IMG/VR virus record: IMGVR_UViG_3300037466_003234
Length of the DNA: 64,000 nt
Reading direction: 5' to 3' (one strand)
Source of the DNA: a virus
Taxonomy: Duplodnaviria; Heunggongvirae; Uroviricota; Caudoviricetes
Shown here: in pieces, positions 1 to 64,000 of the stretch
How the letters are laid out: every line of letters begins with the position of its first letter
Position numbering within the stretch: the stretch's first letter is position 1
Notes under the pieces: generated by a model
Database searches by the model: none
What the model was told of the DNA's origin: nothing
The model's input: the letters and a program-made list of their open reading frames with translations, nothing else
Made by a program: the position numbers and the translations under genes

Positions 1-462
1 GGTAAGGGCGATTCCATTCGAGCAGAAGACCGTTAAATCCAACTTAACGGTGAAATTAACGTCTCCATTGGCCTTGGGCGACTCAAGAACGGTCGTTTGG
101 GAGCCAAGAATAGATTTCCACATTCTTTTCGCGTTCTTAATGGCCAGAGAAGGCTTATAATCGCCCGAGTCAAAGTCATAACCCCAATCCTGAATGCCGG
201 GATTGTCAGAAAAAGACTCATCGGAATAATTCTTATATCCAGTAAGCTTTGCGATCTGAGACCGGGAGACCTTGAAAGTGAAGCTATTAACTAGAAGCTT
301 CATGTCGTCCGCGTAAGGGATAAAGAAAGTATTGCCCCTGCCAAGGCCAAGAACGTGGCTTCCTTCCTCGTCCGAGGTGCTATAAAAGAAATCCTTCTTC
401 AGGAATTGTCTGAAGTCGTCCAGACTACGCTTCTTAAGCTCAGCAGCGTCGTCTAGGGCCAT
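1..462 (-). CDS. hypothetical protein; N-terminal part only, gene continues past window start
   Basis: Open minus-strand frame from the ATG at 462 (MALDDAAELKKRSLDDFRQFLKK...) to the window edge with no stop. Absent from the ORF track because it is edge-truncated. Confidence 0.45.
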   Translation of the reverse strand, partial: MALDDAAELKKRSLDDFRQFLKKDFFYSTSDEEGSHVLGLGRGNTFFIPYADDMKLLVNSFTFKVSRSQIAKLTGYKNYSDESFSDNPGIQDWGYDFDSGDYKPSLAIKNAKRMWKSILGSQTTVLESPKANGDVNFTVKLDLTVFCSNGIALT

Positions 463-685
463 GCCTGGCGCATGAGGCGGCGAGTAGACCGTCTTATACT
501 CGAAGTTAAGCCGTGGAGTCCGGCCAGAGCAAAACTGATCCCTTACCTTCCTAAGCTGAACTTTTACAGGAACCTTCTCGGTCGAGATCTGCTCCAGGCG
601 ATGGTAAAGGCTATCGGAAACGAAATGGATAGGGTGATAGTCCTCAGCAAAGGCAGCTTGCGCGAACAGGGCCAATATAACGATA

Positions 686-1396
686 CTACTGACGTTCCAG
701 ATACACATCGACAGACTCCGTTTCTGTTGCCAATTTGCGGTCGCCGCTGAGCGTAACATGTTTTGGTTGATACCCTTCTGCGCGAATAACGATTTCTTTA
801 TCTGAAGGCTCGACCATTACGGTCATTGGATTACTAACGCACCGCATTACTCTTGTTAATTTACCACTAATTAACACTGACTGGCAAGCAGGAATTGACG
901 ATACAATTAACTGCTTATTCTGAGACTGAACGATCTCCTTCTTATCTATATGCCGATCAGAAGTGTCATTTTGGACATTGGCTGAAAATTTATTTTCAGG
1001 TTCGATCTTAGCCTTAGCAATATCGATCCGGCATTGAACCCAGGCTTCCTGAGAATCGTTAATTTTAGCCTCGTATTGCTTTTGGATGTCGCAGGTCAGG
1101 CCAGAGACGTTGTGACTTGCAGTCACTTCCTCATGGTAGGCGGCCATTTGCTCCGTTTCTACACTCAATGACTTTACCTGGAAGTCGCTACTCAACTGCT
1201 GCGTGGCAAGCGCTTTGCATTGATCTACTGCAAGCCGGATCGCAACGTCTCTGTCTGGACCTATACCGTGGCACGCTACAAGTAGCTTGCCTCCTTCTTG
1301 TCTGGGCGGCCTGGTTGCCCATTCCGGTCCTTCAGCAAAGGCGGGCAGGGTGAGCAATATAAGACCTACGAATCCAATGTTCACCCTGCCCAGCAT
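686..1396 (-). CDS. secreted protein (signal peptide), function unknown
   Basis: Start ATG at 1396 preceded by AAGGAAGGTGAG and forming a TAATATG junction with the upstream gene. N-terminus MLGRVNIGFVGLILLTLPAFA is signal-peptide-like. Confidence 0.55.
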   Translation of the reverse strand: MLGRVNIGFVGLILLTLPAFAEGPEWATRPPRQEGGKLLVACHGIGPDRDVAIRLAVDQCKALATQQLSSDFQVKSLSVETEQMAAYHEEVTASHNVSGLTCDIQKQYEAKINDSQEAWVQCRIDIAKAKIEPENKFSANVQNDTSDRHIDKKEIVQSQNKQLIVSSIPACQSVLISGKLTRVMRCVSNPMTVMVEPSDKEIVIRAEGYQPKHVTLSGDRKLATETESVDVYLERQ

Positions 1397-1397
1397 A

Positions 1398-2042
1398 TTA
1401 CTCACCTTCCTTGGCGTTTGAGGCAACCTTAGTTTCTGACTTCTTACCTTCTACAAAACGATCCCACTGAGCGTCCACTTTCTGCTGAAAGTTTTGGCTA
1501 AGCTTATGCTCTGCGACCTTTCCTGAGATAGCGTCATTTACAGCCTTCTTAAGATCTTCCTCGGGCATTGTCACAAGGCTATAGACCTTGTAATAGATCC
1601 GGCGAGATCCGTCGTCTTGGCTTTGAGCATAACGCTTATACCAATGACCTTCTGTCCGCATAGAATGGCTCGTTATCGAAGAGACTTCAGATCCAATATA
1701 CCGAGCCTGTGTTGAGTCCATTCCAGCGTTCTCTTCGCTGTTCTGGAATACGAATTCGAGTCGGTTCTCGATCGTCTTTGCGAAGTTAGCTCTCGCGTTA
1801 TTCTCCGCGATTCTAAAGCCAGCCTCCGGTCGATCTTCGCCACGCAGGGTAGTAACGCCGACTGAATAGACTTTACCGGACCGGATAACGAAAGGAGTAG
1901 ACTCATCAGCCCAATCAGGTTGGTCTTTCCCATTAAGCGTACTAAGAGTCTCATCTTTCTCATAACCTCTCACCGATGGGGCTGAAGAACAGCCTTGAAA
2001 TACAATGGACATAAAACCAATAACAACGATCATCTTATTCAT
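1398..2042 (-). CDS. putative secreted/lipoprotein
   Basis: ATG at 2042 preceded by GAGGAG. N-terminus MNKMIVVIGFMSIVFQGCSS (hydrophobic run ending in Cys). Confidence 0.55.
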   Translation of the reverse strand: MNKMIVVIGFMSIVFQGCSSAPSVRGYEKDETLSTLNGKDQPDWADESTPFVIRSGKVYSVGVTTLRGEDRPEAGFRIAENNARANFAKTIENRLEFVFQNSEENAGMDSTQARYIGSEVSSITSHSMRTEGHWYKRYAQSQDDGSRRIYYKVYSLVTMPEEDLKKAVNDAISGKVAEHKLSQNFQQKVDAQWDRFVEGKKSETKVASNAKEGE

Positions 2043-2053
2043 ACGTTCTCCTC

Positions 2054-2374
2054 TCACAGACAATTGCTAGCTAGGGCCTTCTTACGAAACTCTGGGCTAT
2101 CCGACGGAACGAAGTTAACGCTTACGCCGGAAAGACATCCCTGAAACTTTGGATCTTCCCATTTATTAACTTCGTTGTGGAAATCGGCGAGCATCCATTC
2201 GCTGGCGCACTCGTCTGCTGCCCAGGCATTGGCTGCCTCGGGAGACCGTGCGAAACCAGTCTTAAGAGCTATTCGGGCGGCTACAGACCGGCATGATGCG
2301 ATAAACGGAGCTTTCTTAGGATTCTCTCCTGCATACGCACTTGCGCATAAGAGGAGCACTACTACGTACTTCAT
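2054..2374 (-). CDS. small secreted Cys-containing protein
   Basis: AGGAGG SD. N-terminus MKYVVVLLLCASAYA signal peptide. Confidence 0.55.
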   Translation of the reverse strand: MKYVVVLLLCASAYAGENPKKAPFIASCRSVAARIALKTGFARSPEAANAWAADECASEWMLADFHNEVNKWEDPKFQGCLSGVSVNFVPSDSPEFRKKALASNCL

Positions 2375-2520
2375 TTTGCCTCCTAGTCAATCCTGACTGA
2401 TATACTCAGGTTAACAAAGCTTAGCAGTTTGGTCAACAATTATTTTTCTGCAATAAGTCGTTGACTTCACAGGGTCTAAACATTCACGATTAGGTACGTC
2501 AAAAATGACACGGAGGTCAG

Positions 2521-2814
2521 ATGATCGTTTTGGATGTTGTGTTAATGCGTATGGCTAAGGCTGTGCAGTACCTAAGCCCTACCGTTGTGGATGTTGCCGA
2601 CTATAGAGAGCCCGAAAACTGCAAACCAGAGATCGTTCTTCGAGTCGTTACTGACAATTTTAAGGACATTAGGAACAAAACCAGGGATCGCCTAGTGATG
2701 GAGATGGTTCAACATAACGATCCTGAGATGTCAGAGAAGCTGAATATCGTTTGCCAATGCCTCACTGAGCGCGAATATCGATTGTTTAAGCTCTCAAGAG
2801 ATTTCCTACACTGA
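2521..2814 (+). CDS. hypothetical protein with weak HTH/sigma-region-4-like C-terminus
   Basis: GGAGG SD 6 nt upstream. Segment CLTEREYRLFKLSRDF is weakly LuxR/sigma-r4-like. Confidence 0.5.
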   Translation: MIVLDVVLMRMAKAVQYLSPTVVDVADYREPENCKPEIVLRVVTDNFKDIRNKTRDRLVMEMVQHNDPEMSEKLNIVCQCLTEREYRLFKLSRDFLH

Positions 2815-2905
2815 AAATAACGCTTGCCAACGCTAATCTTATGTCTAACAATTAGACAATAAGCTCAATGAAGAGTTTAGATTAACCAAGGAAAGAGGTT
2901 ATAGT

Positions 2906-3178
2906 ATGGATATGTCGAGTGTACCAGTCGTAGGCAAGGCAGTTGTAGGTCTTGGCCTTATTAACATTGCTCTCACCGCAGCAAAGCAAATTCTTGATAA
3001 AGTAGCTGCAGGCAGCAAGGCCGACACCATCGTCGGTAAAGCTTGCGCGATTCTTGCTAAGATCCTTAGCTTTGTTACCGCAAACACGCAGGCTACTCCT
3101 GCAGCCGGCGCTACGGTAGCAGACCAAGTTGCAGCGGCTCCAGCAGCGCAGCCAGCAGCAGAAGCTCCACAAGCCTAA
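2906..3178 (+). CDS. small hydrophobic protein
   Basis: AAGGAAAGAGG SD. Ala/Gly-rich hydrophobic segment. Confidence 0.5.
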   Translation: MDMSSVPVVGKAVVGLGLINIALTAAKQILDKVAAGSKADTIVGKACAILAKILSFVTANTQATPAAGATVADQVAAAPAAQPAAEAPQA

Positions 3179-3214
3179 TAAGCTTTGTTTTAGGAGTTGT
3201 GAGGAAGAGGGCTG

Positions 3215-3243
3215 TCCAGGGATGGACGGCCTTTTTCTTTTTA
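3215..3243 (+). terminator. putative intrinsic terminator
   Basis: GTCCAGGGATGGAC hairpin followed by GGCCTTTTTCTTTTT. Confidence 0.3.
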
Positions 3244-3420
3244 AGAGGCCTCTTCTCTCTTTTCAGCACAAGCGTCGCAAGGGTAAAGAACTTTGCCATC
3301 CTTGACGCGGTAGATAAGCCTAAAGCCATCCACCTTCCAATTACTCACCTGCCGAACGTAACAAAGCTCGCAATCAGGGCATTTACATTCCATGTTGACC
3401 ATCTTAGGAGAAGGTGTCAT
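3241..3420 (-). CDS. small zinc-ribbon protein (59 aa)
   Basis: MTPSPKMVNMECKCPDCELCY...YPCDACAEKREEAS with CxxC...CxxC. Below the 60-aa track cutoff; weak RBS. Confidence 0.3.
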   Translation of the reverse strand: MTPSPKMVNMECKCPDCELCYVRQVSNWKVDGFRLIYRVKDGKVLYPCDACAEKREEAS

Positions 3421-3664
3421 GGGTGCAAATTAACCAATTGCGAGCTTTTGTCAATTATTAATTGGCGGCGCTGTCCTAACGTTTTGCAGAGATTTCCGAC
3501 GCATTCGCTTCCATCTCACAGCTACGGTCAATACTGTCGAACCAGACTAAGTTTCTGGCACCGATTGGCGTGTCTACAGTGGTTCCGTTTTGGCGTTCCC
3601 AACTTAACAGGAATCCCGCATTTGCCGACCACAGCGAATTCCCACGCCGCCGCCAAACTTTTGA

Positions 3665-3847
3665 TTACTTGGCGCCACCAATCTTGAGCGCGTCAATTTT
3701 GGCTTGGGTTTGCTTGAGATCTTTAGCAAGGAATTCCTTGTATTGCTTCTCGCGACCCACATTCTTAGGTCCAACGTCGCTGGACTGAATCTTCGCTTGA
3801 AGATCTGCTGCGTACTTAGTTAATCTTTGCAATTTGCTGTCAGCCAT
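3665..3847 (-). CDS. hypothetical small protein
   Basis: GAGGGAG SD; coiled-coil-like. Confidence 0.5.
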   Translation of the reverse strand: MADSKLQRLTKYAADLQAKIQSSDVGPKNVGREKQYKEFLAKDLKQTQAKIDALKIGGAK

Positions 3848-3849
3848 AT

Positions 3850-4092
3850 TTATTTCTCCCTCTTATTAAAATGCTCATCACAGAAGTATTCGCTATAGAC
3901 TTCTCCATCGCGAACGCCGTGACATCCTCTAGTGCTTTCGGCACCACACTTACAATTCATGCTTTGACCAAATACAGTCTCGGCCTTTTCCTTACTTTCT
4001 TCGGCTCCAACACCATCAACGCTATAAAGCATAGTAGTGCTGTACCCACCAACATCCTTGTTGTTCTCATACTCTTTCCTTAATGCGATCAT
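3850..4092 (-). CDS. hypothetical small Cys-containing protein
   Basis: AAGGAAGGAA SD. Confidence 0.5.
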   Translation of the reverse strand: MIALRKEYENNKDVGGYSTTMLYSVDGVGAEESKEKAETVFGQSMNCKCGAESTRGCHGVRDGEVYSEYFCDEHFNKREK

Positions 4093-4511
4093 ATTCCTTC
4101 CTTGGCCTTTTTAACTGCTCGTATTGCGCTACTGGACAGATGAACCTTGTCTCTTCCAGAAATAATGTAAACGACCGGAATCTTGAGGCCTAGATCCTCG
4201 TACCAATATTGCTGGATCTTCTCGTCCTCAAAATCCTTAGTGTTTCTAAGGCCGCGAATAATAGCACAGGCGCCTACTTCAGCTGCGTAATCCGGTAGAA
4301 GGTAATTAAAGTGATGAACGCTGACTCTGTCCACGTATGACAAAGCGATGTCGAGCGGAAGAACGTTTTCAAAGTCAGGATAAGCATCCTTATCTGGATT
4401 AATTCCAGGGGCTACAATGACTTTGTCGAACATCTGAAGTGCAGCTAGTAAAACCTGCGTATGTCCGGCATGCCAGGGATTAAAGCTGCCAGGATAGATA
4501 GCGACTCTCAT
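4089..4511 (-). CDS. nucleotidyltransferase of the cytidylyltransferase superfamily (PPAT/CoaD-like or NMNAT-like)
   Basis: MRVAIYPGSFNPWHAGH carries the (H/T)xGH motif. MFDKVIVAPGINPDK, IIRGLRNTKDFEDE and ISGRDKVHLSSSAIR parallel CoaD MFDHVILAI / LIRGLRAVADFEYE / ISSSLVKE. The ATG overlaps the upstream stop (ATGA). Confidence 0.65.
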   Translation of the reverse strand: MRVAIYPGSFNPWHAGHTQVLLAALQMFDKVIVAPGINPDKDAYPDFENVLPLDIALSYVDRVSVHHFNYLLPDYAAEVGACAIIRGLRNTKDFEDEKIQQYWYEDLGLKIPVVYIISGRDKVHLSSSAIRAVKKAKEGI

Positions 4512-5011
4512 GACAGTAAGATCCCGATAATAAGATAGTGGGTTAAGTGATGAACGCCTTGGTCGAGGCCCAAGGCCCACCAAAAGTAGGTGTTTTCCTT
4601 GAGGCGCTGGCGTGCCCACGTAACCTTTTGCTTATATTCTTCACCGATAACAGCTACAGGCATATTGCCTTCAGCCATTTGAGCAACACCTGGGTAGCAA
4701 TTCGCATCCAAGGATTTATAACGACCAAGAAGGTTTGGGCTCGCTTTAATGCGATCCATAGCGAAATGTAGAACAAAATCTAGTAGACCAAGACCGATTG
4801 GCAGCAATTGATGGTCGTGAAGTTTGCCTGTAACAATGAGATAGAAAGAGGCAATGATCCACGTTCCAACTAGATGGACTAGGGCGTGCGCGGAGAGCGG
4901 TAAGATCCACTCACGTCCGCCCTTGAACTTCCCAAGCATGTAAGGGGTCTGCAAAGGATAGTCGCAAAAGAAGTGTTTAAGCTGAAACAGAACTAGAAGT
5001 AGGTAGATCAT
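4508..5011 (-). CDS. integral membrane protein
   Basis: Multiple hydrophobic helices (LLLVLFQL, LVGTWIIASFYLIVTG, WWALGLDQ...IIGILLS). Confidence 0.5.
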   Translation of the reverse strand: MIYLLLVLFQLKHFFCDYPLQTPYMLGKFKGGREWILPLSAHALVHLVGTWIIASFYLIVTGKLHDHQLLPIGLGLLDFVLHFAMDRIKASPNLLGRYKSLDANCYPGVAQMAEGNMPVAVIGEEYKQKVTWARQRLKENTYFWWALGLDQGVHHLTHYLIIGILLS

Positions 5012-5328
5012 TCTTCGTCATCCATTCCTGCCATAATCATGGCAAATTCGATATCGTCCACTGCCTTAGAGATGTTGAGCTTATAGGCTTCTAGCTGTTC
5101 TTTTGTAGCTACATAGGCTTTGCCGTGACTCGTGAGCACGACGGCGCCATTTTTCTCAACTACATAAGTGTCTTCCGTACCTTCTTTCTTATGAAAGAAT
5201 CTAACAGTGAAACCGTATTCATCGCACTCCCAGCCGGAGTAAAACATGCGAAAGGCTTGCACTTCATAGATTCTCTTATTGGGAAAGAGATCTTGAATTG
5301 CTGATACTGGAATTCTTGCGCTCTCCAT
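5008..5328 (-). CDS. hypothetical protein
   Basis: GGAG SD; ORF. Confidence 0.5.
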   Translation of the reverse strand: MESARIPVSAIQDLFPNKRIYEVQAFRMFYSGWECDEYGFTVRFFHKKEGTEDTYVVEKNGAVVLTSHGKAYVATKEQLEAYKLNISKAVDDIEFAMIMAGMDDEE

Positions 5329-5416
5329 TTTATAGCTCCGTCATTAAATTCGCGGTATAACGATTTTTCCGTGTTAATTGCGTTATATGCGACTTAATAC
5401 TCAATATAATTAACGC

Positions 5417-5716
5417 TCATCCTCTCATTGGATCGCCGTAATTATGGTTCACACACTTGTCACAGGCACATTCAAAATCGTGCTCTTCCTTACGCATTCC
5501 AACGAACTGAATCCTATGATTCTTGATGGTCGAAAGAGAGTTGATCAGCTGATCAATATCAAACCAACCGAGATTGGTTCCGCCTTCTCCTTCTTCGCCA
5601 AAGCGAAGCTGAACCATATTGTCACCACCATCCAGAGAATCGGTGCTAATGGAAAGTCCATCGTCACCCTTGTCGGCAGCAACATAGATCTTAATTTCAG
5701 TAAAAGTGCGGCTCAT
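5417..5716 (-). CDS. hypothetical protein
   Basis: GGAGG SD; ORF. Confidence 0.5.
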   Translation of the reverse strand: MSRTFTEIKIYVAADKGDDGLSISTDSLDGGDNMVQLRFGEEGEGGTNLGWFDIDQLINSLSTIKNHRIQFVGMRKEEHDFECACDKCVNHNYGDPMRG

Positions 5717-6129
5717 TTTTCCTCCACAAGTCTTGCAACTTCACATTTTTCCTTGTACTCCCAGGTCTTACCGATCTCAGCCGAAATAACTCTGCCGATA
5801 ACGGTCTTCATTGGATTCTTAATGTCATCGACCAAAATAACATCACCAATGCTAAGATTGCGGATTTCAGAGATGGCCTGGTCGCGAGAAGAGTAGATCC
5901 TCACGGAGCCCACATTATGGTCTTCATGATCAAAGTATGCGTGCCTTACATATTGCTCAACAGAGCCGTAAACTACGGAGGAGAACTTACGACCATCCTG
6001 AAGCTCGTATTCGATGCTGGTTGCACCAATATCTAACTCTTGAGTCTCGTAAACAATGTGATCTTTACGTTCTTTCTTAGGAACTTCGATCTTCTTTTCT
6101 TCAGTCTTATTTTTCTTTTTGAAAAACAT
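5713..6129 (-). CDS. hypothetical protein
   Basis: ATG at 6129 with GGAAGGAAA SD. TAATG overlap with the upstream gene. Confidence 0.5.
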   Translation of the reverse strand: MFFKKKNKTEEKKIEVPKKERKDHIVYETQELDIGATSIEYELQDGRKFSSVVYGSVEQYVRHAYFDHEDHNVGSVRIYSSRDQAISEIRNLSIGDVILVDDIKNPMKTVIGRVISAEIGKTWEYKEKCEVARLVEEK

Positions 6130-6398
6130 TATTTGTTTCCTTCCAACCAATGTCTAAAGTTCTCTGCATCCGGTCCACAAAAACCTAGCGCAGCGTCATA
6201 GCAATCCTGCACGGCATCAGGCTCGCCTGTCGTATATTCTGGGCAAAGCTTTTGCGCAGCCGTATAGCAGCCTGTTTCATAAGCGTTTTGGGCAAGCTGC
6301 ATGCGACGCTCGCGCTGCACATCTCCATCGCGATAAGACTTGTAGCTTAGCAGTAACATCGCCACGACGAAGAGGATGATAAAAACCGTATCTTTCAT
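6129..6398 (-). CDS. membrane-anchored Cys-rich small protein
   Basis: N-terminal TM FIILFVVAMLLL, then 6 Cys. Confidence 0.45.
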   Translation of the reverse strand: MKDTVFIILFVVAMLLLSYKSYRDGDVQRERRMQLAQNAYETGCYTAAQKLCPEYTTGEPDAVQDCYDAALGFCGPDAENFRHWLEGNK

Positions 6399-6449
6399 GC
6401 TTAGAGAATATCTGACTAAAGAAATAAGCGCAATAAGAAAAATAAGGAA

Positions 6450-6995
6450 TTAACTCTTTTTGCGAGGGCCGGAATTGTCTTTCGAGGTCTTACCTTTATG
6501 GCAGGTATTGCAAATAGCCTGGTGATTATCAAGACCTAGGCTTTGTCCGCCCTTTGAAATGGGCACAATGTGATCAACTTCTATACGGCGCTCTTTGGGC
6601 ACCTTACCCTTAAGAAGCTTGATCATATACCAAGAAAACTCCTCTTTGAGGTCTGGAACCTTGAGATTTTTCTTGCGCATATAATCGCTAACTTGGTTAA
6701 CGAACGGCATGTAGTCAAATTGACACATGTTGCACTTATATTCTTGTCTTGCAAGAAGCGCGTTAAGTCCGTGCTCCTTTTGCGGATAGGCCCAAGCCAT
6801 GGCGCTATCGGAGCACTTTTGCGAACAGTATTTTCGCTGCCTTGATGTAAACGTTTGCTCGGCGCACCAGCAGCACTTGAAAAGCTTCTCTTCCGTCTCT
6901 ACCTTGATCGAGCGTAGCGATCCAAGGTGAATCGAGCGCTCGCGGCACGACTTCGTTAATTCCTCAATCTGCGGATTCCCAGGCTTCTTAAACAT
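6450..6995 (-). CDS. HNH endonuclease
   Basis: C-terminal EVDHIVPISKGGQSLGLDNHQAICNTCHKGKT is the HNH motif. Multiple CxxC. ATG at 6995; the track start is a TTG. Confidence 0.7.
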   Translation of the reverse strand: MFKKPGNPQIEELTKSCRERSIHLGSLRSIKVETEEKLFKCCWCAEQTFTSRQRKYCSQKCSDSAMAWAYPQKEHGLNALLARQEYKCNMCQFDYMPFVNQVSDYMRKKNLKVPDLKEEFSWYMIKLLKGKVPKERRIEVDHIVPISKGGQSLGLDNHQAICNTCHKGKTSKDNSGPRKKS

Positions 6996-7136
6996 CGTCA
7001 AACATCAGTAGGGCGTAAAAACATGTGCCTGCCATCAAACCTAAGAAAGCGTTTGTTGAAGGATGTTCGCAGTAATTACCTGCGGAAGAAAGTAAGAAGC
7101 AATAGGCGCAGAGCCATTTAAGGAACCTCTTTAGCT

Positions 7137-7328
7137 TTAGCACTCTTCGCACCTATCGCAGATATATCCCATCGGCATGACGACGTGCCCATTATGGCTC
7201 ATCAGCTCGAACGGCTGATCGCCGCAGGCAGCGCACTGAACCGGATGGTCATCGAAGTGCGTGCGCGGAAGGTTACTGTAAATTAACGAAAGGAGTTCTT
7301 CTTTTGAGAGTTCTGAGATCTTTTTCAT
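7137..7328 (-). CDS. small zinc-finger protein
   Basis: CAACGD...CDRCEEC Cys pairs. Confidence 0.45.
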   Translation of the reverse strand: MKKISELSKEELLSLIYSNLPRTHFDDHPVQCAACGDQPFELMSHNGHVVMPMGYICDRCEEC

Positions 7329-7329
7329 A

Positions 7330-7545
7330 TTAATCTCTTAATACGCAAACGCGGTAAAAACCCTTCTCGTCTTTGACAGGATAAAGACCGTTTGCGACAT
7401 TAACTTTGTACACGTACTTAATGTCTTGATCGTTCTCATGGCCGATCGAAACCCACATGCCGCGTTGGCCTGGGTTTGGATTCGTCTCAACTTCCTTAAG
7501 AATTAAAAGACCTTTTTTATCCTTTGCAAGCTTATAAAATCTCAT
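7330..7545 (-). CDS. hypothetical small protein
   Basis: ATG at 7545 with perfect AAGGAG SD (MRFYKLAKDKK...). Confidence 0.5.
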   Translation of the reverse strand: MRFYKLAKDKKGLLILKEVETNPNPGQRGMWVSIGHENDQDIKYVYKVNVANGLYPVKDEKGFYRVCVLRD

Positions 7546-7555
7546 AATTAACTCC

Positions 7556-7741
7556 TTAGTGGCACCAACAACGGCAGTCTGGGTTATCGCAGCACGGCTG
7601 AATAATGGACTCATACCAGGCTGTACATGAGGGGCATCTAACGTAATGCTGACCCGGAATATCTATATCAGTGTTCTCATCGTTACAGCGCCATTGACTT
7701 GAGTCGGACTCTTGTCCGCACTCGGGGCACTTCTGAAGCAT
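7556..7741 (-). CDS. Cys-rich zinc-binding small protein
   Basis: CPECG...CPSC...CCDNPDCRCWCH. Confidence 0.45.
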   Translation of the reverse strand: MLQKCPECGQESDSSQWRCNDENTDIDIPGQHYVRCPSCTAWYESIIQPCCDNPDCRCWCH

Positions 7742-8865
7742 TAGCCTCTATTCCTTTTGTAAAGCTCTGCAAGCGTTGCTGCGCTATTCTTTGTAATAAT
7801 ATCAGCTTTCACTTCGACTGTGTTATTGGCGATATTTTCTGAGCGCTTGTTTCGAACGATCGAATCCCTATAAAGTTCGGCTGCATTGCGGGCAGCTTCG
7901 TTAACAGTACGCACCGATTCCTTATAGGATTCAGAGTGTGCTTGAAGAAGCTCGTCTTGCGTAAGGCCAAATTGTACGTGAACAGTTTCAATATCGTACT
8001 TTGATGCTGGATCAACGCCGTCAAGGTACTTCGTCATACCTTCGTAGGTTGCGTATTTAACGCCTGGCACATGGCATGGGCTCTTTGGGCTCTGTAAGAA
8101 TTCGGCAAGCGAAATACCCAAAAGCTTTGGGATCTTCTTTGAATCTAGGAAAGGAAAGCAAAAGAGCGTGAACGTATTAAAGCCAGATCCGGTCTGGTCG
8201 GCCATGATCATCATGGATGGCATTGCCAAATGACCTAAGATCAGACCTTTATCGCTTAGGAGCTTGAGGTCATCAACTAAAGCTTGCTGAGCACGCTGAA
8301 GGTCTGGAGCCTCAAACGTAACAGATAGAAAAATAGCGGGCTCGACCCTGCGAATAGGATGGCCAACGTGAAGTAACGGCAGGAGCTTGATTTCATTCAA
8401 GCGATCCAAGTACTCGAATCGATTTTCGATCTTATAGAGGCCTGCGGCCTTCAAGCGGCGCTTGTTAATTAACGAGAACAGGGCGTTAATTGGCTTTGCA
8501 AGGACGCCAAGGATTCGGGCGCCGAAAGATGGATAGTCGGTGTATTGGTAAAGAACTGAATTGGACTTAACCTTTTCGAGGGCCTTTTTGATCTTCGGAT
8601 AGTCATCCAACATGACGGAGGCATCAACGATGTTGAGTAACTTGCCGTCGTTGCGACCGCTCGTAGAAGTAGGAAGGAACTTGACCTTCTCGCCTTCGGT
8701 CTTTTCGATAAACTCGGCTACGATCTCGGTCGGCGTCTTTCCAAGGATGTGCCCTTGGACGGCGTCAAGGCCGGAAAGCACATAGTGCCTAATCTTGTTC
8801 CCACCCATCTGGCGGGCAAAGCGCAGGGACAAATCTACTTGGGCTAAAGGACGAAGTTCGATCAT
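7741..8865 (-). CDS. hypothetical protein (374 aa)
   Basis: ATG at 8865 with GAGGTGA SD (the track start is a GTG). No family recognised by eye. Confidence 0.55.
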   Translation of the reverse strand: MIELRPLAQVDLSLRFARQMGGNKIRHYVLSGLDAVQGHILGKTPTEIVAEFIEKTEGEKVKFLPTSTSGRNDGKLLNIVDASVMLDDYPKIKKALEKVKSNSVLYQYTDYPSFGARILGVLAKPINALFSLINKRRLKAAGLYKIENRFEYLDRLNEIKLLPLLHVGHPIRRVEPAIFLSVTFEAPDLQRAQQALVDDLKLLSDKGLILGHLAMPSMMIMADQTGSGFNTFTLFCFPFLDSKKIPKLLGISLAEFLQSPKSPCHVPGVKYATYEGMTKYLDGVDPASKYDIETVHVQFGLTQDELLQAHSESYKESVRTVNEAARNAAELYRDSIVRNKRSENIANNTVEVKADIITKNSAATLAELYKRNRG

Positions 8866-8891
8866 AATCACCTCGTCCTGTTAATATCATA

Positions 8892-9455
8892 TCAAGGTTT
8901 GCCGGATCGGGCGTTTTTAACGATTTCTTCTTCGGACATTTCGGGCGCTACCTGCTTAGCCCACTTAACGAAGTCCGTCTCTAACATGCGATCAATGCGG
9001 CCTGCAAAATTCTTATTGGGAGCGTAGCAGACTAGGGCAACGCTGTTGCCATTTTTAAGAAGCTTGAAATCTTCAGGATTGGCGATCATCCAGTAGCGCG
9101 GGGCGAGCCTGACCACATGGTTGGGAAGGCCATAGTTCTCGACCGAGTTTATCGCAGCCTCTTCGACCATCTCAACGAGGTCTCGTTTAAAGAGAAACTT
9201 CAGGGTCAGCTGGGGCATCAAGGATGCCAAGGCCACGTCGGCCACATGACCGCGAATTAACGTGACGGCCCTGCGATCATATAGATCGACTTCCTCAGCC
9301 CTACCGTCCTCTTCAAAAGAAGTGGTTCCGATCTGGCAGTTATAATGCTGGACGTTAAATTTGATGTTAACGGTCGCCACCGCGTCCAAGAACTCTTTGA
9401 AAGTGACGAACTTAACGTTAAAGCCGACGACAGTTTGTTGATAGGCGGTTTTCAT
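8892..9455 (-). CDS. hypothetical protein (187 aa)
   Basis: ORF. ATGATATTAAC motif upstream, shared with the next gene. Confidence 0.55.
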   Translation of the reverse strand: MKTAYQQTVVGFNVKFVTFKEFLDAVATVNIKFNVQHYNCQIGTTSFEEDGRAEEVDLYDRRAVTLIRGHVADVALASLMPQLTLKFLFKRDLVEMVEEAAINSVENYGLPNHVVRLAPRYWMIANPEDFKLLKNGNSVALVCYAPNKNFAGRIDRMLETDFVKWAKQVAPEMSEEEIVKNARSGKP

Positions 9456-9537
9456 GCCCAGTTAATATCATGGAGATGGACGCCAAATGGTTGAAAGGGG
9501 CGTCCAAGATAAGAGGGCTTATTCTCCCAGGCCCCAC

Positions 9538-9795
9538 TCAGCGTTCGGGCTTACATACCCGGTTCATGGGCACCAATTTCCCAGGCTTGTCTCTTGCGGC
9601 CCAAGATTCGACCCACATTTCTCGGGCGCCTTCATTCCACGCAAAGTGCGTGACATCGCCCGCTAGGTCACGGATCACTCTTCCGTAGCCCCGCCTTTCT
9701 AGCCGCCGCCAATACGCCTGCGTCATCTCGGGTGCCCCATTAAAGGGGATGCCTTCAATGTATTCGATATAGGGGCCTCCGTTAATGAGCCTCAT
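9538..9795 (-). CDS. hypothetical protein
   Basis: ATG at 9795 with GAGGGG SD. Confidence 0.45.
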   Translation of the reverse strand: MRLINGGPYIEYIEGIPFNGAPEMTQAYWRRLERRGYGRVIRDLAGDVTHFAWNEGAREMWVESWAARDKPGKLVPMNRVCKPER

Positions 9796-9998
9796 TGAAG
9801 GCACACCGCCCCTCGGCTCTCTTTTTGGACCTCTAAGAGGCGGAGACAGTCATTGCACACTGAGACTTCGGGCTTCGAAAAGTAGCCTTCATTTGGGGCC
9901 ATGAGATCGAGGATCGCCTGGGCCGACATGGTGAATAGCTCCGATTGATGGCAGCAATCCCAGCATAGTCCACACGACGAATACTGGATCGTTTTCAT
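9792..9998 (-). CDS. Cys-rich small protein
   Basis: SSCGLCWDCCHQ...CNDC. First minus-strand gene next to the control region. Confidence 0.4.
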   Translation of the reverse strand: MKTIQYSSCGLCWDCCHQSELFTMSAQAILDLMAPNEGYFSKPEVSVCNDCLRLLEVQKESRGAVCLQ

Positions 9999-10035
9999 AG
10001 TGCCGTCATATACGCATGGTACATGCGCGTCAAGT

Positions 10036-10200
10036 GGATTATAGAAGTTATAGGCTGGTTTATAGAACGGTTATAGAAGGGGGCCGTTTTGTTATAGTTA
10101 AGTAACAGCGCCCCTTTGTTACTTTAAAATAACGGTTCCGAAAAAAATTTTTGATATCAGGTAGTTAGACGATATCTGGAAAAAAATTTTGGAAAAAATT
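10036..10200. promoter_or_regulatory. iteron array plus AT-rich tracts; candidate replication origin / divergent control region
   Basis: Five TTATAG(A/G)A repeats at roughly 10.5-bp phasing (10039-10100). Inverted repeat AAGTAACA-n9-TGTTACTT. Duplicated GAAAAAAATTTT tracts flanking two GATATC sites. Confidence 0.35.
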
Positions 10201-11238
10201 AAAGTGTTTGTATGTCGGTATACAAGGGGGGTTAAGGCAGCTGTGTCACACAAACCCCGGAAACCGGTTTTTATGTCTGGTTCCGTATACTTAGCGCATG
10301 TAAGCAAGCCGCATGCCGTTACATGTGTCTGTATATAAAGCTGACACCTAGACAGCCAACAAAGAGTGTGCCAAATCAAAGACCGTGCCAGCTGTCAGCT
10401 TTGACATGGACATAGCCTAGACTAGACAAGGCCTAGTCATGCCGTGGAATAATCCCTAGCCGGCCTAGCCTAGCCGCGCCTAGAGACTTCAAGGGGTTAG
10501 GCGCTTGCGCTTAGTCGTGTCGTAATGAGTTGATTAGTTGACGGTCTTATTAATAAATAACGCGGTTTTTGTTAATAAGGCCTAAGCCTATTAAAGCCGC
10601 ATTGCATACGCTGGACGCACGAATGCACCGCGTGCATTTAGCCGCGATGCTGCAGACCATTAGAGACTATACGCGGCGGAAAAGGACCGCTTTTAGTCAA
10701 GGTCTAGGAAAAGCCACCTAAAGGCTAATCGTGTAGTGTGTCGTTTGGGACACATGTTAATTCTGACGCAGCTACTCTAGGCGCGGCTATACTAGCCGAT
10801 CTATTCCCGCTAGGGTATTCCCTGCTATAGGTCAGAACTGACACACCTACTCTTTTTGCCCTTATTTGCGTTATGCCGTTAGGCGGACTAGCAAGGTCAA
10901 GGCAACTAGATAGGCAAGTTTTAGGGTAAGGCCTAGCCGTCTAAACGAAAGGGTTTATAGGGCAAGCTAACGCGTCGTATGAGGGGTTAGCATTCTAGTT
11001 AGGCTTAAGATTGGATCGCCTAGGCGTTAATTAACGCTAATTCGTATAAGTTTTAGCCAGTGTTAAAGCCTTAGACGGTGCGCTAAGCGCCGAATATGAC
11101 TCAGCTATTCAAGATAGGGCCTAATAAAATCAGATACTTAGACGGCGCTATAGGTCATAGGGCTAAATCCTTATTTTGCTTATATTGTTAACTGGCATAT
11201 GCGATGCATTAACTATCGGCATAACGAAAGGGTTAAAT

Positions 11239-11358
11239 ATGACTAAGCCTAAGTTCTGCCTAGCTAACAAGTTCTGCGTCATGATCGGCATTATGGGGGT
11301 TAGACATATCAGACGCGCTAACCGCATTAAAGAGATTTTGGCCCAATTGGGCGAATAA
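11239..11358 (+). CDS. small protein (39 aa)
   Basis: ATG preceded by the conserved ATAACGAAAGGGTTAAATATG motif. Confidence 0.35.
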   Translation: MTKPKFCLANKFCVMIGIMGVRHIRRANRIKEILAQLGE

Positions 11359-11385
11359 CGGATAACTAAACGAAAGGGATAGAAT

Positions 11386-11616
11386 ATGACTAACGCTAAA
11401 ATCAGTTTTTCAGCTAGTGGCGTCGTGACTCAAGACGTGACTATTCTAGTAGACGGTTTAACGGTTAGCGATCTAGTCAAGGGTTTACAGGAAGGGCTTT
11501 ATTTAACCACAATGCAAGGCGATCGGATTATAAATAGCGAGACATTGCAACCGGTTGCTATCATTGAGGATATGGATACACAACTAGAATATGTTGATTT
11601 TGAATCAGAGGGTTAA
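11386..11616 (+). CDS. hypothetical early protein
   Basis: Conserved AACGAAAGGGATAGAATATG initiation motif. Confidence 0.55.
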   Translation: MTNAKISFSASGVVTQDVTILVDGLTVSDLVKGLQEGLYLTTMQGDRIINSETLQPVAIIEDMDTQLEYVDFESEG

Positions 11617-11618
11617 TT

Positions 11619-11906
11619 ATGACACAGGCCTATGTTTTAAGCTCTATTTTTGGCATGGCTAAAGCCACAATTAACAAGACTAAGCAAGGCTATACGTTGC
11701 ATATCGCTTTAACGCCTAAGGGAAGTCTGAAAGTTGCCAAGTATTTAACACAATCCGGCCATAGACGCAAAATTGACGCGCTTAGGTCATGGGAAGAGTT
11801 AGCCACTAGATTGGAAGTTGAATTGCAGCAATTGCAGGTTAACCATACTGGCCATTGCTTTAGCATTCCTTGCCATTGTAACAAAAAAGACTGTTGTCCG
11901 TTTTAA
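11619..11906 (+). CDS. hypothetical early protein (C-terminal Cys cluster)
   Basis: GAGGG SD; translationally coupled. Confidence 0.5.
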   Translation: MTQAYVLSSIFGMAKATINKTKQGYTLHIALTPKGSLKVAKYLTQSGHRRKIDALRSWEELATRLEVELQQLQVNHTGHCFSIPCHCNKKDCCPF

Positions 11907-11933
11907 TTTAACGAAAGGGATAGGGTTAATTAT

Positions 11934-12398
11934 ATGGGAGTTGACACGCGGCTTTATATTGCATCTAAATGGCAAGTTAGCGACATTAAAAAGGTTTTAG
12001 AGCGTACCTTTAACGTCACGGCTAGCGTAGAGATGCCATTAAAAGACACTTGCAACTATTTTAGATTAAACTTTACGGCGCCAGATGGCGAAAATCGCAG
12101 TATGTCAATTCATACACAGTCTAGCCATAATGGCTTTGAATGCACGACGCTTAGCCTAGGGTGTGGCGGTATGGCTATTGAGATCATGCAAGCGCTTGCC
12201 GATACCTTTGGCGGGTTTTTGCAAAAATATGACTCCGACGAAACATACCACGGCATTAGGGGCAAGCTAGACGATTGTGATAACTTGCCGTTCTGGATTA
12301 AAGACGCTATTCTAGCCGGCATTGATCCCGATAGCCTTGAAGAGTTAAAAGCCCATATTGCTAAAACTACAGCACGTTGGAAGTCTAACGGATTGTGA
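11934..12398 (+). CDS. hypothetical early protein
   Basis: AACGAAAGGGATAGGGTTAATTATATG motif. Confidence 0.55.
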   Translation: MGVDTRLYIASKWQVSDIKKVLERTFNVTASVEMPLKDTCNYFRLNFTAPDGENRSMSIHTQSSHNGFECTTLSLGCGGMAIEIMQALADTFGGFLQKYDSDETYHGIRGKLDDCDNLPFWIKDAILAGIDPDSLEELKAHIAKTTARWKSNGL

Positions 12399-12417
12399 AT
12401 AGTGGCTAAGCCTTGAT

Positions 12418-12450
12418 CACTGGCTAAAAGATCGCCATATTATTAAATTA
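12418..12450 (+). promoter_or_regulatory. sigma70-like early promoter, family copy 1
   Basis: CTGGCT-AAAAGATCGCC...-TATTAA. Member of the conserved AAAAGATCTAC family. Confidence 0.4.
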
Positions 12451-12553
12451 ACAATATAAGGAAAATAAGGCGTTAGCGTTGGCATTCTAGGTGCATAACC
12501 CTATACCATGACGCGGCGCTAACGACGCCGAACGGATAACGAAAGGGATAGTT

Positions 12554-12910
12554 ATGCAAGGCATGAGAAAAACAGGAGTTAGAACGGTTAACGTATATTG
12601 TGGCGCCGTCTATGGTAACGGCAAGCGTGCAAGCGGTTGCGGCGCTAAACCTAAATCTAGCGGCTTTAACGAGTATGCCTATAATCCAGACGGTTATAAA
12701 TCGCTATGGTCTACGGTTAGCCTCTGCCCAAAGTGTGAAGCTAGGGTTATCGTTATGCTTAGAACCTCTAGCGGTGCATTCTATGCGTCTAGTGATCGCG
12801 ATTTAAAGAAGTTGAAACGCACTGGCTTAGGCAACTTAGGTTATTTGTCTCTAGGCTTGCTTGCTAGTCACGTTGCTAAACATGGCTATAACGTTGCAAT
12901 TTTGGGATAA
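12554..12910 (+). CDS. hypothetical early protein (CxxC pairs)
   Basis: GATAACGAAAGGGATAGTTATG motif. Confidence 0.55.
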   Translation: MQGMRKTGVRTVNVYCGAVYGNGKRASGCGAKPKSSGFNEYAYNPDGYKSLWSTVSLCPKCEARVIVMLRTSSGAFYASSDRDLKKLKRTGLGNLGYLSLGLLASHVAKHGYNVAILG

Positions 12911-12925
12911 CGAAAGGGATTAGTT

Positions 12926-13117
12926 ATGTTTATTTTGATCAACTCTAAAGCTCAATGGCGTGAGTATTATAAAGGCATGATGTGCGGCGTTATCGTTGAA
13001 GTATCGCCCGAATTCGAGGAGGCAGTCACATTTGACACAGAGCAAGCCGCACTAAAAGAACGTGACACTAACCACGCGTTTTTAAAAGACTTTAAAGTCA
13101 TGCGCGTTAACGGATAA
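12926..13117 (+). CDS. hypothetical early protein
   Basis: Motif GATAACGAAAGGGATTAGTTATG. Confidence 0.5.
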   Translation: MFILINSKAQWREYYKGMMCGVIVEVSPEFEEAVTFDTEQAALKERDTNHAFLKDFKVMRVNG

Positions 13118-13132
13118 CGAAAGGGATAGATT

Positions 13133-13429
13133 ATGCAATGCTTAGCCAGTGAATTAAAGTCAATTGCTCAAAAATCAGTAGATCAAAGCGAGGTTAAAAC
13201 AATCGTCAATAGCCTTATAGACAAAGCTAAAGAAGCGGCTCAACTAGGCCGGACCTATATGGTTATAAAGCTTTTAGGCGACGCATATAAAACCCGCTTT
13301 GAATATAGCGAGTATAATAAAGACAAAGCCTTGCAAGTTGCCGTTAAAGAACACTTGATCAATCTAGGCTTTGATTTTGAATACCGCCATGGGGTTAACG
13401 GACTATATGCGGTTATGATCTGGGGTTAG
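13133..13429 (+). CDS. hypothetical early protein
   Basis: Motif GATAACGAAAGGGATAGATTATG. Confidence 0.5.
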   Translation: MQCLASELKSIAQKSVDQSEVKTIVNSLIDKAKEAAQLGRTYMVIKLLGDAYKTRFEYSEYNKDKALQVAVKEHLINLGFDFEYRHGVNGLYAVMIWG

Positions 13430-13605
13430 ATATGAGACTAGTTAAACTTATACTAACGCCGCTATTTAGGCTTGCATGCATGATTAGGCGTTATCATAAC
13501 TTCGATACGTCTAAAGTGTTATGGCATTCGTGCAAGCTATGCGGAAAAACTAAATATTGGGTTATGGGTAAGGGTTATCAATTCTAAGCTATTGAAAGGA
13601 TTAGT

Positions 13606-13737
13606 TATGTTGCGGCTTCGTTATGTTAGATATTGTGCAATGTGCTGTAATTACGTTGACTTAGAAGAGCATGAGGATCACGACGCGGAAAGTGTAGAAC
13701 TTTCAGACGATAGTCAAGAACTTAAACAGGCTGCCTA
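13606..13737 (+). CDS. small Cys-containing protein (43 aa)
   Basis: AAAGGATTAGTTATG motif variant. Below the track cutoff. Confidence 0.3.
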
Positions 13738-13862
13738 GACACAGTGTCATTAAGACCTGAAGGAAAATAAGGATTTAGCGATTTTAGCAATTGGCATACT
13801 GGCTGCAATAGATAGATGCATAACGAACGGCGTTAACGACGCCATAACGAAAGGGATAGGTT

Positions 13863-14678
13863 ATGTTAAATAATCAAGTTGCTAAAATCGTAAACCCAAT
13901 CGATCAAGTCAAGGCATTTGTAGAGCGTGACTCATATGGCTTTGTTAATACTCGCGAAGTGTTAGACATTTTCGGTCAAGCTGGATGGTCGCCAGTTAGC
14001 GAGTCATACGGCAAGGTTAAAAAGGAAGAGAAAAAGGGTTATCAAAAACACTTGATTAGACTCGAAAATCCAGCTTTTCCAGCTATTGAGGGGTTGACCG
14101 ATGCAAATAAGTCTAGGCCTCAATTAGTCGTGCTCAATAGTCACGACGGCTCTAGCAGCTTGCAAATCATGTGGGGCCTTATTCGTATCGCTTGCCTCAA
14201 TGGAATCATTGCCGGCACTGGCATTAATGGCGTTAGAATTGTTCACTCTAAATCGATCGTGGACAAGTTGCCTAGCGGTATTGACTATATGTTGAACAAC
14301 TTTGGCAAGTTCAATAGCCAAATCAAAGAGTTGCAAGGTAAGCAATTGAGCGCTGCAGCAACTAAAGAGTTGATTAAAATCGTATACGATGAGCGTCTGA
14401 AAGGTGTGTCTAACTTGACACAGGTCAACTATGACTTGATCCGTTCGCGCCGCATTGAGGATAACGCTAGCGACGCCTATACGATCTTTAACCGCGTGCA
14501 AGAAGCTCTAATGCGTGGCGGTATTCAATATCAATACCTTAAGCAATTTAAAGACGATAACGGCGCGGTTATCGGCTCAAAGCTCATAACGACGCATACC
14601 GGAAAAATCAGCGCGGTAACGAGTCAAGTAAAGCTTAATCAGCTTGCCTATGACACGGCGCTAAACCTTGCCGCATAA
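13863..14678 (+). CDS. hypothetical protein, possibly DUF932-like phage/plasmid family
   Basis: Motif CATAACGAAAGGGATAGGTTATG. LVVLNSHDGSSSLQIMWGLIRIACLNG resembles DUF932, from memory only. Confidence 0.55.
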   Translation: MLNNQVAKIVNPIDQVKAFVERDSYGFVNTREVLDIFGQAGWSPVSESYGKVKKEEKKGYQKHLIRLENPAFPAIEGLTDANKSRPQLVVLNSHDGSSSLQIMWGLIRIACLNGIIAGTGINGVRIVHSKSIVDKLPSGIDYMLNNFGKFNSQIKELQGKQLSAAATKELIKIVYDERLKGVSNLTQVNYDLIRSRRIEDNASDAYTIFNRVQEALMRGGIQYQYLKQFKDDNGAVIGSKLITTHTGKISAVTSQVKLNQLAYDTALNLAA

Positions 14679-14837
14679 TCTCTAGCGGCCTAAAACAGGG
14701 GTTAGGTTATCACGTTGCCGATCGCCTAACCCCTCATACTAAAAGGCTAGTCTATGGCTTTAGCTATTATAACGGTTATCAAGGTTTTAGCGGTTATAGG
14801 CCTAATAAGCATTCTAATTAAATCGGCTAAGCTTTGA

Positions 14838-14872
14838 ACACTGGCTAAAAGATCTACAGATTTTAAATTTAA
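14838..14872 (+). promoter_or_regulatory. sigma70-like early promoter, family copy 2
   Basis: CACTGGCTAAAAGATCTACAGATTTTAAATT. The ~100-bp flank is near-identical to the 12.41-12.50 kb copy. Confidence 0.4.
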
Positions 14873-14972
14873 CAATATAAGCAAAATAAGGCGTTAGCGT
14901 TGGCATTCTAGGTGCATTAACTAGATGCATAACGAACGGCGATAACGACGCCACTAACGAAAGGGATAGGTT

Positions 14973-15275
14973 ATGTTTCAAGTAAAGAATATTGTTAGAG
15001 TTGATAGCGAGACTGTTAAAGTCACGGTTACGATGGACGCTAAAGAATTTAACAAGGCTAAAAAACAGGGATTAGGTCAACTCTTTGGTATCGATATCTC
15101 TAACCACGTCTTTAGGGAATATGGCATTAAAGCCTATAACCCTAGCGTTGACGGCATTAAGTCTCGCGCCGTTCAAGGCGTTAAAACCCTGCAGCTTTAC
15201 TATAAAGATGACGCATGGGTCTACAATGACAACGTTGTCAGAGTTGATTTTGCAGCTAAACGCGTTGCGGCCTAA
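14973..15275 (+). CDS. hypothetical early protein
   Basis: Motif CTAACGAAAGGGATAGGTTATG. Confidence 0.55.
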   Translation: MFQVKNIVRVDSETVKVTVTMDAKEFNKAKKQGLGQLFGIDISNHVFREYGIKAYNPSVDGIKSRAVQGVKTLQLYYKDDAWVYNDNVVRVDFAAKRVAA

Positions 15276-15349
15276 ATAAGAAAATAACGTTTGACGCGCC
15301 GCACGAATTAACGCATACTAGATTTAACGGATAACGAAAGGGATAGGTT

Positions 15350-16162
15350 ATGGACATCACTAAAAAACTTGACATGATTGTTAATGCCAACGAATTGTTA
15401 AGCGAAATGTTTCCTAATAAACATAAGGATATTAAGCTAGACGAAGTTGAGGCAGTCTATAGCCGCAACGTGCTAGGCATTCAAGCCGATGCAAAAACTA
15501 AGAAAGGTACCGGCAAGGGATATTTAACCGGCATTATGTACCTTGCACCTGCTAGCCTTAGCGGCGTCAATATCTGCCCTAAATCTAGTGCGGGTTGCCG
15601 GTCCGCTTGCCTGTTTAGCGCCGGACGTGGACGCTTTTATAGCATCACGCGGGCGCGTATCGTTAAAACGCTTGCATATCACTTGGATACGCCGCGCTTT
15701 GTCGAAACTATTAAAAAATCGATCAAGTCTCTAATCGTAAAGGCTAAAAATCAAGGCCTAATCCCGGTTGTTAGGCTCAATGGCACATCGGATATTCTTT
15801 GGGAACGTACCACGGATATTTTGCAGACATTCCCCGATGTGCAATTCTATGACTATACTAAAATTGCTAAGCGGTTTTTGTTCAGTATTCCCGCTAACTA
15901 TCACTTGACGCTATCGCTTAGCGAGGATAACGATAACGACGCTAAGCTTGCACTATCCAAAGGCTTTAACGTTGCTGCAGTGTTTCGTAAAGAGTTGCCG
16001 TCAAGTCTCTTCGGCTATGATGTAACTAGCGGCGACGAAACTGATTTAAGGTTTTTAGATCGGCGCGGCGTCGTCGTGGGCCTTAAGGCTAAAGGCAAGG
16101 CTAAAACCGATCAATCTGGCTTTGTTAGGGATTATAGCAGCGCGGCTAAGATCGCCGCATAA
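15350..16162 (+). CDS. Cys-cluster protein (C-x6-C-x3-C), possibly Gp37/Gp68-like
   Basis: Motif GATAACGAAAGGGATAGGTTATG. NICPKSSAGCRSAC Cys triad; family assignment tentative. Confidence 0.55.
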   Translation: MDITKKLDMIVNANELLSEMFPNKHKDIKLDEVEAVYSRNVLGIQADAKTKKGTGKGYLTGIMYLAPASLSGVNICPKSSAGCRSACLFSAGRGRFYSITRARIVKTLAYHLDTPRFVETIKKSIKSLIVKAKNQGLIPVVRLNGTSDILWERTTDILQTFPDVQFYDYTKIAKRFLFSIPANYHLTLSLSEDNDNDAKLALSKGFNVAAVFRKELPSSLFGYDVTSGDETDLRFLDRRGVVVGLKAKGKAKTDQSGFVRDYSSAAKIAA

Positions 16163-16178
16163 CGAAAGGGAATCAATA

Positions 16179-16286
16179 TGTTAACTCAAGTTGTGCAAAA
16201 TACCGCGCCAGTGCTAGCGATTGTGCAAGCGGTTGTCTTGATCACTAGCGGCGTTATCATGGCTATCTATTCAGTCTCGAAAGGTT
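16179..16286 (+). CDS. small membrane peptide (35 aa)
   Basis: Motif ATAACGAAAGGGAATCAATATG. Hydrophobic VLAIVQAVVLITSGVIMAIY. Confidence 0.35.
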
Positions 16287-16292
16287 AAACCA

Positions 16293-16454
16293 TATGCCTA
16301 ACTACAGTCGAAACATTGGCTCTAGGGTTAAAGTTGCGCCTAACAGTCTCATTCAAGTTGACGGCAAGACTTATAGGGTTATCGATTCTAAAGAATTGCA
16401 TACCCGCAACGCTAAAGGTTTTAGGTTTTATTTAACGATTAGCCTAGTTGTCTA
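16293..16454 (+). CDS. small protein (53 aa)
   Basis: AAAGGT SD. Confidence 0.3.
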
Positions 16455-16466
16455 GGTCAGATTAAA

Positions 16467-16492
16467 CACATGTGTCAATGGTGACACATGTG
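16467..16492. promoter_or_regulatory. perfect 11-bp inverted repeat CACATGTGTCA-atgg-TGACACATGTG (operator candidate)
   Basis: Seen directly. Lies just upstream of the SD/ATG of the 16530 gene. TGTGTCA reappears at 17021-17030, 10252 and 10740. Confidence 0.4.
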
Positions 16493-16529
16493 TCATAACG
16501 GACACACTGTGTCAGATAGGAGATATGTC

Positions 16530-16982
16530 ATGGGATACTCACACTATTTTACTTTTAAGCCAGTCAATGAACGTCAATGGCGGGATATTGAAACGCGATA
16601 TAAAAAGGCTATTTTAGACTGCCAACGTATCGTTAAAGCATGGTATTCAAAGCATGGCCGGTTATCAGGCTATTCAGCGCATACGCCGCTAGGCCGTTAT
16701 GGCGGTCTAAAGGTTAACGGCAAGGGCATTGATGCATGTGAGGCATTCGAGTTGCGCGAACATTATGGGCAAAATCTCCGCGATTTTAAAGGCTATTGCA
16801 AGACTAACGGCTTGCCCTATGACACGGTTGTCACGGCATGCCTTGCCGTTCTTAAGCATCGCTTAGGCGATGCGATCCAATTGCATAGCGACGGCAACCG
16901 CCACGACTGGAGTTATGGGGTTAGGCTTGCTAGGCGCGTAACTGGCCTTAAGCTCAAAAACCCTATCGTGTGTCTTGATTAA
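16530..16982 (+). CDS. hypothetical protein
   Basis: ATG (MGYSHYF...) with TAGGAGA SD. The track start at 16488 lies inside the palindrome region. Confidence 0.5.
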   Translation: MGYSHYFTFKPVNERQWRDIETRYKKAILDCQRIVKAWYSKHGRLSGYSAHTPLGRYGGLKVNGKGIDACEAFELREHYGQNLRDFKGYCKTNGLPYDTVVTACLAVLKHRLGDAIQLHSDGNRHDWSYGVRLARRVTGLKLKNPIVCLD

Positions 16983-17059
16983 CTGGATACAATCAGGCCT
17001 ATGTCTTGACCAGACACAGGGATGTGTCAAAACGGCCACATGGCCAAAGGAAAGTTGTT

Positions 17060-17479
17060 ATGGGTTACAACACGACGCTAATTATCCTAAACGATGCGTT
17101 ACATGAGATTAAAGACGATAAAGACTTTGGAGCTAAGGTCTATCATGCTGCAATTCGAGTGTCAGGCAATTTAAAGCCCATCGATATATCTAGCGGTCAC
17201 TTCGCTAACGCAGCAACGGTAATAGAGATGCATCATGCCGACGAAATCAAATTGCTTGCTGTTGGCGGTAATTATGCACAAGACTTAGGCTATATGGGCA
17301 ACTATCGGTCTAAGCCAACTGACTGGCTTAAAGCGCTTGCAGATTCCCTAGGCTATCGCGTATCTAAAAAGCCAGGTGTCTGCACTGATTGTTATGTTGC
17401 TAGGCGCGTAGGGCCACTAAAGAACCCGCCATGCGATAAATGCGGAGGGAGGGGGAGGGTCAAAAAACGCTCTAAATAA
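17060..17479 (+). CDS. hypothetical protein with C-terminal zinc ribbon
   Basis: ATG (MGYNTTLI...) with AAGGAAAG SD. CTDCY...CDKCGGRGRV. Confidence 0.5.
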   Translation: MGYNTTLIILNDALHEIKDDKDFGAKVYHAAIRVSGNLKPIDISSGHFANAATVIEMHHADEIKLLAVGGNYAQDLGYMGNYRSKPTDWLKALADSLGYRVSKKPGVCTDCYVARRVGPLKNPPCDKCGGRGRVKKRSK

Positions 17480-17518
17480 TTGGGTTTTTCAGAAGTGTTT
17501 TTTGGATAGAGAGGATCA

Positions 17519-17747
17519 TATGAGCACCACTAGATTTTGTGGCACTTGCTGTAGCAAGCCTAAGATGTGCGAGAATTGTATGGAAGCCACACTGCTATGC
17601 AATGGCTTGTCAGTGAATAAAGAGAATATGGATAAGCTTCGCGCCGTAGAGAGTGCCGAGCGCTCGCGATGGTTTGGAGCTAACGCATACACCTGGGTCG
17701 TCATGGACATTGCTAGAGGGGAGGGGGTTAAAAATGCACTTAGATAG
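17519..17747 (+). CDS. Cys-rich small protein
   Basis: ATG with AGAGAGGA SD. Upstream TTTTCAGAAGTG-TTTTTTGGAT motif. Confidence 0.45.
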
Positions 17748-17787
17748 AGACTATTTTCAGAAGTGATTTTTTGATTGAAAGGATCTT

Positions 17788-18015
17788 ATGCCTAAAGCAA
17801 TTAATCAGTATGTTACTGACTCTGTTAAGTCTTGGTATGTAAATAGAAAAACCTATTGCCTTATCAAGAATGCTGGTCAAGGCGATGAATACTTAGTGCG
17901 GGTTATTCCCGATGGACGCGACGCGGTTAGCTATTGGCTTAATAAAGGCCAAACATGGGAAACCGAGAGCGGCGCCGCATGGTCTATTCTTAATGATTTA
18001 GATGAAAGTGAGTGA
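17788..18015 (+). CDS. hypothetical small protein
   Basis: Upstream TTTTCAGAAGTGATTTTTTGATTGAAAGGATCTTATG. Confidence 0.5.
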   Translation: MPKAINQYVTDSVKSWYVNRKTYCLIKNAGQGDEYLVRVIPDGRDAVSYWLNKGQTWETESGAAWSILNDLDESE

Positions 18016-18260
18016 TTATGCCAAAGACTGAAGTATCCGTAACCTGTAACGACGGTACTAAATTTAAAATCTATTACGATAAGAAACATATGGAATACGT
18101 TCTATCCTATCGTAATGATCGCAAGGCTTTGCCAGCTGGTAACGGCCAAAAGATCAAGGGTAAGTGGCTTTGTCTTGATAGACAACCGTTCTATTCAGAC
18201 GCATTAGACTTTATGTGTGACGAGATCAAACAAATCGACGCCAAAGAAGGAGCTGGCTAA
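18012..18260 (+). CDS. hypothetical small protein
   Basis: ATGA overlap coupling. Confidence 0.5.
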   Translation: MIMPKTEVSVTCNDGTKFKIYYDKKHMEYVLSYRNDRKALPAGNGQKIKGKWLCLDRQPFYSDALDFMCDEIKQIDAKEGAG

Positions 18261-18267
18261 GAATTAA

Positions 18268-18302
18268 ACACTGGCTAAAAGATCTACGAGTTTGTAAAAT
18301 AG
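18268..18302 (+). promoter_or_regulatory. sigma70-like promoter, family copy 3
   Basis: CTGGCT-AAAAGATCTACGAGTTTG-TAAAAT (18-nt spacer). Confidence 0.45.
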
Positions 18303-18391
18303 CGATTTAATAAAAACAACAACTTAGACATGGCACGGTCGCTGCAATAGATAGCTGCATAACTGAACGTATCCTGAGGGAGGATAAACAA

Positions 18392-18610
18392 ATGACCAAC
18401 GGCAAATATAAAGTTACTTTCGAAGTTGAAATTGTTGGCATGCAAAACGGCCAAGAAGCCACGCACGCTATTGTTGATATGTTCAACGAAATGCGCGACA
18501 ACGAAGAAGCTCCGGCTATGGAATTCGAATTGATCGAGGAAGGCGTCGAGCAAGAATACTTGGAAGAAGAGGAAGAAGTCGAGGAGCTAGACCTTGAGCA
18601 AGCAAGTTAA
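18392..18610 (+). CDS. acidic small protein
   Basis: GGGAGGA SD. Glu-rich C-terminus. Confidence 0.5.
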   Translation: MTNGKYKVTFEVEIVGMQNGQEATHAIVDMFNEMRDNEEAPAMEFELIEEGVEQEYLEEEEEVEELDLEQAS

Positions 18611-18827
18611 AAAGTTATCCAAAAGACTCAGTAAAACCAAAGATGTTTTTAACTCTTTAAAGAAAGGATCTAAAATTCACGATACTTGGTATGGTAATGG
18701 AGTTGTGGTTAAAACCTTAAAGACTCGCATTCATATCAAGCTGTACTCTAGCGACGAGATCTATAGCTATGATAAAGCCCACGTAAACGGTTTTATTAAG
18801 CTTGGATACTATCGCCCGAGTAAATAA
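18594..18827 (+). CDS. basic small protein (probable TTG start)
   Basis: GAGGAG SD 8 nt before a TTG. Confidence 0.4.
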   Translation: MSKQVKKLSKRLSKTKDVFNSLKKGSKIHDTWYGNGVVVKTLKTRIHIKLYSSDEIYSYDKAHVNGFIKLGYYRPSK

Positions 18828-18883
18828 GTGTCCCCAATCCTAGCGGAGTCGTTAACCGCTAGTTGTCCTATCCCATCCGTGAC

Positions 18884-18920
18884 GGCGCTACTCGAAAGGG
18901 TAGCGCCGTTTTTTATTTTG
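18884..18920 (+). terminator. intrinsic terminator
   Basis: GGCGCTAC-tcgaaag-GTAGCGCC then TTTTTTATTTT. Confidence 0.6.
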
Positions 18921-18943
18921 CGCTGTAGTGTTTAAGTATTGTA

Positions 18944-18976
18944 CGTTGATTAAAAGATCTACAGCTTTGAAAATAA
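18944..18976 (+). promoter_or_regulatory. sigma70-like promoter, family copy 4
   Basis: TTGATT-AAAAGATCTACAGCTTT-GAAAAT. Confidence 0.45.
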
Positions 18977-19156
18977 CGAATTTAACGATTTCAACACTTT
19001 AGGAATGGCACGAGCGTTGCTTATATATAAGGCATGAGTGATCAAGTAGTTACGATAGTTTGGATGATCGCATGGATCGCTCTAGGAACCTGGGCTGGAA
19101 ACAGGTTTCAAAATAGAAAGTCTAAATAACAGCACTGATACTGCAACAGGAGTTAT

Positions 19157-19369
19157 ATGGCAATGTCTAATAAGGAAGTTAAGAAACCTCTCGAAATTAA
19201 AGATTTAAACGATGTTTTTCATTACCTCGCCCAAATCCAAGAAGAGCTTGAGATTCGAGGTTATCAGCAAGCCGCACTGCATGTGCATAAGTCGATCAGC
19301 AGTCTAAACGGCGCCATGCTACTAGATGCTGCGAGGAAAAGAACAGCTGACAAAGCTAACGCTTGTTAA
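19157..19369 (+). CDS. hypothetical small protein
   Basis: AGGAG SD. Confidence 0.5.
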   Translation: MAMSNKEVKKPLEIKDLNDVFHYLAQIQEELEIRGYQQAALHVHKSISSLNGAMLLDAARKRTADKANAC

Positions 19370-19410
19370 TTATTCTTGACCGCAAAGCATGACTATTATA
19401 ATCTAATAAG

Positions 19411-19722
19411 ATGAACACTCGCGATCTGATGGACTTCGGCCCACGAGAGCGGCGGTTAGCTGCTGAACTCCTATTACTCTTTAGGAGTCCACGAGATAAA
19501 ACGCTCCGGCTAGGGGAGTTTGTTTCGCCAGAATATAACCCCATTTCAAAAATCGTTTTCTTAGTAGACATTAACTTTAATGTCGGCATGGTGCGCGATG
19601 GATACTTAGAGGATTGGTATATCTGCCCCATGTGTAAAGAGGAAGGCTTTGGGGATGCCCTGGCCAAAGGCAAGGTTTGTTGTAGATCATATCTGAAAAG
19701 AGAAATTCCGATCGCTGCTTGA
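19411..19722 (+). CDS. hypothetical protein (CxxC...CC)
   Basis: Preceded by TTGACC-n15-TATAAT. Near-leaderless. Confidence 0.45.
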   Translation: MNTRDLMDFGPRERRLAAELLLLFRSPRDKTLRLGEFVSPEYNPISKIVFLVDINFNVGMVRDGYLEDWYICPMCKEEGFGDALAKGKVCCRSYLKREIPIAA

Positions 19723-19773
19723 TTGGCAAGCCGATTGCATATAGCCGCGCTTTCTTAGCACATGTACCTCCAA

Positions 19774-19812
19774 AGGACACCTATCAGCTGATCGGTGTCC
19801 TTTTTCATTTTT
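19774..19812 (+). terminator. intrinsic terminator
   Basis: AGGACACC-loop12-GGTGTCCT then TTTTTCATTTTT. Confidence 0.6.
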
Positions 19813-20069
19813 GCAACCAAAAAAATGTAGACAGCTCAATTTTGTCACTGAATAATATTATTAAACTAAAAAACGGTCTAAATTAAAAATGAATAATGGA
19901 TTAAAATTTAAGATGTTATCGAATAAAAAACGTATTTAACGATACTATTTTTAGTTGACCATTTTAGTATGTTTAAGCTACTATTAATTCATGGGAGCAA
20001 AGAAGTCTCTCAAATTGGCTAAGGAAATGGCCAGAATCAACAACTCCAGTATGGAGAGAAAGTAGTAAC

Positions 20070-20309
20070 GTGGCACGTATGAGCAATGTAATCATTGGTA
20101 ATTTTGGCTTTGGTGGTCGAGCATACAGCGAATGGGGCTGGACTCGCGCAGTGCTACTAAATCCTGTGGACTATAGAAATGGAGAAGTAATCATTCCCGC
20201 AGGTACGGAGATCGTAGTGGATACGTTTAAAAATGTTGGACGGTTGAATGACGAAGACTTCGAAGTATTTCCAGATGAGTATATGCTGCTAGCGGAAGCT
20301 GCAAACTAA
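20070..20309 (+). CDS. hypothetical small protein
   Basis: ORF. Upstream TTGACC-n18-TACTAT promoter-like sequence. Confidence 0.45.
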   Translation: MARMSNVIIGNFGFGGRAYSEWGWTRAVLLNPVDYRNGEVIIPAGTEIVVDTFKNVGRLNDEDFEVFPDEYMLLAEAAN

Positions 20310-20333
20310 AACGTTTAAGTAGAGTCGCAACAA

Positions 20334-20366
20334 ATGCCGCTCCTTGCAAAGGGAGCGGCATTTTTC
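20334..20366 (+). terminator. intrinsic terminator
   Basis: ATGCCGCTCC-loop-GGAGCGGCAT then TTTTTCATTT. Confidence 0.6.
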
Positions 20367-20433
20367 ATTTATAACATTTGATTTTGCCATATTCCCATGG
20401 TACGCGCTCAACAAATACGCTTTGGGGGAGACA

Positions 20434-20772
20434 ATGAAAGATATTCTGATTATTGAGGAGGACCAGGCCATTAGAGAGGTTCTAGGTCTTTATTGTAATC
20501 ACTGCAGGCAAAATTGCATATGTGTGTGTAATATTGGCGAGGGATTTAAGGAGCTAGAAAAGAAAAATCCATCCCTTATTCTGCTAGATCTAAGTTACCA
20601 TACCGAAAACCTACCAGAATTTATCCGTAAGGCCAGACAATCGGTCTCTAATCCTCGTATTTTTATAATGAGCGCCATGAATGGCGCCGAAGAAATTGCA
20701 AGAAATAATGATGTAAGCTTCATTGCAAAACCTTTTCATCTTGATTTGATTGAGAAAATCATTTGCGAATAA
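20434..20772 (+). CDS. stand-alone response-regulator receiver (REC/CheY-like) domain protein with Cys-rich insertion
   Basis: ILIIEED...LILLDLS...IFIMSA...FIAKPF matches REC acidic pocket, phospho-acceptor Asp, S/T and Lys. CNHCRQNCICVCN inserted after beta1. GGGGAGA SD. Confidence 0.7.
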   Translation: MKDILIIEEDQAIREVLGLYCNHCRQNCICVCNIGEGFKELEKKNPSLILLDLSYHTENLPEFIRKARQSVSNPRIFIMSAMNGAEEIARNNDVSFIAKPFHLDLIEKIICE

Positions 20773-20950
20773 GATGTGAAGAATTCGTCAAAATAATTGT
20801 TGACGCGAGGCAACAATTAACGTATTCTGATATTAGAAACGATCGCAAATTAATAAAACTCTAAGAGTCAGCGGTCATTTCTCAACAATACAAAATGAAG
20901 TACGTGTGGAAGCGTACAAGATAAACGAAAGGTAAAAAAGGTAAACGATA

Positions 20951-21535
20951 ATGAGTCAAAGTGTGAAGTTGAACGGAAGCCGACTGCATAGCATCACCCA
21001 TGCATCTCACAGCGCAGAAGTAACAATGACAGCATTAGCATTACGTGAACGTAACCGGCATTTCTCGGACATTGGCCGGACCCGAACCGCTCTTATCCGC
21101 GCAGGAGAGCGTATTGTTGACGAAGAGTATCGAAGGTTTTGGATTGACCTTGAAAAGGAAGGCGTTGGCAAAATCGTTTATGGAAGACGCGGAAACCCAG
21201 ACCGGTTTGAATGGTACCACGCGCTTAAGATGGTTGCCGATTGCGCATTAACCGGCAAGGATATAACCATTGAGCCACAATCGATGTTGCAAGCTGAGGA
21301 AGAAAAACCAGCTCCTAAGAAGGCAGCTGCACCTAAGAAGTCGGTGCGCATGACCAGTGCGCAAAAGAAAGATAAGGTCGAACATGCCGAAGTTGCTTCG
21401 GCTAAAGGTTCTGCTGAAAAGCTCGTGGTTATTCCATTGAGAAAAGACTTTTTCCTTGAAGTCAAGATGCCAGCTGACGTTTCTAAGGATGAAATGGAAG
21501 TCATTCAGGAAGCTTTGAAACGCGCTTCAGCATAA
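20951..21535 (+). CDS. hypothetical protein with Lys/Ala-rich linker
   Basis: AAAGGTAAA SD. Upstream TTGACG-n17-TATTCT with an 8-bp IR over the -35. Confidence 0.55.
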   Translation: MSQSVKLNGSRLHSITHASHSAEVTMTALALRERNRHFSDIGRTRTALIRAGERIVDEEYRRFWIDLEKEGVGKIVYGRRGNPDRFEWYHALKMVADCALTGKDITIEPQSMLQAEEEKPAPKKAAAPKKSVRMTSAQKKDKVEHAEVASAKGSAEKLVVIPLRKDFFLEVKMPADVSKDEMEVIQEALKRASA

Positions 21536-21567
21536 TAAGGAGAATTTAAGCAAAACAAAACATTTAG

Positions 21568-21601
21568 GCCGGAGCGGAAACGCTCCGGCTTTTTTATTTT
21601 T
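21568..21601 (+). terminator. intrinsic terminator
   Basis: GCCGGAGCG-gaaa-CGCTCCGGC then TTTTTTATTTTT. Confidence 0.7.
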
Positions 21602-21628
21602 ATGGCGTTGATGTTTAAGATATATACA

Positions 21629-21662
21629 GCTGTATAAAAGATCTACGAGTTTTGAAATTAAC
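21629..21662 (+). promoter_or_regulatory. sigma70-like promoter, family copy 5
   Basis: TGTATA-AAAGATCTACGAGTTTT-GAAATT. Confidence 0.4.
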
Positions 21663-21732
21663 TATTTCGTTATTTTCGCTATTTACGAGCGGCATAGACC
21701 ATGCAACACTAGTCAGCAAGGAGATAAACAAT

Positions 21733-22464
21733 ATGTTTAACACAGATAGAGGATCTAAAATGGCAGCTTATAAAATCGGTATCGTCGGCGCTATGTGCGT
21801 CGCCGCTAGTATTCTGAGCGGATGCGGCGGGGCTCCACAAATGGCAGCCGCTCCGAGCGTACCGGTAGACGTTGGCCCTGGCCCTAAAGATGATGGTTAC
21901 GTAGTTCGCGGCGTAGCTCTTTACACCATTAGCAATGAGCAACAAACGGCGCTAATGAAGCTCTTTAACCTCGCTATGCCCACGGCATACGCTGCAACCG
22001 GTAGCACGACTGTTACCTATGTAAACGCAGCATCAGTTAACTTCTCTATCAACGTATCTAATTTCGCAGCTGGATCATTTACCGGTAACACGCTAAGCCT
22101 TGGACATGTTGACCTTGGCTCAATTGACGATAACAATCTAAAGGTATGCGGCGCGGGCGGTAACTCCAAATGTAGCTCTGCAGTGATTCGCGTATATACG
22201 ACTGGATCTATTGCGGGCTTTGTAAATACCGCCGATGGCTATGGCGCTCCGGTCTATGCGGGATCGCTTAACCCATCGACCGCTGTGGGCCTAACTTCGG
22301 CCAATAGCGTCCAGGTTCAGACCTATACTATCCCTTCTAGCGATCACCGCATTACCACGTCAGACTTTGCGTCAACTCAATACGCTGTTAGTTCTGACTT
22401 CGCAAATGCTGGCGCGGGCTCCTATAGCATGACCTTTGTGGTCGAGTACGCTCTCGCTCCTTAA
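21733..22464 (+). CDS. lipoprotein (lipobox LSGC)
   Basis: AAGGAGA SD. MAAYKIGIVGAMCVAASILSGCGG lipoprotein signal. Gly/Ser/Thr-rich mature region. Confidence 0.6.
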   Translation: MFNTDRGSKMAAYKIGIVGAMCVAASILSGCGGAPQMAAAPSVPVDVGPGPKDDGYVVRGVALYTISNEQQTALMKLFNLAMPTAYAATGSTTVTYVNAASVNFSINVSNFAAGSFTGNTLSLGHVDLGSIDDNNLKVCGAGGNSKCSSAVIRVYTTGSIAGFVNTADGYGAPVYAGSLNPSTAVGLTSANSVQVQTYTIPSSDHRITTSDFASTQYAVSSDFANAGAGSYSMTFVVEYALAP

Positions 22465-22492
22465 TTGTCTCCTTAACCCTCTATCCCCCAAA

Positions 22493-22526
22493 GCCTCTGC
22501 CTTAACTGGCAGGGGCTTTTTTGTTT
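22493..22526 (+). terminator. intrinsic terminator
   Basis: GCCTCTGCC-ttaact-GGCAGGGGC then TTTTTTGTTT. Confidence 0.6.
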
Positions 22527-22532
22527 AAGAGC

Positions 22533-22570
22533 TTGACACTGACTAAAAGATCTACGAGTTTTGAAAATAA
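22533..22570 (+). promoter_or_regulatory. sigma70-like promoter, family copy 6
   Basis: TTGACACTGACT-AAAAGATCTACGAGTTTT-GAAAAT. Confidence 0.45.
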
Positions 22571-22626
22571 GGAATTAAGGAAATTAACTACTTAGCTATG
22601 GCATGCCGGTTGCTACATATAGAGAC

Positions 22627-22776
22627 ATGAAGAAGAAGACGAATAAAAAGATAAAAGTTTCAGCTAATGAAATGGTTAAAGCTTTTAAATTCCTTGAGAA
22701 GGAAGGCCACGGCAAGGTCATTACCGTAAAAGGAAAGAAACTTTTTAAATGGAATCGAAAGCTGCGTTAATTCTTA
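22627..22776 (+). CDS. small basic protein (49 aa)
   Basis: MKKKTNKKIKVSANEMVKAF... Below the track cutoff; weak SD. Confidence 0.3.
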
Positions 22777-22827
22777 TTGACGGAATTAACGGATAACAAT
22801 AGACTGAAATTAACGGAAGGGAATAAT

Positions 22828-24879
22828 ATGAAACTCGCAAGCCATAACAATAAACTGGAAACGAACATTCAAGACGCTGAAACCCAAAACTTCGGAATTG
22901 GTGATGCAAGCGTTGTCATTGAAATTCTGCGGAACCGGCTCTATGAACACAAGATCCAAACGCTTGTTCAAGAATATATCTGCAATGCTCGCGACGCAAT
23001 GCGTGAATGCGGCAAGGCTAACGAATTCGAAGTGACTTGCCCTACCTCTTTGAGCCCTGTTTTTAAGGTGCGTGACTTCGGTCCTGGCATCTCCCCTGAT
23101 CGCATGGCTAACGTCTTCATCAAGTACGGCGCTAGCACTAAGCGTGACTCTAATAATCAGACTGGCGGCTTCGGCATTGGCGCTAAAAGCGCTTGGAGCT
23201 ACACCGATAGCTTCACGATTGTGACCTATATTGACGGTAACAAGCGCACCTATGTCGCGCATACCGGAGTCAACAATAACGGACGCCTGGACCTTTTGAG
23301 CACTGCTGCTACCTCGGAACCAAATGGAACCGAAATTCAAGTTCCTGTCGGTCGCTATGACCTTGACGAATTCCGCAGAGCTATCTATCGCGCTGTTTAC
23401 TTCTGGGAGTCTCGCCCAACCCTTAAGGGCGGAAACCACGAGTTGCCTACGCTTGTTGGCGGCGAGCGCATTAGCGATCTCGTCGAAGTGATCGATTATA
23501 AGATGCTCCCTGCCTTCTTGAACGTTGATTACTACGACAACATGCTTGCCGTGATCGATGGCGTGCCATACATGATCACCTCCAAACTCATGGATAAAGT
23601 CAAAAAGCTTAAAGATCTCAAGCAATTGACCAAACGATTCATTGTATTGCACTTTGGAAATGGTCTTGTGGAAGTCTCTGCAAGCCGCGAGTCTATCGCT
23701 GACTCAAAGGCTACAGTCGAAGGCCTGGAAAAACTTGCAGCGCAGGGGGTAGTGGCAATTAAAACCAAGATCTCCAGCGACTTTTCAAAAGTGAAATCTA
23801 GCTCGGATTTCTTTAAGACCTACCTTGCAATGGAACCATACTTCCATGTGGACAAGCTTGCTAAGTATGACGTTTATCAAATCGATGGAGGCTATGTTAA
23901 AGCTGACCTGCTCCATAAGGTTTCGTTGACTCGCATGCATATGTGGGGAAGAAATAGCCGCGTCCAGGTCGATCGCATCACCAAAGAGCAATTCGATCAA
24001 AGACAAAAGCAAAATGGCATTCGTCTTCAATACCTGAATAACGTTTACTTTCTTCGCGCATCTGAAAACGCTATTATCCAAAATAAGCGTCTGCGCGAAA
24101 ACATTGGCCCTAACTTGCCAGAAGTGCTCTTGATCGAGCAACTGGGCGATAACTCTGCGGAATTTGAGAAGTTAATTTTGGATCTGAATGCTAAAGACTT
24201 CCAAACGCTGACCTACGTAGAAAAGCCAAGGGCTCCGCGTGTTAAGATCGAGCGCGATAAGCAAGAATTCTGCATCCATCAATTCTTGGGTGTAAGACAT
24301 CACTATACAAGTCTGGCAGATAACACAGATAAGTGGCTCTATATCCCAATGAGCGGCGGCAGTCTTACAAACTTCTCAAATGTGGACCTTAAAGACGTAG
24401 CTTATTTCGTTAAAGAAACTACTGGACTTATCGTCTGCGGGCTCTCTGAGAACGTTGTGGAGAAGGTGAAAGATAACGCAAATTTCTTGCCATTCTCCGA
24501 ATGGATCGCAAAATTTAAACCTACCGACAAACAAATGGCTTATGTTAAAATGATGGAAGGCAAGAATACCAGTGTCATGTCGATCCTTTCTAAGCTGAAA
24601 GGTCTTAAGGATAAGTTTATTCTTGAAATGATTGAGGAATATAAGGGTGCAGTGAGAAACGATTTTTCTGGCGATCCGGTCCCTAAAATGTTCCTTGAGC
24701 TTATCAAGAACAGTGAAGAATATAAGGAATTCGTCAACAAAGACGGTAAGTTGAAAGATCTTATTGGAAGCAAATATAGACTTCTGAGCATGCTCGATGA
24801 CTACTATTTTTCCAAATCGACAAAATACGCTGAAGAAATCGTTATTTATATGAACGCTAAACACAAGGCTAAGGCTTAA
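22828..24879 (+). CDS. rIIA: rIIA-like protein (GHKL/HATPase_c N-terminal domain)
   Basis: ATG with GGAAGGGAA SD (the track start is a TTG). N-box EYICNARDAM, G1 VRDFGPGIS, G2 GGFGIGAKS. About 680 aa, immediately upstream of rIIB. Confidence 0.8.
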   Translation: MKLASHNNKLETNIQDAETQNFGIGDASVVIEILRNRLYEHKIQTLVQEYICNARDAMRECGKANEFEVTCPTSLSPVFKVRDFGPGISPDRMANVFIKYGASTKRDSNNQTGGFGIGAKSAWSYTDSFTIVTYIDGNKRTYVAHTGVNNNGRLDLLSTAATSEPNGTEIQVPVGRYDLDEFRRAIYRAVYFWESRPTLKGGNHELPTLVGGERISDLVEVIDYKMLPAFLNVDYYDNMLAVIDGVPYMITSKLMDKVKKLKDLKQLTKRFIVLHFGNGLVEVSASRESIADSKATVEGLEKLAAQGVVAIKTKISSDFSKVKSSSDFFKTYLAMEPYFHVDKLAKYDVYQIDGGYVKADLLHKVSLTRMHMWGRNSRVQVDRITKEQFDQRQKQNGIRLQYLNNVYFLRASENAIIQNKRLRENIGPNLPEVLLIEQLGDNSAEFEKLILDLNAKDFQTLTYVEKPRAPRVKIERDKQEFCIHQFLGVRHHYTSLADNTDKWLYIPMSGGSLTNFSNVDLKDVAYFVKETTGLIVCGLSENVVEKVKDNANFLPFSEWIAKFKPTDKQMAYVKMMEGKNTSVMSILSKLKGLKDKFILEMIEEYKGAVRNDFSGDPVPKMFLELIKNSEEYKEFVNKDGKLKDLIGSKYRLLSMLDDYYFSKSTKYAEEIVIYMNAKHKAKA

Positions 24880-24902
24880 TAAGAAGGGAAAACGGAGGAA
24901 GT

Positions 24903-25799
24903 ATGAATAAAGTAAATTATCTGTGGTTGAAAGATTCCATTAATCTGAGCTTTGAAGGGAAGCATTTCACGATTTCAAGCGGCGATCCGCTCTTTGAAAA
25001 GGTTACGCAAGCGATCCGCGAACAGCGCTTGGAGGACATCCCAAGCATTGTGGACATCTCCAAAGACCTTAAGATTGCAGGCTTGGAGCTTAAAGACGGC
25101 GCTCTATACGATGGCGAAACGGCGCTCCCTGAAGCTCTTAACCGTCGCATCTTGGAATATCGCGACGGCGCTATTCCATATGACTCTCTGCTCAAGTTCT
25201 GGGAGAACGTGAAGAAAAACCCATCGTTCAATTCACGTCAAATGCTCTTCTCATTCCTAGCTCACAATGGACACCCTATCACTGAAGACGGATGTTTCAT
25301 TGCCTACAGAGGTGTCAGGGAAGACTTCAAAGATAAGCATTCTGGCACTTTTGACAATTCGCCAGGCTCCGTTTGCGAAATGCCTCGCGACCAAGTGGAC
25401 GACAACCCAAACAACACTTGCTCCAAGGGCTTGCACGTTGCATGCTTCGACTACGCCAAAGGCTTCGGCGCCAAGCTTGTCGAAGTGAAGGTCAACCCAG
25501 AAGACGTTGTTGCGGTTCCTACCGATTACAACGGCACCAAGATGCGCGTCTGTAAGTTCGAAGTGATCCAAGAGTGTGAGTCCATGAGAACTGAGACGCT
25601 CTATAACCACGGTATCAGTCGCGAAGAGCTTTGCGACGACGAGAGCGATGAGGATGGCTGCGAAGACTGTGGAGATTGCGAAGACTGCGATAAGAAAACG
25701 TTAGAAGATGGTAACTGCCCTGAATGCAGAGATGACGTTGAAAGTGACGACGCATTCTGCAAGCACTGCGGCACCGATCTGGACCAGTATCGCGGATAA
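24903..25799 (+). CDS. rIIB: rIIB-like protein
   Basis: HSGTFDNSPGSVCEMPRDQVDDNPNNTCSKGLHVAC...VEVKVNPEDVVAVPTDYNGTKMRVCKFEV aligns with T4 rIIB HSNTFDNTPGKVVKMPRTRVNDDDTQTCSRGLHVCS...VKVKVHPRDVVSIPIDYNDAKMRTCQYEV. GGAGGAAG SD. Confidence 0.85.
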   Translation: MNKVNYLWLKDSINLSFEGKHFTISSGDPLFEKVTQAIREQRLEDIPSIVDISKDLKIAGLELKDGALYDGETALPEALNRRILEYRDGAIPYDSLLKFWENVKKNPSFNSRQMLFSFLAHNGHPITEDGCFIAYRGVREDFKDKHSGTFDNSPGSVCEMPRDQVDDNPNNTCSKGLHVACFDYAKGFGAKLVEVKVNPEDVVAVPTDYNGTKMRVCKFEVIQECESMRTETLYNHGISREELCDDESDEDGCEDCGDCEDCDKKTLEDGNCPECRDDVESDDAFCKHCGTDLDQYRG

Positions 25800-25810
25800 T
25801 TAAACCCCCG

Positions 25811-25846
25811 CCCCGCACTTTGTCGGAGCAAGGTGCGGGGATTTTT
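25811..25846 (+). terminator. strong intrinsic terminator after rIIB
   Basis: 12-bp stem CCCCGCACTTTG/CAAGGTGCGGGG, 6-nt loop, then ATTTTT. Confidence 0.7.
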
Positions 25847-25851
25847 CAGGA

Positions 25852-26085
25852 GTGAATTTTATGTTCGATAGCAATAACCGGAAGTTTGTAAAGACTCAGA
25901 TGACTGTCGAAGCACCGTATGGCCACGGCAATGTCACTGGCAAGTTTAAAGCGGAAAAATTCGATGGCCACCCTATGATGGATACCCACGTAGAAATTAG
26001 CATTACGCCTTTCTCAGTCACCTGGGAGCAAAAGGAACAGATGTTAAGAGAGATCGCCGCAGTAATCGCCAAATACCAGATCTGA
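25852..26085 (+). CDS. hypothetical small protein
   Basis: AGGAGTGAATTTTATG initiation context. Confidence 0.5.
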   Translation: MNFMFDSNNRKFVKTQMTVEAPYGHGNVTGKFKAEKFDGHPMMDTHVEISITPFSVTWEQKEQMLREIAAVIAKYQI

Positions 26086-26097
26086 GGAGTGAATTTT

Positions 26098-26307
26098 ATG
26101 AAGGTCTTGAAAAGATTCAAAGAGGGCGACGCGATTCCAGAGGGTGCTAAGTTCATCTCCAAAGAACAGGTCAAAGATGACATGCCTTACAGGTTCTCGT
26201 CGGAGGTCGTCTCCAGCGGATTTTTCTTTGAGAGAACCAGGACTTATGCGCATTACCATGTGAGAACATATTATATCTATGAGGTAGAAGATGATCACAC
26301 TTCCTAA
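26098..26307 (+). CDS. hypothetical small protein
   Basis: Identical GAGGAGTGAATTTTATG context (MKVLKRF...). Confidence 0.5.
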   Translation: MKVLKRFKEGDAIPEGAKFISKEQVKDDMPYRFSSEVVSSGFFFERTRTYAHYHVRTYYIYEVEDDHTS

Positions 26308-26740
26308 CGATAACCGCATCGGTGGCGCTCATGGTAGCTATGTAAAATTGAGCCCATCTCTTGGCGTGAAGATTATTCATTCTGTCAAGTTTAATAATAT
26401 CGCCAAGGCTTATCGTAGTGGAGCTTATAGGAACGCGCTGAGAGAAGCTTATATCCTTAACGTTGCATTTGAGAGCGGCGTCGTTCCCCGCTGCTATGGA
26501 GTCACATTGGTTCGAGTTAAAAAAGGATATAGGGTGGGGGTGCTTATGCAACACCTCGGAAGTACACCACTTTTCGAAAGTGAATTTTGTGACAAATTTT
26601 CCGAAGCTTTCGACGAAATTAATGATAGATTAATTGAGCTAGGGATTGTTCATAACGATATACACGATGAGAATGTTATGGTCTATCGTGGCAAATTCTA
26701 CGTGATTGATTTTTCGCCCGACTGCGTTAAAATGAAATAA
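26291..26740 (+). CDS. small protein-kinase-like (APH/Kdo-kinase-like) protein
   Basis: IVHNDIHDENVMV resembles the HxDxxxxN catalytic loop. YVIDFS resembles DFG/IDW. GAGGTAGAAG SD. Confidence 0.5.
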   Translation: MITLPNDNRIGGAHGSYVKLSPSLGVKIIHSVKFNNIAKAYRSGAYRNALREAYILNVAFESGVVPRCYGVTLVRVKKGYRVGVLMQHLGSTPLFESEFCDKFSEAFDEINDRLIELGIVHNDIHDENVMVYRGKFYVIDFSPDCVKMK

Positions 26741-26753
26741 ATAAGGAGTTAGT

Positions 26754-27083
26754 ATGGATCAAGTATTTTCTGGCGCTAAAGTTTCTGTAACTGTCGATGG
26801 TGTAACGCACGACCTCGGTCGTATTGATGGCTCCATCACTCTCAAATGCAAGCCTTCTCTTGGTAAACTTAATCGTTTGACCAAAGCTGCTCAAAGTCTT
26901 ATTGCTCACCAAGGTCACGCAACTAAGCGTTTTAAGCGTGACTATGACACTGGCACCGCTAGTTACGAATGCCCTAATTGCGGCGCTCGTGCGCTAGTTG
27001 TGGCTAATCCTGTGGCCGGCGAAACCAAGATGCAGGGGGAGGCCATTAAACTTGGCTGCGTTCCTTCTGAATCTCAGAAGTAA
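26754..27083 (+). CDS. hypothetical protein (CPNCG zinc-ribbon-like)
   Basis: AAGGAG SD. Confidence 0.5.
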   Translation: MDQVFSGAKVSVTVDGVTHDLGRIDGSITLKCKPSLGKLNRLTKAAQSLIAHQGHATKRFKRDYDTGTASYECPNCGARALVVANPVAGETKMQGEAIKLGCVPSESQK

Positions 27084-27108
27084 TTTTTTGATAGATAAGG
27101 AATTAGTA

Positions 27109-27285
27109 TGAAGACGTTGCGCGTTACTATTAGCCTTGAACTTAAAGGCGACGCAGAAGATAGCGAAATGATTAAGGAAGATGTTTACAATTATCTTCAA
27201 GAGCTTATGGAGAGTGATGAGCTTGAAGAGAATTGGGATGTCGTAGAAGTTGAAGAAGACGAAGACAGCGAAGAAGAGCTGTAAT
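27109..27285 (+). CDS. acidic small protein (58 aa)
   Basis: AAGGAA SD. Followed by a hairpin plus TTTTTTT at 27290-27336. Confidence 0.4.
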
Positions 27286-27391
27286 TTCAAATGGCTATGT
27301 TCTTATTTAAGGACGTAGCCATTTTTTTAAAATAATAGTTGACGTAAATAGTCAGATACAGCATACTAAGAATATAAGAATCGAGGAACGT

Positions 27392-27574
27392 ATGAAACAA
27401 AACAAAGAACACTTAGCAAAACTGATCCTGATCCAAGTCGAGAGTCTTAACGAAGCCAAGAAGGAAGGTTCTTACCTTAACCTCGATGGCATCAAGACTC
27501 TTGAGCACGAAATCGCCCGTGATGCCAAGCAGTTAGCTGAACTGATCCAAAACGAAAATAACCAAGTCGCTTAA
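27392..27574 (+). CDS. hypothetical small protein
   Basis: GAGGAA SD. Confidence 0.5.
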   Translation: MKQNKEHLAKLILIQVESLNEAKKEGSYLNLDGIKTLEHEIARDAKQLAELIQNENNQVA

Positions 27575-27586
27575 TTAGGAGGAAAT

Positions 27587-27829
27587 ATGAATAACGTTAT
27601 TAACATGCGGACCAAGAAGCCAATCGAAACTCTCCCTTACGATAAGGAACAAGCGCAAAAGCTTATTGCTCATATCGTGCTTAATTTCAGAGCACCAGAG
27701 GAAGAAGCTTATTCCTACAGAGAAATGATCGAAAACACTCTTCGCCACATCATGAATAATAGCGGCGTTGATATGGAATTCGTTAATAACCTGATCGATC
27801 AACAAATCAAGAAATCGCAAGGAGCTTAA
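27587..27829 (+). CDS. hypothetical small protein
   Basis: TAGGAGGAAAT SD. Confidence 0.5.
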   Translation: MNNVINMRTKKPIETLPYDKEQAQKLIAHIVLNFRAPEEEAYSYREMIENTLRHIMNNSGVDMEFVNNLIDQQIKKSQGA

Positions 27830-27832
27830 TTT

Positions 27833-28120
27833 ATGAAAACTTATCAAGAACTTACTGAGATCCAACAGAAGAAAGCTATCGAACATGCTTATCAAGCTCT
27901 TGTTGCAGAAGTTGTTGAAAAAACCATCGTCTTCAAAGGCGAGATTGGTAAAAACGTAGATAAGGCCCTTAGGGTTGCAACAATGTCCGACCATCCTTCG
28001 GCTCCATATATCGAAGTAGCTCGATACGCAGGTAAGGCACTTATGGATCTAGCAGTAGAAATCGCTGAAGATAGCAAATATACCAACGATGGTGAACAAG
28101 TTATTTACGAAGTCGCTTAA
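27833..28120 (+). CDS. hypothetical small protein
   Basis: AAGGAG SD. Confidence 0.5.
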   Translation: MKTYQELTEIQQKKAIEHAYQALVAEVVEKTIVFKGEIGKNVDKALRVATMSDHPSAPYIEVARYAGKALMDLAVEIAEDSKYTNDGEQVIYEVA

Positions 28121-28131
28121 TTGGGGTTATT

Positions 28132-28329
28132 ATGAAACTCGTTGATTTCGAACGTTTACTTAAGGATTCTGGATATGTTCTTATCAGTAACTCGAAGCAC
28201 CGCAAGTGGAGCAACGGTGTAAATAACGTAGTCGTACCTCAAGGTCGCGTGATCAATCGCATGATTGCTCGCCGCTTACTTAAGGAAATTAACTATTCGC
28301 AACGTGTTCCTGAACTTAACTTTGGATAA
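28132..28329 (+). CDS. HicA/YcfA-like small protein
   Basis: LLKDSGYVLISNSKHRKW...VVVPQGRVINRMIARRLLKEI parallels the HicA pattern G-W-x-L...GSH...VTVPHP...IGTLKSILKQ. Confidence 0.45.
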   Translation: MKLVDFERLLKDSGYVLISNSKHRKWSNGVNNVVVPQGRVINRMIARRLLKEINYSQRVPELNFG

Positions 28330-28338
28330 GAGGTTTAT

Positions 28339-28581
28339 ATGGGAAAAAGTTCTTCACTCTCAGCTATAGCTATGATGGTGGCCGCAGGCATCGACCCATC
28401 TTTATTTTTAGGCCCAGGTGGTCGCGCCCCTACCGCAGATGAGCGCCGATTCCTAGACTCTTTGCACGGAGAAGCTAGACGTATCTGGGGTCGTAGGGTT
28501 GCAAGAGGATTAAGTGAATCAGAAAGTAAATTCGTTAAGGAAAGACTTGAACAGTTAGATAAGGAGATACCATGCAGCTAA
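28339..28581 (+). CDS. hypothetical small protein
   Basis: AAGAGG SD. Confidence 0.5.
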   Translation: MGKSSSLSAIAMMVAAGIDPSLFLGPGGRAPTADERRFLDSLHGEARRIWGRRVARGLSESESKFVKERLEQLDKEIPCS

Positions 28582-28685
28582 TTTTAATCTTGACCGCTTG
28601 TTATTGTCTCGGTGGAAAAGTAGCGCTCGGCTGGGGCTGTGTCGTAGCGCTCTGTCTACAGTTTGCATTCTTTATCTCTGAATGA
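28572..28685 (+). CDS. tiny membrane peptide (37 aa)
   Basis: AAGGAGA SD. Hydrophobic Cys-containing helix. Confidence 0.3.
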   Translation: MQLILILTACYCLGGKVALGWGCVVALCLQFAFFISE

Positions 28686-28692
28686 GGTTGTT

Positions 28693-28923
28693 ATGGTTAG
28701 TCTTTCAGAATTCTGGGATATGCTAAACCAGCATGATTGGTACCATGTTTTTTCGGACAGCTGGGAGATCGATCAAAGAGGTGCTGAAAATCGCGCAAAG
28801 CTATTAGAGATAGCTCACCAGTCAGATGCTCATACAAAGTTATTTATCGACTTTGAAAATCATTACTGGACCGGCAAGCCTTGGGGCACCGAACAAGCTC
28901 CTAAGCCTGAAAGACCAGTTTGA
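28693..28923 (+). CDS. hypothetical small protein
   Basis: GAGG SD (MVSLSEFWDML...). Confidence 0.45.
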   Translation: MVSLSEFWDMLNQHDWYHVFSDSWEIDQRGAENRAKLLEIAHQSDAHTKLFIDFENHYWTGKPWGTEQAPKPERPV

Positions 28924-29018
28924 CAGTAATCGTTAGATAGCCTATAAGGCCTCCAAAGAATTAACTTGCCAAAGCTGACCAATTATGTCAGACTCTTTGG
29001 AACCATTGGAGGTTATAG

Positions 29019-29561
29019 ATGGAAGAACTGACGAACGTTACTGAAACCCAAAAAGTAGAAGAACAAGAGTCCAAAGAAAATAAGTTTAGCGACCATCTGG
29101 TTTTCCTAGGCCTGTTGAGTCGAGACGAAAAGGGATCTCTAGTATTCACAGATCTTGGCAAGCGGACCCTAAGAACTCTCCGGTTCCTTGACGGTAAGAT
29201 CAATTACATTAAGAATGGCAGCAAGAAGGTTAAAGCCATTAAGAAAGCTCCTCTTAAGCGTAATAAGAAGACTGTCATGCATATTAAATACAAGGCGGGA
29301 GCTAAGCCTGTCAGACGCTCTGCCAGACCGCTTAATTTGCGTCAGAAGGGGCCTATCTTTAACCATAGGCTGGCTACCTTCATCTTTGCCAATCACGCCA
29401 AGGAACTCGTTTCTAAGCTCAATAAGGGCAAGGTAGACGCTACTATCCGGCCAACCCTGGATGGCAAGCGGAGCCATGTGATCATCCCTTACAGCAAAGT
29501 CCACGAGGCCCTGCCGATCCTTAAGGCGTTCCGCGAATCTGCCAAGGCTGGTGCAGCATGA
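29019..29561 (+). CDS. hypothetical basic protein
   Basis: GGAGG SD. Lys-rich. Confidence 0.55.
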   Translation: MEELTNVTETQKVEEQESKENKFSDHLVFLGLLSRDEKGSLVFTDLGKRTLRTLRFLDGKINYIKNGSKKVKAIKKAPLKRNKKTVMHIKYKAGAKPVRRSARPLNLRQKGPIFNHRLATFIFANHAKELVSKLNKGKVDATIRPTLDGKRSHVIIPYSKVHEALPILKAFRESAKAGAA

Positions 29562-29851
29562 AGAGCGTTAAAATTAAGGCGAAGGAGAAGCCAGAGATAC
29601 ACGTATTCGTCTACATGGAACAAAAGAGGGCCGAGGAACTTAGGCCTATCATTATGGGCATGGCCCAAGCCAATGCGGGCGAGTGGAATGGAGAAGGAAC
29701 CGACGGTAAAGAGTTCGATGTAAGCTTTACCTTCAAGAGCCAAATCAAAGCTAACGAGTTTGCCGAGAGGGCCAAGAAGCTTGCCATCAGAGAGGTCAGC
29801 TTAAGCCTGTGGGATGGAAACCGGCATAGTACGGTACCTACCCTACATTAG
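29558..29851 (+). CDS. hypothetical protein
   Basis: ATGA overlap coupling. Confidence 0.5.
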   Translation: MKSVKIKAKEKPEIHVFVYMEQKRAEELRPIIMGMAQANAGEWNGEGTDGKEFDVSFTFKSQIKANEFAERAKKLAIREVSLSLWDGNRHSTVPTLH

Positions 29852-30351
29852 CTCTCAAAACCACCCTCGGACTCTTCGCGTTCGAGGTAGCTTAAATTAA
29901 CGTAGCCCCCCTTGGGTAAATTATCCTTGGGGGGTTCGTCTTTTTCAGGAGTGTTTTTTTGATCGGGAACGCCAAGTAAGGTTGTCTCTTTAGCCAAGGC
30001 AGGATGGATAGGCTTACCGGACTCCAAGCGCAAGCGCTCTTCTTCCTCAGCCTGTTCCGCAAATGCGTCAAACTCTTCTTTCTTAATGGACTCGTACTCT
30101 GGATCTTCAATGGAATAGATACGATCCATAAGAACGTCTAGGTTATCGTCAATATCGATATCCTCTAGGTCGTCCTCGAAATAGTTCAAAATGACAAATT
30201 CTGGAGACAATTCCATTACTTGGTGCAATGGCGTATTAAACCTTTTAGAGTAGGCCCTGCATATTTTTCGATAAACGCTTTCAGCGGTTGGCGAAAGTAA
30301 ATTTGCGATTGCCTGCGCTCTCAGCGCATCGGCCAAGTCTTGGAAGTCCAT
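29848..30351 (-). CDS. acidic hypothetical protein
   Basis: GGAGGAG SD. Second gene of a 2-gene minus-strand operon. Confidence 0.55.
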   Translation of the reverse strand: MDFQDLADALRAQAIANLLSPTAESVYRKICRAYSKRFNTPLHQVMELSPEFVILNYFEDDLEDIDIDDNLDVLMDRIYSIEDPEYESIKKEEFDAFAEQAEEEERLRLESGKPIHPALAKETTLLGVPDQKNTPEKDEPPKDNLPKGGYVNLSYLEREESEGGFES

Positions 30352-30833
30352 TACTCCTCCGAACTATCGGAGTCTTCGTCTTCGTCAGCCTTATTGGCAA
30401 GGAAACTCTCAGCGGCCTTCTTAGCTCTTTCGATCGCGTCTTTCTTCTGCTTATCCTTCTCTTGCTTATACTTAAGCTGAGCATCGCCAGCAGCGTTAAG
30501 AACTTGAGTGATCACGTTCACGTCAGGGATGTCACCTGCTATACCACTAGCAGGGATGGTCGCAGTCCAAAAAGGAGGAGCAGAGATAACCCTTTGTTCT
30601 AATTGCGATAAAGCATAAGCCATGAAGCTCTCGTGCTCATCTGCAGCAAAAGGATTTGCACCAAGTAGTTCCCTATGCTTACGGCCAGCAGCGATTACCT
30701 GCGTAGGCGTTAAATAGCAGCGAAACTTGAACGTTCCTGCGTAGGTACCGTGGATATCACCCTCAGCCCTTAGCTGCCAGGTAGCCACGTCACCATCAAT
30801 TGAAATGTCGCTAAAATCTTTTTTATCAGCCAT
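30351..30833 (-). CDS. hypothetical protein
   Basis: ATG (MADKKDFSD...) with AGAGGAA SD; the track start is a GTG. Confidence 0.55.
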   Translation of the reverse strand: MADKKDFSDISIDGDVATWQLRAEGDIHGTYAGTFKFRCYLTPTQVIAAGRKHRELLGANPFAADEHESFMAYALSQLEQRVISAPPFWTATIPASGIAGDIPDVNVITQVLNAAGDAQLKYKQEKDKQKKDAIERAKKAAESFLANKADEDEDSDSSEE

Positions 30834-31105
30834 AGAGTTAATTCCTCTAACCAAGGGTATCGTAGCTGATATATCATAGCGTTAAAAGCCAAGGAAAAGC
30901 TTCCGCTAACTTTTTGCTAATATAATTATTATAATTAAATTATAGTAACTGTATTGAGTGAATAAATTCGTAAGAACAACTCACTCTCGTGAGGTGTATC
31001 ATATCTTTTTTTAAAAAATGAAAGAAAACGACAAAAAAAGAAAATTTATTTTTGCTATTGTCTTATTTTCTTAAATCAACTATCCTTATGCGAATAGGAG
31101 TAAAT

Positions 31106-32983
31106 ATGGATTTAAATACACTTTTTAGCATCGGTCTACACTACGGTGTTTACCTCATTGGTTTTATTGCGTTTTTGGTTTTGGTCTACAAGGCTCTTGG
31201 CATTGTAGTTATCGGTGAATCCGAAGTTGGTGTTGTTACTAAGAAAATTTCTAATAGGAATCTTCCTCCAGGTCGCGTCATTGCTACGAACGGCGAAGCT
31301 GGCGTTCAAGCTGATACGTTGAGCCCTGGTATGCACTTTGGCTACTGGCCATTTGTTTACAAGGTTGACTTGGCACCGCTTACGAGCATTGCTCCAGGCG
31401 AAATTGGCCTAGTGATGGCAATCGATGGTAATCAGATCCCAGCCAATCGCTTGCTTGGCCAAGGTGTTGATTGTGATAACTTCCAGTCCGCAAAGGCTTT
31501 CTTGGCTAATGGCGGTGAAAAAGGTAAGCAACTTGCTATCTTGACCGCTGGTAAGTATCGTATCAACCCAGCATTGTTTAAGATCGTAACGGCTCCTGTA
31601 ACCGTTATCGCTGCAAATCAAGTCGGTATCGTTACAACCTCTGACGGTGTACCTCTGGAACAAGGCGAAATCGCAGCGGCAACCGTTCCTGGCCACAATA
31701 ACTTCCAAGATATTCAGAAGTTCATTGATGCTGGTGGCAAACGCGGTCTTCAAGAGCAAGTTATCTTGGCAGGTCAATGGAACTTGAATCCATGGTTTGC
31801 TCAAGTAAAGACGGTTCCAATGACGAACGTGCCAATCGGACACGTAGGCGTTGTGACCTCTTACGTTGGTAAAGCTCACGTCGATATCTCTGGCTCTGAA
31901 TTCAAGCACGGCGACCTTGTGGACCAAGGCCATAAGGGTGTTTGGGCAAAACCTCTCTATCCTGGCTTGCATCCGATCAATACGGACACTATGAAAGTGG
32001 ATCTCGTCCCTACGACCAACGTCGTCCTTAACTGGGCAACAAATCGTAACGAATCCCATATGCTCGACAAGAACTTGTCTAGCATCACGGTTCGTTCGAA
32101 AGACGGATTCAGCTATAACCTCGACGTTTCTGTGGTTATTCACATCGGCGCTATGGAAGCCGCTCGCGTGATCTCTCGCATGGGCAGCATGTCTGGCCTT
32201 ATCAGCCAAGTCCTTGAGCCTACGATTGGTAACTACTTCAGAAACTCTGCACAAGAGTTCGCAGCCTTGGACTTCCTCAAGACTCGTACTGAAATGCAAC
32301 AAAATGCCGCTCACTTCGTTCATGAAGCTTTGAAGCAATATGACGTGGAAGCTGTCGATACCCTTATTGGCGATATCGTTCTCCCACAACAATTGCTTGA
32401 AACTCAGACACAACGTAAGCTTGCTGAAGAAATGCAAAAGACCTATGAGATCCAACAAGCTTCTCAGAAACAGAAAGAGGCTCTCAATCGCCAAACTGCT
32501 GTGACTGAAATGCAAAAGGATCTTGTGGCCTCTGAACAAGCTGTTAAAATTGCTCAGCAAAACGCAGAAGCAAGCATTCGTAAGGCAGAAGGTGATACCA
32601 AGGTCGCTGAACAGCAAAGCTTGCAAAAGATTCGTCTTGCTGAAGCTGAAGCTGCTCAGATCCAAAAGAAAGCTCTTGCTGAAGCTGAAGGCCTCAAGGC
32701 TCGCGGCTTGGCAGAAGCAGAAGCGATCAAGGCTAAAGGTAACGCCCAAGCTGAAGCATATCAAAACGGCGCTAAAGCAATGGGTGAAAAGAACTTCACC
32801 ATGCTCGAAACTATGTCCGTCATGGCTAAGGAAAAGATGAAGGTCATCCCAGACCTCGTAGTCAATGGCGGTGGTGAAGGCGGTGGAAGCGGCACCGGTC
32901 TCAGCATGCTCAACTTGCTGATGGCTGAAATGGTTAAGGAAAAGTTTCTTGATCCTAAACAGGAAAAGAAAACGACTGCCTAA
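31106..32983 (+). CDS. flotillin-like SPFH/band-7 membrane protein (FloT/YqiK-like)
   Basis: N-terminal TM helix LHYGVYLIGFIAFLVLVY. Long SPFH-like region. C-terminal Ala/Glu flotillin repeats AEAEAAQIQKKALAEAEGLKARGLAEAEAIKAKGNAQAEAYQ. AGGAG SD. Confidence 0.75.
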   Translation: MDLNTLFSIGLHYGVYLIGFIAFLVLVYKALGIVVIGESEVGVVTKKISNRNLPPGRVIATNGEAGVQADTLSPGMHFGYWPFVYKVDLAPLTSIAPGEIGLVMAIDGNQIPANRLLGQGVDCDNFQSAKAFLANGGEKGKQLAILTAGKYRINPALFKIVTAPVTVIAANQVGIVTTSDGVPLEQGEIAAATVPGHNNFQDIQKFIDAGGKRGLQEQVILAGQWNLNPWFAQVKTVPMTNVPIGHVGVVTSYVGKAHVDISGSEFKHGDLVDQGHKGVWAKPLYPGLHPINTDTMKVDLVPTTNVVLNWATNRNESHMLDKNLSSITVRSKDGFSYNLDVSVVIHIGAMEAARVISRMGSMSGLISQVLEPTIGNYFRNSAQEFAALDFLKTRTEMQQNAAHFVHEALKQYDVEAVDTLIGDIVLPQQLLETQTQRKLAEEMQKTYEIQQASQKQKEALNRQTAVTEMQKDLVASEQAVKIAQQNAEASIRKAEGDTKVAEQQSLQKIRLAEAEAAQIQKKALAEAEGLKARGLAEAEAIKAKGNAQAEAYQNGAKAMGEKNFTMLETMSVMAKEKMKVIPDLVVNGGGEGGGSGTGLSMLNLLMAEMVKEKFLDPKQEKKTTA

Positions 32984-33009
32984 ACTGTCAAATCCATAGA
33001 CACTCTGAA

Positions 33010-33044
33010 GGGCGGCCTAAAAAAGGTCGCCCTTTTTATTTTGG
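33010..33044 (+). terminator. intrinsic terminator
   Basis: GGGCGGCC-taaaaaa-GGTCGCCC then TTTTTATTTT. Confidence 0.6.
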
Positions 33045-33125
33045 TAATTACGAAAATAAGGATGTTGCAAATACGAAAATAAGGCGCTAAAGTGGATAAT
33101 ATAAGTCAGCTACTTGGAGGATAAA

Positions 33126-33392
33126 ATGAAAGAATTAAATAGCGCCGGATACGATCTCTCGGAAGTGTCTGAAAATGAATGGATCTTTAGCGTTCGCGGT
33201 GGCAGCCTTTACGTTGGCTCGTTCCTGCAGATCGTTATGATCATGGTCATGAAATTTGGCTTTCATATTGATAATGTTGATGAAGCTATCAAAGAGATGG
33301 TTAAAAAAGATAAGGATTCCGTTCACTTTGGAATGTATGGAACCATGATCTACCCTTACAATAGGGAAGATAACCTCAAGAAGGTGAGCTAA
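33126..33392 (+). CDS. hypothetical protein
   Basis: GGAGGA SD. Confidence 0.5.
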   Translation: MKELNSAGYDLSEVSENEWIFSVRGGSLYVGSFLQIVMIMVMKFGFHIDNVDEAIKEMVKKDKDSVHFGMYGTMIYPYNREDNLKKVS

Positions 33393-33610
33393 TGAGCCTC
33401 AGATTGATTAAGGGTGGTGCCCAACAAAACAGTAATGGTAGGGTCTTAAAGGACGGCCAATACACTCCCCATGAGCCACGTAAGCTCGATAAGGGGCCAG
33501 CTATCGATCCAGCTATTGAATCGCTAAAGAATAATTTACAAACCCTAAATTCTCTTCACGCTAAGCTTAAACATATGATAGAAGAACTTAGGGAGTTAGT
33601 AAGAGAATGA
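33392..33610 (+). CDS. hypothetical protein
   Basis: Coupled start. Confidence 0.5.
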   Translation: MSLRLIKGGAQQNSNGRVLKDGQYTPHEPRKLDKGPAIDPAIESLKNNLQTLNSLHAKLKHMIEELRELVRE

Positions 33611-33858
33611 ACGTCGGTATCCAAGTTCTTAAAGTAATGCATTATGGACCAACAGAAGAGGACAACCGTATGGTGACTATCTCACCGGTTAACGTTCTCA
33701 TGCTCGCGGCTCCATTGGTTTATGAGCGCATCCAAGATCGTGAAGTTAAGCGTGTTACCGTCCTTATGATTGACGGTGGCGAGACCGAGGTCTGTATCAA
33801 TGATATGGATCTAGATCAGCTAGAGCAAGCTGTAGGCGCTTACGGATTGCCTTATTAG
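33607..33858 (+). CDS. hypothetical protein
   Basis: Coupled start. Confidence 0.5.
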   Translation: MNVGIQVLKVMHYGPTEEDNRMVTISPVNVLMLAAPLVYERIQDREVKRVTVLMIDGGETEVCINDMDLDQLEQAVGAYGLPY

Positions 33859-33861
33859 TGG

Positions 33862-34136
33862 TTTGTGGGTGTTATGGTCAGACTCGACCGCCGAGGGCCA
33901 AGGTAGCGCTTTAAACTGGCCCATAGCGAAGATGCCTAGATAGGTATTTCTAGGGACAGCCTCTTCGGCCCACATTTAACTTAGTACATGGCCTAATATA
34001 GGTGCGTGGCAAGCCGGTACAGTTGGAACACTTGAGTCTTAAGCTGAGGGATAAAGGATCGCAACCCCCAAAGCCGCGAGGCCCGCTAGATTCCACGCCG
34101 TAGCTGTGTTATCCCGAGCGGTGGGCGAAGTCGGGG
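33862..34136. other. GC-rich structured non-coding region (ncRNA candidate)
   Basis: About 275 nt with no ORF, higher GC than the surroundings, several short stems (GGTC...GACC, CTTCGG). Confidence 0.2.
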
Positions 34137-34517
34137 TTATTCTTTATCAATCATCTTAGTTAAAAGAGAGACCATCTGACTGAACTGGCCTCTTAGCTCA
34201 GTTCTTAGGTCTTCTATCTTATCGCCAAGATTGCGGATTTCGCCATTGTAGGTCTCGCGGACGTGAGAGAAGTCTTTTTCCACGGATTCCTTGAAGTTAG
34301 AGAGTTCGGCGTCTAAGGCCATGATTTTAGACTCTAAAGCCGCCTTAATTTTGGCGTCTTCTTCTTTGGCCTTTTGGAGTAGGGCAGCTTCGGCCACTTT
34401 ACGTTGCTTGGTGTGGTCCGCGTTAATTTTGCGGATTTTCATATAAGCGCCAGCCACGGTAGAAACCATAGCGGCAAGTGATGCGATTGTCGTAAGGTTG
34501 ATATTTCCGGTTTCCAT
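34137..34517 (-). CDS. membrane-anchored coiled-coil protein
   Basis: N-terminal hydrophobic segment TIASLAAMVSTVAGAY. Lone minus-strand gene; weak SD. Confidence 0.4.
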   Translation of the reverse strand: METGNINLTTIASLAAMVSTVAGAYMKIRKINADHTKQRKVAEAALLQKAKEEDAKIKAALESKIMALDAELSNFKESVEKDFSHVRETYNGEIRNLGDKIEDLRTELRGQFSQMVSLLTKMIDKE

Positions 34518-34584
34518 GGCTTGCTTGGCCCTCTCACTAAAAGATTACTGTAAAGCTATGATATATAGGGTTTTAGAGGTCTTT

Positions 34585-34893
34585 ATGAAAGAGAAAGTAG
34601 CCGAATTCATCAATGTTATCTTTGGGTTCCGCAAGTTCATTATTATGTTACTTGCAATGCTCATCGCTATTATTTTCAGAATGAAAGGCCTTATTAACGG
34701 CGAAAATATGGTTGATTTGCTTAAGGCAACAATCATCTCCTTCTTTGGTGCCAATGGTGTCGAGCATATCATGGCAGTGGTTAAGGACTATGCTGCAGCT
34801 AAGGGTCAAAAAATTGCCGGAGAGGCTTTGGTAGGCCCGGACCAAATCGATGAGGCCGAAGAAGCTAAGGCTGAGGAGAAGAGCAATGAGTGA
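34585..34893 (+). CDS. holin-like small membrane protein (2 TM, charged C-terminus)
   Basis: AGAGG SD. FIIMLLAMLIAIIF and LLKATIISFFGANGV. C-terminus DQIDEAEEAKAEEKSNE. Confidence 0.4.
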   Translation: MKEKVAEFINVIFGFRKFIIMLLAMLIAIIFRMKGLINGENMVDLLKATIISFFGANGVEHIMAVVKDYAAAKGQKIAGEALVGPDQIDEAEEAKAEEKSNE

Positions 34894-35188
34894 GAAACTT
34901 AAGGCGTATTATAACGCCGCTAAAGCTAACGTTGTAGCCTTTGTGCAAGCCAACAAGGCGATTTTAATTGGCTTTCTGTCTATTTTAGCCGTTTTTAAGT
35001 TTAGAGACTTCTTGATGGATCTGTTGCTCAATAGCGCTAAGCGCATTGGTCAGCAAGCCCAGGAAAAAGACAAGGTTCTAGCGGAGCAGGAAAGTAATGC
35101 AAACACACAAGCGAATCACCTTATTGAGCAGGCTGAGAAAGCTAAAGAAGAAACGCCCCAAGCAGACGAAAACTGGTACAAAAAATGA
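34886..35188 (+). CDS. type-II membrane protein with coiled coil (i-spanin-like)
   Basis: GAGGAGAAGAG SD. TM ILIGFLSILAVF followed by a charged helical region. Confidence 0.4.
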   Translation: MSEKLKAYYNAAKANVVAFVQANKAILIGFLSILAVFKFRDFLMDLLLNSAKRIGQQAQEKDKVLAEQESNANTQANHLIEQAEKAKEETPQADENWYKK

Positions 35189-35302
35189 GAAGAAATAAGC
35201 TCTTAATGGCGATTGGCATTTTCATATGCCTATACGCGTGCTGGAATAGGCTTGCAGCCCATTACCAGCAGGTCATTGAGAACAAAAGTACAAGGTGTCC
35301 AA

Positions 35303-35695
35303 ATGAAAAAATTTATTGCGGCAATCCTGATCGCTAACGTCATGTCTAATGCAGCTTTTGCTGAATGCGACTTTAAGACTGGTATTACCGCGAACCAAGA
35401 CGGTTCGTATACTTATACTAAGGAATGTCACGTTAAAGTAGGTCAGATGAAGAATGACCTTGAGACCGCCCAAAAGCAATTGGACAACCTTGGTCAGGCC
35501 ATTACGCTTAAGGATCTAGCCCTTCAGAAGTCTGATGATCGCGTAAATCTTTGGATGCAGACCTCCAGTCAATTGGAAGATCGCATTACAAAGCTTGACT
35601 CTATGCAGAAGCATAACGAGTGGATCTACTTCGGACTTGGCGTTTTAACTACCCTTGGCGCAGGCTTTATGACTGCGAGGATTTTAGGGAAGTAA
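35303..35695 (+). CDS. protein with N-terminal signal peptide and C-terminal TM anchor
   Basis: AAGGTG SD. MKKFIAAILIANVMSNAAFA signal. C-terminal WIYFGLGVLTTLGAGFMTARILGK. Confidence 0.5.
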   Translation: MKKFIAAILIANVMSNAAFAECDFKTGITANQDGSYTYTKECHVKVGQMKNDLETAQKQLDNLGQAITLKDLALQKSDDRVNLWMQTSSQLEDRITKLDSMQKHNEWIYFGLGVLTTLGAGFMTARILGK

Positions 35696-36179
35696 GGTAG
35701 TTAAACACGTCTAGCGGCGTCATGTCGTCCAGATCTCTAGGTAGCTGTGCTCCTGCGTATTGCTGAAGAATGTAAGAAGCAAGCTCTGAGCAAACATAAG
35801 TCTGCCCTTCATCTTGGAATGGATTTGTTATCTTTCTGCCGAGAAGCTCGTTGATCCTTACCCAGGCCATTCCAAAGATCTGTTTAACGCCATAAGGCTT
35901 GCCAGCGTTATCGATGGCAAATTGCACCATGGCTGTTTTGTTCTCTTCAGTGATATCTACTTCGAATTCGTCTACGATGACGTTTTCCGATAGAAACTGA
36001 GCGTCACCCATGAAATTAACCATGAGCTTGCTCGCTTGATAGATCAAATTTCGACCATACTTATCAGAACGATATTTGATGTAGACGTGATCGTATGGGA
36101 TATTGAACGCAACCATGATAAGCCAAGCAAAAGGCTTCCATTTGTTTGGCTTTGAGAATCCTACTAGAATCTTTTCCAT
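35667..36179 (-). CDS. hypothetical protein (possible permuted papain-like hydrolase)
   Basis: Last gene of the tail module. QTYVCSELASY is weakly NlpC/P60-like; speculative. Confidence 0.5.
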   Translation of the reverse strand: MEKILVGFSKPNKWKPFAWLIMVAFNIPYDHVYIKYRSDKYGRNLIYQASKLMVNFMGDAQFLSENVIVDEFEVDITEENKTAMVQFAIDNAGKPYGVKQIFGMAWVRINELLGRKITNPFQDEGQTYVCSELASYILQQYAGAQLPRDLDDMTPLDVFNYLTSLKSSQS

Positions 36180-36180
36180 G

Positions 36181-36642
36181 TTAAACCCCTAAGTATGCCT
36201 TGATCTTGTTGACGTATTTTTCAATTCTTGCTTTAGGAACGAGAGCATCTGGAGGGGTAGCTTCCATAATAGCTATGGCCGTATATAGAGATCCTGCTTC
36301 TAGCGCAGCTTTTGCCCCTGCAAATTTGGTAAGGATCTGAACGATTTGGATAGGGTTGTAGCCCAAAACAATATTTTCTACGCCAACCTCAATAATTATG
36401 GATCTGCCAAAGTCCATAGCGTCTTGAATGGTTCGAGTGATGCCAGGCACTTTTTGATTATGGTCCATAACTACTTGGTAGATTCTGTTCACTTCGCCCT
36501 GCGATAAATCTCTATAGGTGTTAACTGTAAGAATATTACCGTTAACGTCCATAGATGAAATCCAAGAGGAGATGCCAGCTAGTTGCATTTCCTGGGTCAA
36601 AGTGTTCTGATCAATATGTTTGACGTAAGTATAAGTTGCCAT
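36181..36642 (-). CDS. hypothetical protein (possible tail-fibre assembly/chaperone)
   Basis: Immediately downstream of the tail fibre gene. Confidence 0.45.
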   Translation of the reverse strand: MATYTYVKHIDQNTLTQEMQLAGISSWISSMDVNGNILTVNTYRDLSQGEVNRIYQVVMDHNQKVPGITRTIQDAMDFGRSIIIEVGVENIVLGYNPIQIVQILTKFAGAKAALEAGSLYTAIAIMEATPPDALVPKARIEKYVNKIKAYLGV

Positions 36643-39600
36643 TACGATAACTTCTCAAGATTAATAGCGTAAGGCGACGCGTTTGCCGTACCTCCGCTGG
36701 TGTTCCATCTGAGGTCAATTGTTTGAGATCCATTGACGGTAACTACGCAGTCGGTGTAAATTGCGTGCGTATCTCCTGAGCCTATGGCGCCGCCAGTTCT
36801 AACGAGAACGGTAACTGCGGTATCCGCCACTTGAACTCCGTTGGAGTAGATGCTGACGGTCACAAGCCTGTTGTTGGAAGTGGCCGAAACCACCGCTCTA
36901 GCGGTTACTCTATAGGTTCCTGCGGCAGGTGTGAGGGCCATGCCGGTCATCAAGGTGTCTGTAGTGCTTAGCGTAGTGATTACGGTGCTACTAGACGTTC
37001 TAAAGTTCGTAACAGTAACAGCGTGGGTGTGGTCTGCTCTTGCGAAGGAAGTTGCAGACCCTTGGGCATTAGCCGTGCTCGTAGAGATCGAAGTTGCAGC
37101 TGCCGTAGGGATGTTATGAACATGGTCAGCACGAGCAAAGCTGCTTGAGGTTCCAACTGCACTCGTCTGATCTGGAGCCTGTGCGGCAGCCGCAGCCGTA
37201 GGGATGTTATGAACATGGTCAGCACGAGCGAAATTAACGGACGTACCCGCACCGTTAGCTTGGTCAGGAGCCTGAGTAGAAGCTGCTCCAGAAGCGATAG
37301 CGTGGGTGTGGTCTGCGCGAGAGAACGACGTTGATCCACCTTGCGTGTTGATAGATCCAGCGTTTAGGGAGCTTGCAGCAGCCGTAGGGATGTTATGTAC
37401 GTGGTCAGCACGAGCAAGGTTATTTGATGTTCCAGCCGCGTTCACTTGGTCAGGATTCTGAGTAGCAGCTGCAGCGGTAGAAACGGCATGAATATGATCT
37501 GAGCGAGAGAAAGTGGCTCCGATACCTTGAGTGTTAGTGTTATTTGCTCCAATAGATCCGCTAGGCGCAGCCGTAGGGATGTTATGGACGTGGTCAGCAC
37601 GAGCTAGGTTGCCAGACGTTCCGGCAGCATTTGTTTGGTCTGGGATCTGAGAAGATGCTGCACCGGTTGCGATAGCGTGGCCGTGGTCTGCTCTAGAAAG
37701 TGCGTTTTGAGTACCTACCGCATTAGATCCGGTAGCGCTTAAGCCAATTCCCGCAGCTGTAGCTAGAGGATCGGCTCCATTTGGAAGGTGCCTTGAAGCG
37801 TGGGCAGTAACGTCTACGCCGTTAACAGTGCCAGCATTTAAGATATTATTTCCGGCCATGTCCAAAGAGCCAGACATAGCGCGAGATCCATCGCCTAGTA
37901 GGTATTGCTTATGATCGTCCTTATCTAGGCCAAGCAAGTTACCGTGCGTAGATGAAGCGGATATGCCAGATGCTTTGAAACCGATGACTGGGCGCTCGTC
38001 GCGAATCTCGATGAGGTTAGGATAGGTAGTGTTGCTTGCGTTTCCATCACCTTTGACGATAATAGAGGCAATGAGAGTGATACCATCGGTGAAATAAGAT
38101 GGTGGGCTTGGAATATTACCCTGCTCTGCTTCGGTAAGAGTTGAGAATTGATTCTGGCCGTACACAAGCATGTATTTCTCATCATCGTCGTCTCCTACGA
38201 TGTATAGAGAATGCTTAACATATTTACCGGCAGCAATTACCGCAAGTGTTCCAGACCCATCGTCATAATGGGAGTTATCCACGGTGCTAGTGGTGGTTTT
38301 AGTGTAAGTGCTACCGCCGCTGTTACGGAAGTAGGAAACAAAATTTCCTGCGCTTATACCTACAGGTTGGAATTTGTTTCCTGAAAAGTAAAATATGCCT
38401 GAGCTAATGTTTAGCTTTCTTGTGCCTGACTCAGTAACGATAGATCCAGAATCATAAATAGATCCAAGGGCATAGCGGTTAAAAATATCGTTCCTGTTAC
38501 TGGCGTGAGCAGCTACGAAAGGCGACGTATCGATGATCTCAACGCCAGCGCTATCGGTAACTACCCGACCAAATAAGATATTTTGTTCAGTATTTGGCAT
38601 GGTGCTCGAATAGCTGAGGACGCCATCAACATTCACATAGATATAAGAAGAGGTATTGGCAGGCAATGCGATCGATAGGTTTGACCAATCGTAGCGCTTA
38701 AGAGTGCCGGTATCCGCTGTCATCACATAGCCAAAGCCGGCTTCCACGTTAATTGAAAGACCGCTACCTGGAGTTATATCTCCACCCTGAATAAGACCGA
38801 TCGCAGTTCCATGCTCTAGGAGTGGTCTCACGTCAACAGCCGTGGTATGCGTATCTCCCAAATACAATGCGCCAATAGCGGTGAAGCTATTGATAACTGG
38901 GTCGGTGTAAGAGATGGAGATGGTACCGTGGGTTGCGAGCGATGTTTTAGAGCGTTCGAAAGATCCTTCAATACTGCCGGTCGAAAGAGGATGTTCGATC
39001 AAAATATGTTGAGCAGTTTGATTAATTTGAAGTCCGAAGATCTTAACTTTAGGCGCCGCACCGTTGTTAAGTCCATGTAGTCCTGTAGCAAGTCCTTTTA
39101 CGGAAATACTTTGAAAATCAAGCTCTGTACCGTCATAAAATTCTGTGAAAGTGCCGCCGTTACTTTGACCATAGACATTGCTTAACAATACGAGGGTGTT
39201 TACGCCCGATGCTTTAATGAAAGCTTCTGCTGGAGGATTATAGACAGTAGTGAATCCAAAGTTTGTGACGATAAGATATGCCATTGCATTGTTGGCGTTA
39301 TCGATGACAAATCCATTCGTAAAGGCACTAGCGCCGATAGTTGGCGTTTCAAGCTGTAGGAATGCTGGAACTGAAGGGAATGATGCATGGCAATATGCGT
39401 GCGTTTGATTCGCATCAAATTGACAGTTGCTAGCATAGAAAATGCCCGGCACGTCCGTTGGCGAAAAGTAAATACCGTAACTATAGGTAGCGCCTACAAT
39501 TGCTAGATTGTAAATAGCAGCGTTAGCGCAGGCGATGAATACCGGCTCGGTAGGATCTTTAGCCTGAATAACAGTCAGTTTCCTCTCGGCACCAGAGATA

Positions 39601-40172
39601 GCGATATATGGCTTCATTACGATCGTATCTTCTACGTAAGTGCCAATCCCTACCTTGATGAGATATTGATTTGAGACGGATGAGTCTGTGATCGAATCTA
39701 CGGCTGCCTTTAGGGAACTAAAGTGATTTGGAGTAGAAGTGTCGCCTTTGGTGACATAGATAATGTTTTTGTCTGGAAAGAGCCTGGAATTGAAAGAGTC
39801 GTAGTCGGCCTTAGAAATTAAGCCGGAAGTAACCCCTGGTGACGATGCTTGGGGAATATTAATCGTGTTAATGTTGTCGCCAGACTGAGACCAGTTAGGT
39901 GCGGTTCCTGCTGCGCCAGTATTTAGGATCTGCTGTCTGTTTGTGAGTCCGTTGAGGGAACTAAGACCATACGCCTTTGTCCAAGAATCGGTAGTGATAT
40001 CGTAGGTCTCAAGGGACTTTACGTCGGTGTTGTAAATCAAAAGTCCGTTTTGAACGTTGCCTAACTGATCGCGTTCAGCGCTGGTTAGACTTGGAATATA
40101 AAGACCGCTACCCTCGATAGTAAGGAATTCGCCTGAGAAAGGGGTGATATTGTTGACTTTAATTTTACTCAT
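36642..40172 (-). CDS. tail fibre / receptor-binding protein with DHxH tandem repeats
   Basis: 1176 aa. Gly/Ser/Thr/Asn-rich beta-rich composition. C-terminal region holds 8 repeats of (L/F)(A/S)R(A/S)DH(V/T/I/G)H; HxH motifs like the metal-binding needle of T4-type fibres. Confidence 0.75.
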   Translation of the reverse strand: MSKIKVNNITPFSGEFLTIEGSGLYIPSLTSAERDQLGNVQNGLLIYNTDVKSLETYDITTDSWTKAYGLSSLNGLTNRQQILNTGAAGTAPNWSQSGDNINTINIPQASSPGVTSGLISKADYDSFNSRLFPDKNIIYVTKGDTSTPNHFSSLKAAVDSITDSSVSNQYLIKVGIGTYVEDTIVMKPYIAISGAERKLTVIQAKDPTEPVFIACANAAIYNLAIVGATYSYGIYFSPTDVPGIFYASNCQFDANQTHAYCHASFPSVPAFLQLETPTIGASAFTNGFVIDNANNAMAYLIVTNFGFTTVYNPPAEAFIKASGVNTLVLLSNVYGQSNGGTFTEFYDGTELDFQSISVKGLATGLHGLNNGAAPKVKIFGLQINQTAQHILIEHPLSTGSIEGSFERSKTSLATHGTISISYTDPVINSFTAIGALYLGDTHTTAVDVRPLLEHGTAIGLIQGGDITPGSGLSINVEAGFGYVMTADTGTLKRYDWSNLSIALPANTSSYIYVNVDGVLSYSSTMPNTEQNILFGRVVTDSAGVEIIDTSPFVAAHASNRNDIFNRYALGSIYDSGSIVTESGTRKLNISSGIFYFSGNKFQPVGISAGNFVSYFRNSGGSTYTKTTTSTVDNSHYDDGSGTLAVIAAGKYVKHSLYIVGDDDDEKYMLVYGQNQFSTLTEAEQGNIPSPPSYFTDGITLIASIIVKGDGNASNTTYPNLIEIRDERPVIGFKASGISASSTHGNLLGLDKDDHKQYLLGDGSRAMSGSLDMAGNNILNAGTVNGVDVTAHASRHLPNGADPLATAAGIGLSATGSNAVGTQNALSRADHGHAIATGAASSQIPDQTNAAGTSGNLARADHVHNIPTAAPSGSIGANNTNTQGIGATFSRSDHIHAVSTAAAATQNPDQVNAAGTSNNLARADHVHNIPTAAASSLNAGSINTQGGSTSFSRADHTHAIASGAASTQAPDQANGAGTSVNFARADHVHNIPTAAAAAQAPDQTSAVGTSSSFARADHVHNIPTAAATSISTSTANAQGSATSFARADHTHAVTVTNFRTSSSTVITTLSTTDTLMTGMALTPAAGTYRVTARAVVSATSNNRLVTVSIYSNGVQVADTAVTVLVRTGGAIGSGDTHAIYTDCVVTVNGSQTIDLRWNTSGGTANASPYAINLEKLS
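37000..37720. repeat. tandem DNA repeats inside the tail fibre gene
   Basis: GCCGTAGGGATGTTATG(A/T/G)ACRTGGTCAGCACGAGC recurs at about 37108, 37195, 37380 and 37567, alternating with AGCGTGGGTGTGGTCTGC-type units. Confidence 0.7.
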
Positions 40173-40176
40173 AGGA

Positions 40177-40386
40177 TTATAGAACGATTAGTTCCCCTCC
40201 GTCTTGGACTTCGATAGTCATGTCATCTGGAATGCAAAGGTTTGGATAAACTCTGGTGTAGCCATTCATAACGACGAATGGAGCTTTGGCGACATTGCGC
40301 ACCGTAAAGCCCATTTCAAGATCGTTAATGATCTGAAGTTCGTTAGTGAACGGATTTAATGCTGGCTTTGTTCTATTCTGTGCCAT
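40177..40386 (-). CDS. hypothetical small protein
   Basis: ORF coupled to the tail fibre gene. Confidence 0.45.
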   Translation of the reverse strand: MAQNRTKPALNPFTNELQIINDLEMGFTVRNVAKAPFVVMNGYTRVYPNLCIPDDMTIEVQDGGELIVL

Positions 40387-41147
40387 TATGTCACCTTCAC
40401 GTTGGTCATATTGCCGAACTCATCGTACTGCATCGTGAGAGTTGCTACGGCCTGACCGTTAAGCTTATAGGTAGCTCCCGACATATCTTGAGTGTCGGGG
40501 TCATAAGAGATGGAGATCTCGTCATATGGAACCTTGACGAGAGTGTTACGTTTAACGGTTTGTAGTGAACCTTGCCCGGCAGGCCCATCAGGTTGAACGG
40601 CGACTTCAGCGTTTTGATCGCCAATACGAACGGAGTCAGCGGGGGAGTCAGGAGCCTTAGTGCCAGTTTTTGAGGATAGCGCGACGTTAATTTCAGCATT
40701 AACGGTGCCGATGTTAATTGATCCGTCACTGAGCCTTACAGGGAGAGGGTTTGAGGTCTCGTAATAGCGCCCTAGCTGGTCCACCAAGACGTTTCTATAG
40801 GCTACGGCAGGCTCTTGGTCATAGACCGCCATTTCGCGGTCCTGTTGGGTTAACTCGGTCTTTGGCTGCTCTTCAGCGAAGATGTAGGCACCGGCAGAAA
40901 CCGTATAGGAGGTAAGGTTTAGATTTCGGTCAGTAATCTTGCCGCCCATTTTGGTCACGATCATTTGGGTATCGGACAAGACGCGACAGACTAGGACAGG
41001 GAGATTGGGCTGGCCTGGACATGTAATGGCCGCAGTAGCTTTAACTTTGAAGCCACGCGTATTTGCGACAGTGACTAAGCCTGTGGACGTACCATCGCTT
41101 GTAAAGAGCTGCGGGGCGACCGCAGGCCATTTCTTTTCTATAGCCAT
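40386..41147 (-). CDS. hypothetical virion-module protein
   Basis: AAGGAAA SD. First gene downstream of the tRNA cluster. Confidence 0.55.
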   Translation of the reverse strand: MAIEKKWPAVAPQLFTSDGTSTGLVTVANTRGFKVKATAAITCPGQPNLPVLVCRVLSDTQMIVTKMGGKITDRNLNLTSYTVSAGAYIFAEEQPKTELTQQDREMAVYDQEPAVAYRNVLVDQLGRYYETSNPLPVRLSDGSINIGTVNAEINVALSSKTGTKAPDSPADSVRIGDQNAEVAVQPDGPAGQGSLQTVKRNTLVKVPYDEISISYDPDTQDMSGATYKLNGQAVATLTMQYDEFGNMTNVKVT

Positions 41148-41212
41148 ACCATTTCCTTAAAGTCTCAACCCTATGAGACTATTTAAAGATTAGGCTTCTA
41201 GATATGAAATAA

Positions 41213-41288
41213 TGGTCCGAGGGGAGGGAATTGCACCCTCATTTCCGGGTTCGGAAGCCGGCGTTTTAGCTAATTAAACTACCCAAGG
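41213..41288 (-). tRNA. tRNA-like gene, anticodon CCG (Arg) predicted, non-canonical
   Basis: CCA encoded. T-arm GAGGG-TGCAATT-CCCTC. D-stem GTTT/AAAC. Anticodon loop TTCCGAA with a C-C mismatch at the closing pair. Acceptor mismatches at 3-70 and 4-69. Confidence 0.45.
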
Positions 41289-41375
41289 GGCTGTGATGGC
41301 TTTGGGTGAAAAATCAGGTTGTTCGGGCTTGCCAGTAACTCAAATTAGCTATATCGCAAGTACACTTGGAATAAA

Positions 41376-41451
41376 TGGTCCGAGGGGAGGGAATTGCACC
41401 CTCATTTTCTCCTTCACAGGGAGATGTTCTATCTCGCTAAACTACCCAAGG
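41376..41451 (-). tRNA. tRNA-His (GTG), shares acceptor and T-arm with the previous gene
   Basis: Perfect anticodon stem TCTCC/GGAGA, loop CTGTGAA. 3' 31 nt and 5' 14 nt identical to the 41213 gene. CCA encoded. Confidence 0.55.
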
Positions 41452-41461
41452 GACGTTAAAG

Positions 41462-41538
41462 TGGCGGGGCCAGGGGGATTCGAACCCCCGATCTCTGCCG
41501 TGACAGGGCAGCGCATTAGGCCGCTATGCTATGACCCC
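41462..41538 (-). tRNA. tRNA-Asp (GTC)
   Basis: Canonical cloverleaf. T-loop TTCGAAT. Anticodon loop CTGTCAC. CCA encoded. Confidence 0.8.
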
Positions 41539-41543
41539 AAAAA

Positions 41544-41620
41544 TGGCGCACTCCCTGAGACTCGAACTCAGCGCTTACGGTTTAACAGACCGTCTTCTCC
41601 ACCCGGTAGAACTGGAGTGC
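41544..41620 (-). tRNA. tRNA-Asn (GTT)
   Basis: Acceptor GCACTCC/GGAGTGC. Anticodon loop CTGTTAA. T-loop TTCGAGT. CCA encoded. Confidence 0.8.
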
Positions 41621-41625
41621 AAACT

Positions 41626-41702
41626 TGGTAGCGGGTAGAGGTATCGCACCTCTCTGCTAGGCTTATGAGACCTGGCTGGATCTATCTCCAGTCGAACCCG
41701 CT
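41626..41702 (-). tRNA. tRNA-Met/Ile2-like (CAT), non-canonical D-arm and T-loop
   Basis: Acceptor AGCGGGT/ACCCGCT. Anticodon loop CTCATAA. T-arm AGAGG-TGCGATA-CCTCT. Two extra nt before the D-stem. Confidence 0.45.
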
Positions 41703-41723
41703 AAATTAACTTTCCTTTCATTC

Positions 41724-41750
41724 CCCGCCAGGCCCTACTTGCCTGGCGGG
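41724..41750. other. perfect 10-bp GC-rich hairpin between tRNA genes
   Basis: CCCGCCAGGC-cctactt-GCCTGGCGGG. Possible processing or termination element. Confidence 0.35.
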
Positions 41751-41760
41751 ATTTCAAACA

Positions 41761-41836
41761 TGGTGCCTGCTCTTGGTTCCGCTCCAAGTCCTCTAGCTCT
41801 TCAGGCTAGCGCTTCTACTAAGTTAGCTTAGCAGGC
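41761..41836 (-). tRNA. tRNA-Phe (GAA)
   Basis: Acceptor GCCTGCT/AGCAGGC. Anticodon stem CTAGC/GCTAG, loop CTGAAGA. T-loop AGCGGAA atypical. Confidence 0.6.
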
Positions 41837-41841
41837 AAAAT

Positions 41842-41917
41842 TGGTCGGGAAAGCACGATTCGAACGTGCGACCTCCTGTATCCAAAACAGGCCGTCTGAC
41901 CACTGACTTATTTCCCG
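41842..41917 (-). tRNA. tRNA-Pro (TGG)
   Basis: Acceptor CGGGAAA/TTTCCCG. Anticodon stem CCTGT/ACAGG, loop TTTGGAT. T-arm GCACG-TTCGAAT-CGTGC. CCA encoded. Confidence 0.8.
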
Positions 41918-41924
41918 ATTTTAA

Positions 41925-41966
41925 ACCTTATAAAATAAAAAAGCCTCCAAACTTTCGTTGGGAGGC
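41925..41966 (-). terminator. intrinsic terminator for minus-strand transcripts
   Basis: Hairpin GCCTCC...GGAGGC followed on the minus strand by TTTTTTATTTTAT. Confidence 0.55.
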
Positions 41967-42164
41967 CTGTGTTCTTGTTAATTGTACAATAGTGAACACA
42001 AGCCTACATATCAGGGCAATCCTTATTAAAATTATGTTTCGGCATGTGTTTTTGCACAGTAAAATTCCTTATATCTTTATAGATTAGTACGCACTAAAGA
42101 ATATATCATATGAAAAATTACTTAAAAGCGAAAAAATCACTAATTTTAGTAATTTTTAATATTA

Positions 42165-42234
42165 CCGGGGTGCCGTGGTATCGAACCACGCAACTAGTAT
42201 TCGGGCTATTAGACCCTGGCGACCTGCACACCCC
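42165..42234 (-). tRNA. degenerate tRNA-like element (pseudo-tRNA?)
   Basis: Canonical T-arm CGTGG-TTCGATA-CCACG and pairing acceptor GGGGTGT/GCACCCC. D/anticodon region does not fold canonically. No CCA. Confidence 0.25.
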
Positions 42235-42341
42235 AGATTTTCAGATTACAATATAATATGTTAATTCGTTAATGTCAAATAAAAAGGGGCCGACGAATTA
42301 ACGCCGGCCCCGCCTTCAACCCTGAAGTTTATGGGAGGTGA

Positions 42342-42791
42342 TTAGGGGAGGCTTACAGCGCCAGCACCTTCATCTTGAGCACCAGATTCGTCACTTAGAC
42401 GTAGGCCGGTGTAGTTGATGGTGAAACGGCTTGTAGCTCTGGAGTTGTGGTTGCCGTTATATCCGGTAGCCACGCAACCGATAGCGGTTAGGATAGCTTG
42501 GCCAGTTTGACGGTCAACTACGGCAATCGTCACGCCTTCTAGGGTTAGAAGATCCTGAAGCTTAGGAGCTTTAGGAAGTGCGTGAGGTCCGTTACCAATT
42601 ACGCGGAAGCCACCGCATGAGAGGGTGACAGCTTCATAGCTGGTAGGGGTGATTTCGTCTGGGCTGAAACGGCCAAGTAGATGGATTGGCTCAACCCCGA
42701 CACTCATATTGTATGTACAAGTTTCGAAGACACCGACTAGTGCGTTATCCACGTAAACTTTGGCTCTTGCGCCTGTCATTACTTTCGACAT
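42342..42791 (-). CDS. tail tube protein
   Basis: 149 aa directly downstream of the sheath gene. AKVYVDNALVG...RFSPDE...LSCGGFRV is tube-like. Confidence 0.6.
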   Translation of the reverse strand: MSKVMTGARAKVYVDNALVGVFETCTYNMSVGVEPIHLLGRFSPDEITPTSYEAVTLSCGGFRVIGNGPHALPKAPKLQDLLTLEGVTIAVVDRQTGQAILTAIGCVATGYNGNHNSRATSRFTINYTGLRLSDESGAQDEGAGAVSLP

Positions 42792-42822
42792 TGTTTATCT
42801 CCTTAAATTCGTTAAGCCCAAA

Positions 42823-44964
42823 TTACCCAGCGTTTTGCTGAACCTGCGAGAGGCTGATTGCAATTGGGATGAAGTACACGCTGGTTGCGAGCTTCGCTTC
42901 CACAGAAACATCCATCTCTGGTCCAGAGATCGATACTTTTGCGTTCTTGAATCCGAGCGGAGCGTCGTCAGAAGCCGCAGTCATCTTTAGCTTCTTATAT
43001 CCGTCAAACTTCTGAGCCAAGAAAGCTAGTGCGGTAGCAGCGTCAACGTCTGCCAAGGACTTACCGACGAAAGCCTTTTGGAAGCTGTCAGCGAGGTCGA
43101 GGGCAAGGATGTCTGCCAAGTACACAGCCTGGATGCTGTTGTAGACGAAGTTAGTGTCGAAGCCGTAAGTGGTTTGGTCAGAAACCCAACGATTTCCTGC
43201 TGCATCCTTAGTGAGGATGAGGAGGCCAGCGTCGAGTGCGTCTTCAACGTCGCCAGGGCTACCAGAGTCGAGACCGCTTGGGTCAACGAAGCTAATAACG
43301 TTTGCGAACTTGTTGGTGATGGACTTATAGAATCCACCAGCTTGCATACCTGCTGCGACTGCAGCGCCGTACCAAGGCATGAACGTAACGACGTTACCGG
43401 AAGCGTCTACTTGGGAAACCTTTTGGCATGTTAGAGATGCGCGGTAGTTTGCCAAGGATTGAGAAGCTGCCTTAACGTTCGAAAAGCTATCCCAGATGGA
43501 GAGCATTGCGATACGATTGCGCTTGAGCTTAGGCGTGCTGTATTGGATGCAGTGAGACTTAACGATCGCGTGAATTGCCGAGATCGTGTAAGCCGAAGTG
43601 CTGTCCGTGAGGCCATCAGCGATGTCGTCAGCAGCGTCGCGGCTGAAGAGTGGAACGATGATGTTGCACTGAATACCAGCAAGCTGGTTAACAGCGTTAA
43701 CGATATCGTTTGCCGAGGTAGCGCCACGAGCGCCGCCAGCAAGGTAGGCTGGAGCAGACATAACGCCTGGGAGACCTGCCTTAGCGGTAGCAACGAACTC
43801 CACAGCGTGGGAGGTAGCCATTGCCTTCTTGAATGCTGCCATAGCGCTCTTCACGCGGCCTGCCTTAGCTGCTGGAGAAGCGATTCCGATTGCGGAAACT
43901 TCGTCAAGAGCCGAAGGAGCTTGCTGCTGAGCTTTAGCGGAAGCAGAAGCGCTGTATCCAGGCTGAGAAGCGATGTAAGATGCTAGGTCTGCGATCGTGC
44001 GGAACTGGCTCATGTCGATGCTGAGGTTAGAACCTGATCCACCGGTAACCGTCGTGGAGAGGGTTCCAGAAGCGATCGAAAGAGTTGCAGTCGTGCCAGC
44101 ATAACCAACCATGAGGGCAACTTCTGCGTTAACATCGATCGTTTCGCTGAGGCCGGTATCTGGACGAGAGATAGCGACTTCAACGCCTGGCTCTTGAGCG
44201 GAAACAACGAGTCCAGCCGAAAGGCCGAGAGCAGCGAGATCGCCAGCTTGAGCGTCAATGAGTTCAAACGACTTGCCCCAACCCTTACGGTTAGCGGAAG
44301 CGTCAACTGCAACCGTTAGCTTGATGCTATTGGATGCCGTTCCTGGTGCGGCGGTGATGCCAGCAGGAAGTTGAGCATTAAGTTCGGTGCAAAGAGCAGC
44401 GACCGTATTGTGGTCCGAAGACGTGGTGCTGAGGGTAACGGTTGTCTTAGCGCCGCCGTTCAAGCGAACGTCGAACGTTAGACCGTTAAGAGCAGATCCA
44501 AGGGCTGCGATCGTGTCACCGCTAACGGTAGGAGCAGATTCAGCAGCGATTTGGGTGATTTGGAACTTATACTTGTTTCCAGACTTACCAACGTTCTGAT
44601 CTTTGAAGGTACCGAAGTCGCTATCAACGATAGCGGAAGCCTTGGTGCCTTGGTTCGTCTTAACGATGTAGACGAGGTTAGCAGATCCGCTGATGTCAGC
44701 GTCGCTCGATGGAGCAGAAAGAGCGCGGAAAGCGTCTACGATCTGGCCGCTCTGATAAGCCTGGGTGACTTTATCGAGCTGGTCAGGGGTGAATGCGTTG
44801 TCCTTGAGGGCAACTTCTTGGTAGCTGGCGCCGCCATCGGCTTCACCGATAATAACGACAATACCAGAAGCTCCAAGACCTACTGGGTTACTTTTAACAG
44901 TAACGTTAGGATAAGCACCTGGAATATTGGTGTTTACAAAGCTTGTAACTAGTCTTTGAGACAT
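42823..44964 (-). CDS. contractile tail sheath protein
   Basis: 713 aa. N-terminus NIPGAYPNVTV...GIVVIIGEADGG and C-terminus NRWVSDQTTYGFDTNFVYNSIQAVYLADILALDLADSFQKAFVGK resemble the sheath N/C domains. Followed by the tube gene. Confidence 0.75.
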   Translation of the reverse strand: MSQRLVTSFVNTNIPGAYPNVTVKSNPVGLGASGIVVIIGEADGGASYQEVALKDNAFTPDQLDKVTQAYQSGQIVDAFRALSAPSSDADISGSANLVYIVKTNQGTKASAIVDSDFGTFKDQNVGKSGNKYKFQITQIAAESAPTVSGDTIAALGSALNGLTFDVRLNGGAKTTVTLSTTSSDHNTVAALCTELNAQLPAGITAAPGTASNSIKLTVAVDASANRKGWGKSFELIDAQAGDLAALGLSAGLVVSAQEPGVEVAISRPDTGLSETIDVNAEVALMVGYAGTTATLSIASGTLSTTVTGGSGSNLSIDMSQFRTIADLASYIASQPGYSASASAKAQQQAPSALDEVSAIGIASPAAKAGRVKSAMAAFKKAMATSHAVEFVATAKAGLPGVMSAPAYLAGGARGATSANDIVNAVNQLAGIQCNIIVPLFSRDAADDIADGLTDSTSAYTISAIHAIVKSHCIQYSTPKLKRNRIAMLSIWDSFSNVKAASQSLANYRASLTCQKVSQVDASGNVVTFMPWYGAAVAAGMQAGGFYKSITNKFANVISFVDPSGLDSGSPGDVEDALDAGLLILTKDAAGNRWVSDQTTYGFDTNFVYNSIQAVYLADILALDLADSFQKAFVGKSLADVDAATALAFLAQKFDGYKKLKMTAASDDAPLGFKNAKVSISGPEMDVSVEAKLATSVYFIPIAISLSQVQQNAG

Positions 44965-44980
44965 GTTGGTTTCTCCTTAA

Positions 44981-45289
44981 TTAACTAATCTTTTTAAGTC
45001 CGAAATGTTTGAGACCTTGTTCAAACTTCTCGGGTTCGTCCATCTTGGTAGCCTTCAAGTGTAGCCACAAGATTTGTTCTAGGTCTTTGGACTTTCCGTA
45101 CTTGTATTTTTCGCGTGCCCAAAAAAGTCTAAATTCTTCTCTCTTCTCTTCATCTGAAAGCTGCTTTTTAGCAGGCTTCGCTAAGGAAGCTCTAAAAGCG
45201 CGGGCTTCTTCAGCCGTCATTTCGGCTGTAGCGGTCTCTTCAAGAGCTTCAATCAATTCTTGCCCTAGGCTTTTATCTTTCTTAGCCAT
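44981..45289 (-). CDS. hypothetical charged protein
   Basis: ORF in the tail module. Confidence 0.5.
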   Translation of the reverse strand: MAKKDKSLGQELIEALEETATAEMTAEEARAFRASLAKPAKKQLSDEEKREEFRLFWAREKYKYGKSKDLEQILWLHLKATKMDEPEKFEQGLKHFGLKKIS

Positions 45290-45633
45290 TATTCCGCCTT
45301 TGGAGCCTCTTGAGCAGGAGCCTCTTTTGCAGGGGCTTCAGCTTCGGGAGCTTCTTTCTTTTGTCCGCGTTTGTGTTCCATACGGCCCAAGAATTTAGCG
45401 AGTTTGAGATGGCCCTTGAGGTGGCCTTCGGCAGCTTCGGCTTCAGGGTTTTCACCCATATGTTGGTCAACTAGACTTTCAACTTCTTCGCCGAGCTTAG
45501 CGTCTTCTTTTTCGTCTGGATTAGCGGCTGGCACTTCTGCCTTAGCAAGCTTCGAATTCTTAATAACCTCTTCGGCCTTCTTAAGAACGGCTAGAGCAGC
45601 TTCTTTAGCGCTAATTTTCTTTTCGTCTGCCAT
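45289..45633 (-). CDS. Lys/Glu/Ala-rich hypothetical protein
   Basis: ORF coupled downstream. Confidence 0.5.
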   Translation of the reverse strand: MADEKKISAKEAALAVLKKAEEVIKNSKLAKAEVPAANPDEKEDAKLGEEVESLVDQHMGENPEAEAAEGHLKGHLKLAKFLGRMEHKRGQKKEAPEAEAPAKEAPAQEAPKAE

Positions 45634-45662
45634 AAGTTAAAACCTCTTGTACTCCAATAAGA

Positions 45663-45926
45663 TTATCGCTTTGATCTAGTCTTCTCTAGAAAAGCCCTTA
45701 AATTCTCAATACTTGGCTTTTTTATCTTGCCAAAATCCTCGGATTTAAAGAACAAAGATGGCTTTCCAAATGGGTCAGGCATCTTCTTTGATTTCGGCGT
45801 CTTAACGGTTGCCTGGGTTCCCACCTTCATCGGAGATTTCATACCCCCACCGCCAGCGCTAGCCGACGGAAGCAATGTTCCTGGGTTTGAAAGGTTTTCA
45901 CCGATTTTAGGAATCTTGGCGTCCAT
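45663..45926 (-). CDS. hypothetical basic protein
   Basis: ORF. Confidence 0.45.
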   Translation of the reverse strand: MDAKIPKIGENLSNPGTLLPSASAGGGGMKSPMKVGTQATVKTPKSKKMPDPFGKPSLFFKSEDFGKIKKPSIENLRAFLEKTRSKR

Positions 45927-45940
45927 AAGCTAAAGATTAC

Positions 45941-46927
45941 CTAACCTTGCTCTTCATCAGTGCCGGGATCGTTAATTGTGGTCCAAGCTTCCTGAGTGGC
46001 GTCAAAAGTTGAGTCTAAATTGCTCATGATGGTAATTCCGCCAGTCATTCCATCCTTAACAGTAGCCTTCTCAATTACGCGGCGAGGTGACTTAATCCAA
46101 GTGTTCTCGACCTGACCAGATAGGGTGATATAGCGGCTCCAAGCCGTTTCCCCACCTTCGGTGGCAAAATTACCATTTAGGTCAGGATTTCCACGACTTA
46201 CAACGCTTTCAGCGAAACCGTTTGCCTCAAGCAGGCTCTCGCGGTATCGCAAAATGCTATAAAGTACGATCGACTCAAGCCATAGGAGGACTTGAGGGTC
46301 GCCGTGGACGTGGCAGCCTACGTTGTAGGTTTCTTGGAAGAATGTGTGCTCTACGCGTGCCTTATAGAACTGGAATTGTGGTATAATAGCGAATCTGGTC
46401 GTATCAAGCTCAAGGTCTTCTTCAATGAAAACGCCTTCGTCGTCCATTCCAATGATTTGATATCCGTGGCCTGTAGAAGGATCGACAAGGATCATTCCGA
46501 TTGCCACAGAGTCTAGGCCCGACGGAACAGGGACGTGACCGGTAGAGTTTTCATAAGACGTGTCAAATGGCTTAACAACGAAAGGAATAGGTTTTCCGAT
46601 TTCCTGAGGCATCAAAACAACGGTTTCGGAAGAAGAATCGCCCATGCTCTTCATAGGCTCTTTTTCATTGCTGGAGCCGATTTCGATGGTAATGCAAGGA
46701 AGCTCATCTTTATCGTCGCGACCGCGCATAAAGACGTTAATTTTGTTATTTAAGAACCATTCCTTACAGGCGTCGATTTGCTTTTGGCCGTACTTAGCAG
46801 CTGTATAGGGGTTTGAGGCCAGATCGCCAAGCATGTGGTCGATAAGCCATGGGTTCTTACGCATGTCGTCCATGCCGTTTTCAATTGCGGCTTTAATGAA
46901 GATATCGCCTTGAAAAATGCCTGCCAT
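45941..46927 (-). CDS. virion-module protein (unknown)
   Basis: ATG at 46927 overlapping the upstream stop. Confidence 0.55.
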   Translation of the reverse strand: MAGIFQGDIFIKAAIENGMDDMRKNPWLIDHMLGDLASNPYTAAKYGQKQIDACKEWFLNNKINVFMRGRDDKDELPCITIEIGSSNEKEPMKSMGDSSSETVVLMPQEIGKPIPFVVKPFDTSYENSTGHVPVPSGLDSVAIGMILVDPSTGHGYQIIGMDDEGVFIEEDLELDTTRFAIIPQFQFYKARVEHTFFQETYNVGCHVHGDPQVLLWLESIVLYSILRYRESLLEANGFAESVVSRGNPDLNGNFATEGGETAWSRYITLSGQVENTWIKSPRRVIEKATVKDGMTGGITIMSNLDSTFDATQEAWTTINDPGTDEEQG

Positions 46928-46929
46928 AA

Positions 46930-47691
46930 TTAACCCCAATCTTTCATGACCTTAGTCATTAAGTCGGGCAAAACCTTAGTTTCCCATTCTTTCATTGCCC
47001 ACTCTACGGCGCGATCCAAGAACTTCTTGGCGTCCACACCTGGGTGTAACCATTTATCTTTTTGATTAGGCTTGTCGGAGACTGTTCTAAAGGTAAATAT
47101 ATCACGCCTGACTCCGCCACCTGGGGTCTGGGTCTGGTAGATACGCAATCTGTCCAAAACAGGGGTATTGCCCTTGCCTGGGGTTTCGCCACCAAAGTTG
47201 AATTCATGGAGCAGTCCAACGCGAGGGCTGCCTTGGGCGTTCTTTTCAATTTTCTTAAATGGAACCTTTTGCTGCTTTAGCTCAGACTTGATTCTATCGA
47301 CTAGGTTCTGGGCGTAGCCATTCATTTGGCTTGGAGCTTTGCTGTGCTCAAAAGGAACTACTCTGTACTTATGACCATCTTTAGCCGTTTCGCCATCTCT
47401 CAATAGGCCTGGCTTCATGTCAAAATTAGCGTCCAAGCCTTCTTCGATCCAGAGAGCATCTTCGTCGATGGCAACAACCCAAATACCGTCAGAAACCTCT
47501 TCAAACTTTAAGTTATCCTGTAGAGTCTTAAGTGAAGACTTAAGCTCCTGACTGGCTAACTCAGCTACTTTGGCGTGAGTCATGGATGCGAGTGCTTTGA
47601 CGCCCTGAATGAACTCTTGTTCAGCTTCAACTGCAAATTCTTTGAATTGAGCAGCAATAGCAGCAACGTCAATGTTGATCTTAATGCTCAT
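46930..47691 (-). CDS. virion-module protein (unknown)
   Basis: ATG at 47691 with GAGGAA SD (MSIKINIDVAA...). Confidence 0.55.
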   Translation of the reverse strand: MSIKINIDVAAIAAQFKEFAVEAEQEFIQGVKALASMTHAKVAELASQELKSSLKTLQDNLKFEEVSDGIWVVAIDEDALWIEEGLDANFDMKPGLLRDGETAKDGHKYRVVPFEHSKAPSQMNGYAQNLVDRIKSELKQQKVPFKKIEKNAQGSPRVGLLHEFNFGGETPGKGNTPVLDRLRIYQTQTPGGGVRRDIFTFRTVSDKPNQKDKWLHPGVDAKKFLDRAVEWAMKEWETKVLPDLMTKVMKDWG

Positions 47692-47900
47692 CAGTGTTCC
47701 TCGAAGGAGGTTTGACAGGCACGCCGGTAGGGCTTTGAACCATACCTTGCTTACGATCGATAAAGCGAGTCTTGCCAGTTTTTGGATCAACTACCTTTTG
47801 CTGACCTTTGGCGTTAATTGCGCCTGGAGGCATAGGTGTTCTGGCGATATGCTTAGTAGTGTGTTTTGCCGATAGTTTGCCGATAGGCTGACCTACCGGC

Positions 47901-49190
47901 TTACTGCTGTGGGGATTCCGCAGCGTCCTCCTGGGCCGCTGCAGGAGGAGCGGCAGGCGTTTCAGCTTGCTGCCCTGGCTGTTCCGTTGGATCGGCTGGA
48001 GTTTCTTCGGATGGTCCAAGGCCTAGCATCTTTGCCATTTCAATCATGGCCTTAAGCATCATGATCGAAGCTTGATATAGCTGCGGCGCTTGTTCTTTTG
48101 CGCGTTCGAGAATGTCTTTGCTTTGCTTAAAGCCATCAAGGGCTTCGGACACCATTCCAACTACTTTTTCGCGTGCGATCTGATCTGCGTGCTGATCAAG
48201 TCCACCTTGGAGAACTTGCGTGAGATCTGGACCTTGACCTTGATCTTCTTCAGAAAGGCCCATGTCCGCAGGAACGTTTTCTTGGTCTCCTGGGAGCGCC
48301 TGCCCATTCACTGGAAGGGCAGCGTCATCTGACATCGGATCTACTGGAGCTTCTTGATCAAAATGTTGCAGAATATTCTGCATAGCTTGAGCAGTCTCAG
48401 GATCATCTTGTTCTGATCCTTCTGCTGATCCGACGGCTGTGGGGTCTTGCCCAGCAGCGACTTTAGCGTCGTACTCAGCGCAGTGGGGGCAGTCACAACT
48501 GTCTGCACCACCGCGTTCGTCGTATTCTTTACAGTATGGGCAATTGTCGTGATCGTGTTCTTCGCTATTTCCTTCAGCTTGCTTAGCATCGTATTCCTTA
48601 CAATATGGGCAGTCATCGCCGCATGCATGTCCGTCAGCGCCATCCATTTCTGCGCAATAAGGACAATCGTGATGATCATCAGCCGGAGCCGGTTGATCGG
48701 TTGTGGTTTGAACGTCGTCTGATTTTTGTTCTGGAGTCATGTAAGCTTCTCCTAGTTTCTTTTGTTCGGCAGAAGCGTCATCTGCTCCAAGGCTTGATTG
48801 GGCTAGCGCATAGTCCTGCTCTACACTGTCGTCGTAGTTAACGACTTGGTCTTTGCCGCGAAGTTTTCCGACCATGAGGGATTTGCCAGCCTGAGAAAGG
48901 TCTTGTCCAACGCCGACAGTCATGGTTAGGCCTGTCGCGAACTGATAGTCTTTGCGAAGTTCTTCAATGTGGTCCATGGCTTGAGGAGGAACCTGAAAGG
49001 TGCCTTCGTCGCCACCGCCAGAAATGCGGGTTCCGCCCATTTCAGCTACCCAGCGGGTAACGATTTCATGGCCGAGATCAATGCGCTGAGAGGCCTCGCT
49101 GAGACCTTGTGCGTCGTTTGCTAAAATTGCTCTTCCGACCAAACGACCGGCGTTGTCGCCGTCGTAGGCCATAATTAACATGTTATCCAC
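47901..49190 (-). CDS. acidic virion-module protein with N-terminal DxD...GGDE palm-like motif and four CPxC zinc-knuckle repeats
   Basis: IMAYDGDNAG...ISGGGDEGTFQV at residues about 7-62. DCPYCAEMD / DCPYCKEYD / NCPYCKEYD / DCPHCAEYD repeats. Long acidic tail. Confidence 0.55.
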   Translation of the reverse strand: MDNMLIMAYDGDNAGRLVGRAILANDAQGLSEASQRIDLGHEIVTRWVAEMGGTRISGGGDEGTFQVPPQAMDHIEELRKDYQFATGLTMTVGVGQDLSQAGKSLMVGKLRGKDQVVNYDDSVEQDYALAQSSLGADDASAEQKKLGEAYMTPEQKSDDVQTTTDQPAPADDHHDCPYCAEMDGADGHACGDDCPYCKEYDAKQAEGNSEEHDHDNCPYCKEYDERGGADSCDCPHCAEYDAKVAAGQDPTAVGSAEGSEQDDPETAQAMQNILQHFDQEAPVDPMSDDAALPVNGQALPGDQENVPADMGLSEEDQGQGPDLTQVLQGGLDQHADQIAREKVVGMVSEALDGFKQSKDILERAKEQAPQLYQASIMMLKAMIEMAKMLGLGPSEETPADPTEQPGQQAETPAAPPAAAQEDAAESPQQ

Positions 49191-50172
49191 GTTTCCTCCT
49201 CATGACCTCAAGGAGCATTTCGATATTTTCTTCATCCCAGCCTTTGCTGAAACGAACGGTGATGCCATCTTCGGTCTTCTTAATGAAAACCCTACGTTCC
49301 ATGTCATCGCCTAGGCAAATGCAGCCTGAAAAGAGCTTGCCATCAAAAATGTTCTTGCCACAGTCTGGACAATGGACGTTTTCGCCCTTAGCAAGCTCGA
49401 CTGTAAATTCTTTCTTTTTCTTACGAGAGTCTAAGAAGCCTTTAAGGGGAGAACCCTTAGTTTTTGGCGCATCCACAAATTCAGGCTCCTTCTTATTAAC
49501 TATGGCGTCCGCGACTGCCATACCGTTTGCCATGCCTCTGTGGTACTCATTACCGGTAGACTGCTTGGCGACCTGTGCTAGATTAGAAATATCATGCTTC
49601 ATATTACGGAGAGACTCTAACTCCTCCGTTAATTTCATAAGCATGAGTTGGTGGACGGCTTCTTTTTGCGCAATTTTGTTGTCTACGACCTTGTTAACTA
49701 GGTCGTGGAGGGCTAGACGCTCCTCAATAAGCTTCTGGACGCGTTCTTCTGCCCCAGGAGCGAGTTCTGCCTGCTTAGGGCCTTCTAGGCTATCCATGTC
49801 GTAAAGCTCAAAGGCGCTCATAATAACGAGTCCTACGCCGGGGATAGAGCGGAACTTAAAGTCAACGATAACCTTGTTGTCTTGTTCAATCTCGCCAGAA
49901 TAAACGTCACGCTCGTGCTTGTTAATTCTGACCATTGCAGGGGCGCCTGGGACTGGGAGCCAGATTTCCTTGTTATCGCCAAGGTTCATTGGCGTTAATT
50001 CGCGAATTAACAAGGACATAATAGTGCGCGGCACGATACGGAGAGCGGTTTTGATCTCCTCGTGGTCAAGCGTAGTCTTAGTTCCTGGTTTCCAAAGCTC
50101 AAACTTCTCTAGCGACTCAAAAAAGTCATCGCCGAGAGCTTTCTTTAGAAAGTTATCCGCGCCCTTAGCCAT
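49183..50172 (-). CDS. virion-module protein (unknown; C-terminal CPDCG...CIC)
   Basis: ORF. Contains the palindrome GTTAATTCGCGAATTAAC. Confidence 0.55.
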   Translation of the reverse strand: MAKGADNFLKKALGDDFFESLEKFELWKPGTKTTLDHEEIKTALRIVPRTIMSLLIRELTPMNLGDNKEIWLPVPGAPAMVRINKHERDVYSGEIEQDNKVIVDFKFRSIPGVGLVIMSAFELYDMDSLEGPKQAELAPGAEERVQKLIEERLALHDLVNKVVDNKIAQKEAVHQLMLMKLTEELESLRNMKHDISNLAQVAKQSTGNEYHRGMANGMAVADAIVNKKEPEFVDAPKTKGSPLKGFLDSRKKKKEFTVELAKGENVHCPDCGKNIFDGKLFSGCICLGDDMERRVFIKKTEDGITVRFSKGWDEENIEMLLEVMRRKRG

Positions 50173-50180
50173 GCTACACC

Positions 50181-50615
50181 TTAGCGCTTGGCTTCTTGTT
50201 GGATGTAGCTTTCGTCGTCAATTAAGAAGACTAGAAGCGTTGAAGCAGTAGTTCTAACGAAAGTCTTCGATCCGCAAGCAATGTAGGTCCAGTCGCCGGG
50301 GGCGCAAGGAATACCTACGTTTCCGTTTGCATCGCAAGCTCCAGGGGCCAATGCGGCAATGGAAGCGTCGTCTCCAAGGGTAACAGCGCCAACCGAAGTT
50401 GCGTTATTGTAAATAGCCAAGTTCTTACCCATGGAAGGAAGGACTTTAGCGGTAGCTGCGTTGGTGGTAAAGCCAGCGCCAGTTCCGTCGTCCAAAGGAA
50501 TGAGTTTACGGCCCACTTCCATATTCTTTTCTGCGCCAGAAGCCTCATTGTACGTGAGGTTGCCAAGCTGACCAGTGTCTTTGATATTACTAGTGTTTCT
50601 CTTGTTAATTGCCAT
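50181..50615 (-). CDS. hypothetical protein
   Basis: ORF. Confidence 0.5.
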   Translation of the reverse strand: MAINKRNTSNIKDTGQLGNLTYNEASGAEKNMEVGRKLIPLDDGTGAGFTTNAATAKVLPSMGKNLAIYNNATSVGAVTLGDDASIAALAPGACDANGNVGIPCAPGDWTYIACGSKTFVRTTASTLLVFLIDDESYIQQEAKR

Positions 50616-50647
50616 AAGTCGTTAACTTCCTTACAGTTAGGTTACCT

Positions 50648-51565
50648 TTAAGATTGCTCGCCGTCGTCGCCAAAGGCTGCCATATCGACTGCGATAGAGC
50701 CGTTATCGGGCTTTACGGAATCGGTAGGGGCCTCAACGGCACGCTGAGGATCTTTGGATTTATTTTGGTTTTCTGGACCACCCTTATTTTGGTTGTGGTA
50801 GATGTATTCTCTAACGATAACAGCATGATACGGCATTCTTTCGGAAGTTCTTACATTTCCGTTAGTTACGCCGGTTACGCGGACTTCCTTAGGTAAGGAA
50901 ACAACGTACCAGTAGGCCTTGTAGAGATAACGCACTGAATATACACGGCCTTTTCCAGTGTCCGGGTCAATGCCAGGATTCTTACCGCCAGAGAGCCAGC
51001 GAATATTGCCGTTTTGGGTGATGCAGTAGTCAACACCTTCGACGTATTCTTTATTTTGGCTATCCACAATTGGGACTTCTAGCTTGGAAATAGGGAACAT
51101 TGGGACATTATCTTGTCCCGATTCGTAGTCCATGCGTTGGTAATTGCTGACTAAAACGTCGGCTTGGGGATCAGAAATGTAGATACGATCGCCTGGAGCC
51201 ATGTAAATTCTTGTTTTTCCGTCTTCGTAAAAACGAGGAAGGACCAGTCTTGACTGGGAGGTATCCAAAAGGTCATTTTGACCACTCTTTTGGTTGCGCT
51301 CGTTATCTTCCATGGTGGCCGTAAACGTTCCAGCGCACTTATAGATCATGCCATTGGAAGTAATGGTATCGACGCCGTCAGAACGACGGTAGTCGCCACG
51401 GTCTTTGAGCCCAATAGGGCTTGGCATAGCCTTGTAGTGCGAAAAGGTAACGCCAAAGCTTTTGACGAACTTATCCTGCTTGTTCAAGTCCAAGGACATC
51501 TGAACAAAAGGGCTAGTTCTGTTAATTGCGTCGGCCTGATTGCCGTCTGGTTTACGATCTGCCAT
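50648..51565 (-). CDS. virion-module protein (unknown)
   Basis: ORF, 305 aa. Confidence 0.55.
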   Translation of the reverse strand: MADRKPDGNQADAINRTSPFVQMSLDLNKQDKFVKSFGVTFSHYKAMPSPIGLKDRGDYRRSDGVDTITSNGMIYKCAGTFTATMEDNERNQKSGQNDLLDTSQSRLVLPRFYEDGKTRIYMAPGDRIYISDPQADVLVSNYQRMDYESGQDNVPMFPISKLEVPIVDSQNKEYVEGVDYCITQNGNIRWLSGGKNPGIDPDTGKGRVYSVRYLYKAYWYVVSLPKEVRVTGVTNGNVRTSERMPYHAVIVREYIYHNQNKGGPENQNKSKDPQRAVEAPTDSVKPDNGSIAVDMAAFGDDGEQS

Positions 51566-51767
51566 TTTTTTCCAATAGATCTTTGATCTCTTCTATCTTT
51601 CTATCAGCGCTCTCCAGCGAAGAAGACATAAGTTTAACCATTTCTTGGAATTGCTGCTTTTTAACCTCTTTGTCGCTCCAAGACTTTTCGTTAATTTTGC
51701 TTTCTAATCTTTTATTCGCTGCTTTTGGCATAATTAACTCTCGATGCGCGTTTTCTTGGCTCCGCAA
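51552..51767 (-). CDS. small charged protein
   Basis: ORF overlapping neighbours. Confidence 0.4.
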   Translation of the reverse strand: MRSQENAHRELIMPKAANKRLESKINEKSWSDKEVKKQQFQEMVKLMSSSLESADRKIEEIKDLLEKNGRS

Positions 51768-52237
51768 GCCATTGCCTTCTCGATCGTCGCGCCGGCCAAA
51801 GCCCTTGCAAATTCTTTTGGCATTTTTAGTTCTTCAAACACGATCGTATCGCCTCTGAGTGATCCGGTAGCGGTACCGATTCTCTCGCCATGCTTTTGGA
51901 CATGGAATTCGATCTTTTCGTTGGTCTGAACTGAATAGATATCATGGCCAGACTTCCTAAGTTCATCAGAAAGGAAGTGCGAGTGCTGGTCCACGGTAGG
52001 ATTTACGGAATCTTCGCTCTTCATAAGGGTAGGCTGGAATTGAGGGTAAGCTTTTTCGATGTTATACTTAACGATAGCTGGGTGAGAGCCTGCAGCGAGA
52101 GCTTCTTCGCGAGCCTTTCCCTTTGGCTTGCCGATACCAATCCAGAATCCGCCCTTAGTGCGAATCATCTTGACTGGAGCGTTGTCGAGCATGCCAGCTT
52201 CTTCAATTGAATGAATTTCGTTTGGAGTAATATTCAT
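51734..52237 (-). CDS. hypothetical protein
   Basis: ORF. Confidence 0.5.
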   Translation of the reverse strand: MNITPNEIHSIEEAGMLDNAPVKMIRTKGGFWIGIGKPKGKAREEALAAGSHPAIVKYNIEKAYPQFQPTLMKSEDSVNPTVDQHSHFLSDELRKSGHDIYSVQTNEKIEFHVQKHGERIGTATGSLRGDTIVFEELKMPKEFARALAGATIEKAMACGAKKTRIES

Positions 52238-52238
52238 G

Positions 52239-53372
52239 TTATTTCCCTTTATTGTACGCGTCGTTAATTTTCTTAACGTGCCAATGATGGCTTATATTCT
52301 TGTGCTCTTTTTGGGCTCGATAGGTACCTTTGATGCCCTCTAACCATGCGTAACCTATCGCCGATGGATCATGACCGAAATGATGCTCAAGTCTTGCGAG
52401 ATGGCGGGAGGCTACTTGGTCCTCTAGCTCAGGATGATCTTGCATATAGTGATGCAAGTCTTGACCGTGTAGCATTAACGCCTTTTTGTGCTTGGCCTTG
52501 AGATCGGCACTGAGCCCGACAGTGTCGCGGATGATGGCAGGAGTAAGGCCGTATTTTCCGTACGCCTTTTCGCCATGATGCATTCCGCCTAACGCGTGGT
52601 GATCCATCTGTTTGCCATTGCTACTTTCGACCTGTGCGATCGTATGAAGCATTTTTTGGCTAGAATATGCAGGAATAGTTTGCTGGTGAGCAATATCGTT
52701 GTTGACCGGAGCCATCGATTGGCCCGGAGTACCTACTGCGACTGCGGCAGCTGCGCCGAGTGCAGTTCCTAAGTTTTTGAGAGCACCTTTTTCTAGCGGA
52801 TCGCCCAAGTCTTGCTCGGACGCTGCTAGTTTTTCATACTCCTCATGCTGTTTAGGAGGATGGAAGGTGTCAATTACCTTATGACCATGCCTTAACTGGG
52901 CAGGTCCAAATTCAATGCCTGCCTCGTGGGCAGTTTTTGGTTTTTTAGCGAAAACGTTATCAAACGTCTTTTTGTCCACTGTGATGTGGACAGGGTGATC
53001 TGGAGAGTGTCCAGGGTAGCCGTATTGAGAGAGCTTCTTTCTGTTCTCTACAAAGTGTTTTTGATGCTCGCCGAGCAGCTTAATGGCGTAGGTGTCGTTT
53101 CCGAACCTATCCTTAAGCACTGCGGGCTCAATATGAGTCTTCTTAGGATCAATCGCTGGGTAGTGAAGGCCCTTAGCCGCCTCATGAGCTTGCGCAAGAG
53201 GATCTTTGGTGTGGTCGAACATTTTAATGGTAGAGTGATATGCAATGCCATTGTCCGGTCTATGGGTTTGACCGTTAATGGTTACTGGATGACCCAAAAG
53301 AATACCCTGCTCGGCGATCTTTTTATACGCCTGCGGATCTTCAGCTTTGAGGAGTTCCAGAAAGTAGTCCAT
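52239..53372 (-). CDS. fusion protein: N-terminal 2H-phosphoesterase-like domain plus C-terminal lytic transglycosylase (SLT)-like domain
   Basis: Two H-x-T-x motifs about 85 aa apart (AYHSTIKM and PVHITVD), as in LigT/2H. C-terminal TIAQVESSNGKQ...GGMHHGEKAYGKYGLTP resembles the SLT catalytic ES and GLMQ region. Confidence 0.55.
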   Translation of the reverse strand: MDYFLELLKAEDPQAYKKIAEQGILLGHPVTINGQTHRPDNGIAYHSTIKMFDHTKDPLAQAHEAAKGLHYPAIDPKKTHIEPAVLKDRFGNDTYAIKLLGEHQKHFVENRKKLSQYGYPGHSPDHPVHITVDKKTFDNVFAKKPKTAHEAGIEFGPAQLRHGHKVIDTFHPPKQHEEYEKLAASEQDLGDPLEKGALKNLGTALGAAAAVAVGTPGQSMAPVNNDIAHQQTIPAYSSQKMLHTIAQVESSNGKQMDHHALGGMHHGEKAYGKYGLTPAIIRDTVGLSADLKAKHKKALMLHGQDLHHYMQDHPELEDQVASRHLARLEHHFGHDPSAIGYAWLEGIKGTYRAQKEHKNISHHWHVKKINDAYNKGK

Positions 53373-54199
53373 TAGAAGTTACTCACATGAAATCTTGAGA
53401 AGAAGAGGGCCTTAAGCTTTTTGATAAGCTCCGCCTTCTTATTTTCGAGATCTTCTAGCCTCTTATTATAAACGTTAACGCCTGGACCGCTTGACGACTG
53501 AGAAATGCCGTCTTGAGACATCGATTGAGAGTTGTAAATGTTCGAAGGAGCGATGCTGCTCAAGATGTCGATAGCTGCAACCACGCCAATGAGTTCATTG
53601 ACAGGAATCGGAATCTGACCTTCGGTAGCGGAGATGCCGGCGGTGTAATTGATTTGCCAATAGGCAGGAACCCAGCCGAGTCCACCCATGACAGAGAGGA
53701 ATGCGATACCTGCGTTACCTACGGCGCCCTGAACGGTGTTAATTCCATAAGCTGCAAGTAGCGGGATGACGTTGATTTGGCGCTTAGAGAAATTGGCAGT
53801 TTCGATCCAATCAGGTGGAAGTTCAAAGATATTTTCGCCGTTAGCACTGACGATAGCTAGATGCTCGATACTTACGATAGGGCCTTGCTCGGTGCGAAGC
53901 TGAATGAATGCGTCGTAGAGGCTTTTGTCGAATGGGGCTTTTTCTTGGACAGCATTGCGATAGATTGGGCAGCCAATAAGAGTTTCGACTTCGTTAGAGG
54001 CTAGATTGATACGATCCTTAAGCTCATCTGGGGTAAAGCTATCGCCGTTAGGGAACTGGAGTGGAATACCCTTCAAGTAGCGGCTGATAAGTTTGTCTGG
54101 CGTCAAAAGAGGTTCAACGCGCTTAAGAAGGCCTGAGGTCTCCTTTGCGTGAACCGGATAGACGGCAGTGCCGAAGTTTTTAGTCTGATTGAAGTTCAT
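53372..54199 (-). CDS. virion-module protein (unknown)
   Basis: ATG at 54199 with GGAG SD. TAATG coupling. Confidence 0.55.
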   Translation of the reverse strand: MNFNQTKNFGTAVYPVHAKETSGLLKRVEPLLTPDKLISRYLKGIPLQFPNGDSFTPDELKDRINLASNEVETLIGCPIYRNAVQEKAPFDKSLYDAFIQLRTEQGPIVSIEHLAIVSANGENIFELPPDWIETANFSKRQINVIPLLAAYGINTVQGAVGNAGIAFLSVMGGLGWVPAYWQINYTAGISATEGQIPIPVNELIGVVAAIDILSSIAPSNIYNSQSMSQDGISQSSSGPGVNVYNKRLEDLENKKAELIKKLKALFFSRFHVSNF

Positions 54200-54585
54200 T
54201 AGCAACTCCCATCGGCGCCTGGATACTCAACGGACATCAAATTGATTCCACTGAATTTGCGCGTGACGTTATTTTCAGTGATCGAGAAGACGACGTTACC
54301 GCTAGCAGGGATCTGCGTGCTGGATAGGTCGATCTTCCATAGGGAGCCATCTCCAGTGACCTGGACGGCGTTAATTGTGATCTTTTTAGCGTCGTCAACT
54401 GAAGGGAAATTAACGCTTAAAGCCACGGCAGGATCTTGGGGCATATAGCGCAAGCCATCCTGGTCCATGTCAACTAGTTGGAAATAAAGAGTATTTGGCT
54501 CTCCAGCTCTGATTTCCCACTGGTTAGCGTAGCCGAAGTGATTGATATCACTGAAATTTTTGATAACTTTTGCGGATAGCCTCAT
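54199..54585 (-). CDS. hypothetical protein
   Basis: GGAG SD. Confidence 0.5.
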   Translation of the reverse strand: MRLSAKVIKNFSDINHFGYANQWEIRAGEPNTLYFQLVDMDQDGLRYMPQDPAVALSVNFPSVDDAKKITINAVQVTGDGSLWKIDLSSTQIPASGNVVFSITENNVTRKFSGINLMSVEYPGADGSC

Positions 54586-54664
54586 CTTTTAACTCCAAAA
54601 GGGTATAGTCCTTAATAAAGATTGGAACAAAGGGCTTGATAACCCTTCTATATCGTGCTTAAAT

Positions 54665-54689
54665 AAGGAATTAAGGAATTAAGGAATTA
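54665..54689. repeat. 3x tandem GGAATTAA in the divergent intergenic region
   Basis: Seen directly, between the minus-strand gene ending 54585 and the plus-strand gene at 54708. Confidence 0.6.
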
Positions 54690-54707
54690 ACGAAAATAGG
54701 AGTTAAC

Positions 54708-55424
54708 ATGAAAGTAATCGCTGTAAGTGGCTGGAAAGGTTCAGGAAAAGACACTCTAGCTGCGCATTTGATCGATAAATTTGGTGCAGTCCGCACTTCT
54801 TTTGCTGACCCTCTGAAAGATATGGTGGCCGAAGAATACGGTATTGACCGTACCTCCCTGGACGACCCAGGCCGCAAGGAGCGAGCCCTTCTTCACCTCC
54901 CAGTGAATCCACAAGACCCATATAGTCGCATGATTGCCGAATTCCTCATTAAGGAATTTCGTACTACTCAAGGCATTCAGCCGACAGACTTCACCTATCA
55001 AAACGGTGATTTTTATGGCGTGATCGGAGACATCTCTACTGGACAAACCGTTCGCGTTTATTGGACCCCTCGCGCATTGGCCATTTTGAAGGGTTCTACC
55101 AATCGTTCCGTTCGCTCAAACTACTGGGTGAAGAGAGCGGTTGAGGAAGTTGCTCGCAAAGCCGCAGATGGCTTCGAGCTTCACGTTATTTCTGACCTTC
55201 GCTATCAGTCTGAAATGCAACAATTGAAAGACACCTTTGGATCGGACGTAGTATTCGTAAGAGTCAATCGTTTCGAAGAAAGCCCATCCAAAGATCCTTC
55301 GGAAAGAGATTTGGATAACGCGACCTTCGATTTCTACGTGAACAATAAGGGTACGAAAGAGGAAGCTTTCGCTAGGATGGAAGACATCCTAAGACAAGTG
55401 ACCGTAAACGCCCAAAGCGCGTAA
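54708..55424 (+). CDS. deoxynucleoside monophosphate kinase (T4 gp1-like)
   Basis: MKVIAVSGWKGSGKDTLAAHLIDKFG parallels T4 Dnk MKLIFLSGVKRSGKDTTADFI. P-loop present. TAGGAG SD. Confidence 0.7.
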   Translation: MKVIAVSGWKGSGKDTLAAHLIDKFGAVRTSFADPLKDMVAEEYGIDRTSLDDPGRKERALLHLPVNPQDPYSRMIAEFLIKEFRTTQGIQPTDFTYQNGDFYGVIGDISTGQTVRVYWTPRALAILKGSTNRSVRSNYWVKRAVEEVARKAADGFELHVISDLRYQSEMQQLKDTFGSDVVFVRVNRFEESPSKDPSERDLDNATFDFYVNNKGTKEEAFARMEDILRQVTVNAQSA

Positions 55425-55431
55425 TAAGTTA

Positions 55432-55472
55432 GGGGCCAGTAGCCGACGATGCTGGCCCCTATTCATTTTCTA
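55432..55472. terminator. hairpin between convergent genes (bidirectional terminator candidate)
   Basis: AGGGGCCAG-loop12-CTGGCCCCT then ATTCATTTTCT. Confidence 0.45.
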
Positions 55473-56136
55473 CGTAATATTCGCCATCTTCCGATTTAAC
55501 GATTTTCTTTGGATTTCCTTCGGTCGGTAAATACTGACCGTCCAAAACCGCCGCATTTACCCATACTTTGCCGTCTTTGTAGGTATAGCCGCGAGACTCG
55601 TGAATGTGACCAAAGATATGGAGTTTCACATTGGTCTCCATGATCCTCTTATAGAGGGCTGGGCAGCCAACGTTTTTATTTTGATGTGGAATAAAATCTA
55701 GGCGATCCCAAGCGGGGCCATGGGTAATAAGGATTTCGGTATCCTCTGGGATCATATCCCAGTGGGGTTGAATTTCGATCTGATTGCGATTAAATGCCCA
55801 ATTGCAGAATTCTGGCTGAACAGGCGAACCCCAGATCTTAATTCCTTCGATTTCGATTCCGCTATCGTTAAGGAGTATGATCCCGCGATTCTTGCACTCG
55901 TCTGCGCAGAGGCTTGGATTTTCCTCAAAGAGCCAGTCGTGGTTGCCTGGAACGAATATCTTATGCTTGTAATTCTGTTTGGCATACCAGTCCAAAAAGT
56001 TCATTACTTCGCTAACTCTGCCGCCAAGGGTGGCGTCGCCAGCGTGAATAAGAATGTCTCCGCCAGGCATGGTAAATTTGTTATGCCTATTATGGGTGTC
56101 CGAAATAGCGTGAATTTTGATACCTTCTAAACTCAT
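55459..56136 (-). CDS. calcineurin-like metallophosphoesterase
   Basis: HAISDTHNRH, HAGDATLGG and VPGNHDW (GDxHG / GDxxDRG / GNH[DE]). Also ITHGPAW and GHIHE. Confidence 0.7.
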   Translation of the reverse strand: MSLEGIKIHAISDTHNRHNKFTMPGGDILIHAGDATLGGRVSEVMNFLDWYAKQNYKHKIFVPGNHDWLFEENPSLCADECKNRGIILLNDSGIEIEGIKIWGSPVQPEFCNWAFNRNQIEIQPHWDMIPEDTEILITHGPAWDRLDFIPHQNKNVGCPALYKRIMETNVKLHIFGHIHESRGYTYKDGKVWVNAAVLDGQYLPTEGNPKKIVKSEDGEYYVENE

Positions 56137-56270
56137 GCCATATTTATATCAGATCGGGTATAAGAATGGTTATTTCGTTAATTTCTATACCCGAAGGGGT
56201 ATAAAATAAAAAAGGGCCGGTACCCGAAGGTACCGACCCTTTAATTATTTACGCTACTAGCGCTCCAGGC

Positions 56271-57653
56271 TTAGTGGAGTTGGCCAGTGATGTTCTCGAT
56301 GAGAACATTCTTGCGAGGCTGATAAACAGCCAAGCTGAGGAAGCGGAAGTGCGCTTCTGGGAGCGACAAATCGCTAACAGCGAGCTTGAGCTTGCTGTAT
56401 GGAGCGAGTTGAGCGAGGCCCATCGTGTTTGCTTGGACCAAGAATCCGGTGACCGAGCCTGGAGCGCGGTTGCCGAGGTCGGTGAACACTGGGTTGCCAG
56501 CGCCTTGAGCAACGCGACCGATGAACTTAGCAGAAGCAGCGCTTCCACCAACGTCAGAGCGGTAAACGTTGTAATACTTAGCCTGAGCAACAGCGCCGAT
56601 CGTGACCGTGATCTTGTGCTGAGCAGCGATCGTTACAGATCCAGCAGCCGAAGGCATGGACTCACCGCGTTCGTTGCAAGCCGTAGCGTAGTACGTGAAT
56701 GCGCCGGCAGCGAGGAGGGTTCCTGCGGCACCTGCGTCAGCAACCGTGATCGAAGGAGCAGCTGGGCTGCCAGAACGAGCGCGGGCTGGGCGGGTCTTAC
56801 CAGACAAGAAGCGAGAAGCTTCTAGGCTGACAACTGCGCTGGAGGTCCACTGAGTGCGGAGGTGAGCGCCGGTTGATTCTTGAGCAGATCCAGCAAGAAC
56901 GATACGCTCCTTAGCGTGTGCGATCTTGTTGTATGCAGACAAGCTGATTGGGTCGAGCATGAGCTTGTCAGCTGCGCCCATGTTCATTGCAGAACGAACT
57001 GCAGCGTCTTCGATGATGGATTGCGAGAGCGTTCCACCAGCAGAGAGGACGACGGTTTGGTCAGAGCCAAACTCAGCGAACATAAGGTCTTGGGTGTTCG
57101 ACTGAGCGTCCGATTGACGAACTTGCTGGTCGAGACCGATCATGTTAGGAACCTTAGCAGCTGCCAATGGGTTACCATCGAACACACCTGCGTTGGAGTA
57201 GTCAGATTGACCACGGAAGCAGTCGAACTCGATGTCGCCAGCGAGCTTCATAGCTGCATCGCTAGCTGCGCGGTCTTCAGCCTTTTGGCCGTCGAACGTG
57301 CCGATCAAGTTAGCGGCAACGGTGACACGACGAGTCGTGCTGTAGTATGCCATAGGCACCACTGCACGAACGTAGTTCGAGGTTTCTTCTTCCCCGATAC
57401 CACCTTCATACTGTGCCGATCCACCAAAGATACCGTAGTCTAGCTGACGGTTGAATTGGTGAAGCTGGGACTTAACGTCCTTAGAAGGGATCATCTTCTG
57501 AAGCTTAATGTGTTGGTCTTCGAAAGTGACGTTGTGCATAACAGGGGAAAGGTCTTCCACCATTAGCGCAGCGCCTTGGGCTAGTTGGCCTGGAGCAGCA
57601 TTATAAGAACCTGCTTCCAAAGCTTTCATGAGTGATTGTAGTTGCTCAATCAT
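56271..57653 (-). CDS. major capsid protein (HK97-fold type)
   Basis: 460 aa immediately downstream of a scaffold-like gene. Ala/Gly/Ser/Thr-rich capsid-like composition. Confidence 0.6.
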   Translation of the reverse strand: MIEQLQSLMKALEAGSYNAAPGQLAQGAALMVEDLSPVMHNVTFEDQHIKLQKMIPSKDVKSQLHQFNRQLDYGIFGGSAQYEGGIGEEETSNYVRAVVPMAYYSTTRRVTVAANLIGTFDGQKAEDRAASDAAMKLAGDIEFDCFRGQSDYSNAGVFDGNPLAAAKVPNMIGLDQQVRQSDAQSNTQDLMFAEFGSDQTVVLSAGGTLSQSIIEDAAVRSAMNMGAADKLMLDPISLSAYNKIAHAKERIVLAGSAQESTGAHLRTQWTSSAVVSLEASRFLSGKTRPARARSGSPAAPSITVADAGAAGTLLAAGAFTYYATACNERGESMPSAAGSVTIAAQHKITVTIGAVAQAKYYNVYRSDVGGSAASAKFIGRVAQGAGNPVFTDLGNRAPGSVTGFLVQANTMGLAQLAPYSKLKLAVSDLSLPEAHFRFLSLAVYQPRKNVLIENITGQLH

Positions 57654-57679
57654 TGTTATTCTCCTTAGTTAATTTCCGC

Positions 57680-58564
57680 TTACTTGAGTAAGTGGCTGAT
57701 TTTCTCAATACTTACTTGGCCCGTGCCGTAGTAAGCGTTAATTGCATCTCTGTCAGACTTGGTTAAAGTTGGATCTGCTGCTTTCTTCGTTAGAATCTGA
57801 GTGATTTCACTCTTAGTGAAGGTTTTCGCTTCGGCTTGAACGTTTTCGCTCTTAGCGACAACGTCGAGAGAAGTGATTGCCTTACCTACTGGAGCGGATC
57901 TCTTAGACATTTTGGTCAAGATTTCCGTAACTCCATCTAACGTTTTCTTAAGTTCTTCGATCTTTGCATCTTTTGCAGCGATCTCAGACTTTAGAAGGTC
58001 GGTCTCTTCGGACTTAACTTCGACCGAAACTTCCGTTTCAGACTTAGTCATTGCTGGGGCTGGAGCTTCAGCTTGCTGAGCTGCACCCTTAGCGTCTAGA
58101 GCCTTACGAACGGCGTCGTGGTGAGCCTTAAGTTCACCATGCGACATGGAGCTATACATCTGGTGCATATGTTCCATATCTTCGTCGTCGTACCCGTGAT
58201 CGTCGCCTTCTGCAGCTGGAGCTTCAGGAGCCTTAGCTTCATCAGCTGGGGCTTCTTTCTTATCTTCAGCTGGAGGAGCTTCTTTGCTTTCTTCCTTAGC
58301 TTCAGGGGCTTTTTCGCCTTCTTCTGCTTTAGGAGCTTCTTCAGCGGGTTTTTCTTCTTTCTTTTCTTCTGCTTTTGGCTCTTCCTTTTTCTCTTCAGGC
58401 TTCTTTTCGTCTTCAGCCTTAGCGAGAGGAGCAGCATCAGCAGCAGCGGTCGTAGATTCATCGGACTTAGCGAGCTTGAAGTCTTCTTCAGCTTTAGCCA
58501 AGTGAGCCGTGAACTCTCTTTCCACGTCTTCAATTAATTTTGCTAGTTCCTTCTCGGTGTACAT
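57680..58564 (-). CDS. scaffolding-like protein
   Basis: Highly charged Lys/Glu/Ala/Pro-rich helical protein directly upstream of the capsid gene. Confidence 0.5.
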   Translation of the reverse strand: MYTEKELAKLIEDVEREFTAHLAKAEEDFKLAKSDESTTAAADAAPLAKAEDEKKPEEKKEEPKAEEKKEEKPAEEAPKAEEGEKAPEAKEESKEAPPAEDKKEAPADEAKAPEAPAAEGDDHGYDDEDMEHMHQMYSSMSHGELKAHHDAVRKALDAKGAAQQAEAPAPAMTKSETEVSVEVKSEETDLLKSEIAAKDAKIEELKKTLDGVTEILTKMSKRSAPVGKAITSLDVVAKSENVQAEAKTFTKSEITQILTKKAADPTLTKSDRDAINAYYGTGQVSIEKISHLLK

Positions 58565-58591
58565 AGTAGTAACCTCCTACAATGTTACCGA

Positions 58592-59041
58592 TTAGACGCC
58601 CTTAGTTGGCCAGTAGAGATCCTCTAGCTCGATTGCAGCAGCGGCAGCGTTAAGAGCAGCTTCGCTTGGAACGGTTCCGTTAGCGATTTCCTTAACTTGC
58701 ACTTTTGCGCCGATAGCGAAAACTTCGCGAGCAACAGTCATGAGGTCAGTAGCAGCTGGGGTTGGCTTGCCGTTAGCATCGAGTTCGTAGCCGAGTTCGA
58801 TAGCGTGTGGAGCGAAAGCGGTAAGCGAGTTACCGAAAACGTCCTTAGAAACTGCGTCAGCAGCGCTGCAGCGAAGAGCGATAACAGATTCGCCGGTAGC
58901 TGGGGTTGCGTCTGCGGAAACGATGATCATTGGCCATCCTTGAGCGTCGGTCGATTGCGTAATGACTTTGCTTGCAAGGCGGATTTTAAGCTTGTCAGCG
59001 AGATCGCGGAATAGCGCGATTGCTTTTGCGGTTGATTTCAT
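58592..59041 (-). CDS. hypothetical head-module protein
   Basis: First gene of the minus-strand structural operon. Function unknown. Confidence 0.5.
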   Translation of the reverse strand: MKSTAKAIALFRDLADKLKIRLASKVITQSTDAQGWPMIIVSADATPATGESVIALRCSAADAVSKDVFGNSLTAFAPHAIELGYELDANGKPTPAATDLMTVAREVFAIGAKVQVKEIANGTVPSEAALNAAAAAIELEDLYWPTKGV

Positions 59042-59250
59042 GTAAAAATCTCCTGTTTAGAGTTGTGTTAACACCGCTACTTTCACTAAGTAGCGTAACC
59101 TTACGATATGATTAAATGATTCTTGCTCTGACCATTTATTAAGTCATTTCAATAGGTTACGAGCATTTTATTGCAATTTAACCAATTAGATCGGTTACTT
59201 AATGCCGTTATTTCCAGCCTAATCTTCTTTAAGATATAGGTAGGACATAG

Positions 59251-60753
59251 ATGGCCACATTCATTCACGGCATTGCCGCATCAGAAAATATCGATTCCTC
59301 TGGCGAAGTAGTTTCCATCGTCGGTATGGATATTTCTTCACTAGACAAGACTGGCGTGTTCAATTGGGAGCACGATCAGGCCACAGGTCCGAATGGCGAG
59401 AAATTAACGATTAAGCTACCTTCCAATGTTGTAGGTAAGATCTTGAAAGCAAAGAAGATCTTTTCCGAACAAGACTGTGAAGATGAGCACCAGCTTTATT
59501 TCTGGAATAAGATCAAAACCCCATACCTTTACGTTATGGGCGAACTTTTGGACGATTATAAGGATTCTGCCAAGGAAGTAGCTGGAATGTTCCGCTATGA
59601 CGCAGATAGGCAGAATCAAAATGAACACGACATTATTGGTTTTTCGATCGAAGGCAATAACCTCAAAAAAGAGGGAATGACCATTACCCGCTCGATCGCC
59701 CGAAAATTAACGATCACAACCGGCCCTTGCAATAAAGCTTGTGTGGCCGAAATAATGCCTGATCAGGGTGAAAGTCAGATTAAAGACGATATTGATAGCA
59801 TCTTCAAATCCGAAGAAAGCTTTGATATTCAACTATTTAAGTCTGACAAGCTTGATCAGATGTACGAAGACTTCTTGGCCAAGAAAGAGGAAGCCATGAA
59901 TAAAGCAGATCCAAAAACCCTCAATGGCCCAGCTAAGGCACCGATGGCGCCTATGGCTCCTGCCCAGACCACGACCGCCGGTCGAGTCCATGGTTGGCAT
60001 GCTTCTATTAGCCAGCATAGCGGTGGAACTAACGTTAATTTCGAACATCCGCAGCATGGCATGGTCACGGTTCATAAGAATCCTGAGTCCAATCACTACG
60101 AAGTAAAGCATAATGGCGCTCACGCAGGTCTTATGGGTCACAAAGGTATTCATCCAGATGCCGCCTCTGCCGTAGCCCACGCTAAAAACTACATCCAAGC
60201 AGTTAACTCCGGCAAGGTAGCAGGCAAACGCATGATGAACGTTAATTCCAATATGGGAATTGACAAAAAACCTGTCGCCAAGGCCGATACCGCTGGATCT
60301 GCCAACGTAGCTCCATCACAATTAACAGGCACCGCAGCCCTCGCCAAAGAAGATCTTGATAAGGCAGACGCAGGTGTTTACAATCAAAAAGGAGTTCACC
60401 TTCCTCCTTTGAGCGATAAGAAGGGTGGAACCAGCGTAATGGGCACTCATGTCAGAAACCCTTCTAGTGCCGGAGCAGGATCTAAAGAGATGGCTCGCCG
60501 CCATGCTCAAAATGGCCTAAAACAGCTCAAAGAAATGCCTAAGCCGAAATTAACGAAGTCTGACTGGCTTGATCGTGCGGACGAAGCTTACCAAAACTGG
60601 GATAAAAAAGAACAATTTGAAGCATTTATGCATTCCCGCCTTCCGCACCTAGCTAAGGGTGAGGTTGAAGCTATCGGAAAAACGTTAGCGTTGAAAAAAT
60701 CCCTTGATTTCGAGGCCGCTTTAGGTAAACTGATTAAGAAACAAGAAGAATAA
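59251..60753 (+). CDS. prohead protease-like (HK97 U35/S78 family) N-terminal domain fused to long low-complexity C-terminal region
   Basis: N-terminus FIHGIAASENIDSSGEVVSIVGMD resembles the protease pattern G-Y-A-S...D..G-[DE]-V-V. Divergent from the capsid operon. Confidence 0.4.
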   Translation: MATFIHGIAASENIDSSGEVVSIVGMDISSLDKTGVFNWEHDQATGPNGEKLTIKLPSNVVGKILKAKKIFSEQDCEDEHQLYFWNKIKTPYLYVMGELLDDYKDSAKEVAGMFRYDADRQNQNEHDIIGFSIEGNNLKKEGMTITRSIARKLTITTGPCNKACVAEIMPDQGESQIKDDIDSIFKSEESFDIQLFKSDKLDQMYEDFLAKKEEAMNKADPKTLNGPAKAPMAPMAPAQTTTAGRVHGWHASISQHSGGTNVNFEHPQHGMVTVHKNPESNHYEVKHNGAHAGLMGHKGIHPDAASAVAHAKNYIQAVNSGKVAGKRMMNVNSNMGIDKKPVAKADTAGSANVAPSQLTGTAALAKEDLDKADAGVYNQKGVHLPPLSDKKGGTSVMGTHVRNPSSAGAGSKEMARRHAQNGLKQLKEMPKPKLTKSDWLDRADEAYQNWDKKEQFEAFMHSRLPHLAKGEVEAIGKTLALKKSLDFEAALGKLIKKQEE

Positions 60754-60838
60754 GAACATAGTGTTGTCATGTATTCCTTTTATGGGCCAGGGGTGGCAAA
60801 CCTCTGGCCCTTTTTGTTTATGATATATACGGTTCAAT

Positions 60839-60914
60839 GGGGTCGTAGCTCAGTTGGTAGAGCGGTAGCTTTGCAAGCTATAGGTCAAGGGTTCGAGTCC
60901 CTTCTTCTCCACCA
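60839..60914 (+). tRNA. tRNA-Ala (TGC) with imperfect acceptor stem
   Basis: D-arm GCTC-AGTTGGTA-GAGC. Anticodon loop TTTGCAA. T-arm AAGGG-TTCGAGT-CCCTT. CCA encoded. G3-U70 present; mismatches at 5-68 and 6-67. Confidence 0.6.
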
Positions 60915-60957
60915 AGTTTAATTTGCCGCTTGCGGGCGGGGCCTGCCGCAACAGGTC

Positions 60958-61029
60958 GCTATCGTCGTCTAGGGGCCTAGGATACCGTCATTTCGGGCGG
61001 AGACGCTGGTTCAAATCCAGCCGATAGCT
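60958..61029 (+). tRNA. tRNA-Glu-like gene with aberrant anticodon loop
   Basis: Acceptor GCTATCG/CGATAGC. D-arm TCGTCTAGGGGCCTAGGATA and T-arm GCTGG-TTCAAAT-CCAGC parallel E. coli tRNA-Glu. Anticodon region CCGTCATTTCGGGCGG is 1 nt short (6- or 8-nt loop). Confidence 0.4.
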
Positions 61030-61142
61030 ATTTTCTTGTTGTCTTATTTTCTTATCTGATATAATCTTATTTGTATAGCGATGCCGATTGATAGTGCAAA
61101 GCTAGAAATTAACACTCGTAGGAATATTACGAGGAGGACAAA

Positions 61143-61922
61143 ATGATTTATCTCAATGACCAACCGGTCAATACTACCATTTTCCCAGACAACACTTCTC
61201 AGGTCTGGAAGCTTCCCAAAGATATCTTTTTTAAATCCTATATTTCAATTAAATGGGCTTTTTCTAATGAAGGCGAGTTTTTACAGCTTGCTCAGCTAAA
61301 GCATCTTTTGAGTAATAAGTGCCAATACGGTCCATTTATCACTCTTACCTTAACCTATTTGCCATATGGCAGACAAGATAAGGAAGTTTGCAATGAGGCC
61401 ACTTTCGCCCTTCGCACTTTTGCCGCTCTGCTCAACACCTTGCAATTCGACTCTGTCATCATTCATGATCCTCACAGTAAAATTGCGCTGGATTTGATCA
61501 ATAATTCTCATGCAGTTTATCCAGAGAGAAAAATTTTAGACGCTAGAGTGGCCACAAATTCTCCGCTACTCTGCTATCCCGATAAGGGCGCTGTAAGTAA
61601 ATATTCTGAGACGTATCCTGGGTGGGATTACATTTACGGTCAAAAAGTCCGCGATCAATTGACTGGAAACATTACGCACTATGAGCTTATCGGTGATTGT
61701 GTCGGCCAAAACGTACTTATCGTGGACGATATCTGCGATGGCGGAATGACTTTTATTTTGCTTGCCAAAAGCTTGCTGGCAGCAGGTGCTAAAGAGGTAA
61801 ACCTTTTTGTCACCCATGGAATTTTCTCCAAAGGGACGAGAGTTCTATTTGAAGCAGGCATTAAACGCGTGTTTACCCAAGATGGTGAAGTCGGGCCACG
61901 CGAAACCTCAATTCAGTTCTAA
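61143..61922 (+). CDS. PRPP-synthetase-family pyrophosphokinase (candidate ADP-ribose pyrophosphokinase, Adps-like)
   Basis: VLIVDDICDGGMTFILLAKSLLAAGAKEVNLFVTHGIFS is the PRPP-binding / phosphoribosyltransferase motif. Directly upstream of a NAMPT-family gene. Confidence 0.7.
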   Translation: MIYLNDQPVNTTIFPDNTSQVWKLPKDIFFKSYISIKWAFSNEGEFLQLAQLKHLLSNKCQYGPFITLTLTYLPYGRQDKEVCNEATFALRTFAALLNTLQFDSVIIHDPHSKIALDLINNSHAVYPERKILDARVATNSPLLCYPDKGAVSKYSETYPGWDYIYGQKVRDQLTGNITHYELIGDCVGQNVLIVDDICDGGMTFILLAKSLLAAGAKEVNLFVTHGIFSKGTRVLFEAGIKRVFTQDGEVGPRETSIQF

Positions 61923-61936
61923 TTATAGGAGATTAT

Positions 61937-63397
61937 ATGAAGAACTTATCTGCAATGTTGTTGTGTGATTTTTATAAAATTAGCCATAGGGCTATGTATC
62001 CAGTGGGCACTGAAGTCGTTTATTCGACCTGGACGCCTCGCGCTTCTCGCATGAATGGAGTGGAAAAGGTCGTTGCCTTTGGCTTCCAAGCTTTCTTGAA
62101 AGAGCTTAACGAATATTTTGACGTTAATTTCTTCGGTAGAGATAAGGAAGAGGTTGTTTTTGAATATTCTCGTATTGTCAAACACACCTTAGGTGTCGAA
62201 AATCCTGAAACTAAGCATATCGAAGATTTGCATGATCTTGGATACCTGCCTTTGTCGATCAAGGCCCTCCCAGAAGGAACCTTGGTACCACTTCGCGTTC
62301 CAATGCTTACGATCCAAAACACCGACCCTCGCTTCTTCTGGCTCACCAACTACATTGAGACCTTGGCCTCATGCCAACTCTGGCAGCCTTGCACGTCGGC
62401 AACGATTGCACGCGAATATCGTCAGATCCTTGATAAATGGGCCATGAAGACCGTTGGAAATACTGATTTCGTTCCTTTCCAGGGCCACGACTTCTCTATG
62501 CGCGGCATGAGTTCGCTTGATTCAGCGATGCTCAGTGGCATGGGCCACCTCACCCAATTCGTTGGCACCGACACGATTCCTGCTATCCAGGTAGCTGAAA
62601 AGTATTATGGAGCTAATGTTCAGACGGAAATGGTAGGAACGTCAATTCCTGCAACGGAACACTCGATCCAATGTGCTTATGGTAACGACGTTGAATACTA
62701 CAAAAACATGATCAATCGCGTCCATCCAAGTGGCTTCGTATCGATCGTGTCTGACGGATACGACTTCTGGGATGTCATCACTCGCGTAATTCCTTCCTTG
62801 AAACGCGATATCTTGAAACGCGATGGTCGCGTTGTTGTTCGCCCTGACTCTGGAGATCCAGTTCTTATTGTTTGCGGTGATCCAAATGCTCCAGTTGGAA
62901 GCCCTGAATATAAGGGTGCAATTGAGTGTCTTTACGAAACTTTTGGTGGAACCGTCACTAAAGAAGGTTATAAAGTGCTCGATAGCCATATCGGCTTGAT
63001 TTACGGTGACGCTATTACCCTTCGCCGCGCAGAAGAGATCTGCGAGCGTTTGGCTGCCAAGAGATTTGCTTCGATTAATGTTGTGTTCGGTATCGGTTCT
63101 TATACGTACCAATACAATACTCGTGACACCTTCGGATTTGCCCTTAAGAGCACGCTCTGCGTGATTAACGGCGAAGAAAAGCATATCTTTAAAGACCCTA
63201 AGACCGATAACGGCATCAAAAAGAGCCAAAAAGGTCGCGTGGCCGTCTTGAAGGATGGTAAAGAAGGTCTTAAATTCGTTGACGGCCTTGGCCTTCAAGA
63301 TAACCTCGTTAGTGATCAGCTTGTCGAGATTTATCGTGACGGCGAAATCCTTAAAGAGTATACTTTCGAAGAGATTCGCGCTCGCCTGAAGGGCTAA
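61937..63397 (+). CDS. nicotinamide phosphoribosyltransferase family protein (NAMPT/NadV-like; candidate nicotinamide ADPR transferase, Namat-like)
   Basis: N-terminus LLCDFYKISH and overall about 486 aa are NAMPT-like. Adjacent to the Prs-like gene. Confidence 0.75.
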   Translation: MKNLSAMLLCDFYKISHRAMYPVGTEVVYSTWTPRASRMNGVEKVVAFGFQAFLKELNEYFDVNFFGRDKEEVVFEYSRIVKHTLGVENPETKHIEDLHDLGYLPLSIKALPEGTLVPLRVPMLTIQNTDPRFFWLTNYIETLASCQLWQPCTSATIAREYRQILDKWAMKTVGNTDFVPFQGHDFSMRGMSSLDSAMLSGMGHLTQFVGTDTIPAIQVAEKYYGANVQTEMVGTSIPATEHSIQCAYGNDVEYYKNMINRVHPSGFVSIVSDGYDFWDVITRVIPSLKRDILKRDGRVVVRPDSGDPVLIVCGDPNAPVGSPEYKGAIECLYETFGGTVTKEGYKVLDSHIGLIYGDAITLRRAEEICERLAAKRFASINVVFGIGSYTYQYNTRDTFGFALKSTLCVINGEEKHIFKDPKTDNGIKKSQKGRVAVLKDGKEGLKFVDGLGLQDNLVSDQLVEIYRDGEILKEYTFEEIRARLKG

Positions 63398-63447
63398 CAG
63401 AGAATGTAGGGTCGCTCCCTACCCAGACCGGTGGTTCCTGGTGACAA

Positions 63448-63471
63448 GCGGGGAGAGACCCGCACATTTTT
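63448..63471 (+). terminator. weak intrinsic terminator
   Basis: GCGGG-gagaga-CCCGC then ACATTTTTA. Confidence 0.35.
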
Positions 63472-63513
63472 ACAGACGATGCGTCACCTGCCCACCCAGG
63501 AGGGTGGCTGTGG

Positions 63514-63753
63514 ATGAGTGGTGAGGATGGCCTGCTGGCTACTTTTATGACTGAATTGCTTATATCCCTAGCTTTAGCGTCTTGCCCGGCTACGCAAATG
63601 ATCAATAAGACAGCGTATCCATGGAACGATAACGATAAGCAGACGATGAAATACTGTCAGAGAAGGTGCTCAGACTACTACCCCGACGCGCCCTGTCTTA
63701 AACAGTTCATCAAGTGGAATAAGCAAGACTATCACTGTCTTTGTGGCATTTAA
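63514..63753 (+). CDS. Cys-rich small protein
   Basis: GGAGGG SD inside a CCACC/GGTGG stem. MKYCQRRCSDYYPDAPC...CLCG. Confidence 0.45.
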   Translation: MSGEDGLLATFMTELLISLALASCPATQMINKTAYPWNDNDKQTMKYCQRRCSDYYPDAPCLKQFIKWNKQDYHCLCGI

Positions 63754-64000
63754 GGCTTAAAGAAGCGTAAATGAATAACTGGTAAATTGTCGAGATGAAC
63801 CCAGCCACCGTTAAGGTCTTCCATGCGTAGTCCAAGCTCTTCTAGGTGAGGAAGAAGGATCTGACGGATCTTTGCACAGTTTGCGGCGCCTTCAAAGCCA
63901 GAGATGTGGAAATCGATAGCGTGACCGGTCTTGTGAGGCGAGTTTGGAACGTGCTTTTTAGCCTTTTCTTCAGGTGTTAAGTCTTTCCAAACCTGGGTCT
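63750..64000 (-). CDS. peptidase M15 family (L-alanyl-D-glutamate peptidase/VanY-like) endolysin, C-terminal part; gene continues past window end
   Basis: Minus-frame translation ...SPHKTGHAIDFHISG...GGWVHLDNLPVIHLRFFKP* carries the SxHxxGxAxD and VHxD zinc-peptidase motifs. Confidence 0.55.
   Translation of the reverse strand, partial: TQVWKDLTPEEKAKKHVPNSPHKTGHAIDFHISGFEGAANCAKIRQILLPHLEELGLRMEDLNGGWVHLDNLPVIHLRFFKP

What the first reader, a model, noticed from the sequence alone, without database searches (positions are those of the whole stretch)
60839..61029. Second tRNA locus: tRNA-Ala with mismatched acceptor stem and a tRNA-Glu-like gene with a 6- or 8-nt anticodon loop
The Ala gene keeps the G3-U70 identity pair but has U-U and C-U mismatches at 5-68 and 6-67. 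The downstream gene matches E. coli tRNA-Glu over the D-arm, T-arm and acceptor stem. Its anticodon arm (CCGTCATTTCGGGCGG) is one nucleotide short, which gives either a 6-nt loop or a 4-bp stem with an 8-nt loop around TTC. It could be a decaying pseudogene, a frameshift-suppressor-like tRNA or a decoy. Long ORFs in the window are intact under the standard code, so wholesale stop-codon recoding is unlikely.
Basis: seen in the sequence. Interest (0 to 1): 0.55.

Follow-up and report, generated by a model that had tools for sequence, protein, structure and literature searches.

The report
Phage tRNA-Glu look-alike with shortened anticodon loop
A large phage carries, right after a normal-looking alanine tRNA gene, a well-folded copy of a glutamate tRNA whose anticodon loop is one base short; it is real rather than a sequencing error, and probably acts as a tRNA-shaped RNA, not as a working tRNA.

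Summary
ARAGORN and the Rfam tRNA model find tRNA-Ala(UGC) at 60839-60914, with U5·U68 and C6·U67 mismatches. They also find a 72-nt tRNA-Glu-type cloverleaf at 60958-61029 with a 5-bp anticodon stem and a 6-nt loop, AUUUCG. A distinct sister genome has the same 268 bp, so this is not a sequencing error. The Glu-like gene is the only one of eight tRNA genes in the window without an encoded CCA. All its stems and tertiary-core bases are intact.

I found no other tRNA-Glu-like gene with this loop in 2.9 million viral contigs or 185,579 species genomes.

The related phages change the reading. The same genomic island (head protease, tRNA-Ala(UGC), Prs-NadV) repeatedly carries tRNA-Glu-type modules that cannot decode. 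These are circularly permuted, YrlA-like tRNA mimics. They often sit beside Rsr/Ro60 with Y RNAs and a PTH2 hydrolase. One Y RNA there carries a standard-order tRNA-like domain that also has a 6-nt loop.

My ranking:
- Non-decoding tRNA-Glu mimic: about 0.4.
- Recently disabled pseudogene: about 0.3.
- Decoding variant: about 0.12.
- Processing or terminator element: about 0.1.

No Rsr gene or Y-RNA stem is present in the window. Interest is moderate.

The parts
60784..60820 (+). Intrinsic terminator after the head-protease/scaffold gene (59251-60753): an 11-bp hairpin followed by a T run.
   Evidence: stem 60784-60810, tail TTTTTGTTTA. The sister genome shows changes in the hairpin that keep it paired.
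60821..60829 (+). Promoter-like extended -10 element, TGATATATA, 9 nt upstream of tRNA-Ala. Putative start of an Ala plus Glu-like transcript.
   Evidence: Read from the sequence. Similar TGATATA(A/G)T elements sit 8-10 nt upstream of the small-RNA genes in relatives L060 and L061 and upstream of those in L054-L057. The consensus scan did not call it, so this is an inference.
60839..60914 (+). tRNA-Ala(UGC) with G3·U70, A73 and an encoded CCA. It has tandem mismatches U5·U68 (60843/60906) and C6·U67 (60844/60905).
   Evidence: The cloverleaf is not the minimum-energy fold. Counterpart tRNA-Ala(UGC) genes in relatives have perfect acceptor stems, so the mismatches are derived.
60915..60957 (+). 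43-nt G+C-rich spacer between the two genes. It has no promoter-like element.
   Evidence: the predicted hairpins fold no better than shuffled sequence (z = +0.5). It is identical in the sister genome.
60958..61029 (+). tRNA-Glu-type cloverleaf. Acceptor GCUAUCG/CGAUAGC (7/7 pairs), U8 C9, D arm 60967-60983, A26, anticodon stem CCGUC/GGCGG, loop AUUUCG, 4-nt variable region AGAC, T arm GCUGG-UUCAAAU-CCAGC, discriminator U at 61029. No encoded CCA.
60990..60995 (+). The 6-nt 'anticodon' loop AUUUCG. Compared with the canonical CUUUCAC it has C32A, A37G and a deletion of position 38. U33-U34-U35-C36 is retained.
   Evidence: Alignment with four canonical phage tRNA-Glu genes that share the D arm. 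Arm fold.
61036..61065 (+). Promoter of the Prs-NadV operon: TTGTTG, an 18-nt spacer, then TATAAT preceded by TG. It starts 7 nt after the Glu-like gene.
   Evidence: The element is conserved in L048 (TTGTTT-17-TATACT), in L061 and in L060.
61143..63397 (+). Context: Prs-like phosphoribosyltransferase (61143-61922) and NadV/NAMPT (61937-63397), the NAD-salvage pair that accompanies the tRNA-like elements across the clade.
   Evidence: Pfam Pribosyltran, NAPRTase. Synteny.

Best explanation
The element at 60958-61029 is a real tRNA-Glu-derived gene. It is probably co-transcribed behind tRNA-Ala(UGC) and folds into a complete tRNA cloverleaf, but it most likely does not decode. I read it as a tRNA-shaped non-coding RNA, a tRNA-Glu mimic. 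It would be the unpermuted relative of the tRNA-Glu-type, YrlA-like modules that related phages keep at the same genomic island.

Proposed mechanism:
1. The dicistronic transcript is cut by host RNase P and by a 3' processing enzyme such as RNase Z. This step is inferred from the intact 7-bp acceptor and 5-bp T helices and from the missing CCA.
2. The RNA adopts the L-shape. This is inferred from the retained U8, A14, G18/G19, G15:C48, U13·G22··A46 and T loop.
3. It engages one or more tRNA-binding proteins. Candidates are modification enzymes, an Rsr/RNA-repair-type partner, or a host tRNA-targeting nuclease.
4. The 6-nt loop keeps it out of normal codon reading.

What is shown: the sequence, the fold, the missing CCA, identity in a second genome, and the family context in relatives. 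What is inferred: expression, processing, the protein partner and the benefit to the phage.
For: 1. It is real and not an error. It scores 42.5 bits on RF00005, and the same sequence occurs in a distinct genome.

2. The body is intact while the changes cluster around the anticodon. All stems pair, the cloverleaf is the minimum-energy fold, and the changes are C32A, A37G and a deletion of position 38.

3. It is the only one of eight tRNA genes without an encoded CCA. The relative L048 (protease 71% identical) keeps the same U discriminator and the same lack of CCA. Its T stem differs by three compensatory pairs, GCUGG/CCAGC versus GUGAG/CUCAC, while the T loop and the 3' acceptor strand are identical. 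The RNA structure was therefore under selection for a long time while the gene lacked an encoded CCA.

4. Seven tRNA-Glu-type modules in relatives (L005 has two, L054, L055/L059, L056 has two, L061) have the conserved 'UC GUCUAR..AGGAC' D arm. Most (four of the seven) also have a 4-nt variable region. Their closing, T and acceptor helices covary in sequence. All are circularly permuted, so they have no anticodon loop. L061's variable region, AGAC, equals the window's.

5. These modules sit in the same island as the window's pair, beside tRNA-Ala(UGC), Prs-NadV and PTH2, and in four phage lineages (five loci) beside Rsr/TROVE with YrlA-like Y RNAs.

6. L055 and L059 share one Y-RNA scaffold. 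L059 holds a permuted YrlA-type domain, whereas L055 holds a standard-order tRNA-like domain with a 5-bp stem and a 6-nt loop. D. radiodurans Yrn1 is described with the same 5-bp/6-nt arm (PMC4201824).

7. No tRNA-Glu-like gene with this loop was found in 185,579 species genomes, and none in 2.9 million viral contigs outside this lineage. It is therefore not a common decay product.
Against: - The window has no Rsr/TROVE or PTH2 gene (tblastn) and no YrlA match. No close Rsr homologue lies on the 170-kb sister contig (top 120 hits only).
- The element is not permuted. It has no significant long 5'/3' stem (z = -0.2) and no Y-RNA scaffold motif.
- Its D loop is closer to canonical phage tRNA-Glu genes than to the permuted modules.
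- The only genome sharing the full gene is a near-identical strain, so conservation of the 6-nt loop itself has no evolutionary depth.
- In L048 the 5' half is not recognisably tRNA-like, and my attempt to show homology of that part was not significant. Simple decay in that lineage would also fit.
- tRNA content varies between strains, which suits gene gain and loss.
- There are no expression data.
Confidence: 0.4

Rival explanations
1. It is a recently inactivated tRNA-Glu(UUC) gene, a pseudogene. A one-base deletion and two substitutions in the anticodon loop disabled a codon-supplementing tRNA, and the rest has not yet decayed.
For: - The lesions lie where they abolish decoding, and A37, a GluRS identity element (from memory of E. 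coli work), is changed.
- C25U and C30U weaken two further pairs to G·U.
- There is no encoded CCA.
- tRNA content differs even between sister strains: one has an extra tRNA-Tyr.
- L048 has lost the 5' half and tRNA-Ala and has also deleted Prs-NadV.
- The neighbouring tRNA-Ala carries derived mismatches too.
- GAA is the commonest Glu codon (40 per 1,000), so an ancestral working tRNA-Glu(UUC) would make sense.
Against: - Every helix is still fully paired and every tertiary-core base is retained.
- The lack of an encoded CCA is old, because it is shared with L048, yet the T stem kept pairing through three double substitutions.
- All three loop changes avoid U33-U34-U35-C36. By my own post-hoc count, this has about a 1-in-35 chance if three of the seven loop positions were hit at random.
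- No comparable 6-nt-loop tRNA-Glu exists in very large genome collections.
- The clade keeps non-decoding Glu-type modules under clear structural selection.
Confidence: 0.3
2. It is a working tRNA-Glu whose anticodon loop has been remodelled. One version keeps UUC decoding while escaping a host anticodon nuclease. The other opens C31-G39 and reads a 4-base codon through an 8-nt loop, causing a frameshift.
For: - U33-UUC-purine37 is retained in the loop.
- Changes to loop positions flanking the anticodon are the pattern proposed for nuclease-insensitive phage tRNAs (PMC10264068).
- The augmented D-helix features of tRNA-Glu (U11-A24, U13·G22··A46, a 4-nt variable region) are retained (the identity rules are from memory).
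- GAA is the preferred Glu codon.
- NAD-salvage genes lie next door. I know such genes from memory as counter-defence genes, so this may be a counter-defence neighbourhood.
Against: - A 6-nt loop removes position 38 and the 32-38 interaction. I know of no natural bacterial elongator tRNA with such a loop, and a literature search for the term found nothing.
- A37 is changed to G.
- The 8-nt form is thermodynamically disfavoured and would place A at position 33, or add a base 5' of U33.
- The nuclease-evasion paper reports substitutions, not changes in loop size.
- Relatives keep Glu-type modules with no anticodon at all.
Confidence: 0.12
3. It is a structural punctuation element. A tRNA-like acceptor/T-arm fold would serve as an RNase P/RNase Z processing site, or as a terminator-like end of the tRNA-Ala (or late head-gene) transcript, just upstream of the Prs-NadV promoter.
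For: - In L048 only the 3' half survives. That half comprises the T arm (which shows covariation), the acceptor 3' strand and a U-rich trailer. It lies 6 nt after the protease stop codon and directly abuts the conserved promoter.
- In the window the acceptor helix is followed by UAUUUUCUUGUU and no separate terminator.
- The missing CCA suits cleavage by RNase Z (general knowledge).
Against: - Conservation of the trailer is explained by the promoter alone.
- Multi-branched structures are not typical intrinsic terminators, and the scan called none here.
- The window keeps a full D arm and tertiary core, which a mere processing signal would not need.
- Pairing of the L048 5' strand may be chance.
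Confidence: 0.1
4. It is a sequencing or assembly artefact: one base dropped from a normal 7-nt loop.
For: None found.
Against: The identical 6-nt loop occurs in an independently assembled, distinct genome, JGI 3300037423, a 170-kb contig. The loop also carries two substitutions as well as the deletion.
Confidence: 0.01

Closest known systems
Bacterial and phage Y RNAs with tRNA-like domains: YrlA (Rfam RF02553) and D. radiodurans Yrn1 (Chen et al. 2014, PMC4201824)
   Same: Both are tRNA mimics with authentic D and T arms and a tRNA tertiary core but no decoding function. Yrn1 is described with a 5-bp 'anticodon' stem and a 6-nt loop, as here. Relatives of this phage carry YrlA-like RNAs and Rsr at the same island. 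One Y RNA among them (L055) has a standard-order tRNA-like domain with a 6-nt loop.
   Different: The window's element is free-standing with open acceptor ends. It has no Ro-binding 5'/3' stem, no adjacent rsr gene and no match to the YrlA model. It is of tRNA-Glu type, whereas the YrlA consensus has a GUAGCUCA..GGUAGAGC D arm.
Canonical bacterial or phage tRNA-Glu(UUC)
   Same: The D arm, anticodon stem, 4-nt variable region, T loop and overall cloverleaf match. UUC sits in the loop after a U.
   Different: The loop has 6 nt rather than 7 (C32A, A37G, position 38 deleted). The discriminator is U and there is no encoded CCA, unlike the other seven tRNA genes in the window.
Phage tRNAs with anticodon-loop substitutions proposed to escape host anticodon nucleases (van den Berg et al. 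2023, PMC10264068)
   Same: It is a phage-encoded tRNA whose differences from the canonical form cluster in the loop positions flanking an unchanged anticodon.
   Different: The described cases are base substitutions in 7-nt loops of tRNAs presumed to decode. Here the loop size itself has changed, which probably prevents decoding.
tRNA-like stable RNAs and pseudo-tRNAs in large phage tRNA clusters (for example T4 species 1 and 2 RNAs; recalled from memory, not tested)
   Same: These are small tRNA-like genes embedded among phage tRNA genes, co-transcribed with them and of unknown function.
   Different: I made no sequence or structure comparison here. This is a lead only.

Membership tests
Elongator tRNA-Glu | Cloverleaf with paired acceptor, D, anticodon and T arms that matches the tRNA covariance model | tested here: met
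   RF00005 scores 42.5 bits against a gathering score of 29. ARAGORN cloverleaf. The minimum-energy fold is the cloverleaf.
Elongator tRNA-Glu | 7-nt anticodon loop with U33, anticodon at positions 34-36 and a purine at 37 | tested here: not met
   The loop is AUUUCG, 6 nt. ARAGORN reports a 2-nt 'anticodon', and the covariance-model alignment shows a one-base deletion.
Elongator tRNA-Glu | GluRS identity set from E. coli work, recalled from memory: U34, U35, C36, A37; G1-C72, U2-A71; U11-A24; U13·G22··A46; position 47 absent | tested here: inconclusive
   Present: U-U-C, G1-C72, U11-A24, U13·G22, A46 and a 4-nt variable region. Absent: A37 (it is G) and U2-A71 (it is C-G, as in other phage tRNA-Glu genes). 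Charging cannot be tested with these tools.
Elongator tRNA-Glu | 3' CCA end, either encoded or added | tested here: not met
   CCA is not encoded (..CGAUAGC-U-AUU), whereas the other seven tRNA genes in the window encode it. Post-transcriptional addition cannot be tested here.
tRNA pseudogene | A disabling lesion together with signs of relaxed constraint, such as unpaired stems or lost core bases | tested here: inconclusive
   A disabling lesion is present (the loop). There is no sign of relaxed constraint: all stems pair, the core bases are kept, and the T stem covaries with L048. The only full-length homologue is a near-identical strain.
Y RNA / YrlA | Encoded next to an rsr (Ro60/TROVE) gene | tested here: not met
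   tblastn found no TROVE homologue in the window or in 10 kb beyond it in the sister strain. None of the top 120 Rsr homologues lies on the sister contig. Relatives do have rsr.
Y RNA / YrlA | A long stem formed by the 5' and 3' ends (the Ro-binding helix) that encloses the tRNA-like domain | tested here: not met
   The extended fold is no better than shuffled sequence (z = -0.2). The scaffold motif GGUUACUUC is not enriched in the window or present at the locus. By contrast, L010/L055 gives z = -3.9.
Y RNA / YrlA | Permuted order (T arm, then acceptor hairpin, then D arm) and a match to RF02553 | tested here: not met
   No YrlA match at E <= 0.5 anywhere in the window. The element is in standard tRNA order.
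Clade-specific tRNA-Glu-type tRNA-like modules (defined here from L005, L054, L055/L059, L056 and L061) | 'UC GUCUAR...AGGAC R' D arm, a 4-5-nt variable region, and paired T, acceptor and closing helices, located in the head-protease / tRNA-Ala / Prs-NadV island | tested here: met
   The window element has all of these features when read in rotated order. Its variable region AGAC equals that of L061, and it lies in the same island.
Clade-specific tRNA-Glu-type tRNA-like modules (defined here from L005, L054, L055/L059, L056 and L061) | Circular permutation: the closing stem is formed by the module's ends, and there is no anticodon loop | tested here: not met
   The window element has open acceptor ends and a closed 6-nt loop.
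Frameshift-suppressor tRNA | 8-nt anticodon loop that presents a 4-base anticodon after U33 | tested here: not met
   The 5-bp/6-nt form dominates the ensemble at 0.92. The 8-nt form CAUUUCGG has A at position 33, or an extra base 5' of U33 (read from the sequence).

The most novel reading that the evidence does not exclude
The element is a free-standing, Rsr-independent tRNA-Glu mimic. It would be an evolutionary intermediate between a real phage tRNA-Glu and the permuted Y-RNA-type modules of its relatives. The phage would express it as a decoy or sponge for a host factor that binds or cleaves tRNA, making it part of a counter-defence island alongside the NAD-salvage genes. The 6-nt loop would be selected because it blocks codon reading while keeping the tRNA shape.
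Probability: 0.2. Interest if true: 0.75.

Novelty: new variant of a known kind. Interest (0 to 1): 0.45.

Why it matters
Phage tRNAs are now seen as weapons against host defences that destroy tRNA, and tRNA-like domains of Y RNAs still have no known function. A phage lineage holding the same tRNA-Glu-type body in three states would offer a natural series for two questions: what the tRNA shape is for, and how tRNA mimics arise from tRNA genes. The three states are a standard cloverleaf with a shortened loop (this window), circularly permuted modules with Rsr, and circularly permuted modules without Rsr. If the element proves to be only a fresh pseudogene, the finding is ordinary. It would then mainly show that automatic annotation should not count this gene as a tRNA-Glu.

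Tried and rejected
1. Nucleotide search of cultured phages. There was no relative for 52000-64000. Only generic tRNA-Ala matches and weak tRNA matches turned up. The closest cultured phage by capsid protein is Myxococcus phage Mx1 at 55%, and it is not syntenic here.

2. Exact and degenerate pattern scans.
- The T arm plus acceptor pattern found nothing in the metagenome collection.
- Genome contigs gave nothing for the pattern made of the 3' anticodon-stem strand, the variable region and the T arm.
- Viral contigs gave only the sister contig for the 27-nt anticodon-arm probe and for the T-loop/3'-acceptor/trailer pattern, and the sister contig plus one unrelated contig for two others.
- The four other viral hits and all 57 genome hits to the 6-nt-loop pattern are coding-sequence or repeat coincidences, not tRNAs.

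3. L046 shares 28 nt of the 3' half but is a different tRNA with a CUU anticodon. It is not an orthologue.

4. Permuted tmRNA. The Rfam hit across the Ala-Glu junction scores 14.8 bits at E = 0.7, and the strands are not complementary. Rejected.

5. One long Y-like RNA spanning Ala, spacer and Glu-like. No closing stem could be found, and the fold of the spacer plus the Glu-like element is no better than shuffled sequence. Rejected.

6. ARAGORN with relaxed thresholds on relatives gave mostly false positives inside coding regions.

7. Homology between the L048 5' segment and the window's region after the stop codon. The alignment score is below the mean for shuffled sequences. Dropped.

8. Motif GCTATTTTCTT or promoter TGATATAAT as a repeated phage signal. 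Neither is enriched in the window.

9. Exact look-ups of the window's protease and Prs proteins found no record, so the window's own genome is not in that collection.

10. Literature search for a six-nucleotide anticodon loop found no paper. A search for defence systems that cleave tRNA-Glu gave nothing directly relevant.
Full report
**1. What is in the sequence**

ARAGORN finds eight tRNA-type genes in the window. Two form the locus in question:
- tRNA-Ala(UGC) at 60839-60914.
- A 'tRNA-???' at 60958-61029, reported with a two-base 'anticodon', which means a 6-nt loop.

The Rfam tRNA model scores them 65.5 and 42.5 bits against a gathering score of 29. It aligns the second gene with a one-base deletion in the anticodon loop. 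The default filtered scan missed that gene.

The Ala gene has G3·U70, A73 and an encoded CCA. It also has the tandem mismatches U5·U68 and C6·U67. With those mismatches, its cloverleaf is not the minimum-energy fold.

The second gene reads: GCUAUCG UC GUCUAGGGGCCUAGGAU A CCGUC AUUUCG GGCGG AGAC GCUGG UUCAAAU CCAGC CGAUAGC U.
- Every helix is fully paired.
- The cloverleaf is the minimum-energy structure (-26.8 kcal/mol, z = -2.3).
- The isolated anticodon arm folds as a 5-bp stem with a 6-nt loop at frequency 0.92.
- Unlike the other seven genes, it has no encoded CCA.

**2. Its type**

- The D arm, anticodon stem, 4-nt variable region and T loop are of tRNA-Glu type.
- The acceptor and T stems are different sequences.
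- Relative to the invariant CCGCC-CUUUCAC-GGCGG, the window has C30U (a G·U pair), C32A, A37G and a deletion of position 38.
- C25U makes a further G·U pair, with G10.
- U33-U34-U35-C36 is untouched.

**3. It is not an error, but there is little evolutionary depth**

A 170-kb JGI viral contig (loci L001, L035, L049) carries the same two genes. Over 6.6 kb it differs from the window at 374 aligned positions. Most of these lie in a swapped Prs allele that is only 64% identical at the protein level. The contig is identical to the window from 60804 to 61071. This rules out a sequencing error. Because the two genomes are about 99% identical in the neighbouring head genes, it says little about selection on the loop.

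**4. Rarity**

The pattern GGAYA-CCGYC-N-UUUC-N-GGCGG hits five places in 2.9 million viral contigs. Only this lineage is a tRNA. It hits 57 loci (62 sites) in one genome for each of 185,579 species, and none of them is tRNA-like. A tRNA-Glu with this 6-nt loop is therefore not a routine pseudogene or a routine assembly artefact.

**5. The nearest divergent relative, L048**

L048 is a Logan contig whose head protease is 71% identical to the window's.
- It has lost Prs-NadV. Only the last 20 nt or so of nadV remain. It has no tRNA-Ala.
- Directly after the protease stop codon it keeps the 3' half of the Glu-like gene..GGGUGG AAAC GUGAG UUCAAAU CUCAC CGAUAGC U AUUUU.., followed by the same promoter.
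- The T stem differs from the window's by three double, pair-preserving substitutions. The T loop, the 3' acceptor strand, the U discriminator and the absence of CCA are all identical.
- The RNA fold was therefore under selection for a long time while the gene already lacked an encoded CCA.
- The 5' half of the L048 element is not recognisably tRNA-like. A four-way fold is predicted but is not significant. My attempt to show homology of that part failed.

**6. What more distant relatives carry at the same island**

This changed my reading. What first looked like a graveyard of tRNA-Glu fragments in L004, L005 and L010 turned out to be intact, circularly permuted tRNA-like modules. Their order is: closing-stem 5' strand, variable region, T arm, acceptor hairpin, 'UC', a Glu-type D arm (GUCUAR..AGGAC), position 26, closing-stem 3' strand.

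I delimited seven modules:

| Locus | Modules |
|---|---|
| L005 | 2 |
| L054 (= L004) | 1 |
| L055/L059 (= L010 type) | 1 |
| L056 | 2 |
| L061 | 1 |

- The closing stems are GGCGG/CCGCC, GGCGG/CUGCC, GCCGG/CCGGC, AGCGG/CCGCU, GCCAG/CUGGC, ACGG/CCGU and GACAG/CUGUC.
- The T stems differ in sequence but all pair. The acceptor hairpins do the same in every module except L054, where I found no convincing acceptor hairpin.
- This is the topology of YrlA, the tRNA-mimicking Y RNA (PMC4201824).

Bona fide YrlA-like RNAs lie beside rsr (Ro60/TROVE) genes in the same relatives:
- L004 scores 42.1 bits. L057 scores 53.3, L059 41.8 and L056 28.9. The latter three are full-length matches to the model. 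All are below Rfam's gathering score of 69, with E-values from 2e-9 to 0.025.
- The L004 protein matches Pfam TROVE at 82.5 bits. Precomputed TROVE hits mark L056, L057 and L059.
- A PTH2 peptidyl-tRNA hydrolase is also part of the island in L002, L004, L005 and L056.

**7. Synteny links these modules to the window's pair**

| Locus | Gene order |
|---|---|
| L061 | protease, small ORF, permuted Glu-type module, tRNA-Ala(UGC), the same TGATATAAT promoter, Prs, NadV |
| Window | protease, tRNA-Ala(UGC), standard-order Glu-like gene, promoter, Prs, NadV |
| L057 | Prs, NadV, YrlA-like RNA, rsr, tRNA-Ala(UGC) |
| L055/L059 | Prs, NadV, Y RNAs, rsr, Glu-type module |

The variable region AGAC is the same in the window and in L061. 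The tRNA-Ala counterparts in L057, L060 and L061, and a tRNA-Ala in the unrelated jumbo contig L045 that shares the window's 3' strand CUUCUCC, all have perfect acceptor stems. The window's two mismatches therefore arose by AA changing to UC on the 5' strand.

**8. A direct precedent for the 6-nt loop in a mimic**

L055 and L059 have the same Y-RNA scaffold on both flanks. L059 holds a permuted YrlA-type domain. L055 holds a standard-order tRNA-like domain (44.5 bits on the tRNA model) with a 5-bp stem and a 6-nt loop, CGUAAG. That domain is enclosed by long 5'/3' helices, and its fold has z = -3.9 with no shuffle of 200 folding as well. Chen et al. describe the D. radiodurans Y RNA Yrn1 with a 5-bp 'anticodon' stem and a 6-nt loop. 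A shortened loop on a true tRNA body is thus a known feature of non-decoding tRNA mimics, and it occurs in this phage clade.

**9. What the window lacks**

- It has no Rsr and no PTH2 by tblastn.
- It has no YrlA match.
- The Y-scaffold motif is not enriched.
- No significant stem extends beyond the acceptor helix.
- None of the 120 best Rsr homologues lies on the sister contig.

The element therefore fails the membership tests for a Y RNA. The claim I make is that it works like a tRNA mimic, not that it is a YrlA.

**10. Weighing the explanations**

- **Non-decoding mimic, 0.4.** This fits best with the intact body, the old loss of CCA under continued structural selection, the changes confined to loop positions flanking UUUC, the rarity of such genes elsewhere, and the clade-wide retention of non-decoding Glu-type modules.
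- **Fresh pseudogene, 0.3.** This remains a strong rival. The 6-nt loop is seen only in two near-identical genomes. tRNA content changes between strains: the sister strain has an extra tRNA-Tyr. L048 shows loss in this region. The neighbouring Ala gene is also damaged.
- **Decoding variant, 0.12.** This could be a nuclease-evading form (compare PMC10264068) or a four-base reader. It is less likely because the loop size, not only its sequence, has changed, and A37 is lost.
- **Processing or terminator role, 0.1.** This is suggested by L048 and by the U-rich trailer. The promoter alone could explain the conservation of the trailer.

**11. Transcription (inferred)**

- An intrinsic terminator at 60784-60810 ends the protease gene.
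- TGATATATA at 60821-60829 lies 9 nt before tRNA-Ala and resembles the extended -10 elements that precede the small-RNA genes in relatives.
- The 43-nt spacer has no such element, so the two genes are probably one transcript.
- The Prs-NadV promoter (TTGTTG, 18 nt, TATAAT with TG) begins 7 nt after the Glu-like gene and is conserved in L048, L060 and L061.

**12. Verdict**

I class the element as a new variant of a known kind, namely a tRNA-derived, tRNA-mimicking phage RNA. Interest is moderate. The more interesting point is the family context, which experiment could turn into a test of how tRNA mimics arise.

Noticed in passing
L005:3247-3390; L054:3050-3122 (= L004 about 3318-3395); L055:3058-3124 (= L010); L056:4551-4690; L061:4556-4642; L059 downstream of rsr: A family of circularly permuted tRNA-like modules with a tRNA-Glu-type D arm ('UC GUCUAR..AGGAC'). 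Their closing and T helices, and in all but one module (L054) their acceptor helices, differ in sequence but stay paired. They have the YrlA topology but do not match the Rfam YrlA model. They occur downstream of rsr and also in loci where no rsr was seen (L005, L061).
   Followed up: partly
L054:1100-1500, L055:1050-1500, L056:2526-3000, L057:2733-3000, L059:2568-3000: Two to four tandem Y-RNA-like units lie upstream of phage rsr genes. They share a scaffold, (C)GAAGAAGUGA..GGUUACUUC..AAUUUUCUCU. The first unit carries a tRNA-like domain. L055 and L059 have the same scaffold but opposite domain topologies: standard order with a 6-nt loop versus permuted YrlA type.
   Followed up: partly
window 41213-41288 (-) and 41376-41451 (-): tRNA-Arg(CCG) and tRNA-His(GUG) share the same acceptor and T arms, so they look like paralogues. 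Both have tandem pyrimidine-pyrimidine mismatches, U3·C70 and U4·U69. The His gene has A73 and C, not G, at position -1. With tRNA-Ala, three of the eight tRNA genes carry two adjacent acceptor-stem mismatches. CGG, the codon read by the Arg tRNA, is rare in the window at 2.2 per 1,000.
   Followed up: no
L051:10763-10850, compared with window about 41917-42000: The near-identical sister strain has an extra tRNA-Tyr(GUA) next to tRNA-Pro in the first tRNA cluster, which the window lacks. tRNA gene content therefore differs between strains that are about 99% identical.
   Followed up: partly
window 61150-61900: The Prs-like gene is a swapped allele. It is 64% identical at the protein level to the sister strain's, while flanking genes are 99-100% identical. 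The recombination boundaries lie just after the tRNA/promoter region and near the start of nadV.
   Followed up: partly
window 63398-63470; L048:6760-6850: A conserved G+C-rich hairpin region with a terminator (GUAGGG-UCGC-UCCCUAC ... GCGGG-GAGAGA-CCCGC-ACAUUUUU) follows nadV. L048 keeps it together with the last 20 nt or so of nadV, which shows that Prs-NadV was deleted there. A small Cys-rich ORF follows in both (window 63514-63753).
   Followed up: partly
L002:3534-3872, L004:3450-3791, L005:3521-3856, L056:4706-5044: A PTH2-type peptidyl-tRNA hydrolase gene (Pfam PF01981, 136 bits for L004) is part of the same island in several relatives. It is absent from the window.
   Followed up: partly
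window 47901-49181 (-): A 426-aa protein among the tail and structural genes has a precomputed Pfam hit to mCpol (PF18182, minimal CRISPR polymerase domain) in the sister strain's annotation.
   Followed up: no
L004:1470-1532 (= L054 about 1170-1232): At first this looked like a 3' tRNA half followed by a 5' tRNA half with complementary acceptor strands. It is the tRNA-like module of a YrlA-like RNA (Rfam 42.1 bits, E = 5e-6). tRNA finders miss such modules, and they can be mistaken for tRNA fragments.
   Followed up: yes

What the first reader, a model, noticed from the sequence alone, without database searches (positions are those of the whole stretch)
61143..63397. Adjacent PRPP-synthetase-like and NAMPT-like genes: a NARP1-type NAD+ reconstitution (anti-defence) module
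A Prs-family pyrophosphokinase (PRPP-binding loop VLIVDDICDGGMTF) sits immediately upstream of a NAMPT-family gene, both on the plus strand. This pairing matches the two-enzyme pathway recently described in phages. In that pathway ADP-ribose is pyrophosphorylated (Adps) and then condensed with nicotinamide (Namat) to rebuild NAD+. Phages use it to survive NAD+-depleting defence systems such as Thoeris, DSR, SEFIR and some CBASS effectors. The identity of the two enzymes as Adps/Namat rather than housekeeping Prs/NadV is inferred from synteny only. A PPAT/NMNAT-family nucleotidyltransferase at 4089-4511 could provide an NMN adenylyltransferase step for a NARP2-like route.
Basis: partly seen in the sequence, partly recalled or inferred. 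Interest (0 to 1): 0.85.

Follow-up and report, generated by a model that had tools for sequence, protein, structure and literature searches.

The report
Phage NAD+ rebuilding gene pair (NARP1)
This uncultured large phage carries the known two-enzyme pathway (NARP1: Adps plus Namat) that phages use to rebuild NAD+ after bacterial defences destroy it; it is an ordinary new example, with the oddity that the first gene alone has been swapped between two otherwise near-identical phages.

Summary
Two intact plus-strand ORFs lie 14 nt apart at 61143-61922 (259 aa, Prs-like) and 61937-63397 (486 aa, NAMPT-like), in a Myxococcus-phage-Mx1-like myovirus from a metagenome.

The NARP1 reading holds at sequence level, beyond synteny. 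The second protein is 61-62% identical to the crystallised SPbetaL1 Namat (PDB 9W5X/9W5W, 678 bits, against about 240 bits for canonical NAMPTs). It keeps all 19 published ligand contacts, the catalytic Arg and His, and the Namat-specific adenine clamp (SCL Arg38; SCH GSYTYQYNTRD).

The first protein behaves like validated Adps enzymes. It scores 91 bits on the curated Prs model, where E. coli Prs scores 423. It is 28-34% identical to SPbetaL1, FADO and Bas63 Adps, keeps the catalytic Lys, and groups with SPbetaL1/FADO Adps at 97% bootstrap.

The gene at 4089-4511 is on the minus strand and is a CoaD-type phosphopantetheine adenylyltransferase.

Relatives carry a Macro (Adpp, NARP1-AP) gene, a NADAR gene, or both after namat. 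This phage does not.

One thing was unexpected. In a near-identical phage (0.9% nucleotide difference over 14 kb, Namat 99.6%), the interior of adps is replaced by an allele only 64% identical.

Verdict: a new member of a known kind. Activity is untested.

The parts
61057..61065 (+). Possible extended -10 promoter element (TGATATAAT), 78 nt upstream of the adps start codon
   Evidence: Read directly from the sequence. The consensus scanner did not call a promoter here because no -35 hexamer matches. This is inference only.
61132..61137 (+). Shine-Dalgarno sequence (AGGAGG) of adps
   Evidence: Read from the sequence, 5 nt before the ATG at 61143.
61143..61922 (+). adps: ADP-ribose diphosphokinase (ADPR-PP synthetase), Prs-family, 259 aa
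   Evidence: - ORF confirmed.
- phrog_619 scores 215 bits. TIGR01251 scores 91 bits, below its cut-off of 113, as for validated Adps (96-138 bits); E. coli Prs scores 423.
- 34%, 28% and 31% identical to SPbetaL1, FADO and Bas63 Adps, against 21% to E. coli Prs.
- The catalytic Lys (SPbetaL1 K162) aligns with K168.
- Groups with SPbetaL1/FADO Adps at 97% bootstrap.
- The AlphaFold model (pLDDT 92.8) has the Prs two-domain fold.
- 68 of 259 positions are at least 97% conserved in 120 homologues.
61196..61864 (+). Interior tract of adps that is replaced by a divergent allele in the near-identical phage IMGVR_UViG_3300037423_001736
   Evidence: Nucleotide alignment with L016/L020. 37.4% of adps columns differ, against 0.9% over the other 14.4 kb. 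The first ~55 nt and last ~30 nt of the gene are conserved. The Adps/Namat divergence ratio is 88, against 0.9-1.8 in 35 other pairs.
61713..61754 (+). Ribose-phosphate (PRPP-type) binding loop of Adps, VLIVDDICDGGMTF
   Evidence: Motif located. D195, D196, G201 and T203 are invariant in the lineage and shared with validated Adps and with Prs.
61927..61931 (+). Shine-Dalgarno sequence (AGGAG) of namat, in the 14-nt gap after adps
   Evidence: Read from the sequence.
61937..63397 (+). namat: nicotinamide ADP-ribose transferase, NAMPT-family, 486 aa
   Evidence: - ORF confirmed.
- PDB 9W5X/9W5W (SPbetaL1 Namat) score 678 bits, against about 240 bits for human, mouse and Xcc NAMPT.
- 61.4% identical to SPbetaL1 Namat, 59.7% to FADO, 46% to Bas63 and 37% to Xcc Nampt.
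- All 19 published NAM, NMN and AMP contact residues are conserved. The one change, F392 to Y, is the residue Bas63 has.
- R302 corresponds to the catalytic R306. The catalytic His242 sits in ATEHS.
62033..62059 (+). Namat selectivity-clamp loop (SCL), TPRASRMNG, with the adenine-stacking Arg38
   Evidence: Aligns with SPbetaL1 TPRTSRVED (R40). The loop is shorter and lacks this residue in Xcc Nampt. Its role is defined in PMC12774641.
63095..63127 (+). Namat selectivity-clamp helix (SCH) signature, GSYTYQYNTRD
   Evidence: Fits the published Namat-only consensus GS-X-Phi1-X-Phi2-X-Phi3-TRD. SPbetaL1 has GSFTYQYNTRD, whereas Xcc Nampt has GGALLQKVDRD.
63448..63463 (+). Terminator-like hairpin (GCGGGGAGAGACCCGC followed by a T-rich tail), 51 nt after the namat stop codon
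   Evidence: Consensus scan. It is only a pattern match: 7 were found against 3.3 expected in the region.

Best explanation
The two genes form a core NARP1 operon in an uncultured, roughly 171-kb, Mx1-like myovirus.

Proposed mechanism. When an NAD+-depleting defence system (Thoeris, DSR1/2, SIR2-HerA, SEFIR, Kongming, SPARSA and the like) cleaves NAD+ into ADP-ribose and nicotinamide, two steps follow:
1. Adps (61143-61922) uses ATP to transfer a diphosphate onto the 1''-OH of ADP-ribose, giving ADPR-PP.
2. Namat (61937-63397) displaces the diphosphate with nicotinamide, giving NAD+ directly. Its adenine clamp (Arg38, Tyr389, Tyr393, Thr395, Asp397) selects ADPR-PP over PRPP.

The two enzymes act in sequence without a stable complex. 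That fits the finding that adps alone has been exchanged for a 64%-identical allele in a sister phage while namat stayed 99.6% identical.

What is shown here: the gene pair, its family and clade membership, and conservation of the catalytic and specificity residues.

What is inferred from the characterised homologues (SPbetaL1, Bas63, FADO): the substrates, the products and the anti-defence role.
For: - Namat: PDB 9W5X/9W5W, the SPbetaL1 Namat crystal structures, score 678 bits, against about 240 bits for canonical NAMPTs. It is 61% identical to SPbetaL1 Namat. All 19 ligand contacts, the catalytic Arg and His, and the SCL Arg are conserved. The SCH motif GSYTYQYNTRD matches the published Namat-only signature.
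- Adps scores: TIGR01251 91 bits and phrog_619 215 bits. This mirrors the validated Adps proteins SPbetaL1 (106/248), FADO (96.5/246) and Bas63 (138.5/333). It is opposite to E. coli Prs (423/193).
- Adps identity: 28-34% to each validated Adps, as much as these share with one another (26-29% between Bas63 and the two Bacillus-phage proteins), and 21% to E. coli Prs.
- The catalytic Lys is conserved.
- The bipartition {window lineage + SPbetaL1/FADO Adps} has 97% bootstrap.
- Canonical Prs proteins from E. coli, human and archaea score at least 120 bits against each other. The window protein scores at most 55 bits to any of them.
- Synteny: the adps-then-namat order on one strand is seen in SPbetaL1, FADO, Bas63, four other cultured phages and five metagenomic relatives. 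In the literature, 97% of Adps-clade genes have an adjacent Namat.
- Operon-like layout: 14-nt gap, two Shine-Dalgarno sequences, a terminator-like hairpin after namat.
- Purifying selection: 68 of 259 Adps positions are at least 97% conserved in 120 homologues. Namat shows 32 nucleotide but only 2 amino-acid differences from the sister phage.
Against: - No biochemical or genetic test has been done on these proteins.
- Adps is only 28-34% identical to the validated enzymes.
- No residue set is known that distinguishes ADPR from ribose-5-phosphate specificity. Several residues shared by all the Adps proteins are also present in archaeal class III Prs (4twb).
- My small NJ tree gives only weak support (46%) for all Adps proteins being separate from the archaeal Prs fragment.
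- In place of the F-x-x-G-E ATP-binding 'flag' motif of Prs and validated Adps, the lineage has FPDNT.
- Namat enzymes keep PRPP-dependent NMN synthesis in vitro, so some NMN production cannot be excluded.
- The host and its defence systems are unknown.
Confidence: 0.88

Rival explanations
1. Ordinary auxiliary NAD+ salvage. The first enzyme is a true PRPP synthetase and the second a true nicotinamide phosphoribosyltransferase (NadV). Together they make NMN, which host NadR or NadD-type enzymes turn into NAD+.
For: This is what the Pfam, PHROG and source annotations say. The model has the Prs fold. All Prs-family catalytic motifs are present. Namat enzymes can still use PRPP in vitro.
Against: - The same annotations were shown to be wrong for Bas63 and SPbetaL1. 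SPbetaL1 Adps gave no product in the assay for Prs activity, and Namat made only NAD+ when given both substrates.
- The window's second enzyme has the ADPR-PP adenine clamp that NAMPTs lack.
- The first scores 91 bits on the curated Prs model, where a real Prs scores 423, and it groups with validated Adps.
Confidence: 0.06
2. A NARP2-like route. The NAMPT-like enzyme makes NMN and the nucleotidyltransferase at 4089-4511 adenylates it to NAD+.
For: The 140-aa protein belongs to the same nucleotidyltransferase superfamily as NMNAT (PF01467). It has weak N-terminal hits to NMNAT models.
Against: - It passes the CoaD equivalog cut-off (108 vs 103 bits). It is far below every NMNAT cut-off (16-24 bits, against 112-409).
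- All 34 of its PDB hits are phosphopantetheine adenylyltransferases, and it has the PPAT motif RGLR..DFE.E.
- It is on the opposite strand, 57 kb away, overlapping a DUF3307-like membrane-protein gene.
- NARP2 Nampts form a clade separate from Adps-associated Namats, and no phage was found with both pathways.
- The window enzyme is of the Namat type.
Confidence: 0.02
3. The extended pathway NARP1-AP (Adps, Namat and the Macro-domain ADPR-1''-phosphate phosphatase Adpp), which also defeats aRES-type defence.
For: Relatives of this lineage carry a Macro-domain gene right after namat, in some also a NADAR gene (L008, L009, L010). L017 carries NADAR only. About 15% of NARP1 phages have Adpp.
Against: - In the window, namat is followed by 350 nt with only a small 79-aa ORF, then a minus-strand Peptidase_M15-like gene.
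- tblastn with the relatives' Macro and NADAR proteins finds nothing in the 64 kb.
- The sister phage L016 also lacks them.
- The remaining ~107 kb of the genome were not seen.
Confidence: 0.04

Closest known systems
NARP1 of Bacillus phage SPbetaL1 (Adps WIT26982.1 / Namat WIT26983.1; Osterman et al. 2024, bioRxiv 10.1101/2024.02.11.579819; Namat structures 9W5X/9W5W, PMC12774641)
   Same: - Same two-gene order and strand.
- Namat is 61% identical, with identical ligand-contact residues, the SCL Arg and the SCH motif.
- Adps has the same catalytic Lys and is the sister group in the tree.
   Different: - Adps is only 34% identical and 13 aa shorter.
- FPDNT replaces the FPNGE flag motif.
- The phosphate-binding loop is DDICDGGMT (as in Bas63) rather than DDLSSFGGT.
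- The host lineage differs: an Mx1-like myovirus rather than a Spbetavirus.
NARP1 of Escherichia phage Bas63 (JohannRWettstein, genes 79-80) and Bacillus phage FADO, both validated by deletion
   Same: Same operon architecture. Namat Tyr at the F392 position and the Adps loop DDICDGG.T are shared with Bas63.
   Different: Bas63 Namat is 593 aa, with about 100 extra residues inserted between the positions aligning with SPbetaL1 D308 and G360, and is 46% identical. Bas63 and FADO use Lys rather than Arg at the SCL position.
NARP1-AP (Adps + Adpp Macro phosphatase + Namat; Vibrio phage Gary; bioRxiv 10.64898/2026.01.28.702374)
   Same: Same core enzymes. Lineage relatives L008, L009 and L010 have a Macro gene after namat.
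   Different: No Macro gene at this locus or anywhere in the 64-kb window.
NARP2 (Nampt + Nmnat, Vibrio phage KVP40) and NARP3 (PnuC-like + NadR-like, Bas30)
   Same: Same overall purpose, restoring NAD+. NARP2's Nampt is a homologue of Namat.
   Different: There is no NMNAT, NadR or PnuC homologue. The CoaD-like gene is a PPAT, and its neighbour is DUF3307-like, not PnuC. The window enzyme carries the ADPR-PP clamp that Nampts lack.
Canonical PRPP synthetase (Prs; e.g. E. coli Prs, human PRPS1, archaeal class III Prs)
   Same: Same two-domain fold (TM about 0.75). Same catalytic motifs: RxD, His, PDxG, Lys/Arg flexible loop, DD..G.T.
   Different: - 20-23% identity.
- It lacks the first ~25 residues and the last ~35 residues of class I Prs.
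- It fails every curated Prs cut-off.

Membership tests
Namat (nicotinamide ADP-ribose transferase, NARP1) | NAMPT-family catalytic core: NAM-stacking Phe and Tyr', Asp215, Arg306, catalytic His | tested here: met
   F186, Y13, D212, R302 and H242 (in ATEHS) all align with the SPbetaL1 residues. NAPRTase and NAMPT_N Pfam hits.
Namat (nicotinamide ADP-ribose transferase, NARP1) | [quoted passage not shown] | tested here: met
   GSYTYQYNTRD at aa 387-397. Xcc Nampt has GGALLQKVDRD.
Namat (nicotinamide ADP-ribose transferase, NARP1) | SCL loop supplying a stacking residue (third residue Arg, Lys or Tyr) | tested here: met
   TPRASR, with R38 aligned to SPbetaL1 R40. The loop is shorter in Xcc Nampt.
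Namat (nicotinamide ADP-ribose transferase, NARP1) | Closer to characterised Namat than to Nampt | tested here: met
   678 bits to 9W5X/9W5W, against 233-250 bits to all NAMPT structures. 61% vs 37% identity.
Namat (nicotinamide ADP-ribose transferase, NARP1) | Preference for ADPR-PP over PRPP, producing NAD+ directly | not testable with these tools
   Needs an enzyme assay.
Adps (ADPR-PP synthetase, NARP1) | Prs-family fold and diphosphokinase catalytic residues, including the Lys equivalent to SPbetaL1 K162 | tested here: met
   K168 aligns with K162. RxD, H111, PDxG, R170 and DD..G.T are invariant in the lineage. The model matches Prs structures at TM about 0.75.
Adps (ADPR-PP synthetase, NARP1) | Membership of the phage Adps clade, separate from cellular Prs | tested here: met
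   - Groups with SPbetaL1/FADO Adps at 97% bootstrap, nested between them and the Bas63 group.
- Its profile-score pattern (TIGR01251 91 bits, phrog_619 215 bits) is like validated Adps and opposite to E. coli Prs.
- Caveat: a small NJ tree with only three Prs outgroups, two of them fragments.
Adps (ADPR-PP synthetase, NARP1) | Namat homologue in the immediate vicinity (97% of clade members) | tested here: met
   namat starts 14 nt downstream on the same strand. The same holds in all 12 related loci examined.
Adps (ADPR-PP synthetase, NARP1) | Uses ADP-ribose, not ribose-5-phosphate, as the diphosphate acceptor | not testable with these tools
   No sequence determinant of this specificity is known, and no Adps structure is in the PDB.
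NARP1 as an anti-defence system | Restores NAD+ and rescues phage from NAD+-depleting defence systems | not testable with these tools
   Needs infection or co-expression assays.
Canonical PRPP synthetase (Prs) | Reaches the curated NCBIfam Prs cut-offs | tested here: not met
   The best hit is TIGR01251 at 91.2 bits, against a cut-off of 113. All equivalog models score 27-77 bits, against cut-offs of 296-536. E. coli Prs scores 423-533.
NARP2 (Nampt + Nmnat) | An NMN adenylyltransferase encoded by the phage | tested here: not met
   The only candidate (4089-4511, minus strand) is a CoaD-type PPAT. A Pfam sweep of 1-31 kb found no NMNAT, Nudix or NadR domain. The 31-59 kb stretch was not swept with Pfam, and the rest of the genome was not seen.
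NARP1-AP | A Macro-domain Adpp gene within two genes of the NARP1 pair | tested here: not met
   No Macro or NADAR similarity in the window. The downstream neighbours are a 79-aa ORF and a Peptidase_M15-like gene.

The most novel reading that the evidence does not exclude
Adps, but not Namat, is a target of cassette-like allele exchange or diversifying selection in this phage population. Two phages differ by 0.9% elsewhere yet carry adps alleles that are 36% divergent at the protein level, with the breakpoints inside the gene. This could mean that hosts possess counter-measures aimed specifically at Adps, such as inhibitors or altered NAD+ breakdown products like the ADPR-1''-phosphate made by aRES. 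It could also mean that the alleles differ in acceptor specificity. Either way the first NARP1 step would be a new front in the NAD+ arms race.
Probability: 0.15. Interest if true: 0.6.

Novelty: new member of a known kind. Interest (0 to 1): 0.3.

Why it matters
NARP1 is an established and common phage counter-defence, reported in about 4.3% of sequenced phages. Another instance changes little in itself. It does three things:
- It extends NARP1 to a large uncultured lineage of ~155-171-kb Mx1-like phages. Thousands of homologues in metagenomes are labelled only 'ribose-phosphate pyrophosphokinase' and 'nicotinamide phosphoribosyltransferase'.
- It shows that the published Namat clamp signature can be used to re-annotate such genes with confidence.
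- It gives a natural experiment. The adps-only allele swap beside an unchanged namat shows that the two enzymes are modular and need not co-evolve. That agrees with the report that they form no stable complex. It also raises the question of whether Adps is under diversifying pressure.

Tried and rejected
- Megablast of the locus against 50,697 phage records found no match, so the phage is novel at DNA level.
- 9KE8/9KEO, the second-best PDB match at 540 bits, could not be identified. No paper cites it, and its source is not in the phage collection, where the best match is 59% to SPbetaL1. I did not use it as evidence.
- I looked for 'Adps-specific' residues (P74, P110/S112, A150, TGxI, F204) and dropped the idea. 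The archaeal class III Prs 4twb shares several of them.
- phrog_619 alone does not separate Adps from Prs, since E. coli Prs scores 193 bits on it. Only the combination with the curated Prs model is informative.
- I searched for Macro and NADAR genes (Adpp, AdfN-like) in the window and found none.
- I considered whether the CoaD-like gene and its neighbouring membrane-protein gene could be NARP3-like (NadR-like enzyme plus PnuC-like transporter). I rejected this: the first is a PPAT and the second is a weak DUF3307 match.
- Exact-sequence look-ups for the window's Adps, p500, RIIA and p79 found no contig. I therefore could not see the adps allele of the third, 100%-identical contig (L019).
- A scan of JGI metagenome contigs with a 30-mer from the tRNA-like element found nothing. 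IMG/VR returned only the L016 contig.
- Myxococcus phage Mx1 has no NARP1 beside its head genes. The rest of its genome was not checked.
Full report
**Observation.** They are 61143-61922 (259 aa) and 61937-63397 (486 aa), separated by 14 nt and each preceded by a Shine-Dalgarno sequence. The first hits Pfam Pribosyltran and Pribosyl_synth, and phrog_619 'ribose-phosphate pyrophosphokinase' at 215 bits. The second hits NAPRTase, NAMPT_N and phrog_448 at 669 bits. The quoted loop VLIVDDICDGGMTF is at aa 191-204.

**Genome context.** The window belongs to a phage. It has a tail sheath gene (42823-44964), a major head protein gene (56271-57653), an RIIA gene (22777-24879) and eight tRNA genes. It has no megablast match among 50,697 phage records.
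- The nearest cultured relative is Myxococcus phage Mx1 (169.6 kb), with 55% identity in the major capsid protein.
- Both proteins are recorded once each, on a 170,935-bp JGI contig, under the generic names 'ribose-phosphate pyrophosphokinase' and 'nicotinamide phosphoribosyltransferase'.
- Thousands of homologues exist in metagenomes, many on 155-171-kb contigs.
- The pair sits between terminator-like hairpins at 60784-60810 and 63448-63463. Between the first hairpin and adps lie a tRNA-Ala and a second tRNA-like gene.

**Is the second enzyme a Namat or a Nampt?** This can be tested, because Namat has been crystallised and its specificity determinants defined (PMC12774641).
- The window protein scores 678 bits against 9W5X/9W5W (SPbetaL1 Namat bound to NAM and to NAD+). 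It scores 233-250 bits against every human, mouse, rat or Xanthomonas NAMPT structure.
- It is 61.4% identical to SPbetaL1 Namat, 59.7% to FADO Namat, 46% to Bas63 Namat and 37% to Xcc Nampt.
- All 19 residues reported to contact NAD+ are conserved: D11, Y13, F186, S187, R189, D212, A239, R302, D304, G357, D358, A359, G387, S388, Y389, Y393, T395, R396, D397. The only change is F392 to Tyr, the residue Bas63 Namat has.
- The Namat-only SCH signature GS-X-Phi-X-Phi-X-Phi-TRD reads GSYTYQYNTRD here. Xcc Nampt has GGALLQKVDRD.
- The SCL loop supplies Arg38, equivalent to the adenine-stacking R40 of SPbetaL1.

Membership in Namat is therefore met on every feature that can be tested from sequence.

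**Is the first enzyme an Adps or a Prs?** No Adps structure or specificity motif is known, so the test is comparative. I fetched the three experimentally validated Adps proteins. SPbetaL1 was characterised in vitro, and Bas63 and FADO by deletion. I also fetched E. coli Prs.

| Protein | TIGR01251, curated Prs model (bits; cut-off 113) | phrog_619 (bits) |
|---|---|---|
| Window protein | 91 | 215 |
| SPbetaL1 Adps | 106 | 248 |
| FADO Adps | 96.5 | 246 |
| Bas63 Adps | 138.5 | 333 |
| E. coli Prs | 423 | 193 |

- The window protein is 34%, 28.5% and 31% identical to SPbetaL1, FADO and Bas63 Adps. This is as much as these share with each other (26-29% between Bas63 and the Bacillus-phage proteins). 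It is 21.5% identical to E. coli Prs.
- Canonical Prs proteins from bacteria, human and archaea all score at least 120 bits against E. coli Prs. The window protein scores at most 55 bits against any of them.
- The catalytic Lys whose mutation inactivates SPbetaL1 Adps (K162) aligns with K168.
- In a bootstrapped NJ tree, the window lineage groups with SPbetaL1/FADO Adps at 97%. That places it inside the span of validated Adps enzymes. Separation of all Adps proteins from the archaeal Prs fragment was weak (46%) in this small tree.
- An AlphaFold model (pLDDT 92.8) has the two-domain Prs fold, with TM about 0.75 to human, E. coli and archaeal Prs at 20-23% identity.
- In 120 homologues at about 60% identity, 68 of 259 positions are at least 97% conserved. 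These include all Prs-family catalytic motifs.
- Every related locus I examined has the adps-then-namat order. The literature reports this for 97% of Adps-clade genes.

**Mechanism.** By homology to the characterised system, Adps pyrophosphorylates ADP-ribose with ATP to give ADPR-PP. Namat then condenses ADPR-PP with nicotinamide to give NAD+. This reverses the damage done by NAD+-cleaving defences. The gene pair, its clade membership and the specificity residues are shown here. The substrates and the anti-defence effect are inferred.

The 140-aa protein at 4089-4511 (minus strand) exceeds the curated CoaD cut-off (TIGR01510, 108 vs 103 bits). It scores only 16-24 bits on NMNAT models whose cut-offs are 112-409. 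All 34 of its PDB matches are phosphopantetheine adenylyltransferases, and it has the PPAT motif RGLR..DFE.E. Its upstream neighbour is a weak DUF3307 membrane protein, not a PnuC, so the pair is not NARP3-like either. A Pfam sweep of 1-31 kb found no other NAD- or ADP-ribose-related domain.

**Accessory genes.** In relatives, namat is followed by other genes:
- a Macro-domain gene in L008;
- NADAR plus Macro in L009 and L010;
- NADAR plus a Ro60/TROVE gene in L017.

The Macro gene corresponds to Adpp of the recently described NARP1-AP pathway. Phage NADAR proteins are known anti-DarT factors. The window has neither gene. After namat come about 350 nt with a 79-aa ORF, then a minus-strand Peptidase_M15-like gene running off the window end. 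So this phage has the core pathway, and by the published logic it should remain sensitive to aRES-type defence.

**An unexpected finding.** The contig IMGVR_UViG_3300037423_001736 (170,122 bp; loci L016, L020, L022) is essentially the same phage.
- The MCP, the 294-aa and the 149-aa proteins are 100% identical. So is the 79-aa ORF over the 78 residues aligned. The 500-aa protein is 99.8% identical and Namat 99.6%.
- Adps, however, is only 63.6% identical.
- At nucleotide level, 37.4% of adps columns differ, against 0.9% over the other 14.4 kb. Most genes differ by 0-0.3%.
- The divergent tract (~61196-61864) lies inside the gene. The first ~55 nt and last ~30 nt are conserved. Divergence is mildly raised in the flanks, from about 60645 to 62071.
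- The Adps/Namat divergence ratio is 88 for this pair, against 0.9-1.8 for 35 other pairs of loci.
- Neither allele has a relative above 70% identity among the 120 best Adps homologues returned, so the donor is unknown.
- namat shows 32 nucleotide but only 2 amino-acid differences.
- A third contig (L019) is 100.000% identical to the window over 17.8 kb, but I could not retrieve its adps region.

The simplest reading is homologous recombination with a co-circulating relative. Whether selection on Adps drives such swaps is open. The swap does show that Adps and Namat are interchangeable modules, which fits the reported lack of a stable Adps-Namat complex.

**Verdict.** The NARP1 interpretation is supported at sequence level, and the NARP2 side idea is not. 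This is a new member of a known kind: a core NARP1 operon in an uncultured Mx1-like phage. Interest is modest. The adps-only allele replacement is the one feature worth following up.

Noticed in passing
window 61196-61864 vs L016 / L020 (IMGVR_UViG_3300037423_001736): The interior of adps is replaced by a 64%-identical allele in an otherwise near-identical phage (0.9% nucleotide difference over 14.4 kb; Namat 99.6% aa). The breakpoints lie inside the gene. Divergence is mildly raised in the flanks, from about 60645 to 62071.
   Followed up: yes
L008:2762-3253; L009/L010:8284-8772 and 8916-9359; L017:5064-5573 and 5693-7270: Relatives carry extra genes directly after namat: a Macro-domain gene (Adpp-like, NARP1-AP), a NADAR-domain gene (as in the anti-DarT factor AdfN), or both. 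One relative (L017) has a Ro60/TROVE+vWA gene after NADAR. This makes a small island of ADP-ribose-related genes that the window phage lacks.
   Followed up: partly
window 60958-61029 (+): A tRNA-family match (Rfam 42.5 bits, above the gathering score) just upstream of adps. By my reading its anticodon loop has 6 nt. ARAGORN reports a two-base anticodon 'tt' and assigns no amino acid. It is 100% conserved in the sister phage. It may be a degenerate or unusual tRNA.
   Followed up: partly
window 4089-4511 (-) and 4508-5011 (-): A phage-encoded CoaD-type phosphopantetheine adenylyltransferase. Its start overlaps by 4 nt the end of a DUF3307-like membrane-protein gene. Homologues in phages are few (57 of 50,697 records), and several of these are huge uncultured phages.
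   Followed up: partly
window 47901-49190 (-): A 429-aa protein inside the structural-gene block carries an mCpol (minimal CRISPR polymerase / nucleotide cyclase) Pfam hit in the precomputed annotation of an identical gene. Phage Mx1 has a gene annotated as 'nucleotide cyclase' near its head genes.
   Followed up: no
window 20344-20772 (+): A small ORF with a response-regulator receiver domain (PF00072, 31 bits), unusual in a phage. The same sweep also found GP88 (15350-16162), DUF932 (13863-14678), an HNH endonuclease (6450-7001) and a weak RIO-kinase-like ORF (26291-26740).
   Followed up: no
window ~63746-63750 vs L016:7599-7826: The window lacks about 229 nt that the sister phage has between the 79-aa ORF and the minus-strand peptidase-like gene. 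In L016 this stretch is part of a called 99-aa ORF.
   Followed up: no
window 55459-56136 (-): The Metallophos (calcineurin-like phosphoesterase) gene is the second most divergent gene between the two sister phages, at 3.4% nucleotide difference where neighbouring genes show 0-0.3%.
   Followed up: no
PHROG phrog_12872 (547-position profile): Both the Adps-like and the Namat-like proteins match different halves of this one profile (positions 77-221 and 374-535). This suggests that natural Adps-Namat fusion proteins exist in some phages.
   Followed up: no
PDB 9KE8 / 9KEO: An unpublished 495-aa 'nicotinamide phosphoribosyltransferase' structure is much closer to Namat (540 bits to the window protein) than to NAMPTs. 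Its SCH-equivalent motif is GAQTYQRNTRD. Its source organism could not be identified.
   Followed up: partly
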